A stretch of 64,000 nucleotides of DNA from contig JBDRHE010000087.1 in NCBI GenBank assembly GCA_043817155.1, positions 983 through 64,982 on the forward strand. The letters run 5' to 3'. The DNA comes from Candidatus Omnitrophota bacterium (GTDB lineage: Bacteria > Omnitrophota > Gorgyraeia > JABMRN01 > RBG-13-46-9). Positions within the stretch are counted from its first letter, which is position 1, and every line of letters starts with the position of its first letter. This document shows, one piece after another, positions 1 through 64,000 of this stretch. The notes under the pieces were generated by a model. The model was not told where the DNA came from, did not search any database, and was given only the letters and a program-made list of their open reading frames with translations. A program made the translations under genes and the position numbers.

Positions 1-59
1 CGGGCCTCGGAGAGATTGCTTCGGCACGCTCCGGATAACAAGGTGCCTCGCAAAGACGA
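1..59. repeat. Family-A modular repeat, partial copy cut by the window edge (R-arm GAGATTGCTTCGGCACGCTC...GGTGCCTCGCAAAGACGA)
   Basis: Near-identical to the R-arms at 23757-23803, 27115-27156, 28934-28978, 47791-47896. Confidence 0.7.
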
Positions 60-80
60 ATAATTGAACTCAGAATAGTA

Positions 81-109
81 TTGACATATAGAAGACCCTG
101 TGTTTAAAT
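81..109 (+). promoter_or_regulatory. Sigma70-like promoter, TTGACA-N17-TTAAAT, upstream of thi4
   Basis: Hexamers 81-86 and 104-109; RBS AAGGAGGTG at 116-125. Confidence 0.4.
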
Positions 110-133
110 ACGAAATCAAGGAGGTGCGTTATC

Positions 134-961
134 ATGTTTAAGAAAGTAAGCGAAGCGAGCATAAGTAGAGCAATTGTAAGGGATTTTTCAAAGTGGTTTG
201 ATGATTATATTACCTCAGATGTTATTGTAGTAGGCGGAGGGCCGAGTGGGCTTATTGCTGCCAGGGAGCTTGCAAAGAAGAATCTAAAGACTCTCGTAAT
301 CGAGAGCAATAATTATCTCGGTGGAGGTTTCTGGATCGGTGGATATTTAATGAACACCTTAACTTTCAGATCTCCCGCGGAGAGTGTGCTTGATGAACTT
401 GGGATACAGTACGAAGAGGCCGAAGAAGGACTCTTCACAGCGATGGGTCCCAATGCCTGTTCAAAACTCATTTCAGCAGCTTGTGATGCCGGGGTTAAGA
501 TACTCAATATGACCAAGTTCGATGACGTAGTATACAGAAATAATAAGGTTGAGGGCGTGGTTGTTAACTGGACGCCCGTATCCGCTCTCCCAAGGCAGAT
601 CACCTGTGTGGATCCTATCGCGCTTGAAAGCAAGATCGTTATTGATGCAACAGGCCACGACGCGTGCGTATGCAAGAGCCTTGCGAAGAGGAATATTATT
701 AAGCTAGCGGATTTCGGTCCCATGGATGTTCAGACTTCGGAAGACCTTGTAGTAGAGAAGACAGGCCAGATCCATCCGGGTCTTGTAGTTATGGGCATGG
801 CAGTCTCTACGGCTTATGGTATACCACGTATGGGCCCGACCTTCGGCGGAATGCTACTTTCCGGGAAGAAGGGCGCAAAGGTTGTAAGCGACATACTGTC
901 AAATGGTGGCGCTCAGCCTAAGCCGCATTGTGTTCCCACAAGAGAGACAGCAGCAGTATAA
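134..961 (+). CDS. thi4: Thi4-family thiazole synthase (archaeal-type, sulfide-dependent)
   Basis: GGGPSGL dinucleotide-binding motif and the conserved PRMGPTFGGM region. Confidence 0.85.
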   Translation: MFKKVSEASISRAIVRDFSKWFDDYITSDVIVVGGGPSGLIAARELAKKNLKTLVIESNNYLGGGFWIGGYLMNTLTFRSPAESVLDELGIQYEEAEEGLFTAMGPNACSKLISAACDAGVKILNMTKFDDVVYRNNKVEGVVVNWTPVSALPRQITCVDPIALESKIVIDATGHDACVCKSLAKRNIIKLADFGPMDVQTSEDLVVEKTGQIHPGLVVMGMAVSTAYGIPRMGPTFGGMLLSGKKGAKVVSDILSNGGAQPKPHCVPTRETAAV

Positions 962-1003
962 ATTAGAAGCAATCCGGACACAGAAGACATTTCAATGCAA
1001 GAA

Positions 1004-1045
1004 GTAGGGGAGGTTTAAACCTCCCCTACTTTGTCCTGCTTTTGC
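1004..1045 (+). terminator. Rho-independent terminator after thi4
   Basis: Perfect 10-bp stem GTAGGGGAGG/CCTCCCCTAC with loop TTTAAA, followed by TTTGTCCTGCTTTT. Confidence 0.7.
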
Positions 1046-1083
1046 GTTCTTCGCGGCATTTTTGCTGGCCGCAACCGAACAAT

Positions 1084-1243
1084 AATCAAGTCCCGGGCTT
1101 GATTAAAGAGGTTTACCTAGAAAGCCCGGGACTTGATTCGGGTAAATGTGTTTGCATTACAGCCCCGGGCTTTTTATCAGCAGAAGCTTATCAAGCTTCT
1201 GTTGCTTACACGATAACCTCTGTTATCCAAGCACGGGGCTGGA
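1084..1243. repeat. Family-C nested palindromes (CAAGTCCCGGGCTTG arms; central CAGCAGAAGCTTATCAAGCTTCTG palindrome)
   Basis: Inverted arms around TAAAGAGGTTTACCTAG; related copies at 2659-2848, 9598-9652, 61727-61810. Confidence 0.7.
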
Positions 1244-1259
1244 ATGCCTTTAAAAAATT

Positions 1260-2654
1260 ATGAAAAAATATATCTTTACAACATTCCAAACCACACAAGC
1301 GGTTATGGAAGCAAAAGACGCGCTGGATGAAGAGCGCGTAAAGTGTGAACTCATTTCAAAACCCGTTGGACTTGGCGCCGGATGCGGTATCGCATTAAAA
1401 TACGAGAGCTGTGACAGTGGGAAGGTTATGGATTTACTTAAGGAGAAGACAGCTGGCGCTATGAACACTTATCCTTTTCCTTATCCCGAGGGGGAGACCT
1501 ACGGGAATGTCACAAAGCGCATATATCTGGATCATAACGCTACTACACCCGTGGATCCAAGAGTGCTGGAAGCGATGCTACCGTTCTACAGAGACACATA
1601 TGGGAATCCATCGAGCATACACTCTTTTGGTCGTGATGCAAAGGTGGCTATGGAAGAAGCCAGGTTGACAGTAGCAAATATTATCGGCGCAACCTCAGGC
1701 GAGATAGTATTTACTTCCGGGGGAACGGAATCGAACAATCTGGCTATAAAGGGTGTAGCCAAGGCGCTCCGGGATAAAGGGAAGCATATTATTACCTCTT
1801 CGATCGAGCACCACGCGGTATTAAATGTATGCCAGGATCTTGAACGAGAAGGTTTCAGTATAACCTATATACCGGTCGACAGGTTTGGCATGGTGGATCC
1901 GGAAGACGTAAAGAAGGCTATACGTAAGGACACGATCTTAATAACTGTGATGCATGCAAACAATGAGGTAGGTACCATCGAGCCTGTATCCGATATAGGC
2001 AGGATCGCCAGGGAGCGGATGGTAATATTCCATACAGACGCAGCGCAATCAATAGGCAAGATACAGGTCAATGTGGATAGGATGAATGTAGACCTGCTAT
2101 CTTTATCGAGCCACAAATTCTATGGACCCAAGGGCGCGGGGGCACTCTATGTACGAAAAGGCGTAAAGATCGCGCCTATTGTCCTGGGGGGTGAACATGA
2201 GAGGCGCCTCAGGGCAGGAACGGAGAACGCGCCCGGGATAGTTGGGTTGGGAAAGGCTATAGAGGTGGCTGTTTCGGAAATGAAAGAGACGAGCGAGCTA
2301 TCCGCCGCTTTGAGAAATAGGCTTGAAGATGGTATAAGGAGAAGCATAAGCAAGGTACAGATAAACGGACATCCTGAAAAAAGGCTTCCGAATACATCGA
2401 GCATAAGTTTTGAATCTATAGATAGCGAATCTGCGATCCTTTATCTGGATAGCCAGGGGATCGCTCTTTCCACGGGAAGCGCTTGCAGCTCAGGATCCAT
2501 CGAACCCTCTCATGTTTTAACGGCCATGGATGTGTCCGGGTCACTGGCTAAAGGGACTTTGAGGTTCTCTCTCGGCAGGGGTAACACCGAAAAAGAGATA
2601 GATAAAACTGTTGCCGAGCTTGTAAAGGTCGTTTCGAAGTTGAGGAAACTCTAA
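1260..2654 (+). CDS. nifS: Cysteine desulfurase NifS with an N-terminal DUF3343-like (putative S/Se carrier) domain fused
   Basis: N-terminal ~75 aa (KPVGLGAGCGIAL) resembles DUF3343; remainder is class-I NifS with the PLP lysine in SSHKFYGPKG. Confidence 0.8.
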   Translation: MKKYIFTTFQTTQAVMEAKDALDEERVKCELISKPVGLGAGCGIALKYESCDSGKVMDLLKEKTAGAMNTYPFPYPEGETYGNVTKRIYLDHNATTPVDPRVLEAMLPFYRDTYGNPSSIHSFGRDAKVAMEEARLTVANIIGATSGEIVFTSGGTESNNLAIKGVAKALRDKGKHIITSSIEHHAVLNVCQDLEREGFSITYIPVDRFGMVDPEDVKKAIRKDTILITVMHANNEVGTIEPVSDIGRIARERMVIFHTDAAQSIGKIQVNVDRMNVDLLSLSSHKFYGPKGAGALYVRKGVKIAPIVLGGEHERRLRAGTENAPGIVGLGKAIEVAVSEMKETSELSAALRNRLEDGIRRSISKVQINGHPEKRLPNTSSISFESIDSESAILYLDSQGIALSTGSACSSGSIEPSHVLTAMDVSGSLAKGTLRFSLGRGNTEKEIDKTVAELVKVVSKLRKL

Positions 2655-2658
2655 TGCA

Positions 2659-2848
2659 TTCAAGCCCCGAGCTTAGATAAAAGAGGTTATCGTAAGAAGC
2701 CCGGGGCTTGAATGTCGACAAATTTGACAAAATCATGTCCCGGGCTTTCTATCAGCAGAAGCTTATCAAGCTTCTGCTGCTTACAGGACAACCTCTTTAA
2801 TCAAGCCCGGGACATGATCTGCAATCTAAGCCGGGGCTTGAATACCGG
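2659..2848. repeat. Family-C nested palindromes, second copy
   Basis: Outer arms TTCAAGCCCCGAGCTTAG/CTAAGCCGGGGCTTGAA, inner ATCATGTCCCGGGCTTTC/AAGCCCGGGACATGAT, central perfect palindrome CAGCAGAAGCTTATCAAGCTTCTGCTG. Confidence 0.7.
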
Positions 2849-2871
2849 CACATTAATAAACGGAGTAATTA

Positions 2872-3873
2872 ATGACTAAAGCAATAGCATTACTTTCAGG
2901 TGGATTGGACAGCATATTGGCTGTGAGATTAATGAGGGAGCAGGGGATAGATGTCGAAGCCCTGAACTTCCTTACCGTATTTTGCAACTGCACCTCCAAA
3001 GGGAAGACCTGCCTTGCCAGTAAATCCGCCGCGGATCAGCTCGGGGTAAAACTTAAAGTTTTTGAGATCTCGGAGGAATATCTCGACATAATAAAGAGAC
3101 CGAAACACGGCTATGGACGTAATATGAATCCGTGCCTGGATTGCAGGATACTCATATTTAAGAAAGCCGGTGAATATATGAAAGAGACAGGGGCATCTTT
3201 TATAATAACAGGCGAAGTTCTGGGCGAACGTCCAATGTCTCAAAGAATGGATGCCATGATGCTCATAGAGAAGGAGAGCGGGCTTGACGGCCTTATCTTA
3301 AGACCGCTCTCTGCTAAGCTAATGGAGCCGTCCATACCCGAAAAGGAGGGTCTTGTCGATAGAGAGAAGCTCCTTGAAATTAAGGGACGTTCGAGGAAAC
3401 CACAGATCGCTCTTGCAAAGGAATTCGGTATTAACGATTATCCCTGCCCGGCCGGTGGGTGCCTGTTAACAGATATCGGTTTTGGCAATAGGATGCGGGA
3501 TCTTCTTTTGCATGAGCCAAATTTCACGCTGAATGATGTGCAATTCTTGAAGACGGGAAGGCATTTCAGGTTGATGCCAAACGCCAAACTTATCGTAGGG
3601 CGGGATGAAAAGGAGAACGAGAGGTTGGGGAGTCTATCGAAGAGAGGCGACTTATGCTTCTACCCCGAAGATACTAACGGGCCAACAGGCATAGGTAGGG
3701 GCGATTTTGACAAGGACCTGATCCTCAGGGCCGCGGGCATAATAGCCAGGTATAGCGACAAAACAGGCCGTGATCTTCTCAAGATCGGATACAAGAAGAG
3801 TGGCGATGAAGAGACATCATACGTGGATGCTGCGCCTATAGAAGATGAACATCTGACAGGACTCAGGCTTTGA
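2872..3873 (+). CDS. PP-loop ATPase, probable sulfurtransferase (ThiI-like family without THUMP domain)
   Basis: SGGLDS PP-loop; ITGEVLGERPMSQ resembles the ThiI GESLGQVASQ motif; Cys-rich (CNC, CLDC, CPAGGC). Confidence 0.5.
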   Translation: MTKAIALLSGGLDSILAVRLMREQGIDVEALNFLTVFCNCTSKGKTCLASKSAADQLGVKLKVFEISEEYLDIIKRPKHGYGRNMNPCLDCRILIFKKAGEYMKETGASFIITGEVLGERPMSQRMDAMMLIEKESGLDGLILRPLSAKLMEPSIPEKEGLVDREKLLEIKGRSRKPQIALAKEFGINDYPCPAGGCLLTDIGFGNRMRDLLLHEPNFTLNDVQFLKTGRHFRLMPNAKLIVGRDEKENERLGSLSKRGDLCFYPEDTNGPTGIGRGDFDKDLILRAAGIIARYSDKTGRDLLKIGYKKSGDEETSYVDAAPIEDEHLTGLRL

Positions 3874-3952
3874 TACTGCAAATTTGCTTGCCAGACACCT
3901 TTTTATATGCTATAAAAATCATGATAGTAAAGCATTTGCTGTAGGGGAGCTA

Positions 3953-4267
3953 ATGAAACAGAAGCACAGGGATCCCGTTTATACAATAGGCATTGCAGCC
4001 AAGCTGCTTAAGGTGTGCTCTGCTACGCTCAGGATATGGGAGAAGAAGGGGCTCATCAAGCCGACACGCCTGGGCAAAAACAGATTCTATTCTCAATATG
4101 ACATTGAGCAGCTGGAATATATAAAGATGCTGCTTCAGGAGAAGAGACTGAATATAGAGGGCGTAAGGGAGATACTCAAAAGCTCCAAAAAATGCTGGAA
4201 AATCAAAAAATGCAAAATGGAAGAGAGAAAAGCGTGTCCGGTATATCTTGAGTACGGAAACGCTTGA
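3953..4267 (+). CDS. MerR-family transcriptional regulator with a Cys-rich C-terminus
   Basis: MerR HTH (YTIGIAAKLLKVCSATLRIWEKKGLIKP); C-terminal CWKIKKCKMEERKACPVY; first ATG after the track's upstream start. Confidence 0.75.
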   Translation: MKQKHRDPVYTIGIAAKLLKVCSATLRIWEKKGLIKPTRLGKNRFYSQYDIEQLEYIKMLLQEKRLNIEGVREILKSSKKCWKIKKCKMEERKACPVYLEYGNA

Positions 4268-4287
4268 TCTAGACGATTGGAGATAGC

Positions 4288-5142
4288 ATGTGGGAATACA
4301 CTGATAAGGTAAGAGAGCACTTTAAGGATCCAAAGAATGTCGGAGAGATAAAGGATCCCGATGCTGTCGGTGAAATAGGCAATATAATTTGCGGGGACGC
4401 CCTGCGTCTCACCTTGCGGATAGAGAAGAAGACGGAAAAAATTCTGGATGCCAAATTCAAGACATTCGGTTGCGCAAGTGCGATCGCATCATCATCGGCC
4501 CTTACAGAGATGATAAAAGGCATGACAATAGAGGAAGCCTCAAAGGTGACAAATGAGGACATAGCAAAATTTCTGGGTGGCCTTCCGGAAGAGAAGATGC
4601 ATTGCTCGGTTATGGGTATGGAGGCGCTCGAGAAGGCTCTCGAGAATTACAAAGGAGCCCCGCTAACAAAGAAGATGGTAGGCGAAGAGAGAATAATCTG
4701 TAAGTGCTTTAGCGTAACGGATAAGAAGATCATCCGGGCGATAAAAGAGAATAACCTAAGGACCCTTGAAGAGGTAACCAATTATACTAAAGCTGGTGGG
4801 GGCTGTGGTAAATGCAAACCGGAGATCGAGAAACTGCTTAACGAATTCTGGAAGAAAGAGATCACGAGGGGGACCAAACCGAAGACCCGCCCGACTAAGA
4901 AACTTACCAATCTCGAAAGAATATCACTGATCCAGAATACTATCGACAGGGAGATCCGTCCTAGCCTCAAGGCTGACGGGGGAGACATAGAGGTCGTAGA
5001 TATAGACCGTAAGAAGGTTTATGTGAGGCTTCTGGGAACGTGCCTCGGTTGCCCTTCAACCGACATTACATTAAAGGCATTCGTAGAGTCCAAATTGAAA
5101 GAGTTTGTGGAAGAGGATATCGTTGTCGAGGAGGTCAAATGA
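4288..5142 (+). CDS. nifU: NifU Fe-S cluster scaffold (IscU-like, BFD-like [2Fe-2S] and NifU C-terminal domains)
   Basis: N-terminal GDALRLTL...GCASAIASSSA (IscU); central CKCF...GGGCGKC (BFD); C-terminal LGTCLGCPS (Nfu). Confidence 0.9.
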   Translation: MWEYTDKVREHFKDPKNVGEIKDPDAVGEIGNIICGDALRLTLRIEKKTEKILDAKFKTFGCASAIASSSALTEMIKGMTIEEASKVTNEDIAKFLGGLPEEKMHCSVMGMEALEKALENYKGAPLTKKMVGEERIICKCFSVTDKKIIRAIKENNLRTLEEVTNYTKAGGGCGKCKPEIEKLLNEFWKKEITRGTKPKTRPTKKLTNLERISLIQNTIDREIRPSLKADGGDIEVVDIDRKKVYVRLLGTCLGCPSTDITLKAFVESKLKEFVEEDIVVEEVK

Positions 5143-6302
5143 CCAAGGTCATTTACGCTGATAATAACGCTACTTCAAAAGTTGCCCCGGAAGTATTTGA
5201 AGCGATGAGACCGTATCTGACCGAAGATTACGGAAATCCATCGAGCATGCATACTTTTGGCGGAAAGATACATAGCGCAATTGAAAAGGCGAGGGCTCGT
5301 GTGGCAGACCTACTCGGAGCAAATGACCCGAGTGAGATAATATTTACCAGCTGTGGCACAGAGAGTGACAACGCCGCGATCATAAGTACTCTAAGATCAT
5401 ATCCCGAGAAGAGGCATATTATTACTACAAAGGTGGAGCACCCGGCGGTGCTAAATCTATGTAAATACCTGGAGACGGTAGGGTACCGGGTTACATATCT
5501 TGGGGTAGACGGTGAGGGCATGCTGGACCTAAACGAACTTAAGAATGCCATAGATCACGATACTGCCGTTATATCTATAATGTACGCCAATAATGAGACG
5601 GGAGCGATATTTCCGGTAGAAGAGATCGCCGAAATTGCCAGAGTAAGAGAGGTCGTATTTCATACGGATGCGGTGCAGGCTCTCGGGAAGATACCGTTTA
5701 GATTGACCGAACTGCCGGTAGACCTTTTATCCATATCGGGCCACAAGATACACGCGCCGAAGGGCGTGGGGGCGCTCTATGTGCGCAAGGGTACGAAGTT
5801 TACGCCTTTTATCATTGGTGGTCATCAGGAGCATGGCAGAAGAGGCGGTACGGAGAATGTGGCATCCATAGCGGGTTTGGGAGAGGCGTGTGTCCTGGCG
5901 AAGAAGGGTATCGAAGAAGAGGATGGCCGGGTCAGTAGAATGCGTGATAAATTAGAGAACTCTATCTTAAAGAACGTGCCAAACACAAGGGTTAACGGAA
6001 GCAAGAAGAATAGGCTTCCGAATACAACGAATATAGGATTCGAATATATAGAAGGAGAGGCAATTCTTCTAATGCTCGATGAGAAGGGGATAGCCGCTTC
6101 GTCAGGTTCGGCCTGCACATCAGGGTCACTTGCGCCTTCCCATGTGTTAAGAGCGATGGGGATCCCTTTTACATTTATTCAAGGATCTTTGCGCCTTAGT
6201 CTGAGCCGTTATAATACGGCCGAGGATATAGATTATATATTAAAAGAACTTCCCGGGATCATAAGCCGCTTAAGAGAGATATCGCCTTACGGGAGTAAAT
6301 AA
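5139..6302 (+). CDS. nifS: Cysteine desulfurase NifS (second copy)
   Basis: MTKVIYADNNATS start overlaps the nifU stop (ATGA); PLP lysine in SGHKIHAPKG; active-site SSGSACTS. Confidence 0.9.
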   Translation: MTKVIYADNNATSKVAPEVFEAMRPYLTEDYGNPSSMHTFGGKIHSAIEKARARVADLLGANDPSEIIFTSCGTESDNAAIISTLRSYPEKRHIITTKVEHPAVLNLCKYLETVGYRVTYLGVDGEGMLDLNELKNAIDHDTAVISIMYANNETGAIFPVEEIAEIARVREVVFHTDAVQALGKIPFRLTELPVDLLSISGHKIHAPKGVGALYVRKGTKFTPFIIGGHQEHGRRGGTENVASIAGLGEACVLAKKGIEEEDGRVSRMRDKLENSILKNVPNTRVNGSKKNRLPNTTNIGFEYIEGEAILLMLDEKGIAASSGSACTSGSLAPSHVLRAMGIPFTFIQGSLRLSLSRYNTAEDIDYILKELPGIISRLREISPYGSK

Positions 6303-6367
6303 AAGTTCGAACGGAGCCAAAAGCGACAGGCGCGTTACCTAAGTAACTGTCTTTTTTTGTTTGCACC

Positions 6368-6397
6368 TTGACATACCATAGGGGGGTATGGTATACT
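6368..6397 (+). promoter_or_regulatory. Promoter TTGACA-N18-TATACT containing the CsoR-type operator palindrome ATACCATA-GGGGGG-TATGGTAT
   Basis: Perfect 8-bp inverted repeat around a G6 tract (6373-6394) between the -35 and -10 hexamers, directly upstream of csoR. Confidence 0.65.
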
Positions 6398-6414
6398 TCA
6401 TTTAAGAGGTAAGC

Positions 6415-6699
6415 ATGAAACAGGGTATGGTTCATAAAGATCAGATCATATTTCTAAAACGAATTGAGGGACAAGTGCGGGGCGTCCTGAAGATGATCGA
6501 AGAGAGGAGATACTGCGTTGATATCTTAACGCAGCTTCACTCGATCGTTGGAGCGATATTACGGGTAGAGGATAAGGTCATGAGAAAGCATCTTGAAGGC
6601 TGCGTTTCCCAATCCCTTAAAAGCAAGTCAGCGCTCGAAAGAAATGCCAAGATCGATGAGGTTATGGGGCTTATAAAAAGATTTAGAAGAGGCATGTAA
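6415..6699 (+). CDS. csoR: CsoR/RcnR-family metal-sensing transcriptional repressor
   Basis: RIEGQVRGVLKMIEERRYCVDILTQ core with conserved Cys/His positions. Confidence 0.75.
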   Translation: MKQGMVHKDQIIFLKRIEGQVRGVLKMIEERRYCVDILTQLHSIVGAILRVEDKVMRKHLEGCVSQSLKSKSALERNAKIDEVMGLIKRFRRGM

Positions 6700-6700
6700 A

Positions 6701-7963
6701 ATGAGTGTTAAAAAAGCATCAATAGTCGTTTCTCTTCTCTTTATATTACATGCGGCATGCGCATATTCTGAGGAGGGCATGGGTACAAGGCTGGGGTCGC
6801 TTATAGATGAAGCTTTGCTTAATAATCCGAAAGTGAAAGCAGAATATGATAAGTATAGCGCTAAGAGGTCAGAAGCAATACAGGTCGGCGCGCTGCCTGA
6901 CCCGAAACTCAGTTATTCATATTTCGGAGAGAGTGTCGAGACGAGAGTGGGGCCGCAAGAGAACAAGTATGGCGCATCCCAAACCATTCCTTTCCCGGGC
7001 AAGCTAATTCTTAAACGGCAGGCCGTTAAGAAGGAAGCGGCTATCCTGAAAGAGCGATATGAGGCGCAGAAGAGGGAACTCGAAAAGAATGTACGTTTCA
7101 CCTACTATGATATCTTCTGGATGGATAGGGCTATAGATATCACTCAGCAGGAGAAGAGCATTATCGATAATCTCGAAAAGGTGGCAAAGAAAAAATACGA
7201 AACTGCAATGTCCCCACAGCAGGATGTTATCAAGGCGCAGGTGGAGATTTCGAAACTTATCGATAAGCTATTTATGCTGAAGGCCCATAGGAAGAGTCTC
7301 GAGGCCAAGATGAATAGTCTTCTCTCCAGGCCAAAGGCGACACCGTTTGACAAGGTACAGGAGATAGATATAGAAGAGTTTGATTATTCACTTGCGGATC
7401 TGCACAAAATGGCAGGCAGAACCAGGCATGAATTGATCGCCGCGAATCTGGATATAGAGAGGGCAGAATATCAAAGGTCTCTGGCGAACCTCGACTTTCT
7501 GCCGGATTTCAGCTTCGGTTTCGATTATATAGATGTAGGAGATGGCAAGACAATGCAAGCTGATGACGGAAAGGACGCGTGGATGACCACATTTACTGTT
7601 AGCGTCCCGATCTGGCTAGATAAGCAGGTAGCCGGAGTAGAGGAGAAACAGGCAGTCTTGCGGTCAAGTAAAAGTAATTACGAAGATATTAAGAATACGG
7701 TCATCTACGAGGTAGAGGATATCTATTATAAGATAATTGCATATAGGGATATAGTCGGCCTGTATGAGACGGCCCTGGTTCCCCAGACAGAGCAGGCGTT
7801 TGAGGCGTCCAGGACAGCGTATGAAGCGGGAAAGGTAGACTTTTTAAATTGGCTTGACGCCGAGAGGGTGCTTTTGCAGACAAAGTTGGCGTATTATAAA
7901 TCGATAGTTGATTACGAGAAATCGATCGCATATCTTGAGCGCGTTGTCGGTCAGGATCTCTAA
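6701..7963 (+). CDS. Outer-membrane efflux protein (TolC/CusC family)
   Basis: Signal peptide; two OEP repeats; sits next to the RND and MFP genes. Confidence 0.8.
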   Translation: MSVKKASIVVSLLFILHAACAYSEEGMGTRLGSLIDEALLNNPKVKAEYDKYSAKRSEAIQVGALPDPKLSYSYFGESVETRVGPQENKYGASQTIPFPGKLILKRQAVKKEAAILKERYEAQKRELEKNVRFTYYDIFWMDRAIDITQQEKSIIDNLEKVAKKKYETAMSPQQDVIKAQVEISKLIDKLFMLKAHRKSLEAKMNSLLSRPKATPFDKVQEIDIEEFDYSLADLHKMAGRTRHELIAANLDIERAEYQRSLANLDFLPDFSFGFDYIDVGDGKTMQADDGKDAWMTTFTVSVPIWLDKQVAGVEEKQAVLRSSKSNYEDIKNTVIYEVEDIYYKIIAYRDIVGLYETALVPQTEQAFEASRTAYEAGKVDFLNWLDAERVLLQTKLAYYKSIVDYEKSIAYLERVVGQDL

Positions 7964-8028
7964 CTAGATTCTTGGTTTGCGGCTTTCGGTCTAGACAACA
8001 GACTGCTGAATCTACATTTTCGTACCTC

Positions 8029-8107
8029 TGTCATTCCCGCGTAAGCGGGAATCCAGAGTAGGGGGGCTCGTCTGAATCCCCGCTTTCGCGGGGATGACAT
8101 GTGGGAG
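8029..8107. repeat. Family-B REP-like element (TGTCATTCCCGCG-TAAG-CGGGAATCCAG ... CTGAATCCCCGC-TTTC-GCGGGGATGACATGTGGGAG)
   Basis: Two hairpins arranged as a larger inverted repeat; copies at 12939-13027, 26995-27074, 27764-27853, 27962-27997. Confidence 0.75.
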
Positions 8108-8127
8108 AAGCGGGGTGACACGAAAGA

Positions 8128-9588
8128 ATGGAGAAAATGATGAGAAAGAGTATACGTTCTATTATAATAGCTATCCTAGTTATCTTAATCGGCTTTTTTG
8201 CCTTCAGACATTTGTTTGGAAATAAGCCAACCGAGAACCGAGAACCGAGAACCGAGAACCGAGTAGAGTATTACACCTGTGGAATGCATCCGAGTGTAAA
8301 GATCTCACCGGAGGCTTACGACAAGGGCAGCGTAAATTGCCCGATATGTAATATGAAATTAGTGCCCGTATATTCCGCCGAAGGCGGATCCGCCTATGAC
8401 GGAAAGGAGGCCAAAACGAACGGGGCATCTAGAGAAAAAAAGATACTCTTTTATCGTAATCCCATGAATCCGAACATTACATCAAAAGAATCGGCCAAGG
8501 ATGAGATGGGCATGGAGTATATTCCTGTATATGAAGAGGCTGAAGAAGGCGGCGAGTATTATGGATGCGGCATGGAGGGCGAAGAACATCAATTCCTGAT
8601 GAAAGATGTTGAAGCCATGGACTGCCCTATATGCGGTATGCCCCTTAAGAAATTATCAAAAGAAGAAGCGGACAAATTAAAAGGCGTAGTTAGCAGGGTG
8701 AAGTTAGGCGAAAAATTGGCGGCATCAACAGGGGTGAGGACAGGGCTTGTTAGAAAGCTACGATTATATAAAGTAATCCGCACGGTAGGCAGTGTCGCAT
8801 ATGATCCTGAGCTTGCGATTACTCAAGAAGAATTTATATCCAGCCTTCGAGCGTTAGATGAAATGAAGGAAGGCAATATTCCAGAAATCAAGGAAAGAGC
8901 TCTTAAGCTTGTAGAATCATCCAAGAGGAAACTGAGGCTTTTAGGTTTAAGCATTGAGCAGATAGAGAAACTGGAGAGCAAAAGAGAGGTACAGACGAAC
9001 CTAATACTTCCGGAAGAGAAGATGTGGATTTACGGTGACGTATATGAATATGAACTTTCCTGGGTAAAGAAAGATGCGAAGGTAAAAGTTACTACCTCAA
9101 GCCTCCCGGGGGAAGAATTTAATGGGATCATTTCATCGTTAAATCCTGTATTAGACCGAAAGACGCGCACAGTACGATTTCGGGCCGAGGTTGACAATCC
9201 GGGCTTAAGACTAATACCTGAGATGTATGTCGATGTAGCCATTACGAGCATGTACAAAGGACCGGAAGACGAAGATATGGTCTTAGCTATCCCTAAGGAA
9301 GCTATCCTGGATACAGGTGTACGGAGAATTGTGTGGATTGATAAGGGGAATGGAGAATACGAAGGCAGAAGAGTCGAAATAGGTCCAGAGGCTACTTCCT
9401 CTATAAGCGGAGAAGAAGCCAAGTTCTACCCTGTGTTAAAAGGTCTAAAAGAGGGCGATCTTGTAGTAACAAAAGCGAACTTTTTGGTAGATTCCCAGAG
9501 CCAGCTTACAGGGGCAGCGGCCGTGGCATACGGAGGGGCGATAGGAGTAGACGAGGACAAAGAACCGAAGGGATCGCATTCACATTAA
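8128..9588 (+). CDS. Efflux RND periplasmic adaptor (CusB/CzcB family) with N-terminal heavy-metal-binding CxxC/MHP motifs
   Basis: YYTCGMHPSV...CPICNMKL and YYGCGM...CPICGMPL motifs; MFP beta-barrel/lipoyl region; contains the (AACCGAG)5 tract at 8229-8263. Confidence 0.8.
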   Translation: MEKMMRKSIRSIIIAILVILIGFFAFRHLFGNKPTENREPRTENRVEYYTCGMHPSVKISPEAYDKGSVNCPICNMKLVPVYSAEGGSAYDGKEAKTNGASREKKILFYRNPMNPNITSKESAKDEMGMEYIPVYEEAEEGGEYYGCGMEGEEHQFLMKDVEAMDCPICGMPLKKLSKEEADKLKGVVSRVKLGEKLAASTGVRTGLVRKLRLYKVIRTVGSVAYDPELAITQEEFISSLRALDEMKEGNIPEIKERALKLVESSKRKLRLLGLSIEQIEKLESKREVQTNLILPEEKMWIYGDVYEYELSWVKKDAKVKVTTSSLPGEEFNGIISSLNPVLDRKTRTVRFRAEVDNPGLRLIPEMYVDVAITSMYKGPEDEDMVLAIPKEAILDTGVRRIVWIDKGNGEYEGRRVEIGPEATSSISGEEAKFYPVLKGLKEGDLVVTKANFLVDSQSQLTGAAAVAYGGAIGVDEDKEPKGSHSH

Positions 9589-9597
9589 TGCGTTGCA

Positions 9598-9652
9598 TTC
9601 AAGTCCCGGGCTTGTTTAAAGTGGTTTACCTAGAAAGCCCGGGACTTGAATG
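9598..9652. repeat. Family-C palindrome, third copy
   Basis: TTCAAGTCCCGGGCTTG...AAGCCCGGGACTTGAATG; followed by two GGGGACAGTCCCC hairpins at 9685-9697 and 9714-9727. Confidence 0.7.
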
Positions 9653-9760
9653 TGAGCAAGCTCGGGATTATCGTTAATGTGAGAGGGGACAGTCCCCAGA
9701 GAAGGATTCCGGAGGGGGGACAGTCCCTATAGTGTTCGCAAAGACGAGTAAAAGGTAAAC

Positions 9761-12700
9761 ATGATCAACAAAATCATCGAAACATGTCTTAAAAATAGAT
9801 TTCTAGTTATAGCGGTATTTGTTTTTATTGTTGTATGGGGCTTCTCTTCCATGCAAGATATCCCTATTGACGCCATTCCTGATATAGGCGAACTGCAGGT
9901 CATAGTTTACGCAGATTGGCCAGGAAGGAGTCCCAGGGACGTGGAAGACCAGGTGATATACCCCTTGACAACAGGACTTATGGGTACTCCGGGTGTAAAA
10001 GTGGTGCGCTCTACATCGGCTTTTGGTTTTGGTATAGTTAATATGATCTTCAAAGACGGAACCGACTTCTATTGGGCAAGAACGCGTGTTTTGGAAAGGT
10101 TGGATTTCGCCAAAAAAGATGTGCCTAAGGATGTTAGTGTTACTTTAGGCCCCGATGCCACTGCATTAGGGCAGATATTCTGGTATACAGTTGAAGGCGA
10201 AGGATATGATCTGGCCCAGCTTCGCTCTATACAGGACTGGTATATACGTTATCAGTTAAATGCCGTAGAAGGAGTTTCGGAAGTAGCCTCCGTGGGCGGA
10301 TATGTTAAGCAGTATCAAATAGACGTAGATCCGAATAAGCTGCTTGCTTATGATATCAAGATCCATAAAGTTATGAGCGCTGTTCGGAGTTCTAATATCG
10401 ACGTAGGCGCTAAGGTCTTTGAGGAGGGCGGAGCGGAGTTTATTGTGCGGGGAATAGGGTTTATTAAAAATACGGAAGACATAGAAGACATAGTCATAGG
10501 TTCAAAAGAGGGTGTTCCTATTTATATCAAGAATGTAGCGAATGTAATAATAGGCGCGGATTTCAGGAGAGGCGCACTTGATAAAGCGGGAAAAGAGGTT
10601 ACGGGCGGTGTTATACTTATGCGTTATGGAGAAAACCCTCTTAAGGTAATAGAGCGCATAAAGAATAAAATGGGAGAACTATCAGTTGGATTGCCGAAAG
10701 GCGTAAAGATCATACCCTTTTACGATAGGACAGGTCTCATCTTACGGTCCATAGATACGCTAAAAGACGCCCTTATCCAGGAGATAATAATTACCGTACT
10801 AGTAATTATCATATTTTTACTCCATTTCTGGGGCAGTGTAGTTATAGCTATAGTTTTACCTATAGGGGTATTGATCTCCTTTATTCTGATGAAGCAGTAT
10901 GGTATAGACGCGAATATTATGTCTTTAGGAGGTATCGCGATAGCGATAGGTGTTATGGTAGATTCCGGCTGTGTTTTGGTTGAAAATATCTACAGAAGGA
11001 TTACGACCAGACGACTGGAACTGGGAGTAGAGCGTCTTAAACCCGATGAAAGATTAAATGTATGCATATCAGGAGCACAGGAAGTGGGAAAGCCTGTCTT
11101 ATTCGCATTGCTTACCACCATTATAGGATTTATGCCTGTTTTTGTCTTAACCGGCCAGGCAGGCAAGCTCTTCAGGCCTCTTGCCTTTACAAAGACATTC
11201 GCTATGATGGGGGCCGCTATGATCGCGCTTATGCTCCTTCCGACGCTCTGTTATTATTTTTTAAAAGGCAGGATGCGGCATGTTGACGATAATAAGACAG
11301 CCCAATTTCTATATAAAATATATAAACCTGCTATTAATTGGTCGCTAAAGCGCAAAAATATAGTAGTTTTTATTTCTATAGGAATTATAATAGCCGGACT
11401 ATTCTGCGCCTCTTTAATGAAACAAGAATTTATGCCTCCTCTAAACGAAGGCGATCTTTTATTTATGCCCGTCCTTCTGCCGGGCGCGTCGCTTACTCAG
11501 GTAATGGAGGTTATGAAAAAGCAGGATATTACAATTAAAAGTGAGTTTCCTGAGGTCGAATGGGCTGTCGGCAAACTCGGTCGTGCCGAAACATCTACAG
11601 ATCCCGCCCCTGTAACCATGATTGAGACGATTATTCATCTAAAGGATAAGAAGTTTTGGCGTAAAGGCATGACTAGAGAAAAACTTATTCGCCAGATACA
11701 AGAGAAGACCAAGATAGCCGGAGTTAGCCCCATAATGACGCAGCCTATAAGAAACAGGATCGATATGCTGGCTACGGGAATACAGACGCCGGTGGGCATA
11801 AAAGTTTTCGGAAAAGATTTAAGTACGATTGTTGAGGTGGCCACAGAGATAGAAAAAATTGTAAGCGGAGTGGAAGGAGCCGTGAGCCCATATGCCGAAC
11901 GCACGTCTAACAGGCCATACTTTGAGATCGAGATTGACAGAAAACAGGCGGCCAGGTACGGTGTTGAGATAGGTGACATACAGCATATTATTATGACCGC
12001 GATAGGAGGTATGAACCTAACCACAACTGTTGAAGGCAGAGAACGCTATCCGGTAAGGGTGAGATACTTAAGAGAATTGCGGGATAGTCCTGAAGCATTA
12101 AATAGGATATTTGTTCCCACGCCGCAAGGAGAGCATATTCCGTTAACCCAGGTTGCTCGGCTCAAGAAAGTCCCAGGTCCGGCCGTCATAAACTCCGAAA
12201 ATACACTTACATACGCAAGGATATTTGTTAACGTTGATCAAGATATTGTTGGATTGATAGATTTTGTTAACAATGCTCAAAATGCGGTAAAAGAGAAGAT
12301 AGACAGCGGTGAACTAAAACTTCCTCCGGGCTATTTTATCAGTTGGTCGGGACAGTTTGAGAGTGAGATGGAATCGAGAAAGAAGCTAATCCCATCGCTT
12401 ATAATTGCTTTATTCGTAATCATGATATTGCTTTACGTGGCATTTAAGAACTTTAGTACTCTTCTTATTCTAGCAACCGGCCTTCCCGTAGGACTTATGG
12501 GAGGCATAATTCTGCTGTTCTTCCTCAATTTTAAATTTTCCACAGCCGTATGGGTAGGCTTTATCGCTTTGTTCGGCGTAGCCACGGACAACGCAGTAGT
12601 ATTACTCTCTACGCTAGAAGACCTATTTAAGAAGAAGGTGCCCAAGTCCGTGGAAGATATACGTAAGACAGTTATAGAGGGTGGACTCTTACGAGTAAGA

Positions 12701-12895
12701 CCCGCTATGATGACCACAGTCACGACGATCATAGCGCTTATGCCTGTTATGCTATCGACCGGCACCGGCTCGGAGATCATGAAGCCTATGGCTGCTCCCA
12801 CGGTAGGCGGCCTAATAACAGCTACGCTGTCTAATCTGATTTTAGTTCCGGTTTTATACTGCTGGATGAAAGAGAGGCAGATAAGAAGCGGGTAA
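9761..12895 (+). CDS. Heavy-metal efflux RND transporter (CusA/CzcA HME family)
   Basis: 1044 aa, 12 TM RND architecture, HME-family N-terminus. Confidence 0.9.
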   Translation: MINKIIETCLKNRFLVIAVFVFIVVWGFSSMQDIPIDAIPDIGELQVIVYADWPGRSPRDVEDQVIYPLTTGLMGTPGVKVVRSTSAFGFGIVNMIFKDGTDFYWARTRVLERLDFAKKDVPKDVSVTLGPDATALGQIFWYTVEGEGYDLAQLRSIQDWYIRYQLNAVEGVSEVASVGGYVKQYQIDVDPNKLLAYDIKIHKVMSAVRSSNIDVGAKVFEEGGAEFIVRGIGFIKNTEDIEDIVIGSKEGVPIYIKNVANVIIGADFRRGALDKAGKEVTGGVILMRYGENPLKVIERIKNKMGELSVGLPKGVKIIPFYDRTGLILRSIDTLKDALIQEIIITVLVIIIFLLHFWGSVVIAIVLPIGVLISFILMKQYGIDANIMSLGGIAIAIGVMVDSGCVLVENIYRRITTRRLELGVERLKPDERLNVCISGAQEVGKPVLFALLTTIIGFMPVFVLTGQAGKLFRPLAFTKTFAMMGAAMIALMLLPTLCYYFLKGRMRHVDDNKTAQFLYKIYKPAINWSLKRKNIVVFISIGIIIAGLFCASLMKQEFMPPLNEGDLLFMPVLLPGASLTQVMEVMKKQDITIKSEFPEVEWAVGKLGRAETSTDPAPVTMIETIIHLKDKKFWRKGMTREKLIRQIQEKTKIAGVSPIMTQPIRNRIDMLATGIQTPVGIKVFGKDLSTIVEVATEIEKIVSGVEGAVSPYAERTSNRPYFEIEIDRKQAARYGVEIGDIQHIIMTAIGGMNLTTTVEGRERYPVRVRYLRELRDSPEALNRIFVPTPQGEHIPLTQVARLKKVPGPAVINSENTLTYARIFVNVDQDIVGLIDFVNNAQNAVKEKIDSGELKLPPGYFISWSGQFESEMESRKKLIPSLIIALFVIMILLYVAFKNFSTLLILATGLPVGLMGGIILLFFLNFKFSTAVWVGFIALFGVATDNAVVLLSTLEDLFKKKVPKSVEDIRKTVIEGGLLRVRPAMMTTVTTIIALMPVMLSTGTGSEIMKPMAAPTVGGLITATLSNLILVPVLYCWMKERQIRSG

Positions 12896-12938
12896 TGCCT
12901 ATGTCAAAAGAGTTATCTCTCATTTTCGCACCCAACTC

Positions 12939-13027
12939 TGTCATTCCCATGAAAATGGGAATCCAGAGGTGAGTTTTCGAAGAGTTTACCCTGGATCCCC
13001 GCTTACGCGAGGATGACATGTGGGAAA
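12939..13027. repeat. Family-B REP-like element
   Basis: TGTCATTCCCATGAAAATGGGAATCCAG ... CTGGATCCCCGCTTACGCGAGGATGACATGTGGGAA. Confidence 0.75.
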
Positions 13028-13052
13028 ATGTGTAAAAAAAAGGAAAAAAGAC

Positions 13053-13081
13053 TTGACATAATGATACTAATGTAGTATCAT
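13053..13081 (+). promoter_or_regulatory. Sigma70-like promoter, TTGACA-N17-TATCAT
   Basis: Consensus -35 with good spacing; heads a ~450-nt structured leader. Confidence 0.5.
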
Positions 13082-13269
13082 TAAGGTGGATAAAGGTCCT
13101 TCGGCCTTTTGGGCCTAGGGATCTCCCGCCAATACTTACGTGTGGCGGGACCCCGCCATACGATAGTAACGGCGGGGAATTCGACCCTTCAAAGAAGAAG
13201 TTCACGGAAGATGGACTTACAAAAATTAGAGATTTTTGTAAGTCCAGGTCTCATTGAAAGGAGGTCAAT

Positions 13270-13353
13270 ATGTGGATTAGAACAAAATACATGTTAAGAG
13301 CAGTCGCGCATTGCAAAGAAGGCTGCAGTATGAGGTCCCTGGCACGACCTTAA
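13270..13353 (+). CDS. Candidate 27-aa leader or small protein (MWIRTKYMLRAVAHCKEGCSMRSLARP)
   Basis: Strong SD GAAAGGAGGT 5 nt upstream; inside the long leader before the Fe-S gene. Confidence 0.25.
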   Translation: MWIRTKYMLRAVAHCKEGCSMRSLARP

Positions 13354-13533
13354 ACTGCCAATAGGCTAACGCGAAGGGAGGCTGCTTGGTAATATCTAGC
13401 CTCCCTTCGGCATCTTAACCCGCCTACGTCCGCCGCGAAGAGCGGTGAGACTTCGGCGCGGTTTGCGCTTCACTGAAGTAAGAATAAAAATTATACAGGC
13501 GTAAGTCAGCGAAGCTTCAATATTGGAGGAGAC

Positions 13534-14394
13534 ATGGCTAAACGGAAGATAATAAAGATCGATGCGGATAAGTGTACAGGATGTAGCGAGTGCATACCCA
13601 ATTGTCCCGAGGGGGCGCTACAGATGATAGACGGTAAAGCATGCCTTGTAAGCGACCTCTTCTGCGACGGCCTGGGTGCATGCATAGGTCATTGTCCGCA
13701 AGGGGCCATTACAATCGAACAGAGAGATGCTGAAGCCTATGACGAAAAGAAGGTTATGGAGAATATTATAAAACAGGGTAAGAATGTTATAAAGGCGCAT
13801 CTGGAGCATCTAAAAGACCACAACCAAATGGAATTCTTGAGTCAAGCCATTGCGGTACTGGATGCCAAGGGGATAGATAACCCACTTAAGGCTAGCATGT
13901 GTCATGGGCCGGAAAAGCGTGGACAGTCAGGATGCCCGGGATCCAGGATGATGGACTTTACAAGAGCACAAGAGCACAAGAGCACAAGAGCACACGACAC
14001 AAAGCCAGAAGATACAAGGACCGGTTCGGGGTCGCAATTAGGGCAATGGCCCATACAGCTTATGCTCGTTCCGCCATTTGCACCCTATCTCGATAATGCC
14101 GACCTTCTTATCGCAGCCGATTGTGTTCCATTTGCATATGCAGATTTTCATAGTACCTTACTAAGGGGCAAGGTACTTATAATAGGTTGCCCGAAGCTCG
14201 ATGATTCGGCGTTCTACAAAGAGAAGATCGCAGAGATCATAAAGAACAATAATATGAAGTCTATTACATGCGCGCATATGGAAGTGCCTTGTTGTTTCGG
14301 CCTGGTGAATATTGTCAAATCGGCAATAGCGGATTCAGGAAAGGCTGTACCTTTTGAAGAGGTAACGATAACGGTAAAAGGGGATAAGATCTAA
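13534..14394 (+). CDS. 4Fe-4S ferredoxin-domain protein with an uncharacterized Cys-rich C-terminal domain
   Basis: CTGCSECIPNCP and CDGLGACIGHCP cluster motifs; C-terminal GCPKLDD...CAHMEVPCCFGL; in-frame (CAAGAGCAC)3 repeat at 13963-13990. Confidence 0.55.
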   Translation: MAKRKIIKIDADKCTGCSECIPNCPEGALQMIDGKACLVSDLFCDGLGACIGHCPQGAITIEQRDAEAYDEKKVMENIIKQGKNVIKAHLEHLKDHNQMEFLSQAIAVLDAKGIDNPLKASMCHGPEKRGQSGCPGSRMMDFTRAQEHKSTRAHDTKPEDTRTGSGSQLGQWPIQLMLVPPFAPYLDNADLLIAADCVPFAYADFHSTLLRGKVLIIGCPKLDDSAFYKEKIAEIIKNNNMKSITCAHMEVPCCFGLVNIVKSAIADSGKAVPFEEVTITVKGDKI

Positions 14395-15116
14395 TGTCCT
14401 TTAAGAAGTGCCCGGGATCTCAAAAATTTAACCAGCCGCAACCGGAGATCATCGCCTGCGAATTTTGCAGGGCGGAGGTGGAGATATGGACGGACGAAGC
14501 GAAGGCGACCTGCCCAAAATGCAAAAAGACCATAATACGGGAAGGCGGGGCGAGCTGTCTTGACTGGTGCAAATATGCCAAGGAGTGCGTTGGGGATTCG
14601 ATTTATTCTAAATATATGAAGAATAAGGTGGCTACGTTAAAGGAGCTCCTTACAAAAGAGATGGAAGCCCATTTCGGAGAGGATGGGAAGAGGATAAATC
14701 ACGCAAAGTCGGTGCTAAGTTTCGCCGAAGAGTTGCTTACAAAGGAGAAGGCGGACTGGCATATCGTTGTTCCGGCAAGTATTCTGCATGATGTCGGGAT
14801 AAAAGCGGCTGAAGCCAAGTACAGTTCGGCAGCAGGCCACCATCAGGAGAAGGAAGGACCGGCCATCGCGAAGAAGATCCTTCTTAAGTTCGGATTCAAG
14901 AAGGAAGACATAGAAGAGATATGCGATATAATTGCGCGCCACCATACGCCCGGCAAGATAACGAGCATGAACTTTAAGGTTCTATATGATGCAGACTGGC
15001 TCGTTAATATAAAAGACGAAGTAGGCATAAAGGATAAGGATAAATCAAGAAGAGCCATAGATGCTGTATTTCTTACCAGGGCCGGGAAAGATATGGCAAA
15101 AGATCTTTATTTGTAG
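14394..15116 (+). CDS. HD-domain phosphohydrolase with N-terminal zinc ribbon
   Basis: CEFC...CPKCKK ribbon; HD motif ILHDVG with H...HH...D residues. Confidence 0.65.
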   Translation: MSFKKCPGSQKFNQPQPEIIACEFCRAEVEIWTDEAKATCPKCKKTIIREGGASCLDWCKYAKECVGDSIYSKYMKNKVATLKELLTKEMEAHFGEDGKRINHAKSVLSFAEELLTKEKADWHIVVPASILHDVGIKAAEAKYSSAAGHHQEKEGPAIAKKILLKFGFKKEDIEEICDIIARHHTPGKITSMNFKVLYDADWLVNIKDEVGIKDKDKSRRAIDAVFLTRAGKDMAKDLYL

Positions 15117-15159
15117 TAAGATAAATTGTTCCTAAAAGACATACAACGCACAGGTGGGC

Positions 15160-15232
15160 AGTAAGTAGCGAGTAGCAAGTAGAGAGTAGAGAGAGACTTT
15201 CTTGCTACTTGCTACTCTCTACTCGCTACTTA
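15160..15232. repeat. Family-D AGTAG/CTACT hairpin element (purine-rich arm then complementary pyrimidine-rich arm)
   Basis: Near-identical 70-bp copy at 46131-46200; followed by an A/T tract. Confidence 0.7.
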
Positions 15233-15279
15233 AAAGATTTGTGCCAAGCTGTTAAAAAAAATAACATAGGAGGGGAGAT

Positions 15280-15792
15280 ATGATAAGTAAGAAGATGACC
15301 AAGAGCATTAACGACCAAATAAACAAAGAACTCTATTCTGCCTACCTGTATCTGGGAATGGCTACCTTTGCGGCCGGGAAGGGCTTTCCGGGAGCCGCAA
15401 ACTGGTTCTCCGTTCAGGTGAAGGAAGAGATGACGCATGCAGAGAAGTTCTTCAATTACGTGAACCAGCAGGGTGAGCGTGTCCTGCTCGATGCAATAGA
15501 AAAGCCGCCCCAAGACTTTAAGTCGTTACTCAATTGTTTCGAAGAGACGCTAAAACATGAGAAGAAGGTAACAGGCCTCATTAACGACCTTGTAGATATC
15601 GCGAAGAAGGAGAAGGACCATGCGACAGAAGCGGCTCTGCAGTGGTTTGTATCAGAACAGGTGGAGGAAGAGTCGAGCGCCCAGGAGATCATTCAAAAAT
15701 TTAAGCTTATTGGTAACGACGGCAGTGGGCTTCCTACCATAGATAGTCAGCTAGCAACCAGGGTATTTACACCCTCGGTTGCAGGGGCATAG
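15280..15792 (+). CDS. ftn: Ferritin (non-heme, Ftn-like)
   Basis: Ferritin diiron ligand pattern (E..Y..E..H..E..QE). Confidence 0.85.
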
Positions 15793-15833
15793 GGAGAGAC
15801 TTTCGAACCGACGAACTAAAATGGAGGTTAACA

Positions 15834-16055
15834 ATGAAGGAGAGAATAGAAGCTGCTTTAAATAAGGTAAGACCATCACTTCAAGCGGATGGCGGGAATG
15901 TAGAGCTTGTAGACGTTACAGCGGACGGGGTTGTTAAAGTTAAACTGACAGGGGCTTGCGGGAGCTGTCCCATGAGTCAGATGACACTTAAGATGGGGAT
16001 AGAGAAGGCCATTAAGAAAGAGGTTCCGGAGGTTAAAGAGGTTACAGCGGTATAA
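15834..16055 (+). CDS. NifU C-terminal-domain (Nfu-type) Fe-S carrier
   Basis: [15 protein letters not shown] CxxC motif. Confidence 0.85.
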
Positions 16056-16075
16056 ATATAATAAAAGCAAGGGTG

Positions 16076-16522
16076 ATGAGATTGAAGAAGAAAGAAGGAT
16101 TCTTAAAGAAACTTTCGCAGGCGATCGACGCGGAGAACACCTCCGCGATCTGTTACTGGCACCTTTCAGCATTGATCAAGAACGGAAAGAGCAAGAGTAA
16201 GCTTAAAGCATTCTCCACTACGTCCAAGGAGAACAAGGCATTGTTGCTTGAACGCCTTAAAGGTGAAGGTAAGGGAGATTTTGCCCTGGAGAAGGGATGT
16301 GAATTCTGCAAGATGGATCCCCAGGATCTATCCGTCATAGGAAGTGTCAACCTTGGACTCGAAATGACGAAGATCGCGGCAAAACTTTATAAGGATCTCC
16401 TGGCTTCAAGCAGGACAGGGGGCGATAGGTCTCTATTTAAAAGAATATTAAATACCAAGACAGATCAAAACAGGTTCCTGAGACGAGAGAAGAGTTTTGC
16501 TCCGGAAGCCCAAGAGGCTTAG
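16076..16522 (+). CDS. Hypothetical protein
   Basis: Intact ORF with RBS; no recognisable family (possibly a helical bundle). Confidence 0.4.
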   Translation: MRLKKKEGFLKKLSQAIDAENTSAICYWHLSALIKNGKSKSKLKAFSTTSKENKALLLERLKGEGKGDFALEKGCEFCKMDPQDLSVIGSVNLGLEMTKIAAKLYKDLLASSRTGGDRSLFKRILNTKTDQNRFLRREKSFAPEAQEA

Positions 16523-16583
16523 CTTCTTAAGGGAAAAGAATAGACTTGTACTAAATAAGAGCCCGGAAAGAGAGGCGCTAATA

Positions 16584-17771
16584 ATGTCAGCTATAAGGAT
16601 ATTGCCGGATGTATATTGGGTAGGCGCTGTCGACTGGAACATCAGAAATTTTCACGGACATACATATTCAACCAGGAGAGGCACAACCTATAATGCTTAT
16701 CTGATTATCGATGAAAAGATAACGCTTGTGGACACTGTACATGCACCTTTCAAGCAGGAACTTATCAACAATATAAAAGATGTGATCGATCCGTCAAAGA
16801 TCGAACATATTATTGTAAACCACGTAGAGCCGGACCATTCCGGCGCCCTTCCCGATATACTTAAGTACTCTCCGAAAGCCAAAGTTTTCGGCACGTCCAA
16901 GTGCAAGGATGGGCTCAAGAAACACTATTATGCTGATTGGGATTTCAACATAGTCAAGACAGGGGACAGGCTTAAGCTGGGCAAGAGGACGTTAAGTTTT
17001 ATTGAGGCACCCATGCTGCACTGGCCGGACAGCATGTTCAGTTATATTATAGAGGACGCTCTGCTCTTCCCGAATGACGCTTTCGGGCAACATTATGCTA
17101 CAAGCGAAAAATTCGATGACGAGGTGGATCAGGCAATATTGATGGATGAGGCTGCTAAATATTACGGCAATATTCTATGGCCCTTAAGTTCCCTGGTAGT
17201 AAGAAAGATAGTCGAAATACAGAATATGAATATTCCCATAAGGATGATAGCCCCCAGTCACGGGCTTATATGGAGAAGGGATCCAGGGTCGATCATAGGC
17301 GCGTATCTCTCCTGGGCGAAGAACGAGACCGCGAAGAAGGTTGTGATAGTATATGAGACGATGTGGAGGTCGACCGAGAAGATGGCCAGGTCGATCGCTG
17401 ATGGGCTGATCGATTCAGGGATCTCGGTCAAATTATTCGACATAAGCCAATCGGATCGAACTGAGATAATAAGGGAGATGCTTGACAGCAAGGGCTATAT
17501 AATAGGATCGTCAACCCACGATAACGGCATGCTTTCCAATATTGCGGGTTTCCTGGAGTTTTTTAAGGGGTTGAAACCGAAGAATAGGCTCGCAGGCGCA
17601 TTCGGTTCTTATGGTTGGGCAGGCGGGGCGGTAAAGTCTATAGAGAAGATATTAGAGGGTTTGGCGCTTGAGATCGCTGTGCCCTCTTTGAGCGTGAGAT
17701 ACGTCCCGGATGAGTCCGAAACAAGGCGCTCTTATGAATACGGAAAAGAGTTTGCGGAGAAGATAAAGTAA
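16584..17771 (+). CDS. Flavodiiron protein (FprA / rubredoxin:oxygen oxidoreductase type)
   Basis: Metallo-beta-lactamase diiron motif HVEPDHSG plus C-terminal flavodoxin domain; true ATG at 16584 inside the track ORF. Confidence 0.85.
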   Translation: MSAIRILPDVYWVGAVDWNIRNFHGHTYSTRRGTTYNAYLIIDEKITLVDTVHAPFKQELINNIKDVIDPSKIEHIIVNHVEPDHSGALPDILKYSPKAKVFGTSKCKDGLKKHYYADWDFNIVKTGDRLKLGKRTLSFIEAPMLHWPDSMFSYIIEDALLFPNDAFGQHYATSEKFDDEVDQAILMDEAAKYYGNILWPLSSLVVRKIVEIQNMNIPIRMIAPSHGLIWRRDPGSIIGAYLSWAKNETAKKVVIVYETMWRSTEKMARSIADGLIDSGISVKLFDISQSDRTEIIREMLDSKGYIIGSSTHDNGMLSNIAGFLEFFKGLKPKNRLAGAFGSYGWAGGAVKSIEKILEGLALEIAVPSLSVRYVPDESETRRSYEYGKEFAEKIK

Positions 17772-17814
17772 TGGGTCCGGCTTCGATATTGCACATATAT
17801 ATTTCGATTACCCA

Positions 17815-17925
17815 TCACTTATAAGAGGCGGGTACAATTTCGCCGTTATAAGGGCTTCCCAAAACAGGAGCGCCGCACATACCAAAAGAGTAGATCTTCT
17901 TTTGTAAATACTGCTTTACGGACAT
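17815..17925 (-). CDS. Candidate 36-aa small ORF (MSVKQYLQKKIYSFGMCGAPVLGSPYNGEIVPASYK); the only minus-strand candidate
   Basis: ATG with a weak GAAGG SD in an otherwise empty 240-bp spacer. Confidence 0.15.
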   Translation of the reverse strand: MSVKQYLQKKIYSFGMCGAPVLGSPYNGEIVPASYK

Positions 17926-18012
17926 GGGGCCTTCAGGGCGATTAAACAGGGATCCTGTTCGGGATCTCAACAGGCGCTTTAGGGGGAATGTACAAGGATG
18001 TGAGGTAGAGAT

Positions 18013-19689
18013 ATGAATATCGCAAGCTTGGCTTTAAAGACTTTAGCTATTAACGCTCTGGCATTCGAAGAATCTACCAAGGCCCCCATTAGGGTCCAAA
18101 GACAGCTCCTTCTAGATTATCTTAAGCGTAACGGCAATACAAAATATGGCAAAGAGTGCAATTTTTCCGAGATTAAAACTATAGAAACGTTCCAGAAGAA
18201 GGTACCCCTGAGCAACCCGGAAACAGTAGCCCCATACACCGATCGGATGACCAGGGGTGAGGCAAATGTCTTAACTTCCGACAAGCCGATATTTTTCGGG
18301 CTAACAAGCGGCACTACCAGTCATCCCAAGTTCATCCCCGTGACGAAATTCTCCCGTTCCAAGAAAGCTGATGTAACCAATTTATGGGCATACTATATCT
18401 ACAAGGACCATCCCCGCGTTCTGGATGGGAAGATACTGGCCATAGTTAATAGCGAAATAAAGGGATATACCGAGTGCGGGATACCATACGGTGCGGAGAC
18501 AGGCCACGGCTATAAGAGCATGCCTGATGTAATAAAGCATTTTTATGCCATACCTTACGAGGTATTCGATATCAAAGATTACGACGCCAGATACTATTGT
18601 ATACTGAGGATCGCGATGGAGCAGGATATCACTACGATAGCGACTCCCAATCCCGGAATAATAGTTCTACTGTGCCAAAAACTTGGGAACTGGCAAGATA
18701 GGATAATAGAGGATATCGAAAACGGAACCATCTACCACGGAATGAGTATCGAAGAGGACAAGAGAAAGAGAATAGAAGAGTGCTTGAGGCCAAATTCTGA
18801 CAGAGCTAACTTCTTGAAAACTATCCTAAAAGAGAAGAAGACGCTTCTGCCTAAATATTGCTGGCCAAACCTCGAGCTTATTGAATGCTGGAAGGGAGGC
18901 ACTCTTAAGATGCATCTTAAGGAGCTGTCGAGATATTTCGGGGATATTAAAGTGAGAGACTTTGGATACCTGTCAACGGAGGCACGTTGCTCGATACCCA
19001 TGACGGATGAAGGTGCGGGAGGCGTTCTTGCGATAAATACGAATTTCTATGAATTCATCCCCAGGGAGGATCTGGAGAGAGGGGATAAACGCTTTCTTTT
19101 ATGCGATCAGTTAAAGGAAGGGATGGAATACTCGCTTGTGCTCACGACCCCGGGTGGGCTCTATAGGTATGATATAGGAGACATTATACGCATAAACGGC
19201 TTTTTTAACAAGACGCCTATTGTTGAATTTGTACAGAGAGGCCAAAGCGTAACAAATCTGGCCGGCGAGAAACTTTACGGGTCCCAGGTTAACGAAGCGG
19301 TAAACCGGGCTTTGGATAAGCACAAACTATTGATACAGTTCTATTCGGCATCCATACAATGGGGGGATATCCCGAGATACATATTTCTGATAGAGTTTAA
19401 CAGCAATCCGCCCTCCCATACCAAAGAGTCTCTGTTGGTTTCCATTGAAGAGGAGCTTTGCCAGCAGAACATAATGTATGAGGACAAGAGAAGGGCGTGC
19501 CTATTGGCCCCGCCCATTCTTAAGGTCGTAAAGAAAGGCGGTTTCGAGAAGTACCGCGCCAAAAAGGTGAGCGAAGGCGCCAATGACAGTCAGTTCAAGG
19601 TTCCGGAACTCATTCCCGACCTTAACTTCCAGAAGAATTTCAATATAAACGAGGAGATATCCCTTCCCGAAGATGATATTGGGATATAA
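18013..19689 (+). CDS. GH3-family acyl-acid amido synthetase (auxin-responsive GH3-like)
   Basis: TSGTTSHPKFIP adenylation motif and C-terminal LYRYDIGDIIRINGF (GH3 YRYRxGD motif). Confidence 0.75.
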   Translation: MNIASLALKTLAINALAFEESTKAPIRVQRQLLLDYLKRNGNTKYGKECNFSEIKTIETFQKKVPLSNPETVAPYTDRMTRGEANVLTSDKPIFFGLTSGTTSHPKFIPVTKFSRSKKADVTNLWAYYIYKDHPRVLDGKILAIVNSEIKGYTECGIPYGAETGHGYKSMPDVIKHFYAIPYEVFDIKDYDARYYCILRIAMEQDITTIATPNPGIIVLLCQKLGNWQDRIIEDIENGTIYHGMSIEEDKRKRIEECLRPNSDRANFLKTILKEKKTLLPKYCWPNLELIECWKGGTLKMHLKELSRYFGDIKVRDFGYLSTEARCSIPMTDEGAGGVLAINTNFYEFIPREDLERGDKRFLLCDQLKEGMEYSLVLTTPGGLYRYDIGDIIRINGFFNKTPIVEFVQRGQSVTNLAGEKLYGSQVNEAVNRALDKHKLLIQFYSASIQWGDIPRYIFLIEFNSNPPSHTKESLLVSIEEELCQQNIMYEDKRRACLLAPPILKVVKKGGFEKYRAKKVSEGANDSQFKVPELIPDLNFQKNFNINEEISLPEDDIGI

Positions 19690-19698
19690 ATTCAGGAT

Positions 19699-21357
19699 AT
19701 GGCCATGTTAAAGAAGATAGATCCGTCCAAGACGAGAGCCTGGAAGAAGCTTAAGGCCCATTATGAGAAGATGAAGAAGGCTGATATGTCAGAAATGTTC
19801 AATCAGGATCCAGGTAGATTTAAGAAGTTTTCAATCTCTTTCGAGGCGATCCTTCTCGATTATTCAAAGAACATCATAACGGATGAAACTATGCGGCTTC
19901 TTCTGGAGCTTGCCTCTGAGGCAGGGGTTAAGGACGCGATCGAATGTATGTTCAAAGGAGAACCGATAAATGAGACGGAGGATAGGTCTGTTCTCCACGT
20001 AGCCCTCCGGAACCGTTCTAATGAGCCGATATATGTAGGCGGTAGAGATGTTATGCCCGAGGTAAATGATGCGTTAAACAAGATGAAAGAATTCTCTCAT
20101 AAAGTTATTTCGGGAAGTTGGAAGGGATATACAGGGAAGCCTATCGCAGATATCGTAAACATAGGCATCGGCGGTTCGGATCTCGGACCCGTCATGGTGA
20201 CCGAGGCGCTTAAACCTTACAAGGAGCCCAACATAGATGCCCATTTTATTTCAAATGTAGACGGTACACATGTAGTCGAAACCCTTAAGACTCTGAGTCC
20301 GGAAACGACCCTCTTCATGATCGCGTCGAAAACCTTCACCACCGAGGAGACCATGGCCAATGCTCAGACCGCGCGGAAATGGTTTCTTGACTCCGCAAAG
20401 AAAGAGAGCCATATCAAGAAACATTTTGTCGCAATATCTACTAACGCATCCAGGGTAAAAGAATTCGGCATAGACCCGGGTAACATGTTTACCTTCTGGG
20501 ACTGGGTAGGCGGGCGGTTCTCTCTGTGGTCCAGCATAGGGCTCTCTATCGCTACGACCATAGGCTATGAGAACTTTGTGCAGTTGCTTGAAGGCGCACA
20601 TGCGATGGATAATCACACAAGAAGAGCGTCCCTTCCGGAGAATATGCCTGCGATACTCGCTCTTATCGGCGTCTGGTACAATAACTTCTTTGGCGCCCAG
20701 TCCCACGCGGTTCTTCCGTACGATCAGTACATGCATAGATTCCCGGCTTATTTACAGCAAGGCGATATGGAGAGTAACGGTAAATGCGTTGACAGGTCCG
20801 GTATCGCAATCACCCACCAGACCGGTCCCATTATTTGGGGAGAACCCGGAACGAACGGCCAGCATGCCTTCTACCAGCTCATGCATCAGGGTACGAAGCT
20901 GATACCCTGTGACTTTTTAGCGCCAATTTCAAGTCACAACCCGATCGGCGATCATCACAAGATCCTGCTTTCGAACTTCTTTGCCCAGACAGAGGCCCTG
21001 ATGAAGGGGAGATCGGAAGCCGATGTGAGAGAGGAACTCAAGGATTCGGGCAAAGGCGCCCCGGAGGTCGAGAGACTTCTTCCGTTTAAGATGTTTAAGG
21101 GTAACAAGCCCACAAATTCTATTATATTTGAGAAGCTTACCCCCAGAACCCTCGGCTCTCTCATTGCGCTATATGAGCATAAGATATTCATACAAGGGGT
21201 GATCTGGAATATATTCAGTTTCGATCAATGGGGAGTTGAACTGGGGAAAGAGCTTGCCAAAAAGATACTTTTGGAGTTAAATGTTAAAAGATCGGTAGAT
21301 TCTCACGACTCATCTACAAATGCTTTAATTAATTTCTACATAAAGAAACGGAAATAG
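19699..21357 (+). CDS. pgi: Glucose-6-phosphate isomerase
   Basis: PGI signatures [15 protein letters not shown] and PCDFLAP. Confidence 0.9.
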
Positions 21358-21382
21358 ACCAAACCTGAAAGGGGGCTCTCTA

Positions 21383-21568
21383 ATGTCGATAGACTTTATC
21401 TGTCCCACGTGCAATATGCAGATGGCCAGAGATCTATTTGTAGTTGTGCCGCATACCGAAAAGGACATAGTGGCTGCTATAAAGAAGGAACACCCAAAAT
21501 GGGCAACTGATGACGGTCTATGCATGAGATGCTACGAATATTATAAGAAAGAGATGAGCCGGGTCTAA
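21383..21568 (+). CDS. Small zinc-ribbon protein
   Basis: CPTC...CMRC pair; 61 aa. Confidence 0.35.
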   Translation: MSIDFICPTCNMQMARDLFVVVPHTEKDIVAAIKKEHPKWATDDGLCMRCYEYYKKEMSRV

Positions 21569-21640
21569 AGAAAGATAGAAAATATTTTACTTGATTTAAA
21601 GATACTAAAAGAGTATCATTATCACTAAGAGGAGGAGCGC

Positions 21641-22786
21641 ATGAAGAAGACCGCGATCCAGAGGCTAAATATATTCGGTCAGAGTATTTGGCTGGACAAC
21701 ATTAACCGTGCGATGATTGAGTCAGGACAACTTGAAAAGATGATCGGTTTGGGTTTAATGGGCATGACCTCCAACCCTACGATATTCGATAACGCCATAG
21801 GCTCCAGCAGCGATTATGATAATGAGATCGCGAAACTGAGTAAGGCCGGGAGATCAGCTTTTGAAATATATGATGATCTGACCGTAAGAGACGTGCAGGA
21901 CGCAGCAGATCTCTTCTTACCAGTACATAATAAGAGCAAAGGCATGGATGGATACGTGAGCCTGGAGATAAATCCGCTCCTGTCGTACAGGACGGAGGAT
22001 ACGATAAAGGAAGGCAAGAGGCTCCATGAGAAGGTTGATCGCCCGAACGTAATGCTCAAGGTCCCGGCCACTGAGCAAGGATTTGCAGCTGTTGAGAAAC
22101 TGATAGCATGCGGAATAAACATCAATGTAACGCTTATCTTTTCCGTGGAGCAGTACCTTAACACAGCCGTCGCTTATATAAAGGGACTCGAGAATTTTTT
22201 GGAAAGCGGCGGCGACGTAAGCTCAGTGCGGTCCGTAGCAAGCGTTTTTGTAAGCAGGGTAGATAGTGTTTGTGATAAAAGGCTCGAAGAAGTTATTGCC
22301 ACAGAAGAGAACGAAGATTTCGTAAAGGAATGTGAATTTCTAAAAGGAAGAGCTGCCGTTGCAAATGCCAATCTTATATACAAAGAGTATCAAAACATCA
22401 TCTCTTCAACAAGGTTCTACAGGCTTCGCCAGAAAGGGGGAAGCATCCAGAGGGTCCTCTGGGGATCAACGAGCACCAAGAACCCCGCGTATAGCGACAT
22501 CAAGTATGTCGAAGAACTTATAGGCAAAAGCACTGTAAATACGATACCCGATAAGACATTCGAAGCGGTTTTGGATCACGGGAAGGTTAAAGAGGCATTG
22601 ACCGCCGATGACAGTGAGGCGCAGAAGATAATCGTCGGTCTTAAAAAACACCAGATAGACATAAAAGAGGTATGTCGCGAGCTTCTTGAAGCCGGTGTTT
22701 CGTCCTTTGAGTCGTCGTTCGAGTCGCTCTTAAGAACCATTGAGACAAAGAGGGGGCGGCTTTCTTCTGTCCGGCAATTGAAATAG
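21641..22786 (+). CDS. tal: Transaldolase
   Basis: GMTSNPTIF motif, TIM-barrel transaldolase family. Confidence 0.85.
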   Translation: MKKTAIQRLNIFGQSIWLDNINRAMIESGQLEKMIGLGLMGMTSNPTIFDNAIGSSSDYDNEIAKLSKAGRSAFEIYDDLTVRDVQDAADLFLPVHNKSKGMDGYVSLEINPLLSYRTEDTIKEGKRLHEKVDRPNVMLKVPATEQGFAAVEKLIACGININVTLIFSVEQYLNTAVAYIKGLENFLESGGDVSSVRSVASVFVSRVDSVCDKRLEEVIATEENEDFVKECEFLKGRAAVANANLIYKEYQNIISSTRFYRLRQKGGSIQRVLWGSTSTKNPAYSDIKYVEELIGKSTVNTIPDKTFEAVLDHGKVKEALTADDSEAQKIIVGLKKHQIDIKEVCRELLEAGVSSFESSFESLLRTIETKRGRLSSVRQLK

Positions 22787-22818
22787 ACAGGCGGATCTTT
22801 TTCTACGGAAGGCAGGCG

Positions 22819-23568
22819 ATGGAAGATTTGGGTGTTGTAGGCAACAGAAAGAAGATCTACGCATTTGACGGTCCCGAAGATGCCGCCGGCGCCGCTTCAA
22901 GAGAATGGAATAGATTGACTCAAAAGGCGATAGAGGCCAGAGGCAGATCCGTTATAGCGGTGTCCGGGGGGAGGTCTCCCGTGGGGTTATTTAAAAAATT
23001 GTCTAACTATAAAGAGGGTATGCGCTGGAAGAAGACGCATATCTTCCTGGTAGACGAAAGATTTGCGCCTTTGGACGATAGCGCTAGTAACTATCGCATG
23101 ATAAAGGAGAATCTCTTAGATATGGTGGATATCCCTAAAACCAATATCCACCCTGTTCAAATCGAAGAGAGTGTAGAGATTTCAGCCAACGCCTACGAGA
23201 AGGAGATCGCCAATTTTTTTGATCTAAAAAAAAACGAGATTCCCAGGTTTGATATGATTCTACTCGGGCTGGGGGAAGACGGACACATCGCATCTCTTTT
23301 TCCGGGAGATAATGCGGTTAGTGAAAGAAAGAGTCTTGCCATTCCGATCACTCTCGATAGGCTCCAGCACAGCCGTGTGACACTTACATTGCCCGTAATC
23401 AATAATGCCAGGAAGATCATATTCTTTATAACGGGAGAGAAGAAAGCTTTTGCGGTAAAGGGGTTGTTGGAAGATGATGGGAAAATGCCCGCTCAATTGG
23501 TAAAACCCGTAAATGGGGAGATGCTCTTTTTTCTGGATGCGCTAGCAAGTTCTCTTTTAAGTAAATAG
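22819..23568 (+). CDS. pgl: 6-phosphogluconolactonase
   Basis: LGLGEDGHIASLFPG motif. Confidence 0.85.
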   Translation: MEDLGVVGNRKKIYAFDGPEDAAGAASREWNRLTQKAIEARGRSVIAVSGGRSPVGLFKKLSNYKEGMRWKKTHIFLVDERFAPLDDSASNYRMIKENLLDMVDIPKTNIHPVQIEESVEISANAYEKEIANFFDLKKNEIPRFDMILLGLGEDGHIASLFPGDNAVSERKSLAIPITLDRLQHSRVTLTLPVINNARKIIFFITGEKKAFAVKGLLEDDGKMPAQLVKPVNGEMLFFLDALASSLLSK

Positions 23569-23803
23569 GAAATACATTGAAATACGATTGAGATACATTG
23601 AAATGCAATTGACATACGTAGATGAGCGCGGATACACAACTCGTCTTTGCGAGGTGTCGTAAATAGGTTAGCGCACCGAAGCAATTTGCTAAGTCCGTCT
23701 TTGCGAAGTGCCGTAATATAACGAGCGCACTGAAGCAATCGCAAACTAGCTCGAATGAGATTGCTTCGGCACGTTCGAATATTCCGGTGCCTCGCAAAGA
23801 CGA
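23569..23803. repeat. Family-A modular repeat, full copy (module 1 ATACGATTGAGATACATTGAAATGCAATTGA; two forward hairpin units; spacer; reverse R-arm)
   Basis: Units TCGTCTTTGCGAGGTG-C-GTAA...AGCGCACCGAAGCAAT and reverse GAGATTGCTTCGGCACG...CCTCGCAAAGACGA form ~48-bp TIR-like ends. Confidence 0.8.
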
Positions 23804-23819
23804 GAGGGAAGATGCTAAG

Positions 23820-24374
23820 ATGGAATATAAAACAGCGCTTGCAAAGGCATGGTTGGAATTGACCAATCTGTCGAAGGATAAGAGATATACCGTTCGGTTT
23901 CTAAGCGATAAGTATGATGTTGATCTTGAAAGCGGTCAGATCCTTTCCCTGTCCTGTAATATACCGGTTAAAGAGTATGCCGCTATTCTCATTTTGCACT
24001 ACTTGATCAAGAAGCTAAAAGGTTTACCATCTTTAAGGGAGGAGTGGGTCTCCTTTAAAGAGTTTGTGGGCGGACAGGGGTATTACCCCGCTTTTAAGAA
24101 GAGGGTTATAGGCACCATAAGGAAAAAGTACGGCCAGAAACCCGAAGGGCTCTATGGCCTGGCTGAACGGTTTCGCGCAAAGAAAGCTCAGCTGGCGGAC
24201 GTTAGCGTTGTCCTTGACACATTTGAAACTATCGTACCTATATTAATAACCTTCTGGCGGAAAGACGAAGAGTTCGGACCTGAGGCCAATGTACTTTTTG
24301 ATAAGAGTATCACCGATATCTTTTGCACAGAAGATATCGCTGTCTTGTCGGAGATCGTAGCTCATAGCATATAG
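23820..24374 (+). CDS. Hypothetical protein (possibly DUF3786-like)
   Basis: First ATG outside the repeat; the track's GTG start at 23787 lies inside repeat sequence. Confidence 0.5.
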   Translation: MEYKTALAKAWLELTNLSKDKRYTVRFLSDKYDVDLESGQILSLSCNIPVKEYAAILILHYLIKKLKGLPSLREEWVSFKEFVGGQGYYPAFKKRVIGTIRKKYGQKPEGLYGLAERFRAKKAQLADVSVVLDTFETIVPILITFWRKDEEFGPEANVLFDKSITDIFCTEDIAVLSEIVAHSI

Positions 24375-24454
24375 CGACACAATGGAGCATAGTCTCCTAC
24401 GCTCATCAAGCGCATAATGCGTGATATTATTATATAGCTCTAGAGAGGTCAAAA

Positions 24455-24871
24455 GTGAAACTCATTACAAGGGATACCGACTACGCGATACGCGCTCTTT
24501 GCTACATGGCAAAAGAGGAAGAGCGCGTTATCTCTGTAAAAGAGTTGGTTAGTACTCTTAGCATCCCGAAACCTTTCCTACGAAAGATACTCCAGACGCT
24601 AAATAGCGCAAAGCTTCTTAAGTCGTACAAGGGTAAAGGTGGTGGTTTTAAATTATCGCGTAAACCCAAAAATATATTTGTTATCGATATCATTAAAATA
24701 TTTCAGGGTCAGGTAAAACTTAGCGAACACATCTTCAAGAAGGGTATCTGTCCGCATTTGAAGACGTGTATTCTGAAGAGAAGATTGGATAGAATAGAAG
24801 GGTTGGTGATTGTGGAGCTGAAAAGAATTACAATAGAATCCCTGCTGTCGGATGTGGAGAGAGACCTATGA
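24455..24871 (+). CDS. Rrf2-family transcriptional regulator
   Basis: N-terminal HTH DYAIRALCYMA...ISVKELV; C-terminal CPHLKTC cysteines. Confidence 0.85.
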   Translation: MKLITRDTDYAIRALCYMAKEEERVISVKELVSTLSIPKPFLRKILQTLNSAKLLKSYKGKGGGFKLSRKPKNIFVIDIIKIFQGQVKLSEHIFKKGICPHLKTCILKRRLDRIEGLVIVELKRITIESLLSDVERDL

Positions 24872-25581
24872 AGGAGATCGAAACCAGCGTCACCGACATA
24901 ATCACCAGAACCCCGGATATCAGAAGCATCAGATTCAGCGCAGATAGCGATATGGAATTCGATGCAGGGCAGTTTTTTTTGCTAACGATAAATTCCCGCG
25001 GTACGGAAATGTCGAAGTACTTCTCTTTTTCAAATTCGCCTACAGAGAATGGGTATGTGGAATTTACCAAGAGGATGACCGGGAGCGATTTTTCAAAGGC
25101 TTTAAAGGAATTGAAGATAGGCGATCCGGCAAAAATAAAAATGCCCCTGGGATCTTTTAAGCTTAAAGAAGAATACAAGAAAGTAGCGTTCATCTCAGGG
25201 GGTATCGGCATTACCCCCGTAAGGAGTATCTGTAAGTTTGCCACCGACAAGAAGCTGCCTACAGACATAGTCGTACTTTATGGGAATAAGACAGAGGAGG
25301 ACATTGTCTTTAGACAGGATTTCGACGATATGAAAAAGAATAATCCTAATCTGCGGGTCGTTTATACGCTTACGCAGGAGAGTATAGACAAGGGGGGATG
25401 GGGCGGAAGAAGAGGCTATATAGATAAGGGCTTCATAATAGAAGAGATCCCGGATTATGAAAAAAGGGTGTTCTATATATGCGGTCCGCCTGCGATGGTT
25501 GCGCACCTTGTAGCGGTCTTAAAAGATGAACTTCGCGTCGGAGACGAAAAGATAAGACTTGAGAATTTTACGGGTTATTGA
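24868..25581 (+). CDS. Ferredoxin-NADP reductase-like FAD/NAD(P)-binding oxidoreductase
   Basis: Flavin motif FSFSNSP, NAD-binding ISGGIGITP, C-terminal YICGPPAM; overlaps the Rrf2 stop. Confidence 0.7.
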   Translation: MKEIETSVTDIITRTPDIRSIRFSADSDMEFDAGQFFLLTINSRGTEMSKYFSFSNSPTENGYVEFTKRMTGSDFSKALKELKIGDPAKIKMPLGSFKLKEEYKKVAFISGGIGITPVRSICKFATDKKLPTDIVVLYGNKTEEDIVFRQDFDDMKKNNPNLRVVYTLTQESIDKGGWGGRRGYIDKGFIIEEIPDYEKRVFYICGPPAMVAHLVAVLKDELRVGDEKIRLENFTGY

Positions 25582-25653
25582 TTAGAGAGGCCGGACCGGA
25601 TTACACAATCGATAATATTGAAGAGCTTAAGGAGATCATAGAATAACACGTTC

Positions 25654-26076
25654 ATGATGGGTAAAGATAGATGTTTAACATGCAGTGAATACAGGAATTG
25701 CAAAGATTCCGTTGCGTCCTGGATATTCTTTATCGTAGGGCTTATTGCAACGATCGCGCTCCGTGTCGTCACAGTGTTGATACATGTAAACCCAATATAC
25801 GGGAAGGTTGCCTGGTATGTCGGAGTGACGGGTTTCTTCGCGTTCTTCATCTACAAATACAACATAATACAGAATAGGGCTCGGACTATAAAGGAACATA
25901 ATCTTCTGAACAGAGTAAATAATAGAGAAGAATTGAAAGAGGAGGATTACAGGTTGATAAGCGCGCTTCTATGCGGTATAAGCTCGAAGAAAGAGAGGAT
26001 AAACTATATATTCATATTCGGGCTTTCGGCAGTAGCGCTGCTTTTGGCAATATATATGGATTTTCTTAAAAATTGA
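25654..26076 (+). CDS. Hypothetical membrane protein with N-terminal CxxC..C motif
   Basis: Three predicted TM helices; [10 protein letters not shown]. Confidence 0.45.
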
Positions 26077-26093
26077 TCAAGAAGGAGGGGGAT

Positions 26094-26219
26094 ATGGCAG
26101 TGGAAAAAGAAGGGGAGAAGTACAGATGTAATGTTTGCGGAAACGAAGTGAAGGTTACAAAGGTTGGCGGAGGGGAGCTTGTTTGCTGCGGCCAGCCGAT
26201 GGAGAAAATCGAAGGTTAA
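26094..26219 (+). CDS. dsr: Desulforedoxin (41 aa, Fe(Cys)4)
   Basis: [27 protein letters not shown] matches the desulforedoxin CxxC...CC pattern; below the ORF-track size cut-off. Confidence 0.75.
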
Positions 26220-26226
26220 TAAAATC

Positions 26227-26826
26227 ATGAAAGGGATCAGGGAAACAATGGAAAAATCAATTAAAGGAACGAAAACCGAAAAGAATCTACTTGCGTCATT
26301 TGCTGGAGAATCTCAGGCGAGAAATCGCTATACATACTTCGCAAGCGCTGCAAAGAAGGCGGGCTATGAGCAGATAGCAGCGATCTTCCAGGAGACCGCC
26401 GACAATGAAAAGGAGCACGCCAAGAGGTTCTTTAAGCTTCTGGGAGGCGGTGAAGCCGAGATAACAGCTTCATATCCAGCGGGCGTAATAGGAGATACCG
26501 CCGCAAATCTTGATGGCGCAGCCCGGGGTGAGCATCATGAATGGACAAAGTTATACAAGGAAGCGGAAGACGTTGCAAGAGCTGAGGGTTTTGAAAAAGT
26601 CGCGGTTCAATTTAAAGAGATAGCAGAAGTGGAAGAGGAGCACGAGAAGCGGTACAAAAAACTTCTTAAGAACCTGAAAGAGGGTAAGGTATTCAAGCGA
26701 GATTCTGTAGTTAAATGGAAATGCCGAAACTGTGGCTATGTGCATGAAGGCAAAGAAGCCCCGGATAAATGCCCTGCATGTACGCACCCCCAGGCTTATT
26801 TCGAACTTTTGTGTGAGAATTACTAA
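26227..26826 (+). CDS. rbr: Rubrerythrin (diiron domain plus C-terminal rubredoxin-like domain)
   Basis: ExxH motifs in the four-helix bundle; C-terminal CRNCGY...CPAC. Confidence 0.9.
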   Translation: MKGIRETMEKSIKGTKTEKNLLASFAGESQARNRYTYFASAAKKAGYEQIAAIFQETADNEKEHAKRFFKLLGGGEAEITASYPAGVIGDTAANLDGAARGEHHEWTKLYKEAEDVARAEGFEKVAVQFKEIAEVEEEHEKRYKKLLKNLKEGKVFKRDSVVKWKCRNCGYVHEGKEAPDKCPACTHPQAYFELLCENY

Positions 26827-26834
26827 TAAACACA

Positions 26835-27156
26835 GATGAACGCAGATGGGTAAGCAACGATGAACGATGGACGATTCGAAAATAGTGGAAATACGATTGA
26901 AATGCAATTGAAATACATTGATGAGCGCGGATGCATGCCTCGTCTTTGCGAGGTGCCGTAATACACTAAGCGCACCGAAGCAATCTCAGACTTCTGTCAT
27001 CCCCGCGCAAGCGGGGATCCAGAGGGAACTCGTCGAGAGTACATCCATGGATTCCCGCTTCCGCGGGAATGACAACTTTAGATTGCCTGCCTGCCAGTAT
27101 ATTTCGGGCAGGCAGGCTTCGGCACGCTCGAATATTCCGGTGCCTCGCAAAGACGA
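26835..27156. repeat. Family-A modular repeat carrying a nested Family-B REP pair and the CCTGCCTGCC...GGCAGGCAGG palindrome
   Basis: Module 1 at 26835-26939, hairpin unit 26940-26987, REP hairpins 26995-27074, palindrome 27085-27118 inside the R-arm. Confidence 0.8.
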
Positions 27157-27201
27157 AGGCTAAGATCTGTGCCAATCTGTGCATAGAAAAGGGAGGCAAT
27201 C

Positions 27202-27642
27202 ATGAAAGGTTATGTCTGCAAAACGTGTGGTTATATTTCGATAAACGGAAGCGCACCCGAGAAGTGTCCGGTATGTCACGCACCAAAGTCTGCTTTTGAA
27301 GAGAGAGACGCTATAAAGATACCCCAGGATCCTGGCAATCTGAACGAATTGGAAAAGAAACATGTTCCGGTCATAACGGTTGTAAAGAAATGCGGACTGA
27401 TCCCGGAAGGATGCCAGGATGTCCATGTAAAGATGGGCCAGATACAGCATCCGATGGTAAAAGAACACTACATAACACATATCGACCTCTATGTCGATAA
27501 AGAGCTCATATCTCGGATAATGCTCACTCCCGAGAAACTTAACCCCGCAGCTGCTTTACATCTAAAGGTGGGGAGCGGCAAGCTCATCGCTATCGAGAAC
27601 TGCAACCAGCATGGAAATTGGATAAGCGAGGTAGATCTTTAA
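27202..27642 (+). CDS. Superoxide reductase (desulfoferrodoxin-like; N-terminal rubredoxin-like CxxC domain plus SOR domain)
   Basis: N-terminal CKTCGY...CPVC; catalytic EKKHVPV motif with C-terminal His/Cys ligands. Confidence 0.8.
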   Translation: MKGYVCKTCGYISINGSAPEKCPVCHAPKSAFEERDAIKIPQDPGNLNELEKKHVPVITVVKKCGLIPEGCQDVHVKMGQIQHPMVKEHYITHIDLYVDKELISRIMLTPEKLNPAAALHLKVGSGKLIAIENCNQHGNWISEVDL

Positions 27643-27710
27643 ATAGCGGATAGCGTTTAGCGAATAGCGGATAGGTAATTATGCACAAGTACACTAGCTC
27701 AATACTTCCC

Positions 27711-27997
27711 TCGTCTTTGCGAGGTGCCGTAATATACTAAGCGCACCGAAGGTTAAAACATCTTGTCATTCCCGCGCAAGCGGGAATCCAGGCGGAAATG
27801 ACAAATACATTAGAAAGATACACTTCTGGATCCCCGCTTTCGCGGGGATGACAGAATAACGGAGATTGTGCCACCGCTACTTTCGCATGGTGGGGTCCCG
27901 CAATGCATAAGCAACGGCGGGAAAAGCGGGAATCCATGGATGTGCTCTCAATGAGCTCACTCTGGATCCCCGCTTACGCGGGGATGACATGTGGGAA
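27711..27997. repeat. Cluster: one Family-A hairpin unit (27711-27752) followed by Family-B REP hairpins (27764-27853, 27962-27997) and a related two-hairpin motif (27866-27925)
   Basis: The 27866-27925 motif is homologous to 13133-13190 with compensatory stem changes. Confidence 0.7.
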
Positions 27998-28030
27998 GAT
28001 AGGGAGGTGACAGAGTACGAAAGGAGTCAT

Positions 28031-28511
28031 ATGGCAAATATCTTTTCCGGTAGTGAGATAGTTGAACTCGGAGTCCAGATAGAGATAAACGGCAGGGACT
28101 TTTACAGGATCCTTGCGGAGAAATATAGGGATAAAAAGGTAAGGGAGATATTCAAGTTCCTGGAAGATGCCGAAGAGCATCATATTGGCGCGTTCCGGAA
28201 TATCCTGGAATCCGTAGAGAAATACGAACCTAAGGAGGCGTATCCCGAGGAGTATTTTGCGTACATGAATTCATTAGCCGGTGATCACGTCTTCACGCAG
28301 AAGGGGGAAAGGCGAGGAGATCGCAAAAGCCGTAAAGAGCCAGGAGCGCGCCCTGGATATCGGGATAAATTTCGAAAAGGATTCTATTGTATTCTACGAA
28401 GGCATGAAGAAGGTCGTTCCGCCGGAAGGCTTGTCCGTAATAGAGAAGCTCATAAAGGAGGAGGAGAAGCATCTAAAACAGCTAAACGATCTAAAAGGGA
28501 GGGCTAAATGA
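28031..28511 (+). pseudogene. Erythrin/rubrerythrin-like diiron four-helix-bundle protein, frameshifted at a G5 homopolymer (28303-28307)
   Basis: Half one (28031 onward, EDAEEHH) and half two (frame +1, EEEKHL) are contiguous if one G is removed. Confidence 0.6.
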
Positions 28512-28744
28512 GTAAGAAGGTTATGGTGTATAGCACACCGACATGCCCCTATTGCATTAGGGCCAAACAGTTCCTAAAGGATAATAATGTACCGTTCTCC
28601 GATATAGATGTTGCGGCCGATCCGGATAAGGGCCAGGAGATGGTAAAGAAGTCCGGACAGATGGGCGTCCCCGTTTTCGATATAGAAGGCGAGATCATAG
28701 TGGGGTTCGATAAGGATAAGATTGGTAAAACGTTAGGGATCTAG
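28508..28744 (+). CDS. grx: Glutaredoxin (CPYC)
   Basis: YSTPTCPYCIRAKQFL thioredoxin-fold motif. Confidence 0.85.
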   Translation: MSKKVMVYSTPTCPYCIRAKQFLKDNNVPFSDIDVAADPDKGQEMVKKSGQMGVPVFDIEGEIIVGFDKDKIGKTLGI

Positions 28745-29036
28745 CGTTCACGCTACGATGGACGACGGACGTAGGACAATGGACGATTCGAAGATAGCGG
28801 AAATACGATTGAGATACATCGAAATGCAGTTGAAATGCAATTGAAATACATTGATGAGCGCAGACACACAACTCGTCTTTGCGAGGTGCCGTAAATAGTT
28901 GAGCGTACCGAAGCAATCTCTCCGAGCTAGTATGAGATTGCTTCGGCACACTCGAATTTTACGGTGCCTCGCAAAGACTAGGAAAGATGAGATTACTTCG
29001 ACACGTATTAAAAATGAAGGTGCCTCGCGATGGCGA
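28745..29036. repeat. Family-A modular repeat, running into the annotated 5' end of trxB
   Basis: Module 1, forward unit 28873-28920, R-arm 28934-28978, degenerate R-arm copy 28987-29036. Confidence 0.8.
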
Positions 29037-29049
29037 AGAAGATAAAAAT

Positions 29050-29952
29050 ATGTACGATTTAATAATAATTGGAGCAGGGCCTGCGGGTATAACAGCAAGC
29101 GTATATGCTGCTCGCAAAAGAATGAATTTTATTGTGATCGCCGAATTTCTCGGAGGGCAGACCGCCCTTAGCGGCGACATAGAAAATTATACGGGTTACC
29201 AGTTTATTACAGGGCCTGAACTTGCTCAGAAGTTCGAAGAGCATATAAAGAAGTACGGGATCGGTGTAAGGGAGAATGAGCGGGTTATCGAAGTTACAAA
29301 AAGAGGGGATGAGGTAAGCGTTAAGACTGAAAAAGGCGAGTATATTTCCAGGACCGCGATAATCGCTTCCGGAACAAGATGGCGGGAGCTTGGCGTTCCG
29401 GGAGAAAAGGAATATAAGAATAGGGGTGTCACATACTGCGTTACATGCGATGGGCCTCTCTTCTCCGGAAAGAACGTCGCTGTTATAGGAGGCGGCAATT
29501 CCGGCCTTGAGGCGGCTCTTCAGCTTATAAAGATCGCTAAACACGTGTATCTTATCAATATCGCACCTGACCTTACGGGAGATGCGGTATTGCAGGAGAA
29601 GGTAATGGGAAGCGATAAGGCTTCGATCTTAAATTCGACAAGTGTAACCGAAATTACCGGAGATAAGATGGCCGGCGCCATAAAGATAAATAGCCGGGGT
29701 AAAGAACGATCCATCCCGGTAGAAGGCATCTTTGTTGAGATAGGGCTCATACCCAATTCCGAATTTGTTAAAGGGATCGAAAAGAACGAGCGTAACGAGA
29801 TTAAGGTCAATTCGAAGAATGAAACGGATGTGCCGGGGATATTCGCCGCCGGAGACGTGACCGATGCGCCTGAGAAGCAGATCATAGTCGCAGCCGGCGA
29901 AGGGTCGAAAGCGGCTCTCAGCGCATTTAGATACCTGGCGCATAGGAGATGA
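29050..29952 (+). CDS. trxB: Thioredoxin-disulfide reductase
   Basis: GAGPAG FAD motif, redox CVTC, NADPH motif GGGNSG; start taken as MYDLIIIGAG rather than the repeat-encoded upstream ATG. Confidence 0.85.
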   Translation: MYDLIIIGAGPAGITASVYAARKRMNFIVIAEFLGGQTALSGDIENYTGYQFITGPELAQKFEEHIKKYGIGVRENERVIEVTKRGDEVSVKTEKGEYISRTAIIASGTRWRELGVPGEKEYKNRGVTYCVTCDGPLFSGKNVAVIGGGNSGLEAALQLIKIAKHVYLINIAPDLTGDAVLQEKVMGSDKASILNSTSVTEITGDKMAGAIKINSRGKERSIPVEGIFVEIGLIPNSEFVKGIEKNERNEIKVNSKNETDVPGIFAAGDVTDAPEKQIIVAAGEGSKAALSAFRYLAHRR

Positions 29953-30170
29953 CACGCGAATTTAATAGTAAACTTACGATGGATGATGGAAGATGGACGA
30001 AGGACGATTCGAAGATAACGGAAATACGATTGAGATACATCGAAATGCAATTGAAATACATGGATGAGCCCATATACACAACTCGTCTTTGCGAGGCACC
30101 GAAATATTCGAGCGTGCCGAAGCCTGCCTGCCCGCCCGCCAGAATTTCTTACTGGCAGGCAGGCAATCTC
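29953..30170. repeat. Family-A modular repeat with the CCTGCCTGCC palindrome inserted into the hairpin unit
   Basis: Module 1 then unit 30083-30170 carrying the palindrome at 30123-30164; a TATAAT at 30192-30197 lies downstream. Confidence 0.8.
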
Positions 30171-30231
30171 AAGCTAGCCCGGAGAGACGCGTATAATCTT
30201 GTGTCTATGTGTCCCGAGAGTACTTGAAGCT

Positions 30232-30864
30232 ATGAAAACGCTAATCTCAAAATATAAAGGCAAGAAAAGTGAGATCAAGAACAGATTGCAGGAGTTCAAG
30301 AAAGTAGGAACCGGGTGCGATGAGGACCTCTTCGCGGAACTCTGCTTCTGTCTCTTAACCCCTCAGTCGAAAGCAGTATCCTGCGACAGGGCAATAAAGG
30401 ATCTGAAGAAGAAGGGTCTCCTGGTTAAAGGCAGCCCGGAAAGAATAGCCAATTGCATAAAGGGCTATGCCCGTTTTCATAACAAGAAGAGCGAATACCT
30501 TGTAAATGCCAGGGAGATCTTTACAGCTGATCGTAAGATTAATCTGAAACGCAGGCTGGATGGAAAAGATGCGCTAAAAACGCGCGAATGGTTAATCGAG
30601 AATATCAAGGGATTGGGATATAAGGAGGCCAGTCATTTTTTGAGAAATATAGGTTTAGGTCAGGACATGGCCATACTCGATACCCATATACTGAAGAATC
30701 TTAAGAGGATGGGCGCGATCGATGAGATACCGCGCTCCATGAGTAAAAAGAACTATGTAGAGCTGGAAGAGAAGATGAGGCAGTTTGCAAGGAAAGTAGG
30801 TATCCCGCTCGAAGAACTTGACCTTCTCTTCTGGTCGAACGAGACAGGTTTCGTCTTTAAATGA
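30232..30864 (+). CDS. ogg: 8-oxoguanine DNA glycosylase / AP lyase (Ogg2-type HhH)
   Basis: HhH-GPD region KEASHFLRNIGLGQDMAILDTHIL with catalytic Lys/Asp pattern. Confidence 0.65.
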   Translation: MKTLISKYKGKKSEIKNRLQEFKKVGTGCDEDLFAELCFCLLTPQSKAVSCDRAIKDLKKKGLLVKGSPERIANCIKGYARFHNKKSEYLVNAREIFTADRKINLKRRLDGKDALKTREWLIENIKGLGYKEASHFLRNIGLGQDMAILDTHILKNLKRMGAIDEIPRSMSKKNYVELEEKMRQFARKVGIPLEELDLLFWSNETGFVFK

Positions 30865-31157
30865 ACCTGTATTTAACATGGTTAGAATAGCCAGATTATC
30901 CACCAAGGCCAGCACAGGCTCAAGCGATCCGGGATGCTCAGCATAAAATATTATGCCAAGATTCTCTCCTCTTGCCTCTTTATAAGGTGATCGTCGGTTT
31001 TGTAGAAATTTACCGTTTGTTTGTTAAGATAAATTTCTGCAGGGCAAGCGGAAGAATTGTCCCACAGCCAGAAGCATCGTGATTGATGCGAAATCCAGCA
31101 GTCTAATTTAATTACACTTTTGTTCTTGACTTACATTGTGAAAAATGGTACAAAGTC

Positions 31158-31174
31158 TGTGAACACTATTACAA
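31158..31174 (+). promoter_or_regulatory. Candidate Rex operator (TGTGAACACTATTACAA) abutting the rex start codon
   Basis: Approximately 12 of 14 match to the Rex consensus TTGTGAA-N4-TTCACAA; a second half-site TTGTGAAAAATGGTACAA at 31136-31153. Confidence 0.35.
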
Positions 31175-31804
31175 ATGCCAAATAAGAAGATATCCGAGGC
31201 GACCATCTCACGGCTGTTTATGTTATTGCGGGAGATCACGAAACTCGTAAACATGAATATCAGAACGATATCATCGTCGGAACTTGGCGATAGGTTAAAT
31301 TTAAGCGATGCTCAAGTTCGCAAAGATCTCGGATATTTCGGGCAGTTCGGTATTAGCGGATCCGGCTACGATACCTGGGAGCTCAAATCGGCTTTAGAGA
31401 AGATACTTGGCAAGGATAAGAACTGGAACGTAGTGGTTGTCGGAGCGGGTGACCTTGGATCAGCACTTTTAGCATATCCGGGATTTAAAAAGCATGGTTT
31501 GGAGATAGTCGCGGCGTTTGATATCGATGTTCGCAAAATCGGTAAACGCATAAAAGATGTGATTGTACAATCCGTGAATGATATGCCGAAGGTGATCAAG
31601 GATACGAAGGCGTCAATCGGTATCGTAACCGTTCCCGCGAAGAACGCGCAGGAAGTGGCGGATATGCTGATAAAGTCAAAGATCGAATGCATTCTTAATT
31701 TTGCACCGGTGTCGCTAGCGGTACCCGAAGATACGAAGGTAAAGGACGTAGATCTTTCAAGAGAGCTGGAGACGCTCTCTTATTTTTTGGCCAACAAGAA
31801 GTAA
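31175..31804 (+). CDS. rex: Redox-sensing transcriptional repressor Rex
   Basis: N-terminal winged helix plus Rossmann fold GAGDLGSAL. Confidence 0.9.
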   Translation: MPNKKISEATISRLFMLLREITKLVNMNIRTISSSELGDRLNLSDAQVRKDLGYFGQFGISGSGYDTWELKSALEKILGKDKNWNVVVVGAGDLGSALLAYPGFKKHGLEIVAAFDIDVRKIGKRIKDVIVQSVNDMPKVIKDTKASIGIVTVPAKNAQEVADMLIKSKIECILNFAPVSLAVPEDTKVKDVDLSRELETLSYFLANKK

Positions 31805-31805
31805 T

Positions 31806-32831
31806 ATGCAATTCATCTCCCAAGACAAGTTCTTCGAACTCTTGACCGCCTTGAAGAGTGACTATGAAGTTTACTTACCTGTGAAGAAGGGTGAGCAGCG
31901 CTTCTTCGTCAAATATGAGGCCCCGGCCGATGATATATTGTTTGGAGAAGTAAGGGCATTCGAGCCGCTTAAAGCATTCTTTACGAAATCCAGAGAGATC
32001 GTAGCGGAGGACTTCAAAGATAATATACCCGGGGAAAGTAGTAAGCCATTTGCTATAGTGGGAGTGAAGGCATGCGATTTAAAGGGATTCAAAATCCAGG
32101 ACCACGTCTTTAGGGACGGTGATCTTAAGGATCCTTTCTATATAAAGAACCGTGAAGAGAACCTGATAATAAGCGCGGATTGTACATGCGCAATCGATAC
32201 CTGTTTCTGCATGGCCCTTGGAATCAAACCTCACCCTACCGCCAACTTCGATATAAATATTTCCGAGGCCGAAAACGGTTTTGTCGTGGAGACCGGTTCA
32301 GAGAAAGGCAAAACCCTTGTCAGCAAATACGCATCCTTCTTTCAGGATGCTGACGGAAGCAGCATTACAAATAGAGATAAGGCCAGGTCCGAGGTCATAA
32401 AAGCGGTCGAGAAGAATATCGAAGAGCACAATATACCCTGTGAAGAGAAGTTTGTTGGTATTATAGAGAGGAATTACGAGTCGGGCATCTGGGAGGACGA
32501 AGCTAAGGCATGCGTAGAATGCGGAGCCTGCACAACAATCTGTCCGACGTGCCACTGTTTCTTCTTATACGATCAAAAGAACGAAGAGAAGATGGCGCGT
32601 CTTCGTATCTGGGATTCGTGCATGCTGAAGAGCTATGCGAGGGTTGCCGGAGGCGCTAACCCCAGACCGCAACTAGCTATGAGATTAAGGAATAGGTTTG
32701 AGAAGAAGTTCGATTTCTTCCCTAAAGTAGCAACGGTATATGCCTGCACAGGATGCGGCCGTTGCGTATCCGCATGTCCGGCAAAGATAGATATAAGAAA
32801 GGTTCTTGGAAAGCTTACGAAGAATGCATAA
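31806..32831 (+). CDS. AsrA-like / sulfhydrogenase beta-like Fe-S subunit
   Basis: Two 4Fe-4S ferredoxin motifs (CVECGACTTICPTCHC; CTGCGRCVSACP); ~340 aa AsrA/HydB architecture. Confidence 0.7.
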   Translation: MQFISQDKFFELLTALKSDYEVYLPVKKGEQRFFVKYEAPADDILFGEVRAFEPLKAFFTKSREIVAEDFKDNIPGESSKPFAIVGVKACDLKGFKIQDHVFRDGDLKDPFYIKNREENLIISADCTCAIDTCFCMALGIKPHPTANFDINISEAENGFVVETGSEKGKTLVSKYASFFQDADGSSITNRDKARSEVIKAVEKNIEEHNIPCEEKFVGIIERNYESGIWEDEAKACVECGACTTICPTCHCFFLYDQKNEEKMARLRIWDSCMLKSYARVAGGANPRPQLAMRLRNRFEKKFDFFPKVATVYACTGCGRCVSACPAKIDIRKVLGKLTKNA

Positions 32832-33645
32832 TTCAAATCCATACAGGCCAATAAGGGCAGAGGTGCTCGACATCATAACGGAGACGCCTACCATCAAAAC
32901 GATAAAGTTTAAGCCTGATGAGGTAATAACATTTAGAACGGGACAGTTCGTTGAGATTACCATACCCGGCGTCGGCGAGGCGCCTTTTACGCCCTCCTCA
33001 AAGCCGTCGGTCAAAGAGACGCTGGAAGTGAGCGTCATGAGGGTTGGCAAAGTGACCGAGAAGGTGCATGAATTAAAGAAGGGCGACGTTATAGGTGTAC
33101 GCGGTCCTTTCGGAAATGGTTATCCGATGGATGAATTTAAGGGAAAAGAGGTTCTGGTTGTTGGAGGCGGGTGTGGCTTCGCGCCACTCAGGAGCCTGAT
33201 GTATTCTTTCTTCGATTTGACCGGCCAGTTTAAGAAGCTATACTTCAGAGGCGGTTGTAAGAACCCAAATGAATTTCTATACAGAAAAGAGATTGAAGAA
33301 TGGGGCAAGAGGAGTGACCTCAATTTAGAGCTTACGGTCGACAAGGGCGATCAAGGATGGAAAGGTAAAGTGGGTGTTGTACCCACGATCCTGGATGATG
33401 TAGAGATGGATTATAAGACCGGCATAGCGATTGTTTGCGGCCCTCCTATAATGATGAAATTTACGACACAGAAATTGCTGGATATGGGCTTTGGAGAGGA
33501 TAATCTGTACCTTTCGATGGAGAAGAATATGTCTTGCGGTATAGGTAAATGCGGCCATTGCAGAATAGGTACATATTACGCATGCAAAGATGGCCCGGTC
33601 TTTCCGTTCAGTAAGATAAAGGGATTCACCGAGATATGGGCTTAA
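32824..33645 (+). CDS. AsrB-like / sulfhydrogenase gamma-like FAD/NAD(P)-binding subunit with C-terminal [2Fe-2S]
   Basis: FNR-like fold plus CGIGKCGHC-x-C-x-G cluster motif; overlaps the upstream stop. Confidence 0.75.
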   Translation: MHNSNPYRPIRAEVLDIITETPTIKTIKFKPDEVITFRTGQFVEITIPGVGEAPFTPSSKPSVKETLEVSVMRVGKVTEKVHELKKGDVIGVRGPFGNGYPMDEFKGKEVLVVGGGCGFAPLRSLMYSFFDLTGQFKKLYFRGGCKNPNEFLYRKEIEEWGKRSDLNLELTVDKGDQGWKGKVGVVPTILDDVEMDYKTGIAIVCGPPIMMKFTTQKLLDMGFGEDNLYLSMEKNMSCGIGKCGHCRIGTYYACKDGPVFPFSKIKGFTEIWA

Positions 33646-33669
33646 CGATGACCTAAAAAGGGCATACAT

Positions 33670-33738
33670 GATTACGCGGATTTTGTGAACTATTTAGCGT
33701 TTTGATTACACGGATTATAGAAAGAGATTACACGGATG
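33670..33738 (+). promoter_or_regulatory. Three direct copies of GATTACRCGGAT(G) upstream of the first gene of the mbh operon
   Basis: Copies at 33670-33681, 33704-33715, 33726-33738 (last overlaps the ATG); same motif at 45024/45044, 49853/49872/49895/49956, 50744/50764. Confidence 0.5.
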
Positions 33739-34293
33739 AGCACGAGTGCAGAACAGATACATCACGGAGAGATCAATACCAAGCCTGGCAAAGGCAAGGA
33801 TAAGAGGCTGTTTATAGATCTCGATATTTGCGCTACCGGGAAATGCGAGAAGTGCGACATAGAATGCAGCTACTTCTATCATCCCGACAACATGGGCATT
33901 ATTTCGGTTGCGGAACTAGCTACATATGCGCTCGTCTGTCGTAGGTGTGAATCACCGCATTGTGTACTTTCTTGTCCGGTAGATGCTCTCGAGCAACAGA
34001 AAGATAAAGATAAGCTCTTAATGCGTCATAATATGCGGTGTGTAAGTTGCAAAACATGTTCACATGCCTGTCCATACGGTACGATCTATCCGGAGCTGGT
34101 ACCTCTTTTAATTCACAACTGTGATTTCTGTTTGGATAGGCGAAATCGGAAGAGTGAACCACTCTGCATAAAGACCTGTTCCCACGGGGCGCTTAGCTTG
34201 AGAGATGATAGTGAGAAACTCGGCGAGAAGATGTTCCGCGTTGGAGATAATATTGTAGTACATTCAACACATTGGCAGCAGGAGAAGGCGTGA
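33736..34293 (+). CDS. Polyferredoxin-type 4Fe-4S protein (first gene of the mbh operon)
   Basis: Multiple CxxCxxCxxxCP motifs. Confidence 0.7.
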   Translation: MSTSAEQIHHGEINTKPGKGKDKRLFIDLDICATGKCEKCDIECSYFYHPDNMGIISVAELATYALVCRRCESPHCVLSCPVDALEQQKDKDKLLMRHNMRCVSCKTCSHACPYGTIYPELVPLLIHNCDFCLDRRNRKSEPLCIKTCSHGALSLRDDSEKLGEKMFRVGDNIVVHSTHWQQEKA

Positions 34294-35213
34294 TTTACAT
34301 ATTCTACTTTATATTCTTCGGGTTCATATTAACGGCTTTCATGGGGCTTCTGGCCAGTTGGATAGACAGGAAGGTTACGGCGCGCGTTCAATACCGCGTA
34401 GGACCTCCGATTTTGCAGCCGCTTATCGATATCATAAAGCTTCTGGGGAAAGAGACACTGATCCCGGTAGGGGCTTCGAAGATTATGTTCTTAAGTATAC
34501 CTTTAATAGGCATGGCGAGCGTCATGCTGGTATCCACCATATTGTGGCTTAGCAATATAAATCAGGGCAATACCTTTGTAGGGGACCTTATTGTCGTGAT
34601 ATATCTTTTGACAATTCCGGCAATAAGTATTATCATGGGCGGGTTCGTATCCGGGAATCCATACGCCAGTTTGGGCGCATCCCGCGAGATGAAGCTTATC
34701 TTAGGTTATGAATTGCCATTTGTACTTGCGATATTCGTACCTATAATAAAGTCCGGATTTACAATCAAGCTTGGTGAGATCCTGGCGTTTCAGGCAGAAA
34801 ACGGCGTTATCATAGGAAGCTGGTCAGGAATCCTCGCGGTACTCGTCTCTATAATGTGTATGCAGGCAAAGCTCGGACTCGTTCCCTTTGACATAGCTGA
34901 AGCCGAAACCGAGATTACAAGCGGCCCGTTGATAGAATACTCCGGCGCCGGCCTTGCAGCCTATAAACTTATGAAGAACATGCTGCTCTTCGTGCTACCG
35001 TTCTTTTTGATGATCCTCTTTATGGGAGGCTTGCGGCTTGACGGTATACACCTTGTGTATGGTTTATTGAAATATGTCGGATTAGTTGCTATTGTAACGG
35101 TTATAAGGAACACGAATCCGCGCGTAAGGATCGATCAGGCGGTCAGATTCTTCTGGGGTCCGATGACTATTATTGCAATAATAGCGGTTGTATTAGCTTT
35201 TAGAGGCTTGTAA
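34272..35213 (+). CDS. mbhM: Membrane-bound hydrogenase subunit, NuoH/HycD/MbhM-like
   Basis: NuoH-family motif RVQYRVGPP...LQPLIDIIKLLGKE; polytopic; TTG/GTG start. Confidence 0.8.
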   Translation: MAAGEGVIYIFYFIFFGFILTAFMGLLASWIDRKVTARVQYRVGPPILQPLIDIIKLLGKETLIPVGASKIMFLSIPLIGMASVMLVSTILWLSNINQGNTFVGDLIVVIYLLTIPAISIIMGGFVSGNPYASLGASREMKLILGYELPFVLAIFVPIIKSGFTIKLGEILAFQAENGVIIGSWSGILAVLVSIMCMQAKLGLVPFDIAEAETEITSGPLIEYSGAGLAAYKLMKNMLLFVLPFFLMILFMGGLRLDGIHLVYGLLKYVGLVAIVTVIRNTNPRVRIDQAVRFFWGPMTIIAIIAVVLAFRGL

Positions 35214-35639
35214 ATGGGTATTAAATTAAACGCGTTATTAAAGTCACCCTGGGTTTTTCATCTATCCACGGGAAGCTGCAATAATTGCGACATAGAGATA
35301 TTGGACTGTCTTACCCCAAGGTTTGATATTGAGCGGTTCGGAATGCTCTTAGTCGGCAGCATTAAGCACGCGGACGTGCTGCTTGTGACCGGATCCGCTA
35401 ACAGGCAATCGATGGAGAGGGTTAAACGGGTTTACGAACAGATGCCGAAGCCCTGCCTTGTGGTTGCAATAGGCGAGTGCTGCATGTCGAGAGGAATGTT
35501 TATTCATAGTTATAATTGTCCGGTACCTTTCGATAAGGTAATACCGGTAGATGTTTATATACCCGGATGTCCGCCAAAACCGGAAGCTATAATTGCAGGG
35601 GTAGTCAAGCTTATAGAGAAGGTAAAAGGCAAGAAATAG
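35214..35639 (+). CDS. mbhJ: [NiFe] hydrogenase small subunit, NuoB/MbhJ-like
   Basis: CNNCDIE...GECCMSRG...GCPPKPE cluster motifs. Confidence 0.9.
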   Translation: MGIKLNALLKSPWVFHLSTGSCNNCDIEILDCLTPRFDIERFGMLLVGSIKHADVLLVTGSANRQSMERVKRVYEQMPKPCLVVAIGECCMSRGMFIHSYNCPVPFDKVIPVDVYIPGCPPKPEAIIAGVVKLIEKVKGKK

Positions 35640-35646
35640 GTTGCTG

Positions 35647-36120
35647 ATGAAAAGAGAAGAGATCCTGAAAGACTTAAAAGAGAGATTCAAAGGCGATATA
35701 ATAGATGTCTTTGACAAGACTATAAAGAGGGTATATATCGAAATCTACCCGAAATCCATAAGAAGGGTTGCCACCTATGTCTTTAAGGATCTTGGCGCCA
35801 GATTCAATATTGCCTCAGGCGTAGATGTACGCGACCATATGGAGATTCTCTATCATTTTACAATCGAAGAGATAAATCTCCTGATATCCTTGAGGGTGAA
35901 GCTCGATAAGTCAAAGCTGGAGATAGACTCTATTGCTCCTATTTTTGAAGGAGCCAATTGGATAGAGAGGGAGATTCACGAAATGTTCGGAATAGACTTT
36001 AAGGGGCACCCGGATATGAGGAGACTCCTCCTACCCGACGGGTGGCCGGAAGGCGTATATCCTTTGCGGCGAGATTACAAGGAATGGGATAAGGGCGCGA
36101 TAAGGGATAGAGGGGTATAA
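35647..36120 (+). CDS. mbhK: NuoC/MbhK-like subunit
   Basis: NuoC-family fold; operon position. Confidence 0.8.
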   Translation: MKREEILKDLKERFKGDIIDVFDKTIKRVYIEIYPKSIRRVATYVFKDLGARFNIASGVDVRDHMEILYHFTIEEINLLISLRVKLDKSKLEIDSIAPIFEGANWIEREIHEMFGIDFKGHPDMRRLLLPDGWPEGVYPLRRDYKEWDKGAIRDRGV

Positions 36121-36123
36121 TAA

Positions 36124-36252
36124 AATGTTTCTTAAGGTTACTTGAGGTTTCTTGAGGTTGCACTTCGTTTGCAAAATCCCGAAACTTTAAGAAACATTCC
36201 GAAACCTGAAGAAGCCTCAAGTAACGTTAAGCAACCTAAGGAAAGAAACATA
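36124..36252. repeat. Family-E imperfect inverted repeat (GTTTCTTAAGGTT / GAGGTTTCTTGAGGTTGCA), inside the operon upstream of mbhL
   Basis: Second copy at 43506-43612 upstream of mbhN. Confidence 0.7.
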
Positions 36253-36260
36253 TAAATAAT

Positions 36261-37442
36261 ATGGCGAAGACAATAGTTCCCATAGGTCCGTATCACCCGC
36301 TTCAGGAAGAACCGGAATTCTTTACGCTTACTGTTGAGGGTGAGAGGGTAGTAGATATAGATGTAAAGGTCGGATATAACCACAGAGGCATAGAGAAGCT
36401 GTCCGAGATGAAGACATTTGATCAGTCCACCTTTGTTATCGAGAGGATCTGCGGCATATGCTCTACGAGCCATCCCTTTGCCTATACAAGGGCGGTAGAG
36501 GACATTATTTCCGTTGAAGTACCGGAGAGAGCAAAGTTTATAAGGACTATCATCGCAGAAGGCGAAAGAATACATTCGCATCTTTTATGGGTCGGCCTTG
36601 CCGGCCATTTTCTGGGATACAACACCGTCTACATGTGGGCATGGAAGCTCCGGGAAGAGATACTGGACGTAATGGAGATACTATCCGGTAACCGCAATAA
36701 TTATGCTATGTTTAAACCCGGTGGCGTTAGAAGAGATATAAAGTCCGGGGATATACCGGGTGTCATAAAGAAGATAGATTCTATTATTCCGACATGCGTT
36801 ATGCTTAAGAAGGCCGTTATAGACGACCCTGTATTACACGCCCGGACCAAAGGTATAGGCATTCTAACCAAAGAGGAAGCTATAGATTATTGCGCCCTCG
36901 GTCCGACATCAAGGGCCTCCGGGGTAGAAAGGGATTTAAGGAAGGACTGTCCTTACGGAGCCTATGATAGAATGGAGTGGAATATGATCGTGACACAGAA
37001 CGGCGATGTATTCGATAAGGCGGTTGTGAGGATCCTGGAGACTTTTGAGTCTATCAAGATCATCAAGTATTGCCTCTTGAATCTGCCGGGTGGTGAAATC
37101 GATCTGAATATAAAGAGCATTCCTCCCGGAGAAGGCATAGGCCACATAGAGGCGCCGAGGGGCGAGACGTTCCATTATGTAAGAAGTGACGGGACAAACA
37201 GACCCGCGCGTCATAAGGTAAGGGCCCCGACATTTATGAATCTCCCGACATACAAAGCGACCGTTATAGGTGAGACAATATCGGACGCTACGATAATTCT
37301 GGCCGCCATAGATCCCTGCTATTGTTGCACAGAGAGAATAGCCGTGCGCAATACCGAGGGGAACAAGATATATAGCGGTGAGGAACTGGTGCGTCTTTCC
37401 CAAAAGAAGACCGAGGACTTGAGAAGGAAGAAGGTTTTTTAG
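36261..37442 (+). CDS. mbhL: Group-4 [NiFe] hydrogenase large subunit (NuoD/HycE/MbhL-like)
   Basis: N-terminal RICGICSTSH and C-terminal DPCYCCTER Ni-Fe ligand motifs both intact. Confidence 0.9.
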   Translation: MAKTIVPIGPYHPLQEEPEFFTLTVEGERVVDIDVKVGYNHRGIEKLSEMKTFDQSTFVIERICGICSTSHPFAYTRAVEDIISVEVPERAKFIRTIIAEGERIHSHLLWVGLAGHFLGYNTVYMWAWKLREEILDVMEILSGNRNNYAMFKPGGVRRDIKSGDIPGVIKKIDSIIPTCVMLKKAVIDDPVLHARTKGIGILTKEEAIDYCALGPTSRASGVERDLRKDCPYGAYDRMEWNMIVTQNGDVFDKAVVRILETFESIKIIKYCLLNLPGGEIDLNIKSIPPGEGIGHIEAPRGETFHYVRSDGTNRPARHKVRAPTFMNLPTYKATVIGETISDATIILAAIDPCYCCTERIAVRNTEGNKIYSGEELVRLSQKKTEDLRRKKVF

Positions 37443-37446
37443 ATTT

Positions 37447-39108
37447 ATGAATATAAGCGCGCAACTTTTCAGATTTGATAACCTGTCAATCTTTGTAGGT
37501 ATATTCATTGCCTTCTTCTCCGCGCTTACTATATTCTATTCTTTCGGATTCATGCGTAAGAGGGGCGGTCAGATCGGTTATTACCTATGTATAATTCTTA
37601 CTCTGGCAACATCGCTTGGGGCGGTCTTCTCTAACAATCTTATACTTTTTGTTGTCTTCTGGGGTTTTTTGGGATTTCTTTTATATCTTTTAATCGGGTA
37701 CGGCCAAAAAGAGAGAACGTCATATACTGCCAAGAAGGCGTTTATAATAATTGGCGGGACGGATGCTTTCATGTTGCTGGGTTTAGCATTTGTCTGGCAT
37801 ATTGCAGGATCATTCGATATGGACAAGCTGAGCATTGCTCTGGATAGCCGCCTTGCTACTTCGGCATATCTCTGCCTCGCTGTTGGCGCATTTGCCAAGG
37901 CGGGGGCAATGCCATTCCATACCTGGGTTCCGGATATGGCGGAAGACGCACCTACATCGGTTACAGCTTTCTTGCCGGCATCTTTGGACAAACTCCTAGG
38001 CATATATCTGCTTGTAAGAATTTCATTAGATATATTCGTGATGAATCAGACAATGAATACGTTTCTGCTTGCCATAGGCAGTATAACAATAGTCGCGGCT
38101 GTCATGATGGCCCTTGTGCAACATGATCTAAAGAGGCTCTTGGGGTATCATGCGGTAAGCCAGGTAGGGTACATGGTTCTTGGAATAGGCACCGGAAACC
38201 CGATAGGTATCGCAGGGGGGCTCTTCCACATGTTGAACAACGCGGTTTATAAGTCGTGCTTATTCATGTCAGGTGGGGCGATTGAAAAGAAGGCCGAGAC
38301 GACCGATCTCGGAAAGCTGGGTGGATTTGCCAGAATTATGCCCATCACCTTCGTAACCTTCTTAATTGCGTCGCTGGCGATATCAGGGGTACCGCCATTT
38401 AACGGTTTTACCTCTAAATGGATGATTTATCAGGGCATAATAGAGACAGCCAAAGGCGGAGGCCGACTCTGGGTTATATGGCTTATCGCGGCGATGTTCG
38501 GCAGCGCTCTAACGCTGGCCAGTTTTATGAAATTGATTCATACTATTTTTTTGGGACAACCGTCGAAAGAACAGAAGAGCAAAATAGAAAAAGGGGGGCG
38601 TCAGGAGACCGGGCCGACAATGTGGATACCACCCGTTATATTGGCCGCTCTGTGCGTCCTTTTTGGTGTATTTGCATTCAGAATACCGCTTAAGTTATTT
38701 ATATTACCCAGTCTGAGCATGAAGGTTCTTTTTACGGGGGTATGGAGCGCGCCGCTTGCGACAATTCTGATATTTATAGGAATAGGAGTCGGTTTTGTGG
38801 TCTACCTTTTTGGTACGGTCATTAAGACAAGATCGACCGAGCCATTTATTGGCGGCGAAATCTTGGGAGCGCATTCATCCATCCGGGTTTCCGGAACGGA
38901 ATTCTATACTTCAATACAGGATATAGGTATTTTAAGATTTATATACAATCTTGCGCAGAAGAAAGTATTTGACTTATATGAGGTTGGAACCAAGATCACA
39001 TTTGCCTTTAACAAACTTTTACGTTATCTTCATAATGGCGTGCTTTCAACGTACCTGGCATGGTGTCTTCTCGGAATGCTGATACTGTTCATTACGTTGC
39101 TTAAATAA
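37447..39108 (+). CDS. mrpA: Mrp antiporter subunit A-like (NuoL/MbhH family), N-terminal portion
   Basis: NuoL/MrpA proton-pumping antiporter fold, 553 aa. Confidence 0.8.
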   Translation: MNISAQLFRFDNLSIFVGIFIAFFSALTIFYSFGFMRKRGGQIGYYLCIILTLATSLGAVFSNNLILFVVFWGFLGFLLYLLIGYGQKERTSYTAKKAFIIIGGTDAFMLLGLAFVWHIAGSFDMDKLSIALDSRLATSAYLCLAVGAFAKAGAMPFHTWVPDMAEDAPTSVTAFLPASLDKLLGIYLLVRISLDIFVMNQTMNTFLLAIGSITIVAAVMMALVQHDLKRLLGYHAVSQVGYMVLGIGTGNPIGIAGGLFHMLNNAVYKSCLFMSGGAIEKKAETTDLGKLGGFARIMPITFVTFLIASLAISGVPPFNGFTSKWMIYQGIIETAKGGGRLWVIWLIAAMFGSALTLASFMKLIHTIFLGQPSKEQKSKIEKGGRQETGPTMWIPPVILAALCVLFGVFAFRIPLKLFILPSLSMKVLFTGVWSAPLATILIFIGIGVGFVVYLFGTVIKTRSTEPFIGGEILGAHSSIRVSGTEFYTSIQDIGILRFIYNLAQKKVFDLYEVGTKITFAFNKLLRYLHNGVLSTYLAWCLLGMLILFITLLK

Positions 39109-39109
39109 G

Positions 39110-39658
39110 ATGGTTGAACTATACATATTATTAATTCTGATGATCATGGGCGCGATAATCGCCGTTGAGGTTAAGGACATGCTCTCTTCGGTTGTAGCGG
39201 TAGGAGCGGTGGGCCTCATTCTCTCAATAGCCTTTTTGATACTAAAAGCACCCGATGTTGCTATTACCCAGCTCGTTGTTGAGATATTGGCCCTCATTAT
39301 CTTAATCAGGGCAACACTTAAGAAGGATCTGCCTTTTTCAACATCCGGAAGATGGGTACTAAATACCGTAATTACTTTTGCGTTCATAGGCGTGCTGCTA
39401 CTTGTCGCGCGCAAATGTTTCGCTGACTTGCCGGAATTTGGCTATCCTATAATGAGAGTGGCGGATACCTATATAAAGGACGGGCTCTTGAAGACAGGCG
39501 CAACCAACGTTGTGTCATCCGTTATACTGGATTTCAGGGCTTTCGATACACTTGGTGAGGCGACGGTCCTGTTTACAGCAGTTATAGGTGTATTGGCTAT
39601 TGTCAGGCGTACCGGAAGAAAGACGGAAGGTCAGAAGATAGAGGAAGAGGAAGAATAA
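39110..39658 (+). CDS. MrpA C-terminal / MnhB-domain protein (DUF4040-like)
   Basis: VILDFRAFDTLGE motif typical of the MrpA C-terminal/MnhB domain. Confidence 0.7.
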   Translation: MVELYILLILMIMGAIIAVEVKDMLSSVVAVGAVGLILSIAFLILKAPDVAITQLVVEILALIILIRATLKKDLPFSTSGRWVLNTVITFAFIGVLLLVARKCFADLPEFGYPIMRVADTYIKDGLLKTGATNVVSSVILDFRAFDTLGEATVLFTAVIGVLAIVRRTGRKTEGQKIEEEEE

Positions 39659-39930
39659 TGAGCCCCGTTAGACCTCTATATTTTACATATGTTTTAGAAA
39701 GTGAGAAGACAGGTGAATTCTATACTGGTGCTACATCCGATTTAAAGAAAAGAATAGTGAAACATAATAAAGGTTTGGTTGCTTCTACAAAATGTAGAGT
39801 TCCATTATATTTAGTATATTTTGAAGCATGCTTTAACAAAGAAGATGCTTTTCGCAGAGAAAAATATCTGAAATCTGGAATGGGTAAACGATATATCAAA
39901 AATCGATTAAGAGGAGATCTAACGGGGTGA
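39658..39930 (+). CDS. GIY-YIG nuclease-superfamily protein (YhbQ/UPF0213-like) inserted inside the mrp module
   Basis: LYFTYVLESEKTGEFYTGATSDLKKRIVKH matches the GIY-YIG core; markedly AT-rich; 1-nt and 4-nt overlaps with flanking genes. Confidence 0.7.
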   Translation: MSPVRPLYFTYVLESEKTGEFYTGATSDLKKRIVKHNKGLVASTKCRVPLYLVYFEACFNKEDAFRREKYLKSGMGKRYIKNRLRGDLTG

Positions 39931-40379
39931 GCAGAGAACACGAAAAGGGAATGTCTCTTATCGTTAAGACCGTTACGAGGCTTACAGTGGGTCTCATTAT
40001 ATTGTATGGTGTATACATTGTTCTTCACGGCCACGTTTCACCGGGTGGGGGTTTTGCAGGCGGCGTCATAATAGCCCTCTCCATTGTTCATCTTATGCTT
40101 GCTTATGGCAAAGACGTTGCTCTGGCGAAGCTTTCACGGGGCGCTGCACACTTCTTTGAGAGCACAGGTGCGCTCCTTTTCCTGGTTATAGCGATACTCG
40201 GATTCACCGGCGGGTACTTCTTTCTCAATTTTATATCTAAGGGAGAGCCCTTCCACCTCTTTAGCGCCGGCATAATTCCTCTTTGCAATATAGCCATAAG
40301 CATGAAGGTTGGAGCCGGGCTCTTTGCGATCTTCATTGCGCTCGTTCTCTTAGATCTGGAATCCGGGAGAAAGTCATGA
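39927..40379 (+). CDS. mrpB: Mrp antiporter subunit B
   Basis: HGHVSPGGGFAGGVI motif. Confidence 0.8.
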   Translation: MSREHEKGMSLIVKTVTRLTVGLIILYGVYIVLHGHVSPGGGFAGGVIIALSIVHLMLAYGKDVALAKLSRGAAHFFESTGALLFLVIAILGFTGGYFFLNFISKGEPFHLFSAGIIPLCNIAISMKVGAGLFAIFIALVLLDLESGRKS

Positions 40380-40714
40380 CTTTATATTTACTCTGTTTAA
40401 CGCTCTTCTCGATAGGCATATATTGCGTATTAAGAAAACGAAACATTATAAAAATAATTGTAGGGATCATCATATCCGAGTATGCGGTCAATCTTTTCTT
40501 TATTTTAGTGGCATATCGCATAAATGGGCGGGCGCCGATATTATCCCCAGATGTAAATATAACGAACATGGTCGATCCCTTGCCACAGGCTCTGGTTTTA
40601 ACCTCCATCGTCATAGGGCTTGCGACGACAGCATTACTTATAGCAATTGCAATGCGAATTTATGAGAAATACGGTACTTTCGATATAACAAAGATAAAGG
40701 AGCTGAGAGGTTAA
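40376..40714 (+). CDS. mrpC: Mrp antiporter subunit C (NuoK-like)
   Basis: 113 aa with three TM helices; ATG overlaps the upstream stop. Confidence 0.8.
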   Translation: MTLYLLCLTLFSIGIYCVLRKRNIIKIIVGIIISEYAVNLFFILVAYRINGRAPILSPDVNITNMVDPLPQALVLTSIVIGLATTALLIAIAMRIYEKYGTFDITKIKELRG

Positions 40715-42216
40715 TGCAGGGCGCGAATATTTTACCACTCTTCATAATAATACCGCTTGCCGGCGCATTTCTTAACTCACTTATCGGGAAGAGAATAAAG
40801 TGGGTGCCGGACCTTTTGGGTAACGTAGCAACACTGGGCCTCTTCATTGTTTCGCTTCTGGCCGTTTGCCTGGTTAATGCGCAGGGCGTGTTGTCATATA
40901 GCGTCGGGGCATGGAAGATGCCGCTCGGTATAGCGATGGTCCTGGACGGTTTCACCGTATTCATGCTGGTTACGGTCAATCTCGTAGCATTTGCCATCTC
41001 GGTCTATTCGATAAATTACATGGAGAAGTATACCTCTAAATGGAAATTCTACACACTATTTTTATTGATGCTCGCGGGCATGAATGGAGTCGTTATAACG
41101 GGCGATATGTTCAATCTGTTTGTGTTCCTGGAGATAGCATCCGTTGCCAGTTACGCCCTGGTTGCTTTCGGAACGGAGCGCCACGAATTGGAAGCCGCGT
41201 TCAAGTATGCAGTAATGAGCAGCATAGGGTCGCTCTTTGTTCTTCTGGGAATCGTCTTCTTATACAGCCTTACATCGACACTTAATATGGCGGACATGTC
41301 AAACGTCCTGGCCCAAAAGGGAGCAAACAATATTACACTTATGGTCAGCGTTCTGTTCATAATGGGATTCGGTCTGAAAGCGGCTTTAGTTCCTTTTCAC
41401 GCATGGCTTCCGGACGCCCACCCGTCGGCACCCGCTCCGATATCCGCGATGTTGTCCGGAGTCCTCATTAAATCACTTGGTATCTACGCACTATGCAGAA
41501 TATTCTATAATGTTATAGGGATAACCCCGGCCATATCATCGGTACTGATGTTCTTAGGTACGCTCTCTATGGTCGTGGGGGTGTTCCTGGCTATAGGGCA
41601 ATGGGATCTGAAGCGGCTTTTGGCCTATCATTCGATAAGTCAGATAGGCTACGTTATTCTTGGTGTGGGGCTTGGGACACCGCTGGGCATACTTGGAGGA
41701 CTCTTCCATCTATTCAATCATTCCGTCTTCAAATCACTCTTATTTTTGAATTCCGGAGCCATCGATTACGCAACGGGCAACCGTGACTTACAGAAGATGG
41801 GTGGCTTGATGGGAAAGATGCCGGTTACAGGCTGTACAGGCTTAATAGCGTCTATGTCGATAGCCGGTGTGCCGCCCTTCAACGGCTTTTGGAGCAAGCT
41901 TATAATCATTTTAGCAGCTGTCCAGGCGGGCCGATTCGGGTATGCATTCTGGGCGGTACTCGCAAGCTTGCTTACCCTTGCATCGTTTACCAAGGTCATG
42001 AAGTACGCATTTTTCGGGAACCTCAAATCCAGGTGGACGAAGGTCAAAGAGGTGCCAATCGCAATGAAGTTATCGATGGTGTCACTGGCAATAATCTGCG
42101 TTTTAGGAGGAGTTCTTATTATCTCCTCTGTGAGTGACGTCTTCTTAAAGAGCGCAAGCGATGTGATTTCGTCCGGAACCGACTATGCGCGTTTAGTCTT
42201 TAAAAGTATACGGTAA
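40714..42216 (+). CDS. mrpD: Mrp antiporter subunit D (NuoM/N-like)
   Basis: NuoM/MrpD family, 500 aa. Confidence 0.85.
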   Translation: MQGANILPLFIIIPLAGAFLNSLIGKRIKWVPDLLGNVATLGLFIVSLLAVCLVNAQGVLSYSVGAWKMPLGIAMVLDGFTVFMLVTVNLVAFAISVYSINYMEKYTSKWKFYTLFLLMLAGMNGVVITGDMFNLFVFLEIASVASYALVAFGTERHELEAAFKYAVMSSIGSLFVLLGIVFLYSLTSTLNMADMSNVLAQKGANNITLMVSVLFIMGFGLKAALVPFHAWLPDAHPSAPAPISAMLSGVLIKSLGIYALCRIFYNVIGITPAISSVLMFLGTLSMVVGVFLAIGQWDLKRLLAYHSISQIGYVILGVGLGTPLGILGGLFHLFNHSVFKSLLFLNSGAIDYATGNRDLQKMGGLMGKMPVTGCTGLIASMSIAGVPPFNGFWSKLIIILAAVQAGRFGYAFWAVLASLLTLASFTKVMKYAFFGNLKSRWTKVKEVPIAMKLSMVSLAIICVLGGVLIISSVSDVFLKSASDVISSGTDYARLVFKSIR

Positions 42217-42217
42217 T

Positions 42218-42715
42218 ATGAAGAAGAGAATAGTTCTATTCATAACGGCTTTTATTGTATGGTGCCTATTGAATTGGGTGCCTGACATGCAACACATCTT
42301 AGTTGGTATCTTCGTATCTCTTTTTGTTGCGTATATGACAGGCGACCTCTTTGTGCAGAGACCCCATATCCTGACGCACCCCATGAGGTACCTCTATTTT
42401 ATCTTCCAATATTTACCGGTATTTCTATGGGAGATCATAAAGGCGAATATAGATGTCGCATATCGGGTTGTGCATCCCGGATTACCTATAAATCCGGGGA
42501 TCGTAAAGGTAAAGACGACCCTTAAATCTGATATTGCGCTGACATTTTTGTCTAACTCAATTACGCTTACTCCGGGAACGCTGACCGTAGACATCGATAA
42601 GGATAACGCTGTTCTCTATGTACACTGGATCGATGTCAAGGCCAAAGATGTCAATACCGCGACTAAGATAATAGTAGAACGGTTTGAAAGGATCTTGAGA
42701 AAGATTTTTGATTAG
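42218..42715 (+). CDS. mrpE: Mrp antiporter subunit E
   Basis: MnhE family. Confidence 0.8.
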   Translation: MKKRIVLFITAFIVWCLLNWVPDMQHILVGIFVSLFVAYMTGDLFVQRPHILTHPMRYLYFIFQYLPVFLWEIIKANIDVAYRVVHPGLPINPGIVKVKTTLKSDIALTFLSNSITLTPGTLTVDIDKDNAVLYVHWIDVKAKDVNTATKIIVERFERILRKIFD

Positions 42716-42772
42716 AAAAATAGGTGAGATGAACCCCGTTAGAACTCTATCGGGGTGAAGAAAGTTGCGAAG

Positions 42773-43177
42773 ATGAATAATTCTAATGGGCTTGGCAAAA
42801 CCGACGGGGTGAAGGTTGTTAAGTGGCTGGTAGGGGCGGTCGTTTTAACGGGCATAGCAACTCTCATCGTATTGCGTCCCTTCCCATGCCTTATCTGTCC
42901 CGGTTTTGCGTATTCGGGATTCTTCAGCCGCGCACTCTATATAGTCATCTTAGCATCTGCGCTATGTCTCTACCGCGTGTGGAAAGGACCGACCGGAGCC
43001 GACAGGATAGTGGCTGTAGACATACTTGGAATCATGATAATAGGATTGTGCGCGGTACTTACGGTTTGTACGGGCAGGTCCTGGTATATCGATATCGGAA
43101 TTGCGTGGGCCCTGCAAAGCTTTATAAGCACGTTAGCGCTTTCCAAATATCTAGAAGGCAGAGGATTTGATGAATGA
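42773..43177 (+). CDS. mrpF: Mrp antiporter subunit F
   Basis: MnhF-like TM helices; start uncertain (GTG at 42755 or ATG at 42773). Confidence 0.65.
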   Translation: MNNSNGLGKTDGVKVVKWLVGAVVLTGIATLIVLRPFPCLICPGFAYSGFFSRALYIVILASALCLYRVWKGPTGADRIVAVDILGIMIIGLCAVLTVCTGRSWYIDIGIAWALQSFISTLALSKYLEGRGFDE

Positions 43178-43505
43178 TATTATTGGGTTGGTATTTATTG
43201 GCATTGGGCTGGCATTCGATGTTTTCGGGTGTCTGGGTCTTGTAAGGCTTCCAGATGTGTATAATCGTCTGCAAGCTGCGACAAAGTGCGTGACACTCGG
43301 CACCTGCAGCATTCTATTCGGAACGTTTCTCATAGTTGGACTTACGGCTGCAGGAGTAAAATCGCTACTTTGCATAGTGTTTCTCATATTGACCTCTCCT
43401 GTTGCGGCACATGCGATAGCCAGGGGCGCCCACAGGGCGGGTGTCAAGCTCTGTGACGAAAGCGTGATAGATAAATATAAAGAAGATAAAGAAGGGGAAG
43501 CATAA
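43170..43505 (+). CDS. mrpG: Mrp antiporter subunit G
   Basis: MnhG family (LVRLPDVYNRLQAATK). Confidence 0.8.
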   Translation: MNDIIGLVFIGIGLAFDVFGCLGLVRLPDVYNRLQAATKCVTLGTCSILFGTFLIVGLTAAGVKSLLCIVFLILTSPVAAHAIARGAHRAGVKLCDESVIDKYKEDKEGEA

Positions 43506-43612
43506 GAGGTTTCTTAAGGTTTCGGAATGTTACTTAAGGTTTCTTGAGGTTGCAACAACTTAAATGCAACATAAAGAAACTTCCCGGAACCTAAAGAAAC
43601 ATTAAGAAACAT
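43506..43612. repeat. Family-E imperfect inverted repeat, second copy
   Basis: GAGGTTTCTTAAGGTTTCGGAATGTTACTTAAGGTTTCTTGAGGTTGCA ... GAAACATTAAGAAACAT. Confidence 0.7.
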
Positions 43613-43621
43613 AAAATATAT

Positions 43622-44233
43622 ATGAGATTACCAAAGATAAGGGAAGTTATCGAGGCGGTAAAAGCGCTTATCAAGGGCCCATATACATCGAAGTTCCCTG
43701 CGGAACCTCACGTTCCACATCCCAATTTCAGGGGTCAACCCAAGTTTAACGATAAGAGGTGTGTAGGGTGCCTGGCGTGCGAAGAGGTTTGCCCGGTAAA
43801 CGCCATAGATCATAAGGACCGGATGGATGATAAGCCGGACGCGAAGCGTATCATGATCCATTACACCGATACGTGCATTTTCTGCGGTCAATGTGAGGCC
43901 GCATGTATAGCCGATCATGAGGGCATCAAGCTTTCGAACGACTGGGAGCTCTCATTCTTCGACAGAAAAGAGGCCCAGGAGTCTATCGAAAAGAAGCTGG
44001 AGCTTTGTGAAATTTGCGGCTCGGTAATTGCCTGCAAAGACCATTTAAAGTGGATCTCTCTTAAATTGGGCGAACTTACATATTCAAGTCCTACCTTGTA
44101 CCTCTCCCGCCTTAAGAGCCTCGGAATTATAGATAATAACATCATATCCGCATTGAAAGATAACGGTCGCTCTGACAGGGTGAAGATCTTGTGTGCCCGT
44201 TGCAGAAGAGAGACTACTCTTACCACGAAATAG
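43622..44233 (+). CDS. mbhN: NuoI/HycF/MbhN-like 2x[4Fe-4S] subunit
   Basis: CVGCLACEEVCP and CIFCGQCEAAC motifs. Confidence 0.8.
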   Translation: MRLPKIREVIEAVKALIKGPYTSKFPAEPHVPHPNFRGQPKFNDKRCVGCLACEEVCPVNAIDHKDRMDDKPDAKRIMIHYTDTCIFCGQCEAACIADHEGIKLSNDWELSFFDRKEAQESIEKKLELCEICGSVIACKDHLKWISLKLGELTYSSPTLYLSRLKSLGIIDNNIISALKDNGRSDRVKILCARCRRETTLTTK

Positions 44234-44323
44234 CCTTAAGCTTTAAGCCATAAGCCTTAAATGTATCTTCTCTAACGAGCGCAGATGATGAGACTTACGG
44301 CTTATAGCTTATAGCTTACAGCT
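44234..44323. repeat. Family-F ATAAGCT/AGCTTAT-rich inverted repeat directly after a stop codon
   Basis: AAGCCATAAGCC...GGCTTATAGCTTATAGCTT; copies at 46503-46577 and 52117-52212. Confidence 0.7.
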
Positions 44324-44325
44324 AT

Positions 44326-44817
44326 ATGAAGAAAGAATTAAAAGATATACTAAAAGGCAAGGTCGTTATCGTTGGCATCGGGAATGTTTTAAAAGGTGAT
44401 GATGGATTCGGCCCTGCGCTTATAGAGAGATTGAATACTACGGGTGTTGACGCGACCTGTATAGATGCCGGAACATCCCTGGAGAATTATTTTGGCAAGA
44501 TCGCGAAAGAGGATCCCGATGTTATCTTAATAGTTGATGCGGCTCATTTAGAGCTTAACCCGGGAGAGTGTGCCATCCTGGAATCGGAAGATATTCTGAG
44601 GAGCGGTCTCACCACGCATGATATATCGCCTAAGATGTTTATAGATTATTTGAAGGATCATACAAGAGCATCCGTATATATGCTGGGTGTTCAACCGGAG
44701 AGTATTTCACTGGGTGATGAGATGTCCGCAACCCTTGGTAGAAGTCTAGGTAATATCGCGAAAGATATGGAGGAGATACTGAATGCACGAGACACATCTG
44801 ATAGAACCCATAATTAA
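44326..44817 (+). CDS. hycI: Hydrogenase maturation endopeptidase (HycI/HyaD family)
   Basis: VVIVGIGNVLKGDDGFGP motif. Confidence 0.85.
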   Translation: MKKELKDILKGKVVIVGIGNVLKGDDGFGPALIERLNTTGVDATCIDAGTSLENYFGKIAKEDPDVILIVDAAHLELNPGECAILESEDILRSGLTTHDISPKMFIDYLKDHTRASVYMLGVQPESISLGDEMSATLGRSLGNIAKDMEEILNARDTSDRTHN

Positions 44818-45025
44818 AGGAATTTCCGAACACGCGAGGAAAGAGGGCGCCAAGAGCGTATCCAGGGTGAGGCTTAAGATAGGGGAATTTACGGGTATCA
44901 AAGAAGAGTCATTCCGGGAGACTTTTAGAGTATTGGCTAAAGGTACAGTATTGGAAGGAACTAAACTCGAACTTTCGTATTTTTTAGCTTCACGGATCGA
45001 GGTAGTGTCTTTCGATATAGAGTGA
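44783..45025 (+). CDS. hypA: HypA-like Ni metallochaperone, N-terminal domain only (no zinc finger)
   Basis: MHE Ni-binding N-terminus and core alignable to E. coli HypA; lacks the C-terminal CxxC...CxxC. Confidence 0.65.
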   Translation: MHETHLIEPIIKGISEHARKEGAKSVSRVRLKIGEFTGIKEESFRETFRVLAKGTVLEGTKLELSYFLASRIEVVSFDIE

Positions 45026-45041
45026 TTACACAGATTAGGGA

Positions 45042-46139
45042 GTGATTACACAGATGAGCAAGGGTTCGAACATACTGGCTCTCGGGGCCGATATGAAGAG
45101 CAGGTATCTGGTCGCAAGCGGCAGCAAGCTCGAGTTCGGTCCGGAGATAGGGGATCTCGGCGAGGCCAGGAACTTCGCATTCTTCAAGAGGAAAGTACAA
45201 CAGGTCGTCAAAAGGACAAAGCCGGCTATTATAACGCATGACCTGCATCCCGGTTATTTTTCCACCCGATTGGCCAGGAGAATAGGCGCCGAACATCCTG
45301 CTGCCAGTCTACTGCCGGTCCAACACCACTATGCTCACATAGCAAGCGTGATGGCCGAATTTGGATTAAAAGGACCCGCTATAGGGGTTGCGCTTGACGG
45401 AACAGGTTTGGGTACTGACGGAAATATATGGGGTGGCGAATTTATTGTGGTGAGAAACCGGAACTTCAACCGTGTGGGGCATTTCAAATATATCAGGATG
45501 CCGGGCGGGGAGAAGGTTATAAGCGAGATCTGGAGAATGGTTATTAGCATACTGGGCAGAGTCGGGTGTCCGTTCCTAAAAGATGTTGAGGAGATAGCGA
45601 AAGAGATGCTCATATCCATGATGGAGAAGGGTATCAATTCGCCGTTAACCTCAAGTGTCGGCAGGATCTTCGACGCTGCCGCGTCGCTTACAGGCGTCTG
45701 TCGGGAAGCCGCATATGAAGCGGAAGGACCGATAAAGCTCGAGAAACTATGTGATTACAAGATCAAGGAAAGTTATAATTTCACGATATCAAAAAATAAG
45801 GGCACATTTACAATCGATGTAAGGCCAATTTTTTTTGAATTGATTAAAGATCTCAAGAAAAGAACGAAGAGATCGGTTATTGCTACGAAATTCCACAATT
45901 CAATGGTTATGGCGGTCTTTAAAATGGTAAAGAAGATAACGGAAGAAACCGGGATAAAGGATGTTCTGCTCTCGGGAGGGGTGTTCCAGAACAGTTTTTT
46001 GAGAAGGAGGCTCATGGAGAAGTTGTCCAAAGCCGGGTTCAAGGTTTTTATAAATGAAAAGACGCCGGTAAATGACCATAATATAGCACTTGGGCAGTAT
46101 TATATCGCGAAGAATTATCCACAAACGAACAGTAAGTAG
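45042..46139 (+). CDS. hypF: HypF-like carbamoyltransferase, Kae1-like C-terminal domain only
   Basis: PVQHHYAHIASV and VALDGTGLGTDGNIWGGEF match the HypF C-terminal domain; no acylphosphatase, Zn-finger or YrdC domains; begins MITQM at a GATTACACAGATG motif. Confidence 0.75.
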   Translation: MITQMSKGSNILALGADMKSRYLVASGSKLEFGPEIGDLGEARNFAFFKRKVQQVVKRTKPAIITHDLHPGYFSTRLARRIGAEHPAASLLPVQHHYAHIASVMAEFGLKGPAIGVALDGTGLGTDGNIWGGEFIVVRNRNFNRVGHFKYIRMPGGEKVISEIWRMVISILGRVGCPFLKDVEEIAKEMLISMMEKGINSPLTSSVGRIFDAAASLTGVCREAAYEAEGPIKLEKLCDYKIKESYNFTISKNKGTFTIDVRPIFFELIKDLKKRTKRSVIATKFHNSMVMAVFKMVKKITEETGIKDVLLSGGVFQNSFLRRRLMEKLSKAGFKVFINEKTPVNDHNIALGQYYIAKNYPQTNSK

Positions 46140-46200
46140 CGAGTAGCAAGTAGAGAGTAGAGAGAGCTTCTCGCTACTTGCTACTCTCTACTCGCCACTT
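46131..46200. repeat. Family-D AGTAG/CTACT hairpin element, second copy, overlapping the hypF stop
   Basis: Approximately 95% identical to 15160-15232. Confidence 0.7.
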
Positions 46201-46234
46201 AAAAAAATTTGTGTCTAATAGAACTAGGTAAAGT

Positions 46235-46513
46235 ATGTGTTTAGCCACACCCGCGAAGATAAAGAAAATAGAGGAGACCGTCGATAGCGGGAAGACCGCC
46301 ATTGTTGATTTCGGTGGCGTTCAAAGAAGGATCTCTCTTGGTATCCTGAATAATGCTAAAATAGGCGACTACGTTCTTGTGCACGCCGGTTTTGCGATAG
46401 GCAAGGTTAGTAAGCTTGAAGCAGAGAATACAAAAAGGGCGTTAGAGGAGCTGCGGAGAACATACGAAGGGGCGCAAATGTATGTTGAAGATATAGATAT
46501 CCATAAGCTATAA
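46235..46513 (+). CDS. hypC: Hydrogenase maturation factor HypC
   Basis: MCLATP N-terminus (Cys2). Confidence 0.9.
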   Translation: MCLATPAKIKKIEETVDSGKTAIVDFGGVQRRISLGILNNAKIGDYVLVHAGFAIGKVSKLEAENTKRALEELRRTYEGAQMYVEDIDIHKL

Positions 46514-46577
46514 GCCGTAAGCTATAAGCTTAGACCGTTTTGAGCTTATAGCTTAAAACTTAAGGCTTAAAGCTTTG
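46503..46577. repeat. Family-F inverted repeat overlapping the hypC stop
   Basis: ATAAGCTATAAGCCGTAAGCTATAAGCTT...GAGCTTATAGCTT. Confidence 0.7.
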
Positions 46578-46597
46578 GTCAATTTAAGGAAATTGTT

Positions 46598-47608
46598 GTG
46601 AAGCAGATTAAGCTCATGGAAGTATGCGGAACGCATACAATGGCGATTGCGAGAGCAGGAATAAAGAAGGTCTTACCCAAAGGCATTAAGCTTGTATCGG
46701 GCCCGGGATGCCCTGTGTGCGTAACGGACCAGACGAATATCGATTATGCTATAGAGGTATCGCGTATTAAGGACGTTATCATGGCTACGTTCGGCGATAT
46801 GTTGCGTGTTCCCGGTTCTCAAGGTAGCCTGGATGATATAAGAAGAGAGGGTTACGACGTTCGAGTAGTGTATTCCTGTATCGATGCCCTTAAGATCGCG
46901 AAGGTTAACCCGGGCCATAGAGTTGTATTTATGGGCGTTGGTTTTGAAACTACCGCTCCTACAGTAGCAGCCAGCGTTTTGGAGGCGGAGCGAAAGGGGA
47001 TAAGCAACTTTTTTGTCTTATCGAATTTTAAACTTGTATTCCCGGCGCTCGAGATTATCTCAAGCTCGAAGAGAGTCCAGATCGACGGTTTTATATGCCC
47101 GGGGCATGTTAGCGTTATTACTGGCAGCAAACCTTACGAAAAGATCGCAAATAAATATAAGAGACCGTGTGTCATTATGGGTTTTGAACCCTCAGAGATA
47201 TTGAGTGGCATAAGCAGACTGGTCAAGCAGGTCAGGAACGGGGAGCATAAGGTCGAGATCGATTATAAGAGAGCCGTAAAAAGGTCCGGCAATGTTACTG
47301 CGCGAAATGTCCTCAATTCAGTTTTTGAAGCGGATGACGCAGAATGGAGAGGTATAGGCCAGATCAAGAAGAGTGGTTTAAGTATAAGAAGAGAATACAA
47401 GAAGTTCGACGGAAAGAGAGAATTTAATCTCATCGTCCCCCGGGCGCCGAAACCCCGTGGGTGCATATGTGGCGACGTATTACAAGGTATATATTCACCC
47501 CAGGACTGCAAATTATTTAAGAGGTTTTGTACGCCCCAGCGGCCGGTTGGGCCTTGCATGGTCTCTTCCGAGGGGACATGCGCGGCATACTTTAAGTACG
47601 GGGGGTAA
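46598..47608 (+). CDS. hypD: Hydrogenase maturation factor HypD
   Basis: CGTHT, GPGCPVC and C-terminal CPVC motifs. Confidence 0.9.
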   Translation: MKQIKLMEVCGTHTMAIARAGIKKVLPKGIKLVSGPGCPVCVTDQTNIDYAIEVSRIKDVIMATFGDMLRVPGSQGSLDDIRREGYDVRVVYSCIDALKIAKVNPGHRVVFMGVGFETTAPTVAASVLEAERKGISNFFVLSNFKLVFPALEIISSSKRVQIDGFICPGHVSVITGSKPYEKIANKYKRPCVIMGFEPSEILSGISRLVKQVRNGEHKVEIDYKRAVKRSGNVTARNVLNSVFEADDAEWRGIGQIKKSGLSIRREYKKFDGKREFNLIVPRAPKPRGCICGDVLQGIYSPQDCKLFKRFCTPQRPVGPCMVSSEGTCAAYFKYGG

Positions 47609-47896
47609 CACGGAACGCATGACACGTGAATTTAATAGTAAACTTACGATGGACGAAAGACGATGGACGGCTTTTGACTCGTCTTTGCGAGGTGCCGCAA
47701 TAGACTGAGCGCACCGAAGCAATCTCGCTAAGTCTGTCTTTGCGAAGTGCCTTAATATACTAAGCGCACTGAAGCAATCAAACTAGCTCGATGAGATTGC
47801 TTCGGCACGCTCGAATATTCCGGTGCCTCGCAAAGACGAGGAAAGCTTGAGATTGCTTCGGCACGCTCGAATATTCCGGTGCCTCGCAAAGACGAG
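47609..47896. repeat. Family-A modular repeat with the R-arm tandemly duplicated
   Basis: Forward units 47679-47726 and 47733-47779; R-arm copies 47791-47839 and 47848-47896 are 100% identical; a degenerate third start supplies the track's ATG at 47902. Confidence 0.85.
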
Positions 47897-47934
47897 AAAA
47901 GATGAGATTGATTTGGCACAAGAAAGTGAAGGGA

Positions 47935-48930
47935 ATGGTGAAGAGCGAAATAGTAACACTGGCGCACGGCAATGGCGGCAGGTTAATGCATGAACTTATT
48001 GAGAGGCTGCGCCGCATGTTTTCCAATAAGATCCTGGACGAGATGGCGGATGCCGCGCGAATTCATGTGAATAGAAAGGATATAGCATTCAGTACGGACT
48101 CCTATGTTGTCAAGCCCCTATTCTTCCCGGGAGGGGATATAGGGAAGCTCGCGGTCTGCGGAACAGTTAATGATATATCAATGAAGGGCGCAAGACCGCT
48201 CTTTATATCGCTCGCCTTAATTATCGAGGAAGGATTCGAAATGCATACCCTCGACAGGATCGCGCAATCTATAAAGGTTGCCTCAAGAAAGGCCGGAGTC
48301 AGAATTGTAACAGGCGACATAAAGGTTGTTGAAAATGGATCGGCCGACGGACTTTTTATAAACACATCAGGGATAGGTGTGCTGATAGATCCCGATAGAC
48401 ATATAGGCGCAAAGGCAAGAGTGGATGATGTTATAATCATAAATGGCGGCATAGCGGAACATGGCATGGCCATTCTGAATGCAAGGGAGAGACTTGGATT
48501 TGTTGCCGGCATTAAGAGTGACTGTAAAAATCTTAATGCAGATATTGCAAAAATTATTAAGACCTCAAAGAATGTCAGTGTTTTGCGCGATCCTACAAGG
48601 GGTGGGCTTGCTACAGCATTGAACGAGATAGCTTCTGCATCTAATCTGGGAATAGAGATCGATGAAGGGAGCGTACCGGTAAGAAAGAATGTAAGAAAGA
48701 TGTGTGACATATTGGGGTTCGATCCGATGTATATTGCCAATGAAGGCAAATTCTTATGTTTCGTAAACCGCTCGGATGCTTCGAAAGTCCGACGGGTTAT
48801 GGGCAAGGATGCCTCTATAATCGGAGAGGTCGTGTCACGTCACAAAAGTGAGGTCCATTTGAGGATAGGGATCGGTTCAAGTCGCATTCTACCTATGCTT
48901 GAAAGCGATCAGCTCCCGCGCATCTGCTAA
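47935..48930 (+). CDS. hypE: Hydrogenase maturation factor HypE
   Basis: TLAHGNGG N-terminus, AIR-synthase-like fold, C-terminal PRIC. Confidence 0.9.
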   Translation: MVKSEIVTLAHGNGGRLMHELIERLRRMFSNKILDEMADAARIHVNRKDIAFSTDSYVVKPLFFPGGDIGKLAVCGTVNDISMKGARPLFISLALIIEEGFEMHTLDRIAQSIKVASRKAGVRIVTGDIKVVENGSADGLFINTSGIGVLIDPDRHIGAKARVDDVIIINGGIAEHGMAILNARERLGFVAGIKSDCKNLNADIAKIIKTSKNVSVLRDPTRGGLATALNEIASASNLGIEIDEGSVPVRKNVRKMCDILGFDPMYIANEGKFLCFVNRSDASKVRRVMGKDASIIGEVVSRHKSEVHLRIGIGSSRILPMLESDQLPRIC

Positions 48931-48938
48931 GAGAGGGA

Positions 48939-49835
48939 ATGCTAGTAAAATACATGAAAGAGAGTCTGCAAGTTTTATATATTACGGCAGCATCGCTTGG
49001 ATTTGTCCATACAGTCTTTGGACCGGACCACTACCTACCTTTTATCGTAATGGGCCGGGCCAGAGAATGGTCACTCGCGAAGACATTGTGGATAACATTT
49101 CTCTGCGGCATCGGACATATATTAGGCTCTGTTCTTCTTGGCATGATGGGTATAGCCTTTGGCATAGGGGTAATGCGGCTAGAAGCTCTGGAGGAGATTC
49201 GGGGAAATCTTGCAGCGTGGGTCTTGATTGGATTTGGGCTCGCCTATTTTGTGTGGGGGCTTCGAAGGGCAATAAGATATAGATCGCATCGTCACAAACA
49301 TCTTCATCCGCCTCCGCAGGAAACCCCAGCTTTGGCCGGGGAAGAATGTGGCAGTTCTGCTTCCGCCTTCGCTGAATGGCATTCGCGTTCAGCTTCGGCG
49401 GACAAGTCGGCGAGATGTCGCCTCGAAGATGGCGGGCGGATGCCGCGCCGAAGCTCGAAGAGCGAAGGCGGGCTCCACAGTGGTGATGACCGCCATGCCC
49501 ACGGCCATGTACATACAGGTGGGCACTCACACGTCCACGACAAGAATGGAAAAAACATAACCCCGTGGATACTTTTTACAATCTTCGTCCTTGGGCCGTG
49601 CGAACCGCTCATACCGCTTCTTATGTACCCGGCATCGAAAAGCAGCATGACGGGACTCGTCTGGGTAACGGCCATATTCGGTGTAGTGACGGTCCTGACA
49701 ATGATTTCGATCGTGCTTTTAATGTCTTTAGGGGTTAACCTCATTCCGCTCGGAAAACTGGAACGCTATACCCACGCTCTAGCCGGTGCCACGATACTCC
49801 TTTCCGGCCTCGCTATACAATTCCTTGGTTTATAA
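48939..49835 (+). CDS. NicO/RcnA-family nickel/cobalt transporter with His-rich loop
   Basis: TM motifs VHTVFGPDH and GPCEPLIP (compare RcnA LHGLEPGH / LIPCP); central HAHGHVHTGGHSHVH loop; follows the hyp genes. Confidence 0.65.
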   Translation: MLVKYMKESLQVLYITAASLGFVHTVFGPDHYLPFIVMGRAREWSLAKTLWITFLCGIGHILGSVLLGMMGIAFGIGVMRLEALEEIRGNLAAWVLIGFGLAYFVWGLRRAIRYRSHRHKHLHPPPQETPALAGEECGSSASAFAEWHSRSASADKSARCRLEDGGRMPRRSSKSEGGLHSGDDRHAHGHVHTGGHSHVHDKNGKNITPWILFTIFVLGPCEPLIPLLMYPASKSSMTGLVWVTAIFGVVTVLTMISIVLLMSLGVNLIPLGKLERYTHALAGATILLSGLAIQFLGL

Positions 49836-49852
49836 TAACTTCTATTGACAGA

Positions 49853-49997
49853 GATTACACAGATTAAGGAGGATTACACAGATGGTTGCCTCGTATCTGT
49901 GTAATCAAAACGTTGCATACTTCACAGAATCAAGTTTTATCAATCTGAATAAAAAATCTGTGTAATCATTGAGAAAATATGTTATTTAGTATATAAT
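49853..49997 (+). promoter_or_regulatory. GATTACACAGAT motif cluster (two direct, two inverted) plus TTGAGA-N17-TATAAT promoter for nadE
   Basis: Motifs at 49853-64, 49872-83, 49895-906 (RC), 49956-67 (RC); -35 at 49969-74 and -10 at 49992-97. Confidence 0.5.
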
Positions 49998-50022
49998 CAG
50001 AACCTATAAGGAAGGGGAGAAG

Positions 50023-50745
50023 ATGATGGATCTCAGCGCAAAGATAGCAGATTGGATTAAGAAGCAGGTCCGTGATGCCGGGAAAAAAGGAATCATTGTG
50101 GGACTCAGCGGCGGCATAGATTCAAGTGTTGTGGCAGCGCTTTCGAAGCGCGCCGTGGGGGATAATGTGCGTGGTCTTATACTTCCCTGCAAGAGTAATT
50201 CGGAAGATGTTGAGTTAGCTTATAAGGTATCGAAGAGATTTAACATTAAAACGGAAGAGGTTGTGCTGGATAAGCTATTCGACCAGATGGTTAACGTATA
50301 TCCGGCAGCAAGGGATCTGGCGAAATCGAACCTGAAACCTCGCCTACGCATGACAACCCTCTATTACTTCGCGAATGCACTCGATTATCTTGTGGCCGGA
50401 ACCGGTAACAGGACCGAGCTGGTTATCGGTTACTTTACGAAATACGGGGATGGGGGTGTAGATATTCTACCTATAGGAGGACTGCTTAAATCGGGAGTAA
50501 GGAAATTGGCCAAAAAACTCGATGTGCCAGGAGAGATCATCGCAAGGCCGCCTTCTGCGGGTCTCTGGCACGGTCAGACCGATGAAGGCGAGATAGGTAT
50601 AACCTATGATGAGCTTGACAGGACGATCAATGCCATAAATAATGGTAAGACCAGCGATATAGACAAGGAGATCTTGGCAAAGGTCAACGGCATGATTAAG
50701 AATTCAGAACACAAGAGATGCGCCGTACCAATATTCGAAGAATGA
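50023..50745 (+). CDS. nadE: NH3-dependent NAD+ synthetase
   Basis: GLSGGIDSSVVAAL PP-loop. Confidence 0.9.
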   Translation: MMDLSAKIADWIKKQVRDAGKKGIIVGLSGGIDSSVVAALSKRAVGDNVRGLILPCKSNSEDVELAYKVSKRFNIKTEEVVLDKLFDQMVNVYPAARDLAKSNLKPRLRMTTLYYFANALDYLVAGTGNRTELVIGYFTKYGDGGVDILPIGGLLKSGVRKLAKKLDVPGEIIARPPSAGLWHGQTDEGEIGITYDELDRTINAINNGKTSDIDKEILAKVNGMIKNSEHKRCAVPIFEE

Positions 50746-50761
50746 CTACACGGATTGGGGA

Positions 50762-52132
50762 ATGATTACACAGATGAAAAGAGATTCGAGTAGATGTATC
50801 CGCGATATCGAGGAGATGTTCGAGCTCTCTCCAGGCGAAATTCGGCGGATAGTAAAGGATTTCCATTCGGAGATGCGAAGAGGTCTTTCGGGACGGGGAA
50901 GCTCGCTCAAGATGATACCCTCTTACGCCGGAAGACCAAGCGGTACCGAGAAGGGCAGGTTTCTTGCTCTTGATCTCGGTGGAACGAATTTCAGGCTTCA
51001 GTTGATAAGGTTGGAAGGTAATAGACGGATACGGTCTTGCATGTCAGAGAGTTATGTTTTGAAGAAGAGACTTTTGAGAGGCACAGGCAAGAAGTTTTTC
51101 GATTTCATAGCCGGCCGCGTAGAAAAATTCATTGATAAAAATGGAAAGGCCGGAGATGAAGACTGTAAAATAGGATTTACCTTCTCATTCCCTGTTAAGC
51201 AGACCAGGGTAGACAACGGTATCCTGATCAGGTGGACAAAAGGGTTCCAGATAAGTGGTGTAGAGGGTAAGGACGTGGTCAAATTGCTTAATGAATCTCT
51301 GAAAGGTAGAGGATTGGGATATGTAAGTGTCGTCGCTCTTGCAAATGATACGGTAAGTACGGTCGCTGCTAAAAGCTATGAAGATAAGAACTGCGACATC
51401 GGCGTAATCTTGGGGACCGGTACGAACGCCTGTTATTGCGAAAAGCGCTCCAATGTATTAAAGGTAAGAAAAGAGGCGATCTTGCCCAGAGGCGTCTTTA
51501 TAAATATGGAGTGGGGCAACTTTAGTAAAATAAGATCTACGGCATATGACAGGGAGTTGGACGCATCATCGGTCAATCCCGGAGAACAGTTACTCGAAAA
51601 GATGGTGTCAGGCAGATATCTTGGAGAGATCGCAAGATTAGTTTTAAGAGATTTAAAAAGAAGGAGAGCGATTTTCATAAATAGACCCATCTCCATATTG
51701 GACATGCCGTATCGATTCAAATCAGAATATATGTCGATGGCCGAGAGCGATAATTCTAAAATGATGACGCGAACAGATAGATTGCTAAAGAAGCTGGGCA
51801 TAAATAAATCATCTGCTGCCGACAGGAGGCTTCTCAAGAGAGTGTGCATGGCGATCTCTAAGAGAGCTGCATGTATCAGCGCAGCGGCCATATTTTCGGT
51901 GGTTACCAAAATAGATAGCCGCGTGTCCAGGCGACATACGATAGCTGTAGATGGTTCTGTTTATGAAAAGTATTGCGGATTCCCGAAGAAGATGAGAGAT
52001 GCGCTTAAAGAGAATTTCAGACTGATAGATCAAAACAGAGGCGTTTCCAGAGTAAGGCTGAGCCTCACTAAGAATGCGTCCGGCAAGGGCGCCGCTGTTA
52101 TAGCGGCGATGAGTAGAGCTTTAGCTTCCTAG
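50762..52132 (+). CDS. Hexokinase-family sugar kinase (eukaryote-type)
   Basis: LDLGGTNFRL signature and two-domain actin-fold kinase; begins MITQM at a GATTACACAGATG motif. Confidence 0.75.
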   Translation: MITQMKRDSSRCIRDIEEMFELSPGEIRRIVKDFHSEMRRGLSGRGSSLKMIPSYAGRPSGTEKGRFLALDLGGTNFRLQLIRLEGNRRIRSCMSESYVLKKRLLRGTGKKFFDFIAGRVEKFIDKNGKAGDEDCKIGFTFSFPVKQTRVDNGILIRWTKGFQISGVEGKDVVKLLNESLKGRGLGYVSVVALANDTVSTVAAKSYEDKNCDIGVILGTGTNACYCEKRSNVLKVRKEAILPRGVFINMEWGNFSKIRSTAYDRELDASSVNPGEQLLEKMVSGRYLGEIARLVLRDLKRRRAIFINRPISILDMPYRFKSEYMSMAESDNSKMMTRTDRLLKKLGINKSSAADRRLLKRVCMAISKRAACISAAAIFSVVTKIDSRVSRRHTIAVDGSVYEKYCGFPKKMRDALKENFRLIDQNRGVSRVRLSLTKNASGKGAAVIAAMSRALAS

Positions 52133-52212
52133 CTTATTAGCTTCTTAGGAGATGTGAGAACTTGTTCGTACCTAAAAAGCTAGAAAGCTAATAAGCTAGA
52201 AAGCTAGAATAA
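52117..52212. repeat. Family-F inverted repeat overlapping the hexokinase stop
   Basis: AGCTTCCTAGCTTATTAGCTT...AAGCTAATAAGCTAGAAAGCTAG. Confidence 0.7.
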
Positions 52213-52224
52213 GGAGTTACGACA

Positions 52225-52959
52225 ATGACTTTATTGTATATCCTGGCGAGCGTCATCATAACAAGCGCGATTTCACTCATTGGAGTACTGACAATCGGGG
52301 TGAAGAACAACCTTTTTGAGAGGTTTTTGGTTCTGATCGTTGGATTTGCCGCAGGTGGAATGATCGGGGGCGCTTTTTTGCATCTTTTGCCGGAAGCTTT
52401 GGAACTGGGTGGAGGCGATAGGGTATTCCTCTATGCGCTTGTCGGCTTTACCGTCTTTTTCATAATGGAGAGATATTTTCACTGGAGACACTGTCATGAC
52501 GACAATTGTGAAGTGCACCCTTTTACCTATCTGAATTTGGCGGGTGACGGTCTGCACAACTTTACCGACGGCATAATCATAGCTGCCAGCTTTGTTACGG
52601 ATGTGAGGTTGGGAGTCGTTACAACCCTTGCGGTTATATTTCACGAGATTCCGCAGGAGATAGGTGATTTCGGAATTCTGGTATACGGTGGATTCAGTAA
52701 GAGAAAGGCTCTTCTTTTAAACTTCTTATGCGCGCTTTTCAGTGTTATAGGCGCGATTTTGGGATACGCGCTCTCCACTATGATGGAGAATACCGCATTC
52801 TTCTTCATCTCGTTTACCGCGGGTGGATTTATATACATAGCCGCATGCGATCTTATACCTGAACTTCACAGGCAGAAGAATGCAAAGAGATCGAACGCGG
52901 CGCTTGCAGCTTTTATCGCAGGTCTTGTATTTATGGCGTTGGCCAAGACTCTTTTATAG
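52225..52959 (+). CDS. zupT: ZIP-family zinc transporter
   Basis: HEIPQEIGDF and GGxxGGAFLHLLPEA motifs. Confidence 0.85.
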   Translation: MTLLYILASVIITSAISLIGVLTIGVKNNLFERFLVLIVGFAAGGMIGGAFLHLLPEALELGGGDRVFLYALVGFTVFFIMERYFHWRHCHDDNCEVHPFTYLNLAGDGLHNFTDGIIIAASFVTDVRLGVVTTLAVIFHEIPQEIGDFGILVYGGFSKRKALLLNFLCALFSVIGAILGYALSTMMENTAFFFISFTAGGFIYIAACDLIPELHRQKNAKRSNAALAAFIAGLVFMALAKTLL

Positions 52960-52983
52960 AGTATTTTTTTGTCTCTTTTTGCT

Positions 52984-53011
52984 TGATTGATAGTCTCTCG
53001 CGTAGTATTAT
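52984..53011 (+). promoter_or_regulatory. Sigma70-like promoter, TTGATT-N16-TATTAT, ahead of the coiled-coil gene array
   Basis: Hexamers at 52984-89 and 53006-11. Confidence 0.4.
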
Positions 53012-53081
53012 ACTAACATATTATTATTGTCAAAGGCTTTGCGTATATCAGCGCGTAACAAAAGTACGAAAACCATAAGGT

Positions 53082-53891
53082 ATGCAAGCTAAAAAACCCT
53101 TTTTTCTAGCAGTACTTGTATTCATAAGCATCTTCTTCGCATTTCTCACCTTTTCAATGTATCGCCACTTAAAGACGTCCGAGGCCGAATTCAACTTCAA
53201 GGAAGCCACCCTTACGAAGGAGAATCTGGGCTTGAGAGACGAAGCAAAGTCCATGCTGGAGGAGTTCGAGAAGAACATTGAAAAGCTTACTCTGTTTGAA
53301 GAAGAGAAGAGGTCGCTAAACCTGCAGCACTCCGAAGAGATCAAGGTACTGACAGAAGATAAAGCAAACCTCGAGAAGAAGATAAGAGAGTTGCAGAATA
53401 GATCTTTTATCCAGAACCTCAGGGATGCAATGCATAAAGAAGAGAACGAAAATGCAAAGAAATTCTTCGAAAGAATACTTTACGACATAGTTACTTTACG
53501 AAGCGTTAAAAATATTGAGCTTGAACCCATAATCGTGACCGAGAAGAAGAGCTCTTCCTTTGGCGGAAAGTCCGGGGATAAGCCGAATAGGAAAGGCGCG
53601 CAGGTTTCCAAAGAACCACTGCCAAAATCTACGGTCAACGTTTTTTCCGGCAAGAGAGGCAAGATAGTCTCGATCGATGATGCATACAACCTTGTGATCA
53701 TAGATCTGGGTCGCAAAGATGGTATAAACGGAGGCGAAGAGATCGCGATACTTAAAGGAGGAGAGGAGATAGCCCGCGCCCAAATAATAAACGTGCGCTA
53801 CAAAATATCGGCAGCGTTTATAAATAATATTGGGCAGAAATATAGTGTTCGTAGTATCACAAAGGGCTATGATGTTCTGATATCTGAGTAA
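53082..53891 (+). CDS. Membrane-anchored coiled-coil protein with a C-terminal beta-rich domain related to the N-domains of the three downstream giant proteins
   Basis: N-terminal TM FFLAVLVFISIFFAFLTF; central coiled coil; C-terminal GKIVSIDDAYNLVIIDLG...GEEIAILKG resembles the shared domain. Confidence 0.6.
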   Translation: MQAKKPFFLAVLVFISIFFAFLTFSMYRHLKTSEAEFNFKEATLTKENLGLRDEAKSMLEEFEKNIEKLTLFEEEKRSLNLQHSEEIKVLTEDKANLEKKIRELQNRSFIQNLRDAMHKEENENAKKFFERILYDIVTLRSVKNIELEPIIVTEKKSSSFGGKSGDKPNRKGAQVSKEPLPKSTVNVFSGKRGKIVSIDDAYNLVIIDLGRKDGINGGEEIAILKGGEEIARAQIINVRYKISAAFINNIGQKYSVRSITKGYDVLISE

Positions 53892-53946
53892 CAGTATGGA
53901 GGTCTCTTATAATTTGCAGGGCAATGTTTAGGGAGGTGAGCGCCCG

Positions 53947-56900
53947 ATGATTTCGATAATAATGCACAAGATGAACCGTTCAGCCGTTAAAAAGATGATA
54001 GTTTGTATGGCAATTATGCTAATTTGCGTTCCGCGTATATTGGATGCACAGAATATGGGGGGGAAAGAGGGGAGTGTCCTATATGTGAGCGATGCAGGGG
54101 ATTTTGTTTTTATCGATTTAAGCCAGATCGATGTCAAGCAAGGTGATTTTGTGGAAATTTACAGGGGTTCGAAACAGATCGCTTCCGGATCAATTAAGGC
54201 GCCGATGGAAAAGATGTCCGAAGCCACCGTTTTAGAGAAGAATACAGAGGTAATTATTGGCGATCGAATAGTAATAACAGCATCCCCGAAAAGGCTACCC
54301 CCTGCTACTGAAAAGATCGTAATTGAAGAAGATGAACAAGATCTGGTCGAGGTTGAAGAAGAGATAGGACGCTTACCTGCGTCGGGGGAAGTAATCAGGG
54401 AAGATCCGGAGTACGGAGAACTAAATAGAAGATTTGTTTTACTCCAGGATGAAAAAGCGAAGGTATTCGCTGAATTAAACAGGGAGATAGCATCGCTTAA
54501 GAGCAGCAAGAGAAGTCTTGAACAACAGCTCGAGTCCGCAGAGAGGACCGAAGGTTCAGAGGAAAAGGATCTTCTGGTCAAGATAGAGGACTTAGAGCAA
54601 TCGAAAAAAGATATAATGGCGCTCTTAAATAAGAAGATAGTTTCGATACAAGAGGAGAGCGCAAAAACAGAATCCATGTTACGATCGGAGATAGTCGCCC
54701 TTAAAAGGGAGAAGAAGGTCTCAGAAGATGACTTTGGGATCAAAAGCAAATCTTCAAAAAGCGCAATTGTAAAATCTCTTGAAAAAGAACTGAGAGAGCT
54801 TAAGGAGTCTAAGAGAGATGAGATAGCAAAACTGGAAAAGAAGATTGCGCAATTGGAAATGTCAAATAAAGAGAGTGAAGTTAAACTAAACAATCTTCTA
54901 GATGAAAAGAACGTTTCAACAGAAGGAGCAGAAGTTTCTAAACTCCAGAAAGAGCTCCGGGAGCTGAAAAGTGAGAAGAGCCAGACCGAATCGAAGCTAA
55001 AGAACGAAATAGAGTCACTTAAAGATGCCAAAGGTACTTTAAAGAATGAAACGGCGGAGCTTGAAAAGAGGTTGCTGGATTCAGAGAGGTCAAGGGAAGA
55101 GGCCATAACAGGATTGCAGAAATCTCTGGATAGCAGCAATGCTTCAAAAGATAGTGAAGTTGCGAAGCTGCATAAAGAGCTCCAGGCTCTGAAAAGTGAG
55201 AAGAGCCAGACCGAATCGAAGCTGAATAACGAAATACAGTCTCTCAAAAATGCCGGAGAGAGCCTGAGGGTAACAATAGCTAATATGGAGAAGTCCGCAG
55301 CAGAGAATGCGGCAAAATTAGAAAATGAGCACCGCACTTTCAAAAAATACTCAGAATATGAAATAGTAAACCTCAAAGATGAATCGAAGAATCTGTCAAG
55401 AGAGAAAGAGAACATGGAATCTCTGCTGAAGGCCAATGACCAGGCGCATAAGAATCAATTAAAGGAGCTGGAAGAGGCCAGAAGAGAGGCCATTGCAGAC
55501 CTGGAAAATAAGATGCTGGATCTGAAGAGCTCGAAAGACGAGGCCATAGCAGGATTGCAGAAATCCCTGGATAGCAGCAATGCTTCAAAAGATAGTGAAG
55601 TTGCGAAGCTGCATAAAGAGCTCCAGACTCTGATAGGCGAGAGGAGCCAGACCGAATCGAAGCTGAATAACGAAATACAGTCACTTAAAGATGCCAAAGT
55701 TAGTTTAAAGAATGAAACGGCGGAGCGCGAAAAGAGGTTGCTGGATTCAGAGAGGTCAAGGGAAGAGGCCATAGCAGAATTGCAGAAATCCCTGAATAGT
55801 AGCAATGCTTCAAAAGATAGTGAAGTTGCGAAGCTGCATAAAGAGCTCCAGACGCTGGTAGCGGAGAAGAGGGAGACCGAATCGAAGCTGAATAATGAAA
55901 TACAGTCTCTCAAAAATGCCGGAGAGAGCCTGAGGGTAACAATAGCTAATATGGAGAAGTCCGCAGCAGAGAATATTGCAAAGACAAAAGGCGAACACCA
56001 GACTTTTAGGAAATACTCAGAATACGAAATAGCAAATCTTAAGAATGACCTGGAAAATCTGTCAAGCGAGAAAGAGAATACGGAAGCTATGCTGAAGGCC
56101 AATGCCGAGACTCTTAAAAATCAACTAAACGCGCTGGAAGAGGCCAGAAGAGAGGCCATTGCGGATCTGGAAAATAAGACGCTGGATCTGAAGAGCTCGA
56201 AAGACGAGGCCATAGCGAGTCTTCAAAAAGCCCTTGATAGCAGCAATGCTTCAAAACAACTTGAGACGGCTAAGTTGCAGGATGAGCTCCAGGTCTTGAG
56301 GGCAGAGAAGAACGAGAGCGAATCTAAGCTGAATAGCAAGATACAGGTTCTTGTCAACATCGAAAGCAACCTGAAGGCCAGGATCGCCGATATGGAAAGA
56401 TCCGAAGTCGAGAAGATAGAAGAATTAAGAAAGGAATATGGCACTTTTAAGAAGATCGCGGAAGATGGGGTATCAAAGCTTAAAGGTAGTATTGAGGATC
56501 TGTCCAGGGATAAGATGAGCATGGAATCTACATTGAGGGGGGAAATTGAAGCTCTTAATAAACAACTGGACGAGCTGGAAGAGGCCAAAAGAGAGGCGAT
56601 AGCGGATCTGGGAGAGAAGATGCTGGATCTAAAAAAATCGAATGAATATACAACGGCCAGATTACAGGATGTCGTAGATAACAGAGATGTTAAAATAGAG
56701 GCAGAGGTTTCGAAAGTAGAGGATAAGTTCCAGGCTTTAAGGATGGAGAAGAGAGAGAGTGAGTCTAAGCTAAAGAACGAGATACAGGCCCTTGCCAATA
56801 TCGAAAGCAATCTTAAGGACAAAATAGCTGATATGGAGAGATCCAACGAGGAGATTATAGCGAAATTTAAAAGTGAACGATTCGCTTTAGAAAAGACCGC

Positions 56901-58596
56901 GGAGAGCAAGATAGCAATGCTTGAAGCTGAATTACAGGCTCTATCCATAGAGAAGGAGAATGCGGGATCAACATTGAATGCCCAGCTCGAGTCAATACAG
57001 ACGGCCCACAGGGCATTGCAGGCGTCCAAGGTATCTCTCGATAACGAAATGAAGGCTTTAAAAGAGTCCCATGCTAACACCGTATCCTATTTGGAGGATA
57101 GGCTAAAGGCTCTTAACGAGTCTAAAGACGAAAAGATAGTGAAGTTAGAAGCCAAGTTGGTAGAGGCCGAAGAAGATAAGATGGCTGCTATCACAAAACA
57201 AAAGAATGAATTTATCGCTCTTGACAAATTTAAAGATGAGGCGCGCATAAAACTTGATAACGAATTCCAGGAGTTGCGCGATCAAAAGAAGAATTCAGAG
57301 TTCAAATTAAACGCCGAAATAATTGCATTGAGAGAGACCGAGCAGGCATTGCGCACTGAGCTGGCAAATATTAACGAATCCAGTGAAGAGACCATTTCAA
57401 AATTGAAGGATGAACTTGGGAAGGTAAACAATGAGTACGCCAAGACCGAATCGGCGCTGGGGGATAGGGTTAAGGCCCTGGAAGAGGAGAATGATGGGCT
57501 GAAAGCCGAGTCTGCTTCGCTTAAGAAATCTAAAGAGGAGACTGTATCGATGCTTGAGGGCGAATTGCTTTCAAGGGACAAGGTCATAAATGTACTAAAG
57601 GGCGGCCTGGCTTCCCTGGAGAGCAGGCATGCCAAGAAAGAGTCGGTTCTACTTAGAGAAGTCGAATCGCTTAAAGCAAGACAGAAGGTTACGGAGGCGA
57701 AGAGCGCTACTTTTGAGGAGGCGGCAAATAACGCTCAAGAGACTCTTCATACTCAGCTTGTCATACTTTCCGAAGGAAGAGAAGATGAATCTATCGAACA
57801 GCTTAAGACCGACCTTAAGTACCTGGGTGTTGGCAAGAAGGAGATAGAAGCGAAGATGAGCGTTGAAATCGCCGCCCTGAGAAAGGCGGAGGTTGTTCTC
57901 AGCAACAGACTCGCTGAACTGGAGAAGTCTAAGGCCGAGGAAGTAATGCTATTGCAAAACAAGCTTTATGAGCTTGAAAAGTCCAAAGAGGAGACTATAG
58001 CAGAACTGAAGAATCGACTTGGTAACATGGATAGAGTTAGTTCAACGGCAGAGACGACATTAGCAGATCAGACAGCTTATCTGGAAGAGACTGAAGCGAA
58101 GCTGAGAAGAGAAGTCGCCGACATCAAGAGATCCCATGACCAGACAGTTGCCGAGTTAAACTCGGAGCTCATCGCGTTACGTGACGAAAAGAGAAGGAAG
58201 GGAACCGATTTGAATAAAGAGATGACTCTGCAAATAGAGAAGGAGAGGCTCCTGAAGACGAGATTAGCAGACGCTGAAGAGGTGAAAAGGTCTCAAGAAA
58301 CCAGACTGACCGCTATGGTATCCAAGATCGCCGACCTGAACAAGGAGAAGGATCTCATTGAAACCGCGCTAAAGGATCAGCTCGCGGTGCTTAAAGCAGA
58401 AAACGCTGAAATAAAGAAGGTGCTGGCAAGCGGATTAAAGGGGTTAAAGAGCGAAATCGAAGCTGCGCAAGAAGAAAATAATAGAATAACAAAGTTGCTT
58501 GCTGTGCTTAAAGAGGATTTAAGGAAATCTAATGAGGAGAAGATGATGCTGAAGAGCATAGTCGATGAGTCTATTGGCAAGCCTGATGGGATATAG
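53947..58596 (+). CDS. Giant coiled-coil protein (1549 aa) with signal peptide or anchor and a conserved ~70-aa N-terminal beta-rich domain
   Basis: N-terminal hydrophobic segment then GKEGSVLYVSDAGDFVFIDLSQIDVKQGDFVEIYRG...IGDRIVI, followed by ~1400 aa K/E-rich heptad repeats with near-identical internal tandem repeats. Confidence 0.8.
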   Translation: MISIIMHKMNRSAVKKMIVCMAIMLICVPRILDAQNMGGKEGSVLYVSDAGDFVFIDLSQIDVKQGDFVEIYRGSKQIASGSIKAPMEKMSEATVLEKNTEVIIGDRIVITASPKRLPPATEKIVIEEDEQDLVEVEEEIGRLPASGEVIREDPEYGELNRRFVLLQDEKAKVFAELNREIASLKSSKRSLEQQLESAERTEGSEEKDLLVKIEDLEQSKKDIMALLNKKIVSIQEESAKTESMLRSEIVALKREKKVSEDDFGIKSKSSKSAIVKSLEKELRELKESKRDEIAKLEKKIAQLEMSNKESEVKLNNLLDEKNVSTEGAEVSKLQKELRELKSEKSQTESKLKNEIESLKDAKGTLKNETAELEKRLLDSERSREEAITGLQKSLDSSNASKDSEVAKLHKELQALKSEKSQTESKLNNEIQSLKNAGESLRVTIANMEKSAAENAAKLENEHRTFKKYSEYEIVNLKDESKNLSREKENMESLLKANDQAHKNQLKELEEARREAIADLENKMLDLKSSKDEAIAGLQKSLDSSNASKDSEVAKLHKELQTLIGERSQTESKLNNEIQSLKDAKVSLKNETAEREKRLLDSERSREEAIAELQKSLNSSNASKDSEVAKLHKELQTLVAEKRETESKLNNEIQSLKNAGESLRVTIANMEKSAAENIAKTKGEHQTFRKYSEYEIANLKNDLENLSSEKENTEAMLKANAETLKNQLNALEEARREAIADLENKTLDLKSSKDEAIASLQKALDSSNASKQLETAKLQDELQVLRAEKNESESKLNSKIQVLVNIESNLKARIADMERSEVEKIEELRKEYGTFKKIAEDGVSKLKGSIEDLSRDKMSMESTLRGEIEALNKQLDELEEAKREAIADLGEKMLDLKKSNEYTTARLQDVVDNRDVKIEAEVSKVEDKFQALRMEKRESESKLKNEIQALANIESNLKDKIADMERSNEEIIAKFKSERFALEKTAESKIAMLEAELQALSIEKENAGSTLNAQLESIQTAHRALQASKVSLDNEMKALKESHANTVSYLEDRLKALNESKDEKIVKLEAKLVEAEEDKMAAITKQKNEFIALDKFKDEARIKLDNEFQELRDQKKNSEFKLNAEIIALRETEQALRTELANINESSEETISKLKDELGKVNNEYAKTESALGDRVKALEEENDGLKAESASLKKSKEETVSMLEGELLSRDKVINVLKGGLASLESRHAKKESVLLREVESLKARQKVTEAKSATFEEAANNAQETLHTQLVILSEGREDESIEQLKTDLKYLGVGKKEIEAKMSVEIAALRKAEVVLSNRLAELEKSKAEEVMLLQNKLYELEKSKEETIAELKNRLGNMDRVSSTAETTLADQTAYLEETEAKLRREVADIKRSHDQTVAELNSELIALRDEKRRKGTDLNKEMTLQIEKERLLKTRLADAEEVKRSQETRLTAMVSKIADLNKEKDLIETALKDQLAVLKAENAEIKKVLASGLKGLKSEIEAAQEENNRITKLLAVLKEDLRKSNEEKMMLKSIVDESIGKPDGI

Positions 58597-58644
58597 GGAG
58601 ATGTCGGTTTTAATATATTTACGAACACCGGAGATGAGAGCTCA

Positions 58645-61600
58645 ATGATTTCAACGCTGACAAAGAGAAGGGTGCCTGTCAAAGCGATGCGCGCGGTGCT
58701 TTGTATAGGGATCATAGTACTTTGTGTTTCGCATATTTCAGGCGCACAGGATATGTCTGCAAAAGAGGGCAGCATACTGTATGTCAGCGACGCGGGTGAT
58801 TTCGTATTTATCGATTTAAGTCAAATTGATGTTGGCTACGGTGATTTTGTAGAGGTTTACAGAGGAAAGGAGCGCATAGCAACCGGGGCAATAAGGGTGG
58901 TTATGGAGGAGATGTCGGAGGCCGTTCTTACGGAGAGCAAGGCAGAGGTCAATATAGGCGATCGTATCGTAATCCCAAAATCTACGAGGAGGTCGCGTGG
59001 CAAAGTTCGTGAGGTCAGAGTCGGAGGAGATACGACTATGGCTAGTGAGAGGCAGGCTCGCCCAGTTGAACCTGAGACGCTTTCCGGTGAAGATTACTTA
59101 ATCGGAGAACAGTATGATGAGGCCTCTCTTCTTCAGGATCAAATGAGTTCGATGGAATCTGAACTGACAAGAGAGATAGAAACCCTCAAGCGCGAAAAAA
59201 CGGAACTTATGCGTAAACTTCAATCTAAGGAAGAACCCGGAAGCGCCAGAGAGATAGAGAAGCTCCGAAATGAGATCAATGAATTGAAGCGTTCCAGGAA
59301 AGAGGTAATGGGGATTTTGAATGACAAGATCGCTTCCACAGAAGATGCGAGAAAGAAGATCGAGAAGGCATTACGGGCGGAGATAGCGGCGCTTAAGATG
59401 AAGAAAGATGTTTCTTCGGAGCCCAAGCCTAAAGAGATAGAAAAAGGATCGTCCGCAAACTCTAAAGAGATTAAAACGTTAAAGGGACAACTTAAAGAAC
59501 TTGAAACATCCAAAAGTGACGCGATAGCCAGTCTCGAGGCAAGAATAGAAGAGTCAGAAAAATCTAGGAAGTATGCCCTGGCTGAACTAGAGAGAAAACA
59601 TGTCGATAAGGAAAGAGAGAGCGTAGCGCAGATATCAAAGTTGAAAGACGAGATCCGGGCGTTCAATAAGGAGAAGAGCGATGCGGGGTTGAAGGTCGAA
59701 GATGAGATCGAATCGTTAAAGAAGAACGAAGAACGCCTCCTTAATAAGGTATCCGCTCTTGAGAAGATCAAGGAGGAGCTCATTTTGCAGCAGAGGATGA
59801 GTTCTAAAAAAGAAAATAGAGAAGCAGGGCTTGAAACAAAAATTGCATCTCTCGAGGGTGAAAACAGGTCTCTTCAGAAAGAGCTTACGACCCTTAAAGA
59901 ATCTCAGGAGAATACACTCTCTTACCTCGAAAGCAAACTTGAAAATGCTAAGAGATCAGGGGACGGGGCTGTTATGCAATTGCAGCAGCAGCTGGACCTG
60001 GAGAGAAAATCCGGGAGAGAGACTGCTGAAAAGATCAAAAATGAGTTTGCAGCTCTTGACAGATCGAAGGAGGAGACGATCGTAAATCTGAGGGACGAAC
60101 TTCAGGGCCTACGCATCCAAAAAGAGAACTCAGAATTTAAGCTCAGCACCGAGATAAATTCTCTGAAAGAGACAGAGCAGGTTTTGAGGAGTGAGCTGGC
60201 GAAAATTAATGAATCGAGCGAAGAGACTATAGAGAAGTTGAAGAATGAGCTCGGAAGGATAAACAACGATTATGCCAAGACCGAATCCGTCTTAGAGGAT
60301 AAGGTAGCGGTTCAGGACCAGACCAATGAGAGATTAAGGATTGAGCTTACCGCGCTTAAGAAGTCTAAAGAAGAGTCCATTGCCAGACTTGCCGGTGAGG
60401 TGCGCACGAAAGAAAAGGCCATAAACGCGCTAAAGGGCGGATATGATGCGTTACAGAACGGGCAGTCAAATAAGGAGGCAATGTTACGCGCAGAAGTCGA
60501 CTCACTTAAGAACAGAGAGAAGGTTTTGCAGGAGAAGATAACTGCTCTTGAGGAGTCTACGCAGAGCGCCCATGAGGCTCTTCGAAGCCAACTTGATATA
60601 TTCGCAAAGGGTAGAACCGACGGATCCATAGAGAAGCTGAAAAAGGATCTCGAAGTCATCGATGAAGAAAAAAGAGTTTTGGAATCGCGTACGAGCGCTG
60701 AAATCGCCGCTTTAAGGAAGACTGAACTTGCCCTACGGACGGAACTGGCTAAATTAGAAAAGACGAGCAACGAGACAATATCAAAGTTGCAGGCCGATAT
60801 TAATAACCTTGGACAATCCAAAACAGAGAATCTGGATCAGCTAAAGAATCAGCTCCGCGATTTGAATAGGATAAGTGTTAAAGCCGAATCTGCTTTGGCC
60901 AATCAGAACTCTCTCTTAAAAGCAACCGTAGAGAAGCTCAAGCTTGAACTTACAGAGGCTAAGAAGACGAACGAAGATATCGTATCCAGAATGAATTCGG
61001 ACCTTGCATCGATGAGAGAAGTAAATATAGATAGCGAAACCGGACTAAAGAGAGAGGTAAACGCTGCAAGGGAGCAGGTGACGGATTTAAAGAGAAGGCT
61101 CAAAGAGGCCGAAGAGGGGAAAGCGGCGCTGGCTACAATGCAAGGAGATATCGAATCTAAACTTAGAGCGCTAAAAGATGAAAGGGATACAATGGATTTG
61201 GGATTGAAGGACAGGATCGCGGAACTCGTATTATTGTCAGAGCAAAAGGCAAAGAACGAAGTCGAGCTGAAGAGAACGGCAAGCGCTTTACAAACAGAGG
61301 TGATGGATCTAAAGCAGAAACTGAAAGAGGGTAGATCTTCAGAAGCACAGGTGATGGATTTGAGGGAGAAACTGAGAGAGGCTGAGAGGGAGAAGGCAAC
61401 GCTGGCTACCAGGCAGGGAGATATCGAATCTCAACTTAGAGAGCTCAAAGACGAAAGAGATGTGGTGGATTTGGGATTGAAGAATAGGATAGCGGAGATT
61501 AAGGCAGAGAATGCCGCTATTAAGAATGTATTGGCAGGCGAACTGCTGGTTGTAAAAGGTGAAATTGAAACCGCGCAGAAAGAGAATCGTGAAATGTCTA

Positions 61601-61704
61601 CACAGTTGCGCAAGCTAAAAGAGTCCCTGGCGGAATCGAATGAAGAGAAACGCATTCTGAAAAATATCGTCCAGAAGTCTCTGGGCATTGAAGATGAAAT
61701 ATAA
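58645..61704 (+). CDS. Giant coiled-coil protein paralog (1019 aa), same architecture
   Basis: N-domain AKEGSILYVSDAGDFVFIDLSQIDVGYGDFVEVYRG...IGDRIVI about 75% identical to the upstream gene; conserved C-terminal tail (EEK(M/R)(M/I)LK(S/N)IV...). Confidence 0.8.
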   Translation: MISTLTKRRVPVKAMRAVLCIGIIVLCVSHISGAQDMSAKEGSILYVSDAGDFVFIDLSQIDVGYGDFVEVYRGKERIATGAIRVVMEEMSEAVLTESKAEVNIGDRIVIPKSTRRSRGKVREVRVGGDTTMASERQARPVEPETLSGEDYLIGEQYDEASLLQDQMSSMESELTREIETLKREKTELMRKLQSKEEPGSAREIEKLRNEINELKRSRKEVMGILNDKIASTEDARKKIEKALRAEIAALKMKKDVSSEPKPKEIEKGSSANSKEIKTLKGQLKELETSKSDAIASLEARIEESEKSRKYALAELERKHVDKERESVAQISKLKDEIRAFNKEKSDAGLKVEDEIESLKKNEERLLNKVSALEKIKEELILQQRMSSKKENREAGLETKIASLEGENRSLQKELTTLKESQENTLSYLESKLENAKRSGDGAVMQLQQQLDLERKSGRETAEKIKNEFAALDRSKEETIVNLRDELQGLRIQKENSEFKLSTEINSLKETEQVLRSELAKINESSEETIEKLKNELGRINNDYAKTESVLEDKVAVQDQTNERLRIELTALKKSKEESIARLAGEVRTKEKAINALKGGYDALQNGQSNKEAMLRAEVDSLKNREKVLQEKITALEESTQSAHEALRSQLDIFAKGRTDGSIEKLKKDLEVIDEEKRVLESRTSAEIAALRKTELALRTELAKLEKTSNETISKLQADINNLGQSKTENLDQLKNQLRDLNRISVKAESALANQNSLLKATVEKLKLELTEAKKTNEDIVSRMNSDLASMREVNIDSETGLKREVNAAREQVTDLKRRLKEAEEGKAALATMQGDIESKLRALKDERDTMDLGLKDRIAELVLLSEQKAKNEVELKRTASALQTEVMDLKQKLKEGRSSEAQVMDLREKLREAEREKATLATRQGDIESQLRELKDERDVVDLGLKNRIAEIKAENAAIKNVLAGELLVVKGEIETAQKENREMSTQLRKLKESLAESNEEKRILKNIVQKSLGIEDEI

Positions 61705-61726
61705 GGCCGCATCAAAGTTAGCGGAG

Positions 61727-61810
61727 TCCCCCGGACTAAAGTCCGGGGCTGCCTCCATCAAAAACACGTATCACCTGCCGTATTCATTCCCGGGCTCAAG
61801 CCCGGGGAAT
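61727..61810. repeat. Family-C-like CCCGGG-centred hairpins between the giant genes
   Basis: CCCCGGACTAAAGTCCGGGG and ATTCCCGGGCTCAAGCCCGGGGAAT. Confidence 0.6.
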
Positions 61811-61855
61811 CCTGCGGGCGGATCGAACCTACTTATTAAGGGGGTGAAGACCATA

Positions 61856-64000
61856 ATGCCAGTAAGTCCGGCACCGAGAAAAAATCGGAAGGCTGCGTTT
61901 TTTATCATTGCGATCATAGCGCTATCGGTAAATCTTTATGTTGCACAGCGTTGCATCGCCCAGCCGGCAGGCGGGAAAGAAGGGGTTGTCGTTCATGCGA
62001 ACAACAGAGATGATTTTGTATTTATAAATATCGGCTATAGTGAAGTGAACAAGGGTGATTTTGTAGAGATATACAAAGGGTCCAAACGTGTAGCCAATGG
62101 ATTGGTAAAGAACGCCCTCAATGAAGTCTCGGAGGTATCGATCCTTGACAGAAACCAGGCGGTGGATGTCGGGGATAGGATAGTTGTGACAGGTTCGGAA
62201 AGCGGTTTGGCTGCTGCCCCGGAGGGCGCGGATAGCATTTCCAAAGACGCTTCTTTACAGGTTTTGCCGGCAAGCGATAAGGATTTCGCAATTTCGGATG
62301 ATGAAACCGAAAAGGACGATCGGTCTTACGAAGTGCCGGCCGGCGAAGATCGCAGAAATTCGATGCATTCGTTCGAGCTTGGATCCGAAGTTGAATCTTT
62401 AAGAGATACCGAGAAATTATTACGTGAAAAGCTGTCAGATCTTAAGAAGACCAGCCAGTTATCCACTATTAAATTTGAAAACGAGATACGCGAACTTATA
62501 GGTCTGCAGAGATCCAAAGACAAGGCGATAAGCGATCTTGAGGGAGAGCTTGAGAAGTCGAGAAGGGAAAGAGAGGACGCAGAATCCGTTCTTAAGGCCG
62601 AAATAGCTTCTCTTAAAGATAGGGGAAAAAGTTTGGAAGGAAGACTGGAATATTTAGAGGAGTCCAAAGGGTATACAGAAAAGAGCTTGAAAGCGGAAAT
62701 GGATTCGCTTAAAGCGTCCAAAGAAGACGCTATAGGCATGCTCCAGGGAGAGATCACCCGGATCGAGGAGTCTAAAAAAGAATCTATAGCACAGCTTGAG
62801 GAAGAGCTCGAGAATCTCGATAAGTCGCTTTTCAGGTCCAAGGAAGACGCTATTGCCAAGCTCAATGCGAAGATGGGAGAAATAAACGAGGAACGGGCAA
62901 AAAATGAGACTGCTTTTACCGCGCAGATCACATACCTCAAGGATAACGAGATATTATTAAAGAAGGAGATCGAAGCTCTAAATAAATCTAGAGACGATAT
63001 TATTTCGAAACTTGGTGAAGAGCTGAAAACCTTGAGCGCATCCAAAAAGGAAGGTATCACTAGCTTAGATGAGAAGCTAAAGGTTTTAAGGCGGGAGAAG
63101 GCGGAGACCGAAATCTCCCTACAGACCGAGATAGCGTCTTTAAAGGCTACTGAAAAGGCGCTGAAGGAAGCGCTTCTCGATCTCAAGAAGTCTAAGATGG
63201 CCGCACTCACAAAAACCGAAGTTGAAACGCAGGAACTTATAAAGTCGAAAGATGGGATCATCGCAAAGCTAAAGGACGATCTCCTTGGATTGAAAAAGAA
63301 GAGCGAAGAAGAGATATCCGCTTTGAACCTCAGCCTTCTGTCCATGAATGACAAAGGGAAGGTAATGGAGGGGAAATTCGAATATCTTGAAGAGTCCAAA
63401 CAGTTTGCCGAGAAAGCGCACAGAGACGAGTTGCAAGCGCTTAAAGAGTCGCGGGACGCCTCAGTAGCTAAGCTCGAGAACGAACTTCTTACGCTACACG
63501 GGTCCAAAAAGAGTATAGTTCTGGAACTCGAGAATGAGCTGAAGGCAGCAAACCAGGCAAAGGTGGAAATAGAATCTGCCCTTAGCGCCAAGATCGCATC
63601 CCTCAAGGGATCGGAGCTATCACTCCAAAGAGAACTCGCAAATCTCAAGACGTCCAAAGCGGATGCCGTAACCAGTCTCGAAAAAGAGATATTCGATCTT
63701 ACAGCCGCTAAGGACGAAAAGATAGCCTTAATGGAGAAGGAGCTGGCAAGTTTGGGTAGCAATAAGGATGAGCTGGAGTCGAAGCTGAATACCGAAATCG
63801 CGTCACTTAAGAACGTTTCGGCAGCGCAGATAAGTGAATTAGAGAGTGTGAAGAGATCCAGGGACGATGCTATAGTGAATCTTCAAAAAGAGATCGAGGT
63901 GCTGAACAAATCCAAGAACGATATTATGGCGAATTTTGAGAAAGAACTGGCCACTATAACCAAAACCAAGGCTGGTTCGATCGCGAGGCTCGATGAAGAG
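61856..64000 (+). CDS. Third coiled-coil paralog, 5' partial (>715 aa, continues past the window edge)
   Basis: Hydrophobic N-terminus then GKEGVVVHANNRDDFVFINIGYSEVNKGDFVEIYKG...VGDRIVV; open frame with heptad-repeat composition to 64000; the track's minus-strand ORF 62326-63762 is its antisense shadow. Confidence 0.75.
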   Translation, partial: MPVSPAPRKNRKAAFFIIAIIALSVNLYVAQRCIAQPAGGKEGVVVHANNRDDFVFINIGYSEVNKGDFVEIYKGSKRVANGLVKNALNEVSEVSILDRNQAVDVGDRIVVTGSESGLAAAPEGADSISKDASLQVLPASDKDFAISDDETEKDDRSYEVPAGEDRRNSMHSFELGSEVESLRDTEKLLREKLSDLKKTSQLSTIKFENEIRELIGLQRSKDKAISDLEGELEKSRREREDAESVLKAEIASLKDRGKSLEGRLEYLEESKGYTEKSLKAEMDSLKASKEDAIGMLQGEITRIEESKKESIAQLEEELENLDKSLFRSKEDAIAKLNAKMGEINEERAKNETAFTAQITYLKDNEILLKKEIEALNKSRDDIISKLGEELKTLSASKKEGITSLDEKLKVLRREKAETEISLQTEIASLKATEKALKEALLDLKKSKMAALTKTEVETQELIKSKDGIIAKLKDDLLGLKKKSEEEISALNLSLLSMNDKGKVMEGKFEYLEESKQFAEKAHRDELQALKESRDASVAKLENELLTLHGSKKSIVLELENELKAANQAKVEIESALSAKIASLKGSELSLQRELANLKTSKADAVTSLEKEIFDLTAAKDEKIALMEKELASLGSNKDELESKLNTEIASLKNVSAAQISELESVKRSRDDAIVNLQKEIEVLNKSKNDIMANFEKELATITKTKAGSIARLDEE

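Follow-up and report, generated by a model that had tools for sequence, protein, structure and literature searches.

Ssn nucleases (cd10448) recognise repeats that flank their own genes, and the arrangement NTS-ssnA-NTS has been likened to an insertion sequence by the authors who described it (Chenal et al. 2025, PMC11893778). SsnA is flanked by hairpin targets and modulates transformation, and membership of its family has been defined by BLASTP against N. meningitidis SsnA, at E<1e-10 and with 75% or more of the query covered (PMC11893778). Other systems share part of their features with the element described here. Nucleases of the phage T4 Seg and I-TevI type belong to the same GIY-YIG superfamily and are selfish genes wedged between host genes with a presence/absence polymorphism, but they possess a C-terminal DNA-binding domain, have neither terminal repeats nor target duplication and are confined to homologous alleles. 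The IS200/IS605 and REP/RAYT systems are likewise very small, with ends forming DNA secondary structure, a target choice at the level of the tetranucleotide and short palindromic derivatives; they differ by their HUH tyrosine transposases, covalent intermediates, sub-terminal hairpins and lack of target duplication. Classical insertion sequences and MITEs (e.g. Correia elements) have in common with it terminal inverted repeats, a short target duplication of fixed length, miniature derivatives and tandem or nested pile-ups. To our knowledge, all catalogued bacterial insertion sequences rely on DDE, DEDD, HUH, serine or tyrosine enzymes, and the smallest that we know of is IS200, of about 0.7 kb.

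The window, i.e. the whole 64-kb stretch of DNA analysed, contains an ORF that the first-pass annotation had described as a 90-aa GIY-YIG gene lying between the gene for the MrpA C-terminal domain and mrpB. Its neighbours are an MbhD/MbhE fusion gene upstream and an MnhB/MrpB gene downstream (Table 1), and ORF and Pfam searches confirmed it as genuine, with a PF01541 match over residues 8-74 (51.5 bits against a curated cut-off of 22.6, E=1.2e-13). The protein keeps 15 of the 15 invariant positions of the family alignment, including Y11, Y22, G24, R32, H36 and E68, which are invariant across 36 relatives. Its AF2 model (pLDDT 88.7) has the order strand-strand-helix-strand-helix-helix, the nearest folds being UPF0213 (Foldseek 1zg2) and the Slx1 nuclease domain (TM 0.63-0.65) and the closest sequence match among PDB entries, which include no Ssn structure, UPF0213 BH0048 (E=1.5e-11). 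Domain score, catalytic positions and fold all place it in the GIY-YIG nuclease superfamily. The UPF0213/YhbQ proteins and Slx1, which provide these best sequence and fold matches, differ in being encoded by cellular genes that are present in single copy and have no repeats beside them; Slx1 requires in addition a RING domain and Slx4. A single domain spans the full 90 aa and both the Pfam search and the AF2 model lack a DNA-binding domain, which sets the protein apart from the Seg/I-TevI type. In NCBIfam only TIGR01453 (group I intron endonuclease) was matched, below threshold (16 bits against a cut-off of 56), and an Rfam scan of 39300-40300 returned nothing at E<=1; on this ground a group I intron was rejected, as was any other known RNA, and the unit measures 265 nt. 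An exact-sequence look-up of the protein found no record, a 100% match being obtained through homology search, and no second copy of the ORF was detected in the 64-kb window by tblastn or blastn. The dN/dS of 0.11-0.16, calculated against homologous copies, shows the ORF to be under purifying selection.

Table 1. Positions in the window of the element, its neighbouring genes and the second insertion site
Feature	Coordinates	Strand	Basis or remark
mbhD/E fusion (MrpA C-terminal domain equivalent)	39110..39658	+	Pfam/NCBIfam; insertion directly after TAA stop
GIY-YIG nuclease ORF, 90 aa	39658..39930	+	ORF call, Pfam, family alignment, AF2 model, fold search, dN/dS
Left copy of duplicated 4-bp target, TGAG	39659..39662	+	empty sites have a single TGAG
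Left terminal inverted repeat CCCCGTTAGACCTC	39663..39676	+	encodes P-V-R-P
Right terminal inverted repeat GAGATCTAACGGGG	39914..39927	+	13/14 complementary to left arm; encodes D-L-T-G
Right copy of duplicated 4-bp target, TGAG	39928..39931	+	forms GTG with last G of repeat
mnhB/mrpB from probable true start	39951..40379	+	ATG with AAAAGGGA upstream; alignment of relatives
Decayed second copy, same element type, mrpF start codon	42730..42813	+	TGAA + CCCCGTTAGAAC ... CCGACGGGG + TGAA; no ORF left

The way the ORF is set in the operon required several corrections. Of the overlap reported with the upstream gene, one common nucleotide stands: the mbhDE stop is TAA (39656-39658) and shares just its final A with the ATG of the ORF. 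The GTGA overlap reported with mrpB is probably apparent only, as mnhB starts in relatives at an ATG equivalent to 39951, with AAAGGN upstream, which leaves 39932-39950 as the original intergenic spacer of 19 nt. The ORF is AT-richer than its surroundings, as had been noticed, with a GC of 0.330 against 0.455±0.029 for 63 window ORFs (z = -4.3) and a GC3 of 0.198 against 0.498±0.056 (z = -5.4), the lowest of the window, but at 45-49% GC the flanks are not GC-rich in absolute terms. The split of mrpA into 553-aa and 182-aa pieces is also real; it was found in all of the 70 relatives tested, with or without the GIY-YIG gene, and a link with the insertion was rejected, the split being ancestral and the insertion lying one gene junction downstream.

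The first and last codons of the ORF contain two 14-nt arms, CCCCGTTAGACCTC and GAGATCTAACGGGG, which form an inverted repeat, with a direct repeat of TGAG immediately outside. The ATG is composed of the last A of the mbhDE stop and the TG of the left target copy, and the TGA stop is provided by the right one. The two termini are paired in both the MFE and the centroid fold of the single-stranded DNA (z = -2.5), and just upstream of the right repeat most relatives display AAAGGAGGT, weakened to AGAGGAGAT in the window. The duplication was verified against empty sites: among the 80 orthologous operons of Omnitrophota, 72, including that of the closest relative (L094), have a single TGAG in the layout ...GA TGAG TAA AGAACACGAAAAAGG ATG, the empty site reading GAATAATGAGCAGAG. 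Moreover, an allelic pair, L177 (filled) and L118 (empty), with 99% identical MbhDE and flanks identical at 94.7% and 96.4% of nucleotides, differs by the core plus one TGAG. Two attributes of an insertion sequence are present in the window type, namely defined co-varying ends and a 4-bp target duplication. On these comparisons, positions 39659-39931 very probably represent one copy of a miniature transposable element, a mobile insertion bounded by terminal inverted repeats of 12-14 nt around a 265-bp core.

The first-pass annotation had considered that the same gene in the same place in related operons would point to an old, non-mobile accessory. Such a gene was literally found in four other assemblies, which makes five filled mbh sites with the window, and together with the tight packing in the operon this could indicate a vertically inherited accessory of the hydrogenase or Mrp module, or paired ends acting as an RNA structure that tunes translation of the operon. 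The synteny data contradict the vertically inherited accessory gene: most orthologous operons lack it, as given above, and the carriers are scattered in the MbhDE tree of the hosts. Relatives at 73% identity lie in unrelated contexts, the GC3 is an extreme outlier, and the repeats have almost no G-U pairs and no Rfam match; we regard this explanation, in either form, as highly improbable. The presence of the gene in the same place does not refute mobility, since its carriers are scattered among empty relatives and the site has been hit repeatedly. Indeed, the same TGAG harbours a 133-nt derivative in L096, a 93-nt derivative with GIY-derived sequence plus an older solo end in L116, a solo right end in L145, a distinct GIY element (43% identical), bounded by other repeats, in L114 and a miniature form of this L114-type element in L103. 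The mbh TGAG site is, as read from these occupants, a hot spot. A single ancestral insertion common to the window and L001 is not favoured, because the L001 operon is only the 15th closest to that of the window, the two proteins are not mutual nearest relatives and the carriers are scattered. The mbh-site copies P0002, P0004 and P0007 share 72-77% identity, somewhat more than they have with most of the other copies, so some of the same-site copies may have been inherited or spread by recombination in the flanking homology rather than by fresh transposition. Altogether, the previous suggestion of a past mobile-element insertion into a conserved operon, now translationally linked to it, is strongly supported by the empty orthologues, the near-identical pair, the inverted-repeat ends and the deletion derivatives.

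The element belongs to a large family, 4195 clusters being matched at E<=1e-10 in a set of 1.84 billion representatives; Omnitrophota and Patescibacteria are among the named source organisms of the matches. Related copies occupy many unrelated loci across genomes, and the GC of the element tracks that of its host, which suggests a long residence in the host lineage. Among the loci examined, 89 of 98 GIY copies lie between the arms of a perfect inverted repeat that is 9 nt or more in length. Arm positions 1-12 are ~100% Watson-Crick paired, with double changes in 12 of the 16 pairs and one G-U only, and compensated cells number 133 against 48±6 in shuffles, none of 500 reaching this value. Identical 4-mers flank 32 of 86 distinct units and comprise 12 different sequences, where shuffling predicts 8.4±2.3 units (maximum 19 in 2000). 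A large second group of relatives, with the flanks TTTA[core]TGAA (12 units) or CTTG[core]TGAA (5 units), does not display a simple 4-bp duplication. More distant GIY genes have entirely different repeats, which indicates that repeat and ORF co-evolve. A phage origin was not supported, the repeat pair occurring in just 3 of 2.9 million viral contigs.

These data bear on the possibility of a free-standing homing endonuclease, a kind of gene also mentioned by the first-pass annotation. A gene of the phage T4 Seg type would spread solely through cleavage of the empty allele and copying by recombinational repair, the repeats being incidental. A GIY-YIG protein located between genes, the closer similarity of same-site copies in several Omnitrophota and a filled/empty polymorphism at 95% flank identity also fit such a mechanism. 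However, the single-domain protein has no DNA-binding domain, the 4-bp duplication involves a dozen tetranucleotides at many non-homologous loci and therefore needs non-homologous insertion, miniature derivatives retain both ends intact, and the covariation of the repeats reveals selection on the ends themselves. Homing is consequently quite unlikely, and the inverted-repeat ends, target duplication and many unrelated loci speak for the mobile element bounded by terminal repeats.

Another characteristic of this element family is its relation with start codons. The commonest target is an ATGAA/ATGAG start codon, and most copies of the window type are located on the start codon of a host gene, whose ATG they use and for which they re-create a start codon. 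Of the 27 full-length copies in which TG opens the left flanking 4-mer, 20 have an ORF that starts at the junction ATG or GTG, and 18 have a long host ORF, e.g. of response regulators or DnaN, that restarts at the right junction. The window itself offers an example in the decayed copy picked up by a motif search (42735) at the mrpF start codon; its content amounts to one full copy and one remnant. The mrpF junction of relatives, compared with the L001 protein as query, reads ATGAA after a spacer no longer than 20 nt in more than 45 of 66 cases, and L164 has an L114-type remnant at the same place. The present mrpF start is probably the GTG at 42809 (MKVVKWLVGAV).

The nearest functional parallel is provided by the Ssn nucleases. 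In both cases a single-domain GIY-YIG protein of ~90-94 aa is encoded by a gene that has a specific repeat, in inverted copies, at its two ends, and the catalytic core of the window protein is 38% identical to that of gonococcal SsnA over residues 5-68 of 94 (pairwise E 5e-13, database-search E 4e-4, hhalign probability 97%). The comparator was the NTS-flanked N. gonorrhoeae orthologue, taken from a mislabelled PLSDB record (gonococcal chromosome filed as plasmid), and the 68% cover obtained with it places the window protein outside the Ssn family as delimited by BLASTP. The C-terminal thirds differ (KSGMGKRYIKNRL... in the window protein, KKWNRAWKLQLIE... in SsnA), inspection by eye shows no fit of the window repeat to the published SRM consensus, and the window element has one arm per end, inside the ORF, instead of a complete hairpin. 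Within the family, hairpin-sized solo copies occur in L034 and L148, and complete hairpins flank the gene in only a few relatives (L034). No large array of solo repeats was seen for the window family; conversely, the 4-bp duplication, the empty and filled alleles and the derivatives are documented for it and not for Ssn.

The homology of the cores, the modulation of transformation by SsnA, itself flanked by its hairpin targets (PMC11893778), and the purifying selection on the ORF would also be expected of a domesticated Ssn-like host nuclease that has kept its recognition repeats for a cellular role, in the control of incoming ssDNA or in recombination, and is no longer mobile. This is opposed by the patchy presence of the gene among close relatives, down to the 95%-identical pair, and by the decayed copies and solo ends at the same spot. 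In addition, just one repeat remnant exists elsewhere in the 64 kb, which indicates that the repeats do not form a genome-wide target array of the kind present in Neisseria, where 26 matches to the dRS3/NTS-type palindrome were counted in 3.2 kb. Domestication therefore appears quite improbable, and the reading as a mobile element is retained.

Mobility is shown by comparison of the loci, through the boundaries, the 4-bp duplication, the empty and filled alleles, the repeated independent hits, the derivatives and the co-varying repeats. In the mechanism that we propose, the core would have inserted at the TGAG just 3' of the mbhDE stop, with duplication of this tetranucleotide. Its sole gene codes for a GIY-YIG nuclease of 90 aa that consists of one domain and is of the Slx1/UPF0213/Ssn type, the reading frame running through both repeats and the host A and the target copies supplying start and stop; having neither codon of its own, the ORF would be translated from the ribosome-binding context that the landing site happens to offer. 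On the right side, the final base of the repeat joins the TG of the target to re-form a GTG or ATG, which most copies have downstream of an AAAGGAGG carried by the element. When landing on a start codon, the element would leave the host gene its start signal, and insertion inside operons would thus be nearly harmless. The nuclease could be the element's own mobility enzyme, recognising the stem of the paired repeats in single-stranded DNA and cutting at its base, as Ssn does with hairpins. Slx1 cuts branched DNA at stem bases, and the paired repeats of the window would offer such a substrate. Like IS200/IS605 and REP/RAYT, these elements are probably handled as single-stranded DNA; they are not members of IS200/IS605, the ORF coding for a GIY-YIG hydrolase and not an HUH (Y1) enzyme and the 4-bp duplication being present in many copies. 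Excision and insertion would be completed by host repair or ligation; as far as we know, GIY-YIG nucleases hydrolyse DNA and strand transfer is not known for them, so that joining would need host factors.

An alternative to this role of the nuclease is that the GIY-YIG ORF is a passenger, the unit being moved in trans by an unrelated transposase encoded elsewhere, as for MITEs. Some derivatives have the same ends but no coding sequence and can only be moved in trans, we know of no GIY-YIG enzyme that acts as a transposase, and the literature searched describes no prokaryotic GIY-YIG element, or transposon, with terminal repeats and target duplication. Against this, each GIY lineage examined has its own matching repeat pair, which changes with the protein, the repeats lie inside an ORF that is under purifying selection, and no transposase gene is called among the neighbours at the loci with gene tables. 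Furthermore, the homologous Ssn nucleases recognise the repeats flanking their own genes (PMC11893778). We consider the passenger hypothesis unlikely and, from the co-evolution of repeat and protein and from Ssn biochemistry (PMC11893778), we infer catalysis by the nuclease; that the GIY-YIG nuclease itself drives movement is, in our judgement, rather probable.

The window element is thus a member of a large family, apparently undescribed, of tiny mobile elements that have a 90-residue GIY-YIG nuclease as their sole protein. It departs from classical insertion sequences and MITEs by this protein, which replaces the DDE, serine or tyrosine enzymes, and by an ORF that borrows the host start codon, and the coding elements of the family, at 265-305 bp, do not reach half the length of the smallest insertion sequence known to us. 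It is conceivable, although we stop just short of calling it probable, that the family constitutes a new class of prokaryotic DNA transposon: its 90-aa nuclease would recognise the stem of its own repeats, its members would be smaller than every other protein-coding transposable element known so far and would land preferentially on start codons (A|TGAR), with takeover and return of the translation start, and the REP-/NTS-like Ssn hairpins would be their fully deleted descendants. If the nuclease does drive movement, it would add a further transposase chemistry, carried by an element that is not half as long as any known IS. Small nucleases with a programmable stem as their recognition target might be turned into tools, a use already suggested for Ssn. 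Given the size of the family, many of the small proteins annotated as “GIY-YIG nuclease family protein” may be products of mobile DNA, and the starts of the genes adjoining such elements may be misplaced as a matter of routine by gene callers. The Ssn hairpin repeats could be minimal deletion derivatives of elements of this type, which provides a testable origin for them. Finally, by landing on a start codon or after a stop, borrowing the ribosome-binding site and the start and regenerating the start of the host gene, these elements would display a new form of harmlessness in compact genomes.

The 90-aa GIY-YIG ORF lies within a group-4-type membrane-bound [NiFe]-hydrogenase/Mrp operon, preceded by NuoH-, NuoB-, NuoC- and large-subunit-like genes, a NuoL-like gene of 553 aa and a fused MbhD/E gene, and followed by MnhB, NuoK-like, MrpD, MrpE, MrpF, MrpG, ferredoxin, HycI and Hyp genes. 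Its GC3 (0.198) is the lowest among the 63 window ORFs (mean 0.498, sd 0.056, z = -5.4), the neighbours, described as GC-rich in the first-pass annotation, having a measured GC content of 45-49%. The split of mrpA into 553 and 182 aa, previously tied to the insertion, occurs in 70/70 relatives tested, with or without the GIY gene, and is therefore unrelated to it. A 100% match to P0001 places the window in a Candidatus Omnitrophota MAG. Elsewhere in the window, a 1549-aa ORF (53947-58596) has internal repeats according to short blastn, the same query words recurring at 225- and 441-nt spacings around 54968/55193 and 55149/55590/55815/56256.

Inspection of the window junctions, alongside those of two homologous loci, revealed that the GIY ORF is bracketed by an inverted repeat located within its first and last codons, itself flanked by a direct repeat of TGAG. 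The ATG combines the final A of the upstream TAA with the TG of the left TGAG, the stop TGA is supplied by the right TGAG, and the GTG earlier taken for the mrpB start arises where the repeat's final G meets TG. Since mnhB of relatives starts at an ATG equivalent to 39951, the proposed overlap between the two genes is probably only apparent. The unit ends pair as single-stranded DNA in minimum-energy and centroid structures (z = -2.5), and no Rfam family matches the region of the unit.

Features of the GIY-YIG unit and of the mrpE-mrpF junction in the window
Feature	Coordinates	Strand	Remarks
GIY-YIG ORF	39658-39930	+	90 aa; Pfam GIY-YIG E=1.2e-13
Left arm CCCCGTTAGACCTC	39663-39676	+	codes P-V-R-P
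Right arm GAGATCTAACGGGG	39914-39927	+	codes D-L-T-G
TGAG copies directly outside the arms	39659-39662 and 39928-39931	+	direct repeat
Extra DNA, TGAA + CCCCGTTAGAAC ... CCGACGGGG + TGAA	42730-42813	+	between mrpE and mrpF

Scanning GTDB with each species represented by one genome yielded 80 orthologous operons, mostly from Omnitrophota, 72 of which have an mbhDE-mnhB junction with a 7-36-nt spacer, a single TGAG and no repeat arm, typically ...GAAGA TGAG TAA AGAACACGAAAAAGG ATG. The operon closest overall to that of the window (L094, 79.6% aa identity over 12 genes) displays the junction GAAGAATAA TGAG TAGGGAGCA..., the flanking sequence of the window around one TGAG. The pair L177 and L118 is the most clear-cut, with MbhDE proteins 99% identical and flanks 94.7% and 96.4% identical at the nucleotide level: the empty junction of L118 reads ...AATATTAATAA TGAG CCGCGAACACG... 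and the filled one of L177 ...AATATTAATAA TGAG (CCCCGTTAGATCC...GGATCTAACGGGG) TGAG CCGCGAACACG...; this is a polymorphism for the presence or absence of the unit, accompanied by duplication of 4 bp, on an almost identical genetic background.

A full GIY copy occupies the same TGAG in L102 (= L001), L173 and L177/L178. The site also holds a coding-free 133-nt derivative in L096, a 93-nt derivative retaining a piece of the GIY gene and adjoining an older solo right end in L116, a solo right end now providing the mbhDE stop codon in L145, a different GIY-YIG element (43% identical) with other repeats (TCCCGCCCTTCC / GGAAGGGCGGGA) and the same TGAG duplication in L114, and a miniature form of the latter in L103. 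One old insertion followed by many precise losses, which would be mobility too, is formally conceivable; repeated use of this TGAG as a hot spot is the reading supported by the scattering of GIY-bearing operons among empty ones in the MbhDE tree, by the rank of L001, which comes only 15th in closeness to the window operon, and by the fact that the window and L001 proteins are not each other's nearest relatives.

Many insertions affect host start codons. Among 27 full-length copies whose left flanking 4-mer starts with TG, like that of the window, the junction ATG or GTG begins the element ORF in 20, and in 18 a long host ORF with a normal N-terminus starts at the ATG/GTG re-formed at the right junction. 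These restarted ORFs include response regulators (MKILIVDD...), nucleotidyltransferases (MKVIILAGGKGTRL), DnaN (MKLTVTQENL) and MREVIEAIKKG, for which the duplicated target is TGCG. As a host Shine-Dalgarno sequence is located upstream of the left junction and AAAGGAGGT is found just inside the right arm in most copies, 7-8 nt before the re-formed start, the element, devoid of its own start or stop codon, would borrow the initiation signals of the host and return a replacement to the host gene. The initial suggestion, a mobile insertion with subsequent translational coupling, was right. In the window the target is not a start codon, ATGAG being formed by the TAA stop and TGAG after purine-rich Glu codons of mbhDE, and the insertion should be nearly neutral because mnhB retains its own ribosome-binding site.

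Insertions also lie inside host genes. Several GIY elements with an internal ATG are found in L023 (second copy), L031, L049, L050, L052 and L082 inside four-helix-bundle genes ("23S rRNA intervening sequence protein"/Avd-like), broken at, or no more than two to three codons past, the conserved S-N-I-A-E-G; an Avd-like gene is broken at ...FPKNQRF/IFGQRI in L025 and L083. Tyrosine-recombinase genes are interrupted in L051, L077 and L085 at the conserved motifs HSFA/THLLE (TTTG duplication) and LLGH/KDVTTTQIYTHV. One gene family (C-terminal ...PKKRIGF/...EEPHV.YKSLKG) was struck repeatedly by CCCCGTTAGAGATCAC-type elements (L035, L062, L086 and L061, L063, L065, L076, L084, L088), suggesting homing among paralogues or a preferred target.

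The window's operon carries a second, decayed copy of the element type seen at the mbhDE-mnhB junction, this one placed over the start codon of mrpF. The gap between mrpE and mrpF measures 94 nt here, against a spacer of no more than 20 nt (9-13 nt being commonest) before ATGAA(A/G) in over 45 of the 66 relatives compared. Today mrpF probably starts with the GTG at 42809, made of the repeat's last G and the duplicated TG; MKVVKWLVGAV read from it corresponds to MKNIRWLIGAV in L001. L164 bears a remnant of the L114-type element on the same start codon. Other, unrelated GC-rich palindromic or hairpin inserts (e.g. CATCCCGGATGAGCCCGAAGGGCTCAATCCGGGATC) lie in this spacer in the Omnitrophota L119, L135, L146 and L161, and small repeats seem to accumulate at operon junctions of the phylum.

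Searching 1.84 billion representative proteins with a profile built from 36 relatives gave 4195 clusters at E<=1e-10, and all invariant positions of the family alignment are kept in the window protein. Many database "proteins" of 110-655 aa with a GIY domain offset from the ends (P0126, P0130, P0143, P0145 and others) probably arise from gene callers reading across the junction codons into the adjacent host gene. Units are 265-305 nt long, and 89 of the 98 GIY copies in all loci collected lie between perfectly matching inverted repeats, 9 nt or longer and usually 12-17 nt. Three IMG/VR contigs (L170, L171, L172) also contain a CCCGTTAGA...TCTAACGGG unit. Watson-Crick pairing is virtually invariable at positions 1-12 of the 54 distinct arm pairs, with one G-U pair only, and compensated double changes affect 12 of 16 arm positions (133 cells vs 48±6 in shuffles, 0/500 as high), as would be expected of repeats at the DNA level and not of an RNA helix. 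The conserved terminal peptides, M-[SN]-P-V-R-P at the N-terminus and G-L-T-G at the C-terminus, are by-products of translating the repeats. Repeat and protein change together, given that the different repeats of L114 yield different terminal peptides and that GIY genes further removed (36-39% identical) have unrelated repeats of 16-17 nt on either side.

Identical flanking 4-mers occur in 32 of 86 distinct CCCGTTAGA-type units (8.4±2.3 after shuffling, maximum 19 in 2000), represented by 12 duplicated 4-mers (TGAA, TGAG, TGCG, TGAT, TGTG, TTTG, TTTA, TTAA, TTCA, CAGA, TCCA, CTCG) and preceded by A in 23/32. A single repeat lineage used two targets, TGAT/TGAT in L028 and TGAG/TGAG in L067. Tandem or nested ends (L018, L026, L030, L116) fit the re-creation of A/G followed by TGAR at the right junction by every insertion. 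A second large group of relatives lacks the duplication and shows instead TTTA[core]TGAA (12 units) or the reverse complement of this arrangement; host reading frames suggest core + TGAA as the inserted DNA, a pattern hinting at a logic like that of IS200/IS605, in which a target tetranucleotide is combined with an end belonging to the element, or at homing between paralogues of the host genes.

With dN/dS at 0.11-0.16 between copies, selection maintains the ORF. The closest matches to the AlphaFold model (pLDDT 88.7) are BH0048, a UPF0213 protein, and the Slx1 nuclease domain, Slx1 being a structure-selective enzyme that cuts branched DNA. The best functional comparator is the Ssn family, 94-aa single-domain GIY-YIG enzymes that bind the NTS/SRM hairpin repeat in single-stranded DNA and cut beside it (PMC11893778); their genes are flanked by NTS/SRM repeats, an arrangement that Chenal et al. 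2025 likened to an insertion sequence (PMC11893778). Gonococcal ssnA, taken from an N. gonorrhoeae chromosome filed as a plasmid in PLSDB, is a 94-aa ORF with 26 dRS3/NTS core palindrome matches (both strands) in the surrounding 3.2 kb. Two 2.17-Mb PLSDB plasmid records of this species are chromosomes (L179, NZ_CP119140.1, and NZ_CP119142.1), and in one of them the nearest NTS copies face ssnA in inverted orientation. Identity between the window protein and SsnA is 38% in the catalytic core, a stretch covering 68% of SsnA (hhalign probability 97%). However, because its C-terminal third diverges and it falls outside the BLAST criterion of the Ssn paper (PMC11893778), it is treated as a sister group, not a member, probably with a similar working mode.

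Comparison between loci shows that the ends are discrete, that 4 bp are duplicated, that alleles exist both empty and filled, that sites were hit independently, that the repeats co-evolve and that there are deletion derivatives, these reaching hairpin size (29 nt in L148; both-arm hairpins beside a GIY gene in L034). The homing-endonuclease model proposed initially is not the best fit. The nuclease may recognise the stem of the two paired arms in single-stranded DNA and nick its base, movement being completed by host ligation or repair; precise loss could result from slippage between the two target copies that the stem brings together. Movement driven by the nuclease has to contend with the fact that GIY-YIG enzymes are hydrolases without known strand-transfer activity, and with the lack of duplication in the second large group, TTTA[core]TGAA (12 units) or its reverse complement. 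In our full-text literature search, prokaryotic GIY-YIG elements having both terminal inverted repeats and a target duplication were nowhere described, and the only close precedent found was the Ssn paper (PMC11893778). There is a substantial chance that this unit, an Ssn-like nuclease with its cognate repeats, represents a new class of transposon.

Follow-up and report, generated by a model that had tools for sequence, protein, structure and literature searches.

The stretch of DNA analyzed here (the window, 64,000 nucleotides [nt]) comes from an Omnitrophota MAG contig and carries a group 4 (Mbh/Mrp-type) membrane-bound [NiFe]-hydrogenase operon at positions 33736 to 44233 of the forward strand, identified by its large subunit, its Fer4 subunit, and orthologous loci. 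The large subunit (36261 to 37442, forward strand) is 37% identical to Escherichia coli HycE (E = 4e-83). A comparison with HycE shows both CxxC pairs (RICGICSTSH and DPCYCCTER) and a 33-amino-acid (aa) C-terminal extension past the Arg; N- and C-terminal CxxC pairs and a protease-cleaved C-terminal extension are the features by which group 4 large subunits are recognized. Because all four Ni/Fe cysteines and the cleavable tail are kept, this enzyme needs the NiFe(CN)2CO cofactor. The Fer4 subunit (43622 to 44233, forward strand) resembles HycF/NuoI, and two orthologous loci (L002 and L084) contain the MbhD/E, MnhB, MNHE, MrpF, and PhaG families.

Immediately 3' of the hydrogenase operon, and likewise on the forward strand, lie hycI, hypA (80 aa), hypF (361 to 365 aa), hypC, hypD, and hypE, in that order. 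The hycI-type hydrogenase maturation endopeptidase gene (44326 to 44817; Pfam HycI, E = 1.2e-12; TIGR00072, 103 bits) overlaps hypA by 35 nt at its 3' end. It sits directly 5' of the 80-aa hypA in all related loci except two (L109 and L124), where hypA lies at most ~120 nt from a contig end. HypC (46235 to 46513; Pfam HupF_HypC, E = 3.8e-24) has an N-terminal Met-Cys, and HypE (47902 to 48930; TIGR02124, 414.7 bits), which probably starts in truth at Met12 (position 47935), ends in PRIC. An earlier reading of this DNA from its sequence alone (the sequence-only reading) had called hypC, hypD, and hypE canonical, and for hypC and hypE these termini agree. The description does not fully fit HypD (46598 to 47608; Pfam HypD, E = 1.2e-148, model positions 18 to 351), which in an alignment is missing ~30 N-terminal residues of the E. 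coli, Cupriavidus necator, and L166 proteins; its L002 and L084 orthologues are short by the same amount. The spacer between hypD and hypE holds nested direct and inverted 55-nt repeats (47678 to 47900; repeats D3, D8, I11, and I12) that fold as one long hairpin (-132.9 kcal/mol, z = -10.5), an element missing from compact orthologous loci. Beyond hypE, a His-rich polytopic membrane protein with HRHKHLH and HAHGHVHTGGHSHVH stretches (48939 to 49835, forward strand) is a candidate nickel transporter. It matches DsbD_2 weakly, and homologues with 50 to 56% identity adjoin hypE or hypF in other phyla (L014, L015, L073, and L079).

According to reviews, six Hyp proteins are required for [NiFe]-hydrogenase maturation, among them a HypA that is made up of nickel and zinc domains and works with HypB. 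The HypA encoded here (44783 to 45025, forward strand) matches positions 1 to 65 of 112 in Pfam HypA (E = 1.7e-15) and 1 to 66 of 116 in TIGR00100, passing the Pfam gathering score (57.4 versus 28.9) but failing the TIGR00100 equivalog cutoff (59.2 versus 88.1). The CxxC...CxxC structural zinc site is absent, and the protein has no cysteine at all. The sequence-only reading was therefore right that a nickel-binding domain is present without its zinc module. It had the protein terminate ahead of that module, however, and this is not the case: the module has been cut out internally, and residues 70 to 80 (SRIEVVSFDIE) are the last beta-strand of canonical HypA. An AF2 model (pLDDT 95.4) has the topology alpha-beta-alpha-beta-beta, and a Foldseek search with it returned HypA for each of the best 14 matches (TMq up to 0.91), including chain 3a43_B of Thermococcus kodakarensis HypA (TMq 0.91, rmsd 1.7). 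The predicted structure thus shows the short HypA as a complete nickel-binding alpha/beta domain.

Several lines of evidence indicate that this mini-HypA is maintained. More than 120 protein clusters contain it at this length (~80 aa, 71 to 85% identity). The N-terminal Met-His-Glu motif is present (MHETH), and 47 sequences all keep H2 and E3. H5 and H17 are likewise invariant; His5 is absent from 30 of 30 canonical HypAs examined. For hypA, pN is 0.12 to 0.22 and pS 0.74 to 0.95 (one pair computed at 1.05), so that synonymous sites are saturated; the gene is under purifying selection. A zinc-free HypA appears to be undescribed so far.

The neighboring hypF (45054 to 46139, forward strand) begins at ATG 45054 according to NCBI (361 aa), with an alternative GTG start at 45042, and NCBI labels its product "hypothetical protein." The product matches only HypF_C and HypF_C_2, as well as positions 386 to 740 of 741 in TIGR00143, where its 262.8 bits fall under the 466.1 cutoff. 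No Pfam or NCBIfam match was found in it to the acylphosphatase domain (PF00708), the two zf-HYPF fingers (PF07503), or the YrdC/Sua5-like domain (PF01300). These profiles bear out the proposal, made from the sequence, that HypF is reduced to its C-terminal Kae1-like domain. This domain, to which the carbamoyl-transfer step is assigned (PMC9654439), is matched by PF17788 (E = 8e-24) and PF22521 (E = 1.6e-79) and keeps the HxxxH...D...D metal site: H91, H95, D115, and D341 (361-aa numbering) are found in all of 38 sequences and align with H475, H479, D502, and D727 of E. coli HypF. Among solved structures, the closest relative is 3vth HypF (residues 399 to 746, E = 1.3e-97). Identity is 29% to the E. 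coli Kae1 domain and 36 to 43% to full-length HypFs of other phyla.

Kae1-only HypF is found in more than 100 clusters (338 to 407 aa, 49 to 59% identity), and the named clusters are all labeled Omnitrophota or Omnitrophica. A second Omnitrophota clade (L045 and L166), 41% identical, also has it, and the L166 protein is genuine, as its locus is syntenic with L045. Since mini-HypA and Kae1-only HypF both score below equivalog cutoffs, pipelines can under-call the hydrogenase maturation capacity of Omnitrophota.

Two copies of a repeat, TGATTACACAGAT, fill the hypA-hypF spacer (45023 to 45055, forward strand) and include both the stop codon of hypA and the start codon of hypF. This repeat is dispersed, with 11 matches in the window versus 1.35 expected, all of them intergenic. 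That such a sequence makes up the junction would suit an artifact or decay, in which a deletion, frameshift, or misassembly with its breakpoint at the repeat removed the 3' end of hypA, hypB, and the 5' half of hypF, and frameshift-split HypF genes are known in other assemblies (L015, L165, L167, and L168). Yet dozens of independent assemblies free of the repeat encode the same 80-aa and ~355-aa proteins and show the same junction, and mini-HypA ends in the strand that natively closes the fold. A single deletion running from mid-hypA through hypB to mid-hypF at TGATTACACAGAT was rejected because many repeat-free genomes encode the same short proteins. Nor did tblastn with E. coli HypF and 16 N-terminal halves of full-length HypFs detect a HypF N-half remnant in any frame of the window, which disposes of the concern that the missing domains were encoded upstream, in frame or behind a frameshift; the same approach recovered frameshifted HypF N-halves in L015 and L165. 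Vanishingly improbable in our estimate, this explanation is already refuted by the conservation data.

The same gene order is found on two contigs with CP accessions, CP070780.1 (1.43 Mb) and CP070655.1 (1.14 Mb), and the short hypF begins 0 to 200 nt past hypA in 41 of 85 loci. The reduced hyp genes are shown to be intact, syntenic, and conserved across many Omnitrophota genomes, and the idea that the short forms are decayed duplicates is refuted by this conservation and by purifying selection. Reduction of the Hyp proteins (HypA, HypF, and the N-terminally trimmed HypD) is instead typical of the lineage. It did not occur as one coordinated event, as the term "minimal set" in the sequence-only reading would imply. 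In some lineages (L133, L147, L155, L157, and L167), mini-HypA occurs with a full-length HypF gene a few kilobases away, and the HypA and HypF reductions are thus independent events.

Are the missing parts encoded elsewhere? No HypB match was obtained by tblastn of the window with E. coli HypB and 36 diverse HypB fragments, and neither a Walker-A nor a deviant Walker-A motif is present in any window open reading frame (ORF) of at least 60 aa, in agreement with the earlier claim that the locus has no hypB. HypB and the HypF N-half were likewise undetected across the window and 677 kb of related loci, searched over ~20 kb around each gene; by comparison with zero in the related loci, 36 of 78 loci from other phyla carry HypB. 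The only match to the regular expression K[GS]xGG[FY], in a 78-aa minus-strand ORF at 15459 to 15692, was taken as a chance match and not as YrdC. A genome scan with the short-HypF alignment returned, among the matches listed, mostly full-length HypFs of other phyla, which were used as controls and supplied N-half and HypB queries. In a profile search with HypF N-halves from lineages sharing mini-HypA, the best 120 of 7,941 matches included no Omnitrophota label and no genuine stand-alone N-half, which is weak negative evidence. Two N-half-only matches inspected on long contigs were frameshift fragments of full-length genes. The apparent Kae1-only or N-half-only proteins of L015, L165, L167, and L168 proved to be frameshift-split full-length hypF, and care is consequently needed with the short HypFs called in the representative search at 50% identity.

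These searches bear on the possibility of a split or paralogous supply, in which the genomes encode, at other sites, a stand-alone acylphosphatase/Zn-finger/YrdC protein or another HypF of full length, together with hypB and possibly a complete hypA. The operon copies would then be specialized partners, as C. necator HypF1 is with HypF2 and HypF3. There is precedent in C. necator itself, where HypA, HypB, and the short HypF1 share one operon and full-length copies lie elsewhere. The lineages that pair mini-HypA with a nearby full-length HypF point the same way, and inspection extended to ~20 kb around each gene only. Set against this are the 677 kb of related loci without a HypF N-half or HypB, the absence of Omnitrophota from the named N-half matches among the best 120, and the size of the module-bearing contigs, just 1.1 to 1.4 Mb. 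In the rows listed for GenomeID 231, an Omnitrophota genome of Seymour et al. (2023), hypA, hypC, hypD, hypE, and hypF each have a count of 1, as does K07566 (tsaC), and K04652 (hypB) is absent; the hypF count rests on K04656, whose threshold a Kae1-only protein may or may not reach. On balance, we regard a split or paralogous supply as possible but rather unlikely.

Taken together, these data lead us to favor, with a probability of roughly 55%, the interpretation that these genes form a working maturation module, serving a group-4g Mbh [NiFe]-hydrogenase, in a reduced form typical of its lineage. Judging by its domain content, the short HypF would carry out the second half-reaction only, handing the carbamoyl group of carbamoyl-AMP on to the Cys at the HypE C terminus. 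The carbamoyl-AMP itself would be supplied in trans, by a YrdC/Sua5-family enzyme whose gene lies elsewhere, either a stand-alone paralogue or the housekeeping TsaC/Sua5. Mini-HypA would deliver nickel via its N-terminal Met-His-Glu site, perhaps with the help of the invariant His5, and would do so independently of the conformational switch that HypB drives and in which the zinc-domain side of HypA takes part. The nickel itself may be supplied by the adjacent His-rich candidate transporter. High nickel can bypass hypB defects (PMC12134894), in keeping with a module that has no HypB nearby. Supply in trans or a simplified route, the choice posed by the sequence-only reading, remains the right frame for the HypA and HypF reductions.

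A truly simplified route to the cyanide ligands would require that the Kae1-only HypF be self-sufficient or that a non-YrdC enzyme perform the adenylation. The Kae1/ASKHA fold does bind nucleotide and metal (PMC9654439), and NAD synthetase, an adenylate-forming PP-loop enzyme, is encoded shortly 3' of hypE in the window, L002, and L097 and between hypD and hypE in L166. The nadE linkage is limited to these four, however, and is missing from most short-HypF loci (including L003, L004, L084, L092, L101, L110, L111, L136, L146, and L164), and nadE was rejected as a substitute adenylating enzyme. We know of no Kae1-family enzyme that forms the adenylate itself, which counts against a self-sufficient HypF. 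So does the inactivity of HypF1 alone in E. coli (PMC5350229). We therefore consider such a route improbable.

The favored interpretation, a functional module in reduced form, has several implications. Strong conservation of a naturally zinc-free HypA paired with HycI in one hydrogenase clade suggests that nickel delivery in this clade can dispense with the zinc domain and with the switch driven by HypB, and the 80-residue HypA is a minimal protein for structural and mechanistic studies. The Omnitrophota are inferred to be fermentative or acetogenic, and the presence of Kae1-only HypF across such a phylum generalizes what had been an oddity of C. necator HypF1. Its wide distribution sharpens the question of how carbamoyl-AMP is obtained in the absence of the YrdC domain. 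A bolder proposal, which we put forward tentatively and regard as doubtful, is that Omnitrophota with genomes of 1.1 to 1.4 Mb mature a bona fide [NiFe]-hydrogenase with HypB, the HypA zinc domain, and the HypF N-terminal domains lacking genome-wide. If true, the natural minimal Hyp set would be HycI, HypA (nickel domain), HypF (Kae1), HypC, HypD, and HypE; the source of carbamoyl-AMP would have to be either the housekeeping TsaC/Sua5 or an as yet undescribed route that operates under anoxia; and the suggestion that truncated HypF functions solely aerobically would be contradicted.

Compared with canonical HypA (T. kodakarensis 3a43/5aun, Helicobacter pylori 6g81, and E. coli HypA/HybF), mini-HypA has in common the MHE nickel motif, the alpha/beta nickel-domain fold (TMq 0.91), and a place in a hydrogenase operon adjoining the maturation protease. 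It differs in that a 4-residue turn takes the place of the ~35-residue CxxC...CxxC zinc module, in its lack of any cysteine, in its extra invariant His5 and His17, and in having no HypB partner nearby. Likewise, the Kae1-like C-terminal domain of canonical HypF (E. coli, 3tsp; Caldanaerobacter, 3vth) is homologous over its full length to the window protein, and in both cases the partner HypE has a C-terminal Cys, whereas the canonical acylphosphatase, Zn-finger, and YrdC-like domains (E. coli residues 1 to ~390) are missing from the window HypF. TobZ and the TsaC/Sua5 plus TsaD/Kae1 pair of t6A synthesis offer an analogy only: a YrdC-type enzyme makes the acyl-adenylate and a Kae1-type enzyme transfers the carbamoyl, with the two activities residing on separate proteins in t6A synthesis.

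The closest parallel is HypF1 of C. necator (Ralstonia eutropha) H16 (pHG1, WP_011153939, 394 aa), and the Kae1-only architecture is thus not new. HypF1 also consists of the Kae1-like domain only, shares the HxxxH...D...D site with the Omnitrophota protein, starts within ~12 residues of the same domain boundary in an alignment that includes E. coli HypF, and is encoded directly 5' of hypC-hypD-hypE, just as the window hypF lies upstream of hypCDE. With one of the three HypF domains, it likely needs carbamoyl adenylate (PMC9100943). It failed to complement an E. coli hypF mutant and seemed inactive anaerobically (PMC5350229, PMC9100943), a result that speaks against housekeeping TsaC as a sufficient partner as well as against a self-sufficient Kae1 domain. 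The settings differ in several respects. C. necator is an aerobic betaproteobacterium whose HypF1 operon also encodes canonical HypA and HypB and whose genome includes full-length paralogues (HypF2 and HypF3); near the Omnitrophota short HypF, no full-length copy was detected. In addition, HypF1 is reported as inactive anaerobically in E. coli, whereas the Omnitrophota are inferred to ferment or to be acetogenic. Given the identity of the window HypF to the E. coli Kae1 domain and to full-length HypFs of other phyla, the two truncations likely arose by independent loss. Unlike HypF1, the Kae1-only HypF is widespread across its phylum, the Omnitrophota.

The maturation genes follow a group-4 Mbh/Mrp-type hydrogenase operon (about 33.7-44.2 kb), and all lie on the forward strand: the endopeptidase gene hycI (44326-44817), hypA (44783-45025, 80 codons), hypF (45054 or 45042 to 46139, giving 361 or 365 codons), hypC (46235-46513), hypD (46598-47608) and hypE (47902-48930). 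Adjoining hypE is a gene for a His-rich membrane protein (48939-49835), a candidate nickel transporter. Because the large subunit (36261-37442) carries both CxxC ligand pairs and a HycE-like C-terminal extension of 33 residues, it needs the NiFe(CN)2CO cofactor and a protease. A 90-aa ORF with a GIY-YIG nuclease domain (39658-39930; Pfam E 1.2e-13) sits between Mbh/Mrp membrane-subunit genes, and its first 22 nt are repeated at 42729-42750. In L002 and L084, two orthologous Omnitrophota loci on contigs with CP accessions, none of the called Mbh/Mrp genes had a reported GIY-YIG family.

The sequence-only reading held that HypA lacks its zinc finger, terminating before that module. The first part stands: the window HypA contains no cysteine and, in searches with Pfam and NCBIfam models, covers positions 1-65 of the 112-position Pfam model. 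The second does not, since alignment places the pattern ...LELSYFLAS-RIEVVSFDIE of this short form (here mini-HypA) against the canonical ...L.I....P...C..C...C..C...G.EL.I.SIEVE, indicating that the zinc module was excised and the last strand retained. The AlphaFold model (pLDDT 95.4) has helices at 4-20 and 41-52 and strands at 26-34, 61-67 and 72-79, the last two linked via a 4-residue turn. Top Foldseek matches were HypA structures only, the best being Thermococcus kodakarensis HypA (3a43_B; TMq 0.91, rmsd 1.7 A) in an alignment that jumps the zinc domain. H2, E3, H5 and H17 are invariant across 47 homologues; His5, present in none of the 30 canonical HypAs extracted, is from this sequence pattern a candidate extra nickel ligand.

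For HypF, Pfam (HypF_C and HypF_C_2 only) and NCBIfam (TIGR00143, positions 386-740 of 741) agree with the earlier claim that only the Kae1-like domain is present. In alignment, the protein starts a few residues from the beginning of this domain in E. coli (about residue 393), and its nearest solved structure is the same domain of Caldanaerobacter HypF (3vth, residues 399-746). Equivalents of E. coli H475, H479, D502 and D727 are kept, all four being invariant in 38 homologues. HypD, which had been called canonical, is not fully so: in this lineage (332-338 aa; window 46598-47608, L002 11233-12249, L084 11249-12247) it is missing about 30 N-terminal residues, including an F-x-D-E-[FY]-R motif found in E. 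coli, Cupriavidus necator and another Omnitrophota locus, L166.

Could the short genes be products of artefact or decay, including local deletion? We consider this barely credible. Using E. coli HypF and HypB, 16 N-terminal halves (acylphosphatase, Zn-finger and YrdC domains) of full-length HypFs from other phyla and 36 HypB fragments as tblastn queries, we detected no coding remnant of either in the 64-kb window, hidden or frameshifted, and no ORF of at least 60 aa there has a Walker-A motif, in line with the reported absence of hypB. The same approach detected frameshifted N-halves directly upstream of seemingly short HypFs at L015 and L165, and HypB at 36 of 78 hypF loci from other phyla. 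Lengths are also conserved: the best 120 HypA relatives are nearly all exactly 80 aa (71-85% identity), and the best 120 HypF relatives are all Kae1-type domains of 338-407 aa (49-59% identity). In hypA, non-synonymous differences amount to 0.12-0.22 per site against saturated synonymous sites. The order Mbh, HycI, HypA, HypF, HypC, HypD, HypE recurs on Omnitrophota contigs CP070780.1 (1.43 Mb) and CP070655.1 (1.14 Mb), with HypA of 80 and 81 aa and HypF of 350 and 352 aa. A conserved, selected maturation module accompanies a hydrogenase that requires the standard cofactor. Separately, several public assemblies, mostly long-read (L015, L165, L167, L168), have full-length hypF genes broken by frameshifts; in protein databases the resulting N-half and Kae1 pieces look like stand-alone N-halves and short HypFs.

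We next consider distribution in 677 kb of sequence, made up of the window, 80 metagenome loci retrieved via mini-HypA and five genome loci. Wherever locus sequence suffices, hycI lies immediately upstream of hypA, and the Mbh large subunit, if present, is 80-89% identical. Kae1-only hypF begins 0-200 nt past hypA in 41 of 85 loci; about 27 loci in which hypA is followed by 600 nt or more have no hypF at that place, often hypC only, and full-length hypF occurs near mini-HypA at L133, L147, L155, L157 and L158, and likewise at L167. Given these short, absent and full-length forms, mini-HypA is a hallmark of the Mbh/HycI cluster that is older than, or independent of, HypF truncation. Kae1-only HypF is also present in a second clade of Omnitrophota (L045 and L166; 39-41% identity), in another gene context and with hycI and hypA not nearby; in L166, genes for a radical-SAM protein and for a glutamine-dependent NAD synthetase separate hypD from hypE (8870-12139).

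Several features of the neighborhood are repeats. A dispersed 13-nt core, TGATTACACAGAT, occurs in units of about 20 nt confined to intergenic spacers (33669-33737, 45023-45055, 49852-49968 and 50743-50775), with 11 matches versus 1.35 expected. It provides the stop/start context of both hypA-hypF and nadE-hexokinase, so that the hypF and hexokinase ORFs start "MITQM" when read from the upstream start. The hypD-hypE spacer (47678-47900) holds a pair of direct 55-nt units and then two copies in inverted orientation; together they form a predicted hairpin some 220 nt long (-133 kcal/mol, z = -10.5), which has no Rfam match and is missing from the compact loci L002 and L084. Short-period repeats, of 10-nt AGGTTTCTTA-like and 7-nt AGCTTAT-like units, occupy further operon spacers (36111-36235 and 43493-43615; 44228-44325 and 46497-46585; 46135-46199) as inverted copies kilobases apart or as local hairpins. 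The window genome seems to have packed its spacers with repeat elements, where relatives have overlapping genes. Downstream are a eukaryote-type hexokinase (Hexokinase_1 and Hexokinase_2; 50774-52132) and a ZIP metal transporter (52225-52959), a pair that also follows the hyp genes in L002 (18336-20329), with hexokinase alone noted for L097. Two very large ORFs follow (53947-58596, 1549 aa; 58645-61704, 1019 aa), without a Pfam match at E <= 1e-4, in a region of strongly positive AT skew (0.25-0.33).

In full-length HypF, the YrdC domain forms carbamoyl adenylate and the Kae1 domain transfers the carbamoyl group onto HypE (PMC9654439). In the mechanism we consider most likely, Kae1-only HypF would perform S-carbamoylation of HypE from carbamoyl-AMP and nothing else, and, by analogy with t6A synthesis, where TsaC and TsaD are separate proteins, the carbamoyl-AMP would be supplied in trans by a YrdC/Sua5-family enzyme encoded elsewhere in the genome. 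In the portion of the KO table of Seymour et al. (2023) covering GenomeID 231, Mrp genes appear, K04651, K04653, K04654, K04655, K04656 and K07566 (tsaC/sua5) each have a count of 1, and K04652 (hypB) is unlisted. That dedicated genes elsewhere encode the missing parts is less likely: no locus of the 677-kb set contains HypB or a stand-alone N-half, and a profile search with N-halves from mini-HypA lineages possessing full-length HypF returned no Omnitrophota-labelled match among the best 120 of 7,941. Two N-half-only proteins on long contigs proved on inspection to be frameshift fragments. A truly YrdC-independent route seems improbable. Alongside trans supply to HypF, mini-HypA is predicted to deliver nickel without HypB, with the candidate transporter beside hypE as the putative source. 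The prediction gains plausibility from the bypass of hypB defects by high nickel (PMC12134894). In addition, the high-affinity site that HypB induces relies on conformational changes in two-domain HypA.

The Kae1-only architecture is not itself new, having been known since C. necator HypF1, which offers a precedent for split HypF activities. This 394-aa protein of plasmid pHG1 (L083:10034-11218) has the same architecture as the window HypF and begins roughly 12 residues before the domain boundary used there. Fan et al. (PMC9100943) describe HypF1 as having just one of the three domains and as probably dependent on carbamoyl adenylate. It is apparently inactive in E. coli under anaerobic conditions (same paper) and failed to complement a hypF mutant of E. 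coli (Lamont et al., PMC5350229). What is new is that Kae1-only HypF is widespread in a phylum for which fermentation or acetogenesis is inferred, together with a zinc-free HypA, for which the searchable literature yielded no description, and the combination of both with the absence of HypB from the gene neighborhood.

What the first reader, a model, noticed from the sequence alone, without database searches (positions are those of the whole stretch)
52984..64000. Operon-like array of four co-oriented coiled-coil proteins sharing a novel beta-rich domain: one small membrane-anchored member plus three giant secreted paralogs
Four consecutive + strand genes with 45-150-bp spacers and one upstream promoter-like site. 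P0 (269 aa) is TM-anchored with the shared ~70-aa domain at its C-terminus. P1 (1549 aa), P2 (1019 aa) and P3 (>715 aa) carry a hydrophobic N-terminal signal or anchor and the same domain at the N-terminus (G-K-E-G-x-V-x-x-x-x-x-x-D-F-V-F-I-x-x-x-x-x-x-V-x-x-G-D-F-V-E-x-Y-x-G ... G-D-R-I-V), followed by hundreds of K/E-rich heptad repeats. P1 and P2 also share blocks along the rod and a conserved C-terminal tail. I cannot match the domain to a named family. Reciprocal placement of the domain (C-terminal in the small partner, N-terminal in the giants) suggests a tether/anchor or polymerising scaffold such as an envelope, periplasmic or surface filament. Tandem paralogy with active internal recombination (see the intragenic repeat finding) points to a fast-evolving structural or surface system. 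Candidate new protein family and system.
Basis: partly seen in the sequence, partly recalled or inferred. Interest (0 to 1): 0.85.

Follow-up and report, generated by a model that had tools for sequence, protein, structure and literature searches.

The report
Exported coiled-coil rods with FlgT-like barrel
Four neighbouring genes of an uncultivated Omnitrophota bacterium encode one membrane-anchored protein and three very long exported helical rods; they share a small beta-barrel that is not new but a stripped-down relative of the ring-building FlgT/TsaP domain, so this is an uncharacterised envelope scaffold built from known parts.

Summary
There are four real + strand genes: P0 (269 aa), P1 (1549), P2 (1019) and P3 (>715, cut by the window end). 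The spacers are 55, 48 and 151 bp. All four share a ~78-aa domain; the N-terminal and C-terminal versions are homologous (hhalign 98%, E 2e-13), and the window holds exactly four copies.

The source is a Candidatus Omnitrophota MAG. All named proteins with the N-terminal barrel plus coiled coil are Omnitrophota hypotheticals. In two related MAGs the syntenic slot after NadE and hexokinase holds one 288-308-aa membrane-anchored mini version, so the giants are a local expansion.

The rods are proline-free, show a heptad signal and an 18/50/68-residue repeat, and would span about 80-206 nm.

The most likely reading is an envelope (periplasmic) scaffold or tether that docks through the barrels; this is inferred, not shown. 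It is a new architectural variant of a known domain family.

The parts
52987..53014 (+). Sigma-70-like promoter match (TTGATA-16-TATACT) upstream of P0
   Evidence: 10 of 12 matches, but the number of such sites in the region equals the shuffle expectation (12 vs 12.0), so it is only a candidate.
53082..53891 (+). P0: 269-aa bitopic protein (N-terminal anchor, helical stalk, C-terminal barrel). It belongs to a conserved 260-320-aa family.
   Evidence: ORF; full-length alignment with 19 homologues at 29-39% identity; identical to NCBI 'MAG: hypothetical protein ABID09_08235 [Candidatus Omnitrophota bacterium]'.
53097..53162 (+). P0 N-terminal transmembrane anchor (residues about 6-27)
   Evidence: a 22-residue uncharged hydrophobic run; the family mean is 22.6. 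AF2 helix with pLDDT about 90. Orientation is not settled by charge bias (+2.25 N-side vs +1.55 C-side).
53169..53504 (+). P0 helical stalk (residues about 30-141), including the family-conserved segment before the linker
   Evidence: continuous helices 5-119 and 123-141, with pLDDT 83-92 over residues 51-100; conserved motifs FNxKKAxLIKENLDLKD and KEENxxxKKxLE...LEPIVV.
53640..53888 (+). P0 C-terminal FlgT_C-like beta-barrel (residues 187-269)
   Evidence: E 6e-24 to the family profile; hhalign 98% to the P1-type barrel.
53947..58596 (+). P1: 1549-aa exported rod protein (signal peptide, barrel, acidic linker, about 1390-residue helical rod, conserved tail)
   Evidence: A Shine-Dalgarno-like AGGGAGGTGA lies upstream.
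53947..54051 (+). P1 predicted Sec signal peptide (n-region with K/R, h-region MIVCMAIMLICV, c-region ...LDA|Q)
   Evidence: the n/h/c organisation is conserved across 18 family members. Inference only; no SignalP run.
54052..54285 (+). P1 N-terminal FlgT_C-like beta-barrel (residues 36-113)
54931..55896 (+). Intragenic duplications inside the P1 rod (300-nt copies at 54931, 55372 and 55597; 666-nt = 222-aa spacing between the 88%-identical pair)
   Evidence: direct repeat family D1. (protein autocorrelation peak at lag 222).
58366..58593 (+). P1 conserved C-terminal tail (last 76 residues)
   Evidence: 53% identity to the P2 tail, against 34-39% for the rods.
58645..61704 (+). P2: 1019-aa exported rod protein, recent paralogue of P1
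   Evidence: Barrel 68% identical to P1.
58750..58983 (+). P2 N-terminal FlgT_C-like beta-barrel
   Evidence: E 9e-26.
61474..61701 (+). P2 conserved C-terminal tail
61730..61806 (+). Two G+C-rich hairpins (CCCGGACTAAAGTCCGGG and CCCGGGCTCAAGCCCGGG) in the 151-bp P2-P3 spacer, possibly a transcript-end or stabiliser element
   Evidence: the only copies in the window, 0 expected by chance; both hairpins are in the MFE and centroid folds; region z = -2.1; no T-tract follows.
61856..64000 (+). P3: more than 715 aa, an older paralogue running off the window end (signal peptide, barrel, rod with the clearest 68-residue repeat)
   Evidence: lags 68, 18 and 50; closest outside relative is P0007 (36% identity over 267 aa, E 5e-43).
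61964..62197 (+). P3 N-terminal FlgT_C-like beta-barrel
   Evidence: E 5.5e-24.

Best explanation
SHOWN. The four genes encode proteins that share a single-copy, finger-less member of the FlgT_C/TsaP six-strand beta-barrel family.
- P0 carries the barrel at the end of a helical stalk behind an N-terminal membrane anchor.
- P1-P3 carry it directly behind a Sec-type signal peptide. It is followed by an acidic linker and a proline-free helical rod built from an 18/50/68-residue repeat with a heptad signal.
- Fully extended, the rods would measure about 206 nm (P1), 128 nm (P2) and more than 81 nm (P3).
- The family with an N-terminal barrel plus coiled coil is, as far as names exist, specific to Omnitrophota.
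- In two related MAGs the same genomic slot (NadE - hexokinase - x) holds one 288-308-aa version that also has a C-terminal membrane anchor. The giants are therefore a local tandem amplification and elongation of a small ancestral envelope gene.
- Sequence conservation is highest at the two ends (barrel 68%, tail 53%) and lowest in the rod (34-39%).

INFERRED. The barrels lie in the periplasm, as in FlgT and TsaP. They act as docking or oligomerisation modules, either with each other (P0 with P1-P3) or with another envelope ring. This would tie the rods to the inner membrane. The rods are far longer than a periplasm is wide, so they would run along the envelope as a scaffold or tether rather than across it. 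The rod serves as a fast-evolving spacer whose length is set by repeat gain and loss.
For: DOMAIN IDENTITY.
- The exhaustive profile search found 880 proteins at E <= 1e-3.
- Pfam FlgT_C is hit by 26 of 48 sampled members, best E 1.6e-8; P0009 scores 37 bits against a cut-off of 27.
- The profile matches TsaP 3jc8 at E 2.9e-6 and 6ve2 at E 6e-4, and FlgT 3w1e/8z5n weakly.

SHARED DOMAIN. hhalign 98% between the P1-type and P0-type barrels, and four copies only in the window.

EXPORT AND DIDERM ENVELOPE.
- The n/h/c signal features are conserved in 18 family members.
- The window encodes a TolC/HlyD/AcrB efflux system.
- In relatives the same barrel-plus-coil module is fused to a C-terminal TM helix (P0006, P0008, P0016), a TolC-like OEP domain (P0002) or a second barrel (P0017). 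All of these place the module in the periplasm.

KNOWN ROLE OF THE FOLD. TsaP's FlgT-C-like domains form a heptameric belt on PilQ (10.1101/2020.05.29.123786). In the Vibrio LPHT ring, 26 FlgT subunits build the H ring and FlgT-C contacts FlgI and MotY (10.64898/2025.12.04.692373).

SYNTENY AND EXPANSION. L015 and L016.

ROD PROPERTIES..

END-BIASED CONSERVATION..
Against: - No direct evidence that P0 binds P1-P3.
- The P0/giant adjacency was not seen in any other locus examined. P0 orthologues pair with another P0-like gene. P1-like genes stand without a P0-like neighbour.
- The finger subdomain that mediates ring contacts in TsaP is missing. The TsaP insertion of 16-25 residues falls where the model has a tight hairpin. 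Oligomerisation cannot simply be transferred from TsaP.
- P0 orientation is only weakly supported by the positive-inside rule.
- P1 and P2 have no recognisable second anchor.
- Heptad occupancy is modest (0.61-0.64). The rods could fold back into helical hairpin bundles and be much shorter than 200 nm.
- The fold is common (F1/V1 crown, MreC, HerA barrels score similarly), so fold alone does not dictate function.
Confidence: 0.5

Rival explanations
1. Secretin or polysaccharide-export accessory. The barrel is a secretin- or outer-ring-binding module as in TsaP. P0 and P1-P3 would be accessory, spacing or tethering components of a type IV pilus/T2SS-like or exopolysaccharide export apparatus encoded elsewhere in the genome.
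For: - The closest solved sequence relative is TsaP.
- In L014 the 776-aa P1-like protein, with barrels at both ends, lies two genes upstream of a PilQ/GspD/MshL-type secretin. An ExeA/MshM-like ATPase lies between them and a TPR protein follows; the group is preceded by a histidine kinase, a response regulator and PilZ. L009 is syntenic.
- P0 orthologues sit next to PEP-CTERM-type polysaccharide genes: deacetylase with DUF3473, Bac_transf, ABC exporter, GT1, AsnB-like.
- West-Roberts et al. describe a conserved gspD/E/F-pilin-PPIase-pilZ locus in Omnitrophota.
Against: - The window has no secretin, pilus or EPS gene within 53 kb upstream.
- The secretin adjacency rests on one locus plus one truncated syntenic copy.
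- The syntenic mini genes (L015, L016) have a ParA-type ATPase and glycosyltransferases next to them, not a secretin.
- There is no LysM domain and no finger subdomain.
- A rod of 1,000-1,400 residues has no precedent or obvious use in a secretin belt.
Confidence: 0.2
2. Surface fibrils or adhesins. P1-P3 cross the outer membrane and form long surface fibres used for attachment to hosts or prey. P0 or another protein would serve as the base, and rapid repeat turnover would reflect surface-exposed variation.
For: - Signal peptides, tandem paralogy, intragenic duplication and fast rod divergence.
- Omnitrophota are reported as ultra-small, host-dependent or predatory bacteria in which most very long proteins are membrane-anchored or secreted (PMC10066038 listed).
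Against: - No recognisable outer-membrane translocation or anchoring signal. Pfam and NCBIfam show no autotransporter, T9SS, PEP-CTERM or T1SS repeat features.
- Relatives anchor the same module to the inner membrane or to a TolC-like barrel from the periplasmic side.
- Known homologues of the barrel are periplasmic.
Confidence: 0.15
3. Cytoplasmic SMC-like or cytoskeletal coiled-coil proteins. The N-terminal hydrophobic segments would be uncleaved anchors or irrelevant.
For: - Weak NCBIfam matches to SMC and ASRP coiled-coil regions.
- JGI auto-names such as 'chromosome segregation ATPase' for some relatives.
Against: - Scores of 19-31 bits against cut-offs of 567-729, covering only the coiled-coil arms. 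There is no ATPase head or hinge.
- Conserved signal-peptide organisation.
- The barrel's relatives are periplasmic.
Confidence: 0.03
4. Assembly artefact: the giant ORFs are chimeras from collapsed or mis-joined repeats in a metagenome bin.
For: - The source is a MAG contig.
- Most P1-like relatives in public data are fragments on short contigs, which shows that such genes assemble poorly.
Against: - Uninterrupted frames of 1549 and 1019 codons, each with its own start, Shine-Dalgarno-like site, signal peptide, barrel and matching C-terminal tail.
- The internal repeats are diverged (66-88% nt identity), not identical.
- P1 and P2 are collinear over most of their length.
Confidence: 0.02

Closest known systems
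TsaP (type IV pilus secretin-associated protein; PDB 3jc8, 6ve2)
   Same: It is the best sequence-profile match among solved structures (E 2.9e-6 and 6e-4). It is a periplasmic protein whose FlgT-C-like barrels build an oligomeric belt on an outer-membrane machine. One P1-like relative is encoded next to a secretin.
   Different: TsaP has an N-terminal LysM domain and two tandem barrels, each with an extruding finger that makes the ring contacts. The window proteins have no LysM, a single barrel without the finger, and a long helical stalk or rod that TsaP lacks.
FlgT (Vibrio flagellar H-ring protein; PDB 3w1e, 8z5n), Pfam FlgT_C PF16538
   Different: There are no FlgT-N or FlgT-M domains and no flagellar genes nearby. 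The window's own sequences fall below the Pfam threshold. The finger subdomain is absent.
MreC (rod-shape protein)
   Different: There is no significant Pfam MreC match for the window proteins, and only 2 of 48 family members match, weakly. P0 has one barrel rather than two, and no mreB/mreD context.
N-terminal 'crown' barrel of F1/V1-ATPase alpha/beta subunits and FliI
   Different: There is no sequence relationship and no ATPase domain. Those barrels are cytoplasmic.
Periplasmic coiled-coil spacers such as Braun's lipoprotein Lpp and Thermotoga Omp-alpha (recalled from my own knowledge, not tested here)
   Same: These are exported helical coiled coils with a binding or anchoring module at one end. 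They set distances or tether layers in the envelope. The relative P0002, with the barrel and coil fused to a TolC-like outer-membrane domain, fits that logic.
   Different: Lpp is about 8 nm and Omp-alpha about 50 nm long. The anchors are different (lipid, SLH or TM), and those proteins span the periplasm. Rods of 80-200 nm could not.

Membership tests
Pfam FlgT_C (PF16538) domain family | The sequence matches the family HMM at or above the gathering score (27 bits) | tested here: not met
   no FlgT_C hit for P0-P3 or for the isolated P1 barrel, even at E <= 0.1 to 1.
Pfam FlgT_C (PF16538) domain family | Homology through intermediates: relatives found with the window's profile match FlgT_C | tested here: met
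   26 of 48 members match, best E 1.6e-8. P0009 scores 37 bits (cut-off 27); precomputed PF16538 on several hits; profile hits to TsaP (E 2.9e-6) and to FlgT (E 0.7).
Pfam FlgT_C (PF16538) domain family | Six-strand beta-roll/barrel fold superposable on FlgT-C | tested here: met
Pfam FlgT_C (PF16538) domain family | Extruding finger subdomain between strands, which mediates the ring contacts in TsaP | tested here: not met
   TsaP carries 16-25 extra residues between profile positions 43-46; the model has a two-residue hairpin there. describes the finger's role.
TsaP | N-terminal LysM peptidoglycan-binding domain plus two tandem FlgT-C-like domains | tested here: not met
   no LysM; one barrel per protein.
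TsaP | Functional or genomic association with a secretin | tested here: inconclusive
   None in the window. It is present for the relative P0017 in L014. Binding is not testable here.
FlgT (H-ring protein) | FlgT-N and FlgT-M domains and flagellar gene context | tested here: not met
   no such domains; no flagellar genes in the window.
MreC | Match to the MreC barrel core (PF04085) and an mreBCD context | tested here: not met
   no hit for P0 at E <= 1; 2 of 48 family members match weakly (E about 0.009). The neighbours are ZIP and hexokinase genes.
SMC / SMC-like ATPases | N- and C-terminal ATPase head halves and a hinge flanking the coiled coil | tested here: not met
   19-31 bits against cut-offs of 567-729, and only coiled-coil arms aligned. 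The N-terminus is a signal peptide plus barrel.
   no bactofilin or PilZ hit for the window proteins or the 48 family members.
Sec-exported (periplasmic) proteins | Cleavable signal peptide, and experimentally periplasmic localisation | not testable with these tools
   The n/h/c features and A-x-A-like sites are conserved. No SignalP/DeepTMHMM or experiment was available.

The most novel reading that the evidence does not exclude
Ultra-small Omnitrophota build a periplasmic (or surface) 'exoskeleton' from exported helical rods 80-200 nm long, comparable to the size reported for these ultra-small cells. The rods would be hubbed and tied to the inner membrane through finger-less FlgT_C-type barrels (P0 plus P1-P3). 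Rod length would be tuned by gain and loss of a 68-residue repeat. This would be a previously unseen kind of bacterial envelope cytoskeleton or tether, which might set cell size or shape, or mediate host contact.
Probability: 0.2. Interest if true: 0.75.

Novelty: new variant of a known kind. Interest (0 to 1): 0.5.

Why it matters
FlgT_C-type barrels are known only as accessory ring builders around two outer-membrane machines: the Vibrio flagellar LP ring and the type IV pilus secretin. Three things here go beyond that picture:
- The same barrel, stripped of its finger, is the conserved head of a large uncharacterised family. The profile finds 880 clusters at 50% identity, mostly membrane-anchored coiled-coil proteins.
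- In Omnitrophota it is joined to exported helical rods.
- In this MAG the rod genes have been tandemly amplified and lengthened to more than 1,000 residues.

If the rods lie in the periplasm, they would be a rare example of an extracytoplasmic filament system in a phylum of nano-sized, host-dependent bacteria whose cell biology is almost unknown. Even on the modest reading, the work provides several useful results:
- a family definition;
- a confident structural model;
- a syntenic ancestor gene;
- candidate partners (a secretin locus, a ParA-type ATPase, polysaccharide genes).

Together these make the function testable.

Tried and rejected
1. Word-indexed homology search with the P1 N-terminus (163 aa) gave no hits. 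With the P1-like alignment it gave only two short fragments. The index evidently lacks these proteins, so its silence is not evidence of rarity.

2. Exact-sequence contig look-ups for P2 and P0 found nothing on record. The window could therefore not be extended past 64000. The NCBI contig is only 65,509 bp, so P3 is probably also truncated at the source.

3. AF2 of full-length P0 without an alignment failed for the barrel (pLDDT < 30). That used one of the two prediction jobs, so no P0-P1 complex could be modelled.

4. Genome-collection scans.
   - The alignment-driven scan with the P0 family found 136 pattern matches, none confirmed.
   - MY ERROR: the hand-made pattern had two extra N and did not even match the window.
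   - The corrected, validated pattern found one metagenome locus.

5. The AFDB fold library was unavailable.

6. Rejected family assignments: phage origin (only a weak coiled-coil hit for P0); SMC, M-protein, bactofilin or PilZ; lipoprotein (no lipobox before Cys20 or Cys27; read directly from the sequence).

7. The neighbour ATPase of the mini genes was checked as a possible BY-kinase in a capsule co-polymerase pair. It is rejected: it is Soj/ParA-type (KGGTGKTT) with no tyrosine cluster.

8. The single-frequency Fourier test for heptads was not significant against shuffles. It was replaced by the a/d-register test.

9. Three giant hits of the profile search (P0010, P0031, P0139) are many short partial stretches. 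P0031 is a Pseudomonas Ig-like repeat protein, treated as a false positive; the other two carry no source name and were not followed up.

10. The context of the roughly 385-aa sister family (ROK kinase upstream, LacI downstream) gave no functional clue.

Full report
**1. What is in the sequence**

The region holds four + strand genes:
- P0: 53082-53891, 269 aa.
- P1: 53947-58596, 1549 aa.
- P2: 58645-61704, 1019 aa.
- P3: an open frame from ATG 61856 that runs off the window after 715 codons.

The spacers are 55, 48 and 151 bp. P1 and P3 have strong Shine-Dalgarno-like sequences. G+C content matches the rest of the window.

A promoter-like site lies at 52987-53014, but such sites occur at chance frequency here (12 found, 12.0 expected). 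Nearly all large ORFs in the 64-kb window are on the + strand; the few on the - strand lie inside + strand ORFs. Co-orientation therefore says nothing about an operon.

The 151-bp P2-P3 spacer carries two G+C-rich hairpins that occur nowhere else in the window. P3 may therefore be expressed somewhat separately.

**2. The shared domain is real**

- A profile built from the family finds exactly four copies in a six-frame scan of the window, one per gene (E 4e-24 to 9e-28), and nothing else above noise.
- The N-terminal (P1-type) and C-terminal (P0-type) versions are homologous by profile-profile comparison (probability 98%, E 1.9e-13, 78 columns).
- Barrel identities are 68% (P1/P2), 47% (P1/P3), 37% (P2/P3) and 25-29% to P0.

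**3. The domain is not new**

Pfam and NCBIfam give nothing for the window proteins themselves. The exhaustive profile search, however, found 880 proteins at E <= 1e-3.

- *Pfam link.* Of 48 diverse members, 26 hit Pfam FlgT_C (PF16538), best E 1.6e-8. One relative exceeds the curated threshold (37 against 27 bits).
- *Solved structures.* The profile matches the secretin-associated protein TsaP (3jc8 E 2.9e-6; 6ve2 E 6e-4). It matches FlgT weakly.
- *Missing finger.* In TsaP the two FlgT-C-like domains carry an 'extruding finger subdomain' that makes the contacts of the heptameric belt around PilQ (10.1101/2020.05.29.123786). The profile alignments show the TsaP insertion of 16-25 residues exactly where the window's barrel has a tight hairpin. 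The window's domain is therefore a minimal, finger-less member of the family.

**4. Termini and rods**

*Signal peptides.* P1-P3 and 15 relatives share a typical signal-peptide layout. It has a basic n-region, 13-26 uncharged residues, and small residues (AQA, SGA, ALA, LDA) a few residues before the barrel. This is an inference from sequence; no predictor was available.

*P0 anchor.* P0 has a TM-length uncharged segment (22 residues; family mean 22.6). The charge bias is weak (+2.25 N-side against +1.55 C-side). Its N-in/C-out orientation therefore rests mainly on the periplasmic location of the barrel's relatives.

*Rod composition.* The rods are rich in E, K and L. P1 has no proline between residues 155 and 1545. 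The heptad a/d signal is significant though moderate (occupancy 0.61-0.64, z 5.0-7.7 against shuffles).

*Rod repeats.* The rods are modular. Autocorrelation peaks at lags of 18, 50 and 68 residues, with recurring motifs of the kind SKxDAIxxL and EIxSLK. P1 also contains a recent 222-residue duplication (= 3 x 68 + 18), seen at 88% nucleotide identity. An 18-residue period (3.6 residues per turn) suggests nearly straight helices.

*Rod length.* Fully extended, the rods would measure about 206, 128 and more than 81 nm. A folded-back arrangement cannot be excluded.

*Where conservation lies.* P1 and P2 are collinear (39% identity over 617 residues, E 1e-104). They are most conserved at the two ends: barrel 68% and last 76 residues 53%. 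This pattern fits binding modules joined by a fast-evolving spacer.

**5. Source and relatives**

*Source.* P0 is identical to NCBI 'MAG: hypothetical protein ABID09_08235 [Candidatus Omnitrophota bacterium]' on a 65,509-bp contig. The window also encodes a TolC/HlyD/AcrB efflux system, so the organism is diderm. The rest of the window is housekeeping: PGI, transaldolase, rubrerythrin, Mbh/Mrp-type hydrogenase and Hyp maturation genes, NadE, hexokinase and ZIP.

*Architectures among the 150 best hits:*
- about 55 P0-like proteins (TM, coil, C-terminal barrel; 240-320 aa);
- about 45 longer ones of the same plan (390-475 aa);
- some tandem-barrel proteins, one from a Planctomycetota MAG;
- about 16 with the P1 plan (signal peptide, barrel, coil).

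*P0 family.* P0 belongs to a full-length conserved family (29-39% identity).

*P1-plan proteins.* All that carry a name are Omnitrophota hypotheticals. In them the module ends in one of three ways:
- a TM helix (P0006, P0008, P0016);
- a TolC-like outer-membrane domain (P0002; OEP E 9e-42);
- a second barrel (P0017).

Each arrangement places the barrel and coil in the periplasm.

**6. Genomic context elsewhere**

(a) *Synteny with the window.* Two Omnitrophota MAGs (L015 GCA_001804045.1; L016 GCA_016927795.1) are syntenic with the window. After NadE - (GATase) - hexokinase comes one mini P1-like gene of 288 or 308 aa. It has a C-terminal TM and a conserved cytoplasmic tail. A Soj/ParA-type ATPase and glycosyltransferases follow. 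The mini genes are closest to P1. The three giants, and the P0 copy in front of them, are thus a lineage-specific elaboration of a small ancestral envelope gene. P3 has its own closer relative elsewhere (P0007, E 5e-43), so it is the older paralogue.

(b) *Secretin neighbourhood.* In L014 (GCA_026387235.1) the 776-aa two-barrel relative follows a PAS histidine kinase and a response regulator. After it come an ExeA/MshM-like ATPase, a PilQ/GspD/MshL-type secretin and a TPR protein. The truncated metagenome locus L009 is syntenic.

(c) *P0 orthologues.* Elsewhere they come as two tandem P0-like genes. A CheY-like regulator and PEP-CTERM-style polysaccharide genes follow, with no giants.

The P0-plus-giants arrangement was seen only in this window.

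**7. Interpretation**

*Firm:*
- The genes are real.
- The barrel is a divergent FlgT_C/TsaP-type domain.
- The rod family is Omnitrophota-specific as far as names go.
- The giants arose by local amplification and repeat expansion.

*Inferred.* The barrels are probably periplasmic docking or oligomerisation modules. [quoted passage not shown] P0 would then be an inner-membrane stalk presenting a barrel, and P1-P3 exported rods presenting the same barrel. Rods this long cannot cross a periplasm, so they would lie along the envelope as a scaffold or tether.

*Confidence and rivals.* I put about 0.5 on this general reading. The rivals are:
- a secretin or polysaccharide-export accessory role (0.2), favoured by L014 and the P0 contexts but not by the window or the syntenic mini genes;
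- surface fibrils for host contact (0.15), with no export or anchor signal found;
- cytoplasmic SMC-like proteins (0.03), and assembly artefact (0.02), both poorly supported.

**8. Novelty**

Two recent Omnitrophota papers on very long proteins do not mention coiled coils or FlgT. They deal with multi-domain proteins of at least 10,000 aa. I found no description of this family.

It is best called a new architectural variant of a known domain family, not a new domain and not a categorically new system on present evidence.

**9. Limits**
- No signal-peptide predictor was available.
- The window could not be extended.
- One genome scan was wasted by my mistyped pattern.
- The context sample for P1-like genes is small (four loci), because these repeat-rich genes are mostly fragmented in public assemblies.

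Noticed in passing
window 61730-61747 and 61789-61806: Two near-identical G+C-rich palindromic hairpins (CCCGGRCTMAAGYCCGGG) lie in the P2-P3 spacer. They are the only copies in the 64-kb window, and no T-tract follows. They could be a REP-like element, a transcript stabiliser or an attenuator between P2 and P3.
   Followed up: partly
window 1-64000: Nearly all large ORFs lie on the + strand, and those on the - strand lie inside + strand ORFs. GC skew is positive in every 2-kb bin (cumulative skew rises monotonically). This is an unusually strict strand bias over 64 kb, and it removes co-orientation as evidence for operons here.
   Followed up: no
L015 10001-10867 and L016 10001-10927 (proteins P0008, P0006): The syntenic mini P1-like proteins share a conserved cytoplasmic C-terminal tail after their TM helix (F-x-PR-x-L-x-KF ... 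KE-x-KD-[IL]-FK). Each is followed directly by a Soj/ParA-type ATPase (KGGTGKTT). The tail may be a link to a ParA-like positioning system.
   Followed up: partly
L017 267-2516 (protein P0002): A 749-aa protein fuses the signal peptide, FlgT_C-like barrel and coiled coil to a TolC-like outer-membrane efflux domain (Pfam OEP, E 9e-42). This architecture would be a built-in outer-membrane tether.
   Followed up: partly
L014 12482-17865: A secretin locus lies next to the two-barrel relative P0017. It contains an ExeA/MshM-like ATPase (best match the XrtA/PEP-CTERM-associated ATPase, below cut-off), a 230-aa unknown, a PilQ/GspD/MshL-like secretin (all below cut-offs), and a coiled-coil+TPR protein. 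PilZ and PG_binding_1 genes lie upstream and a PPIase downstream. It resembles the conserved Omnitrophota secretion locus described by West-Roberts et al.
   Followed up: partly
L001 2367-4161, L007 1816-3594: P0 orthologues occur as two tandem paralogues. A single-domain response regulator and PEP-CTERM-style polysaccharide genes follow (deacetylase+DUF3473, ABC exporter, AsnB-like, GT1, PcRGLX-like lyase). In L004 a HAMP-GGDEF protein precedes the gene.
   Followed up: partly
window 45042-46139: The HypF-like ORF (365 aa) matches only the C-terminal Kae1-like domains (HypF_C, HypF_C_2). No acylphosphatase or zinc-finger N-terminal part was seen in this ORF. The gene may be split, truncated or mis-started (GTG start).
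   Followed up: no
window 48939-49835: A 298-aa ORF between HypE and NadE has no Pfam family at E <= 1e-4.
   Followed up: no
window 6701-12895: A TolC-like OEP, a HlyD-type adaptor with an N-terminal heavy-metal-binding domain (HMBD) and an AcrB-family pump lie here, forming a Cus-like RND metal efflux system. It was useful here only as evidence of a diderm envelope.
   Followed up: no
L012 10442-13978 vs L010 10355-12661: The ribonucleotide reductase next to the roughly 385-aa sister-family gene carries an intein with a LAGLIDADG endonuclease in one Omnitrophota contig. It is intein-free in another.
   Followed up: no
window 54424-58593, 59125-61701, 62366-64000 (rods): The rod repeats have lags of 18, 50 and 68 residues rather than multiples of 7. 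This hints at hendecad- or 18-residue-type straight helical bundles with conserved motifs (SKxDAIxxL, EIxSLK) shared with distant family members (P0006, P0007, P0117).
   Followed up: partly
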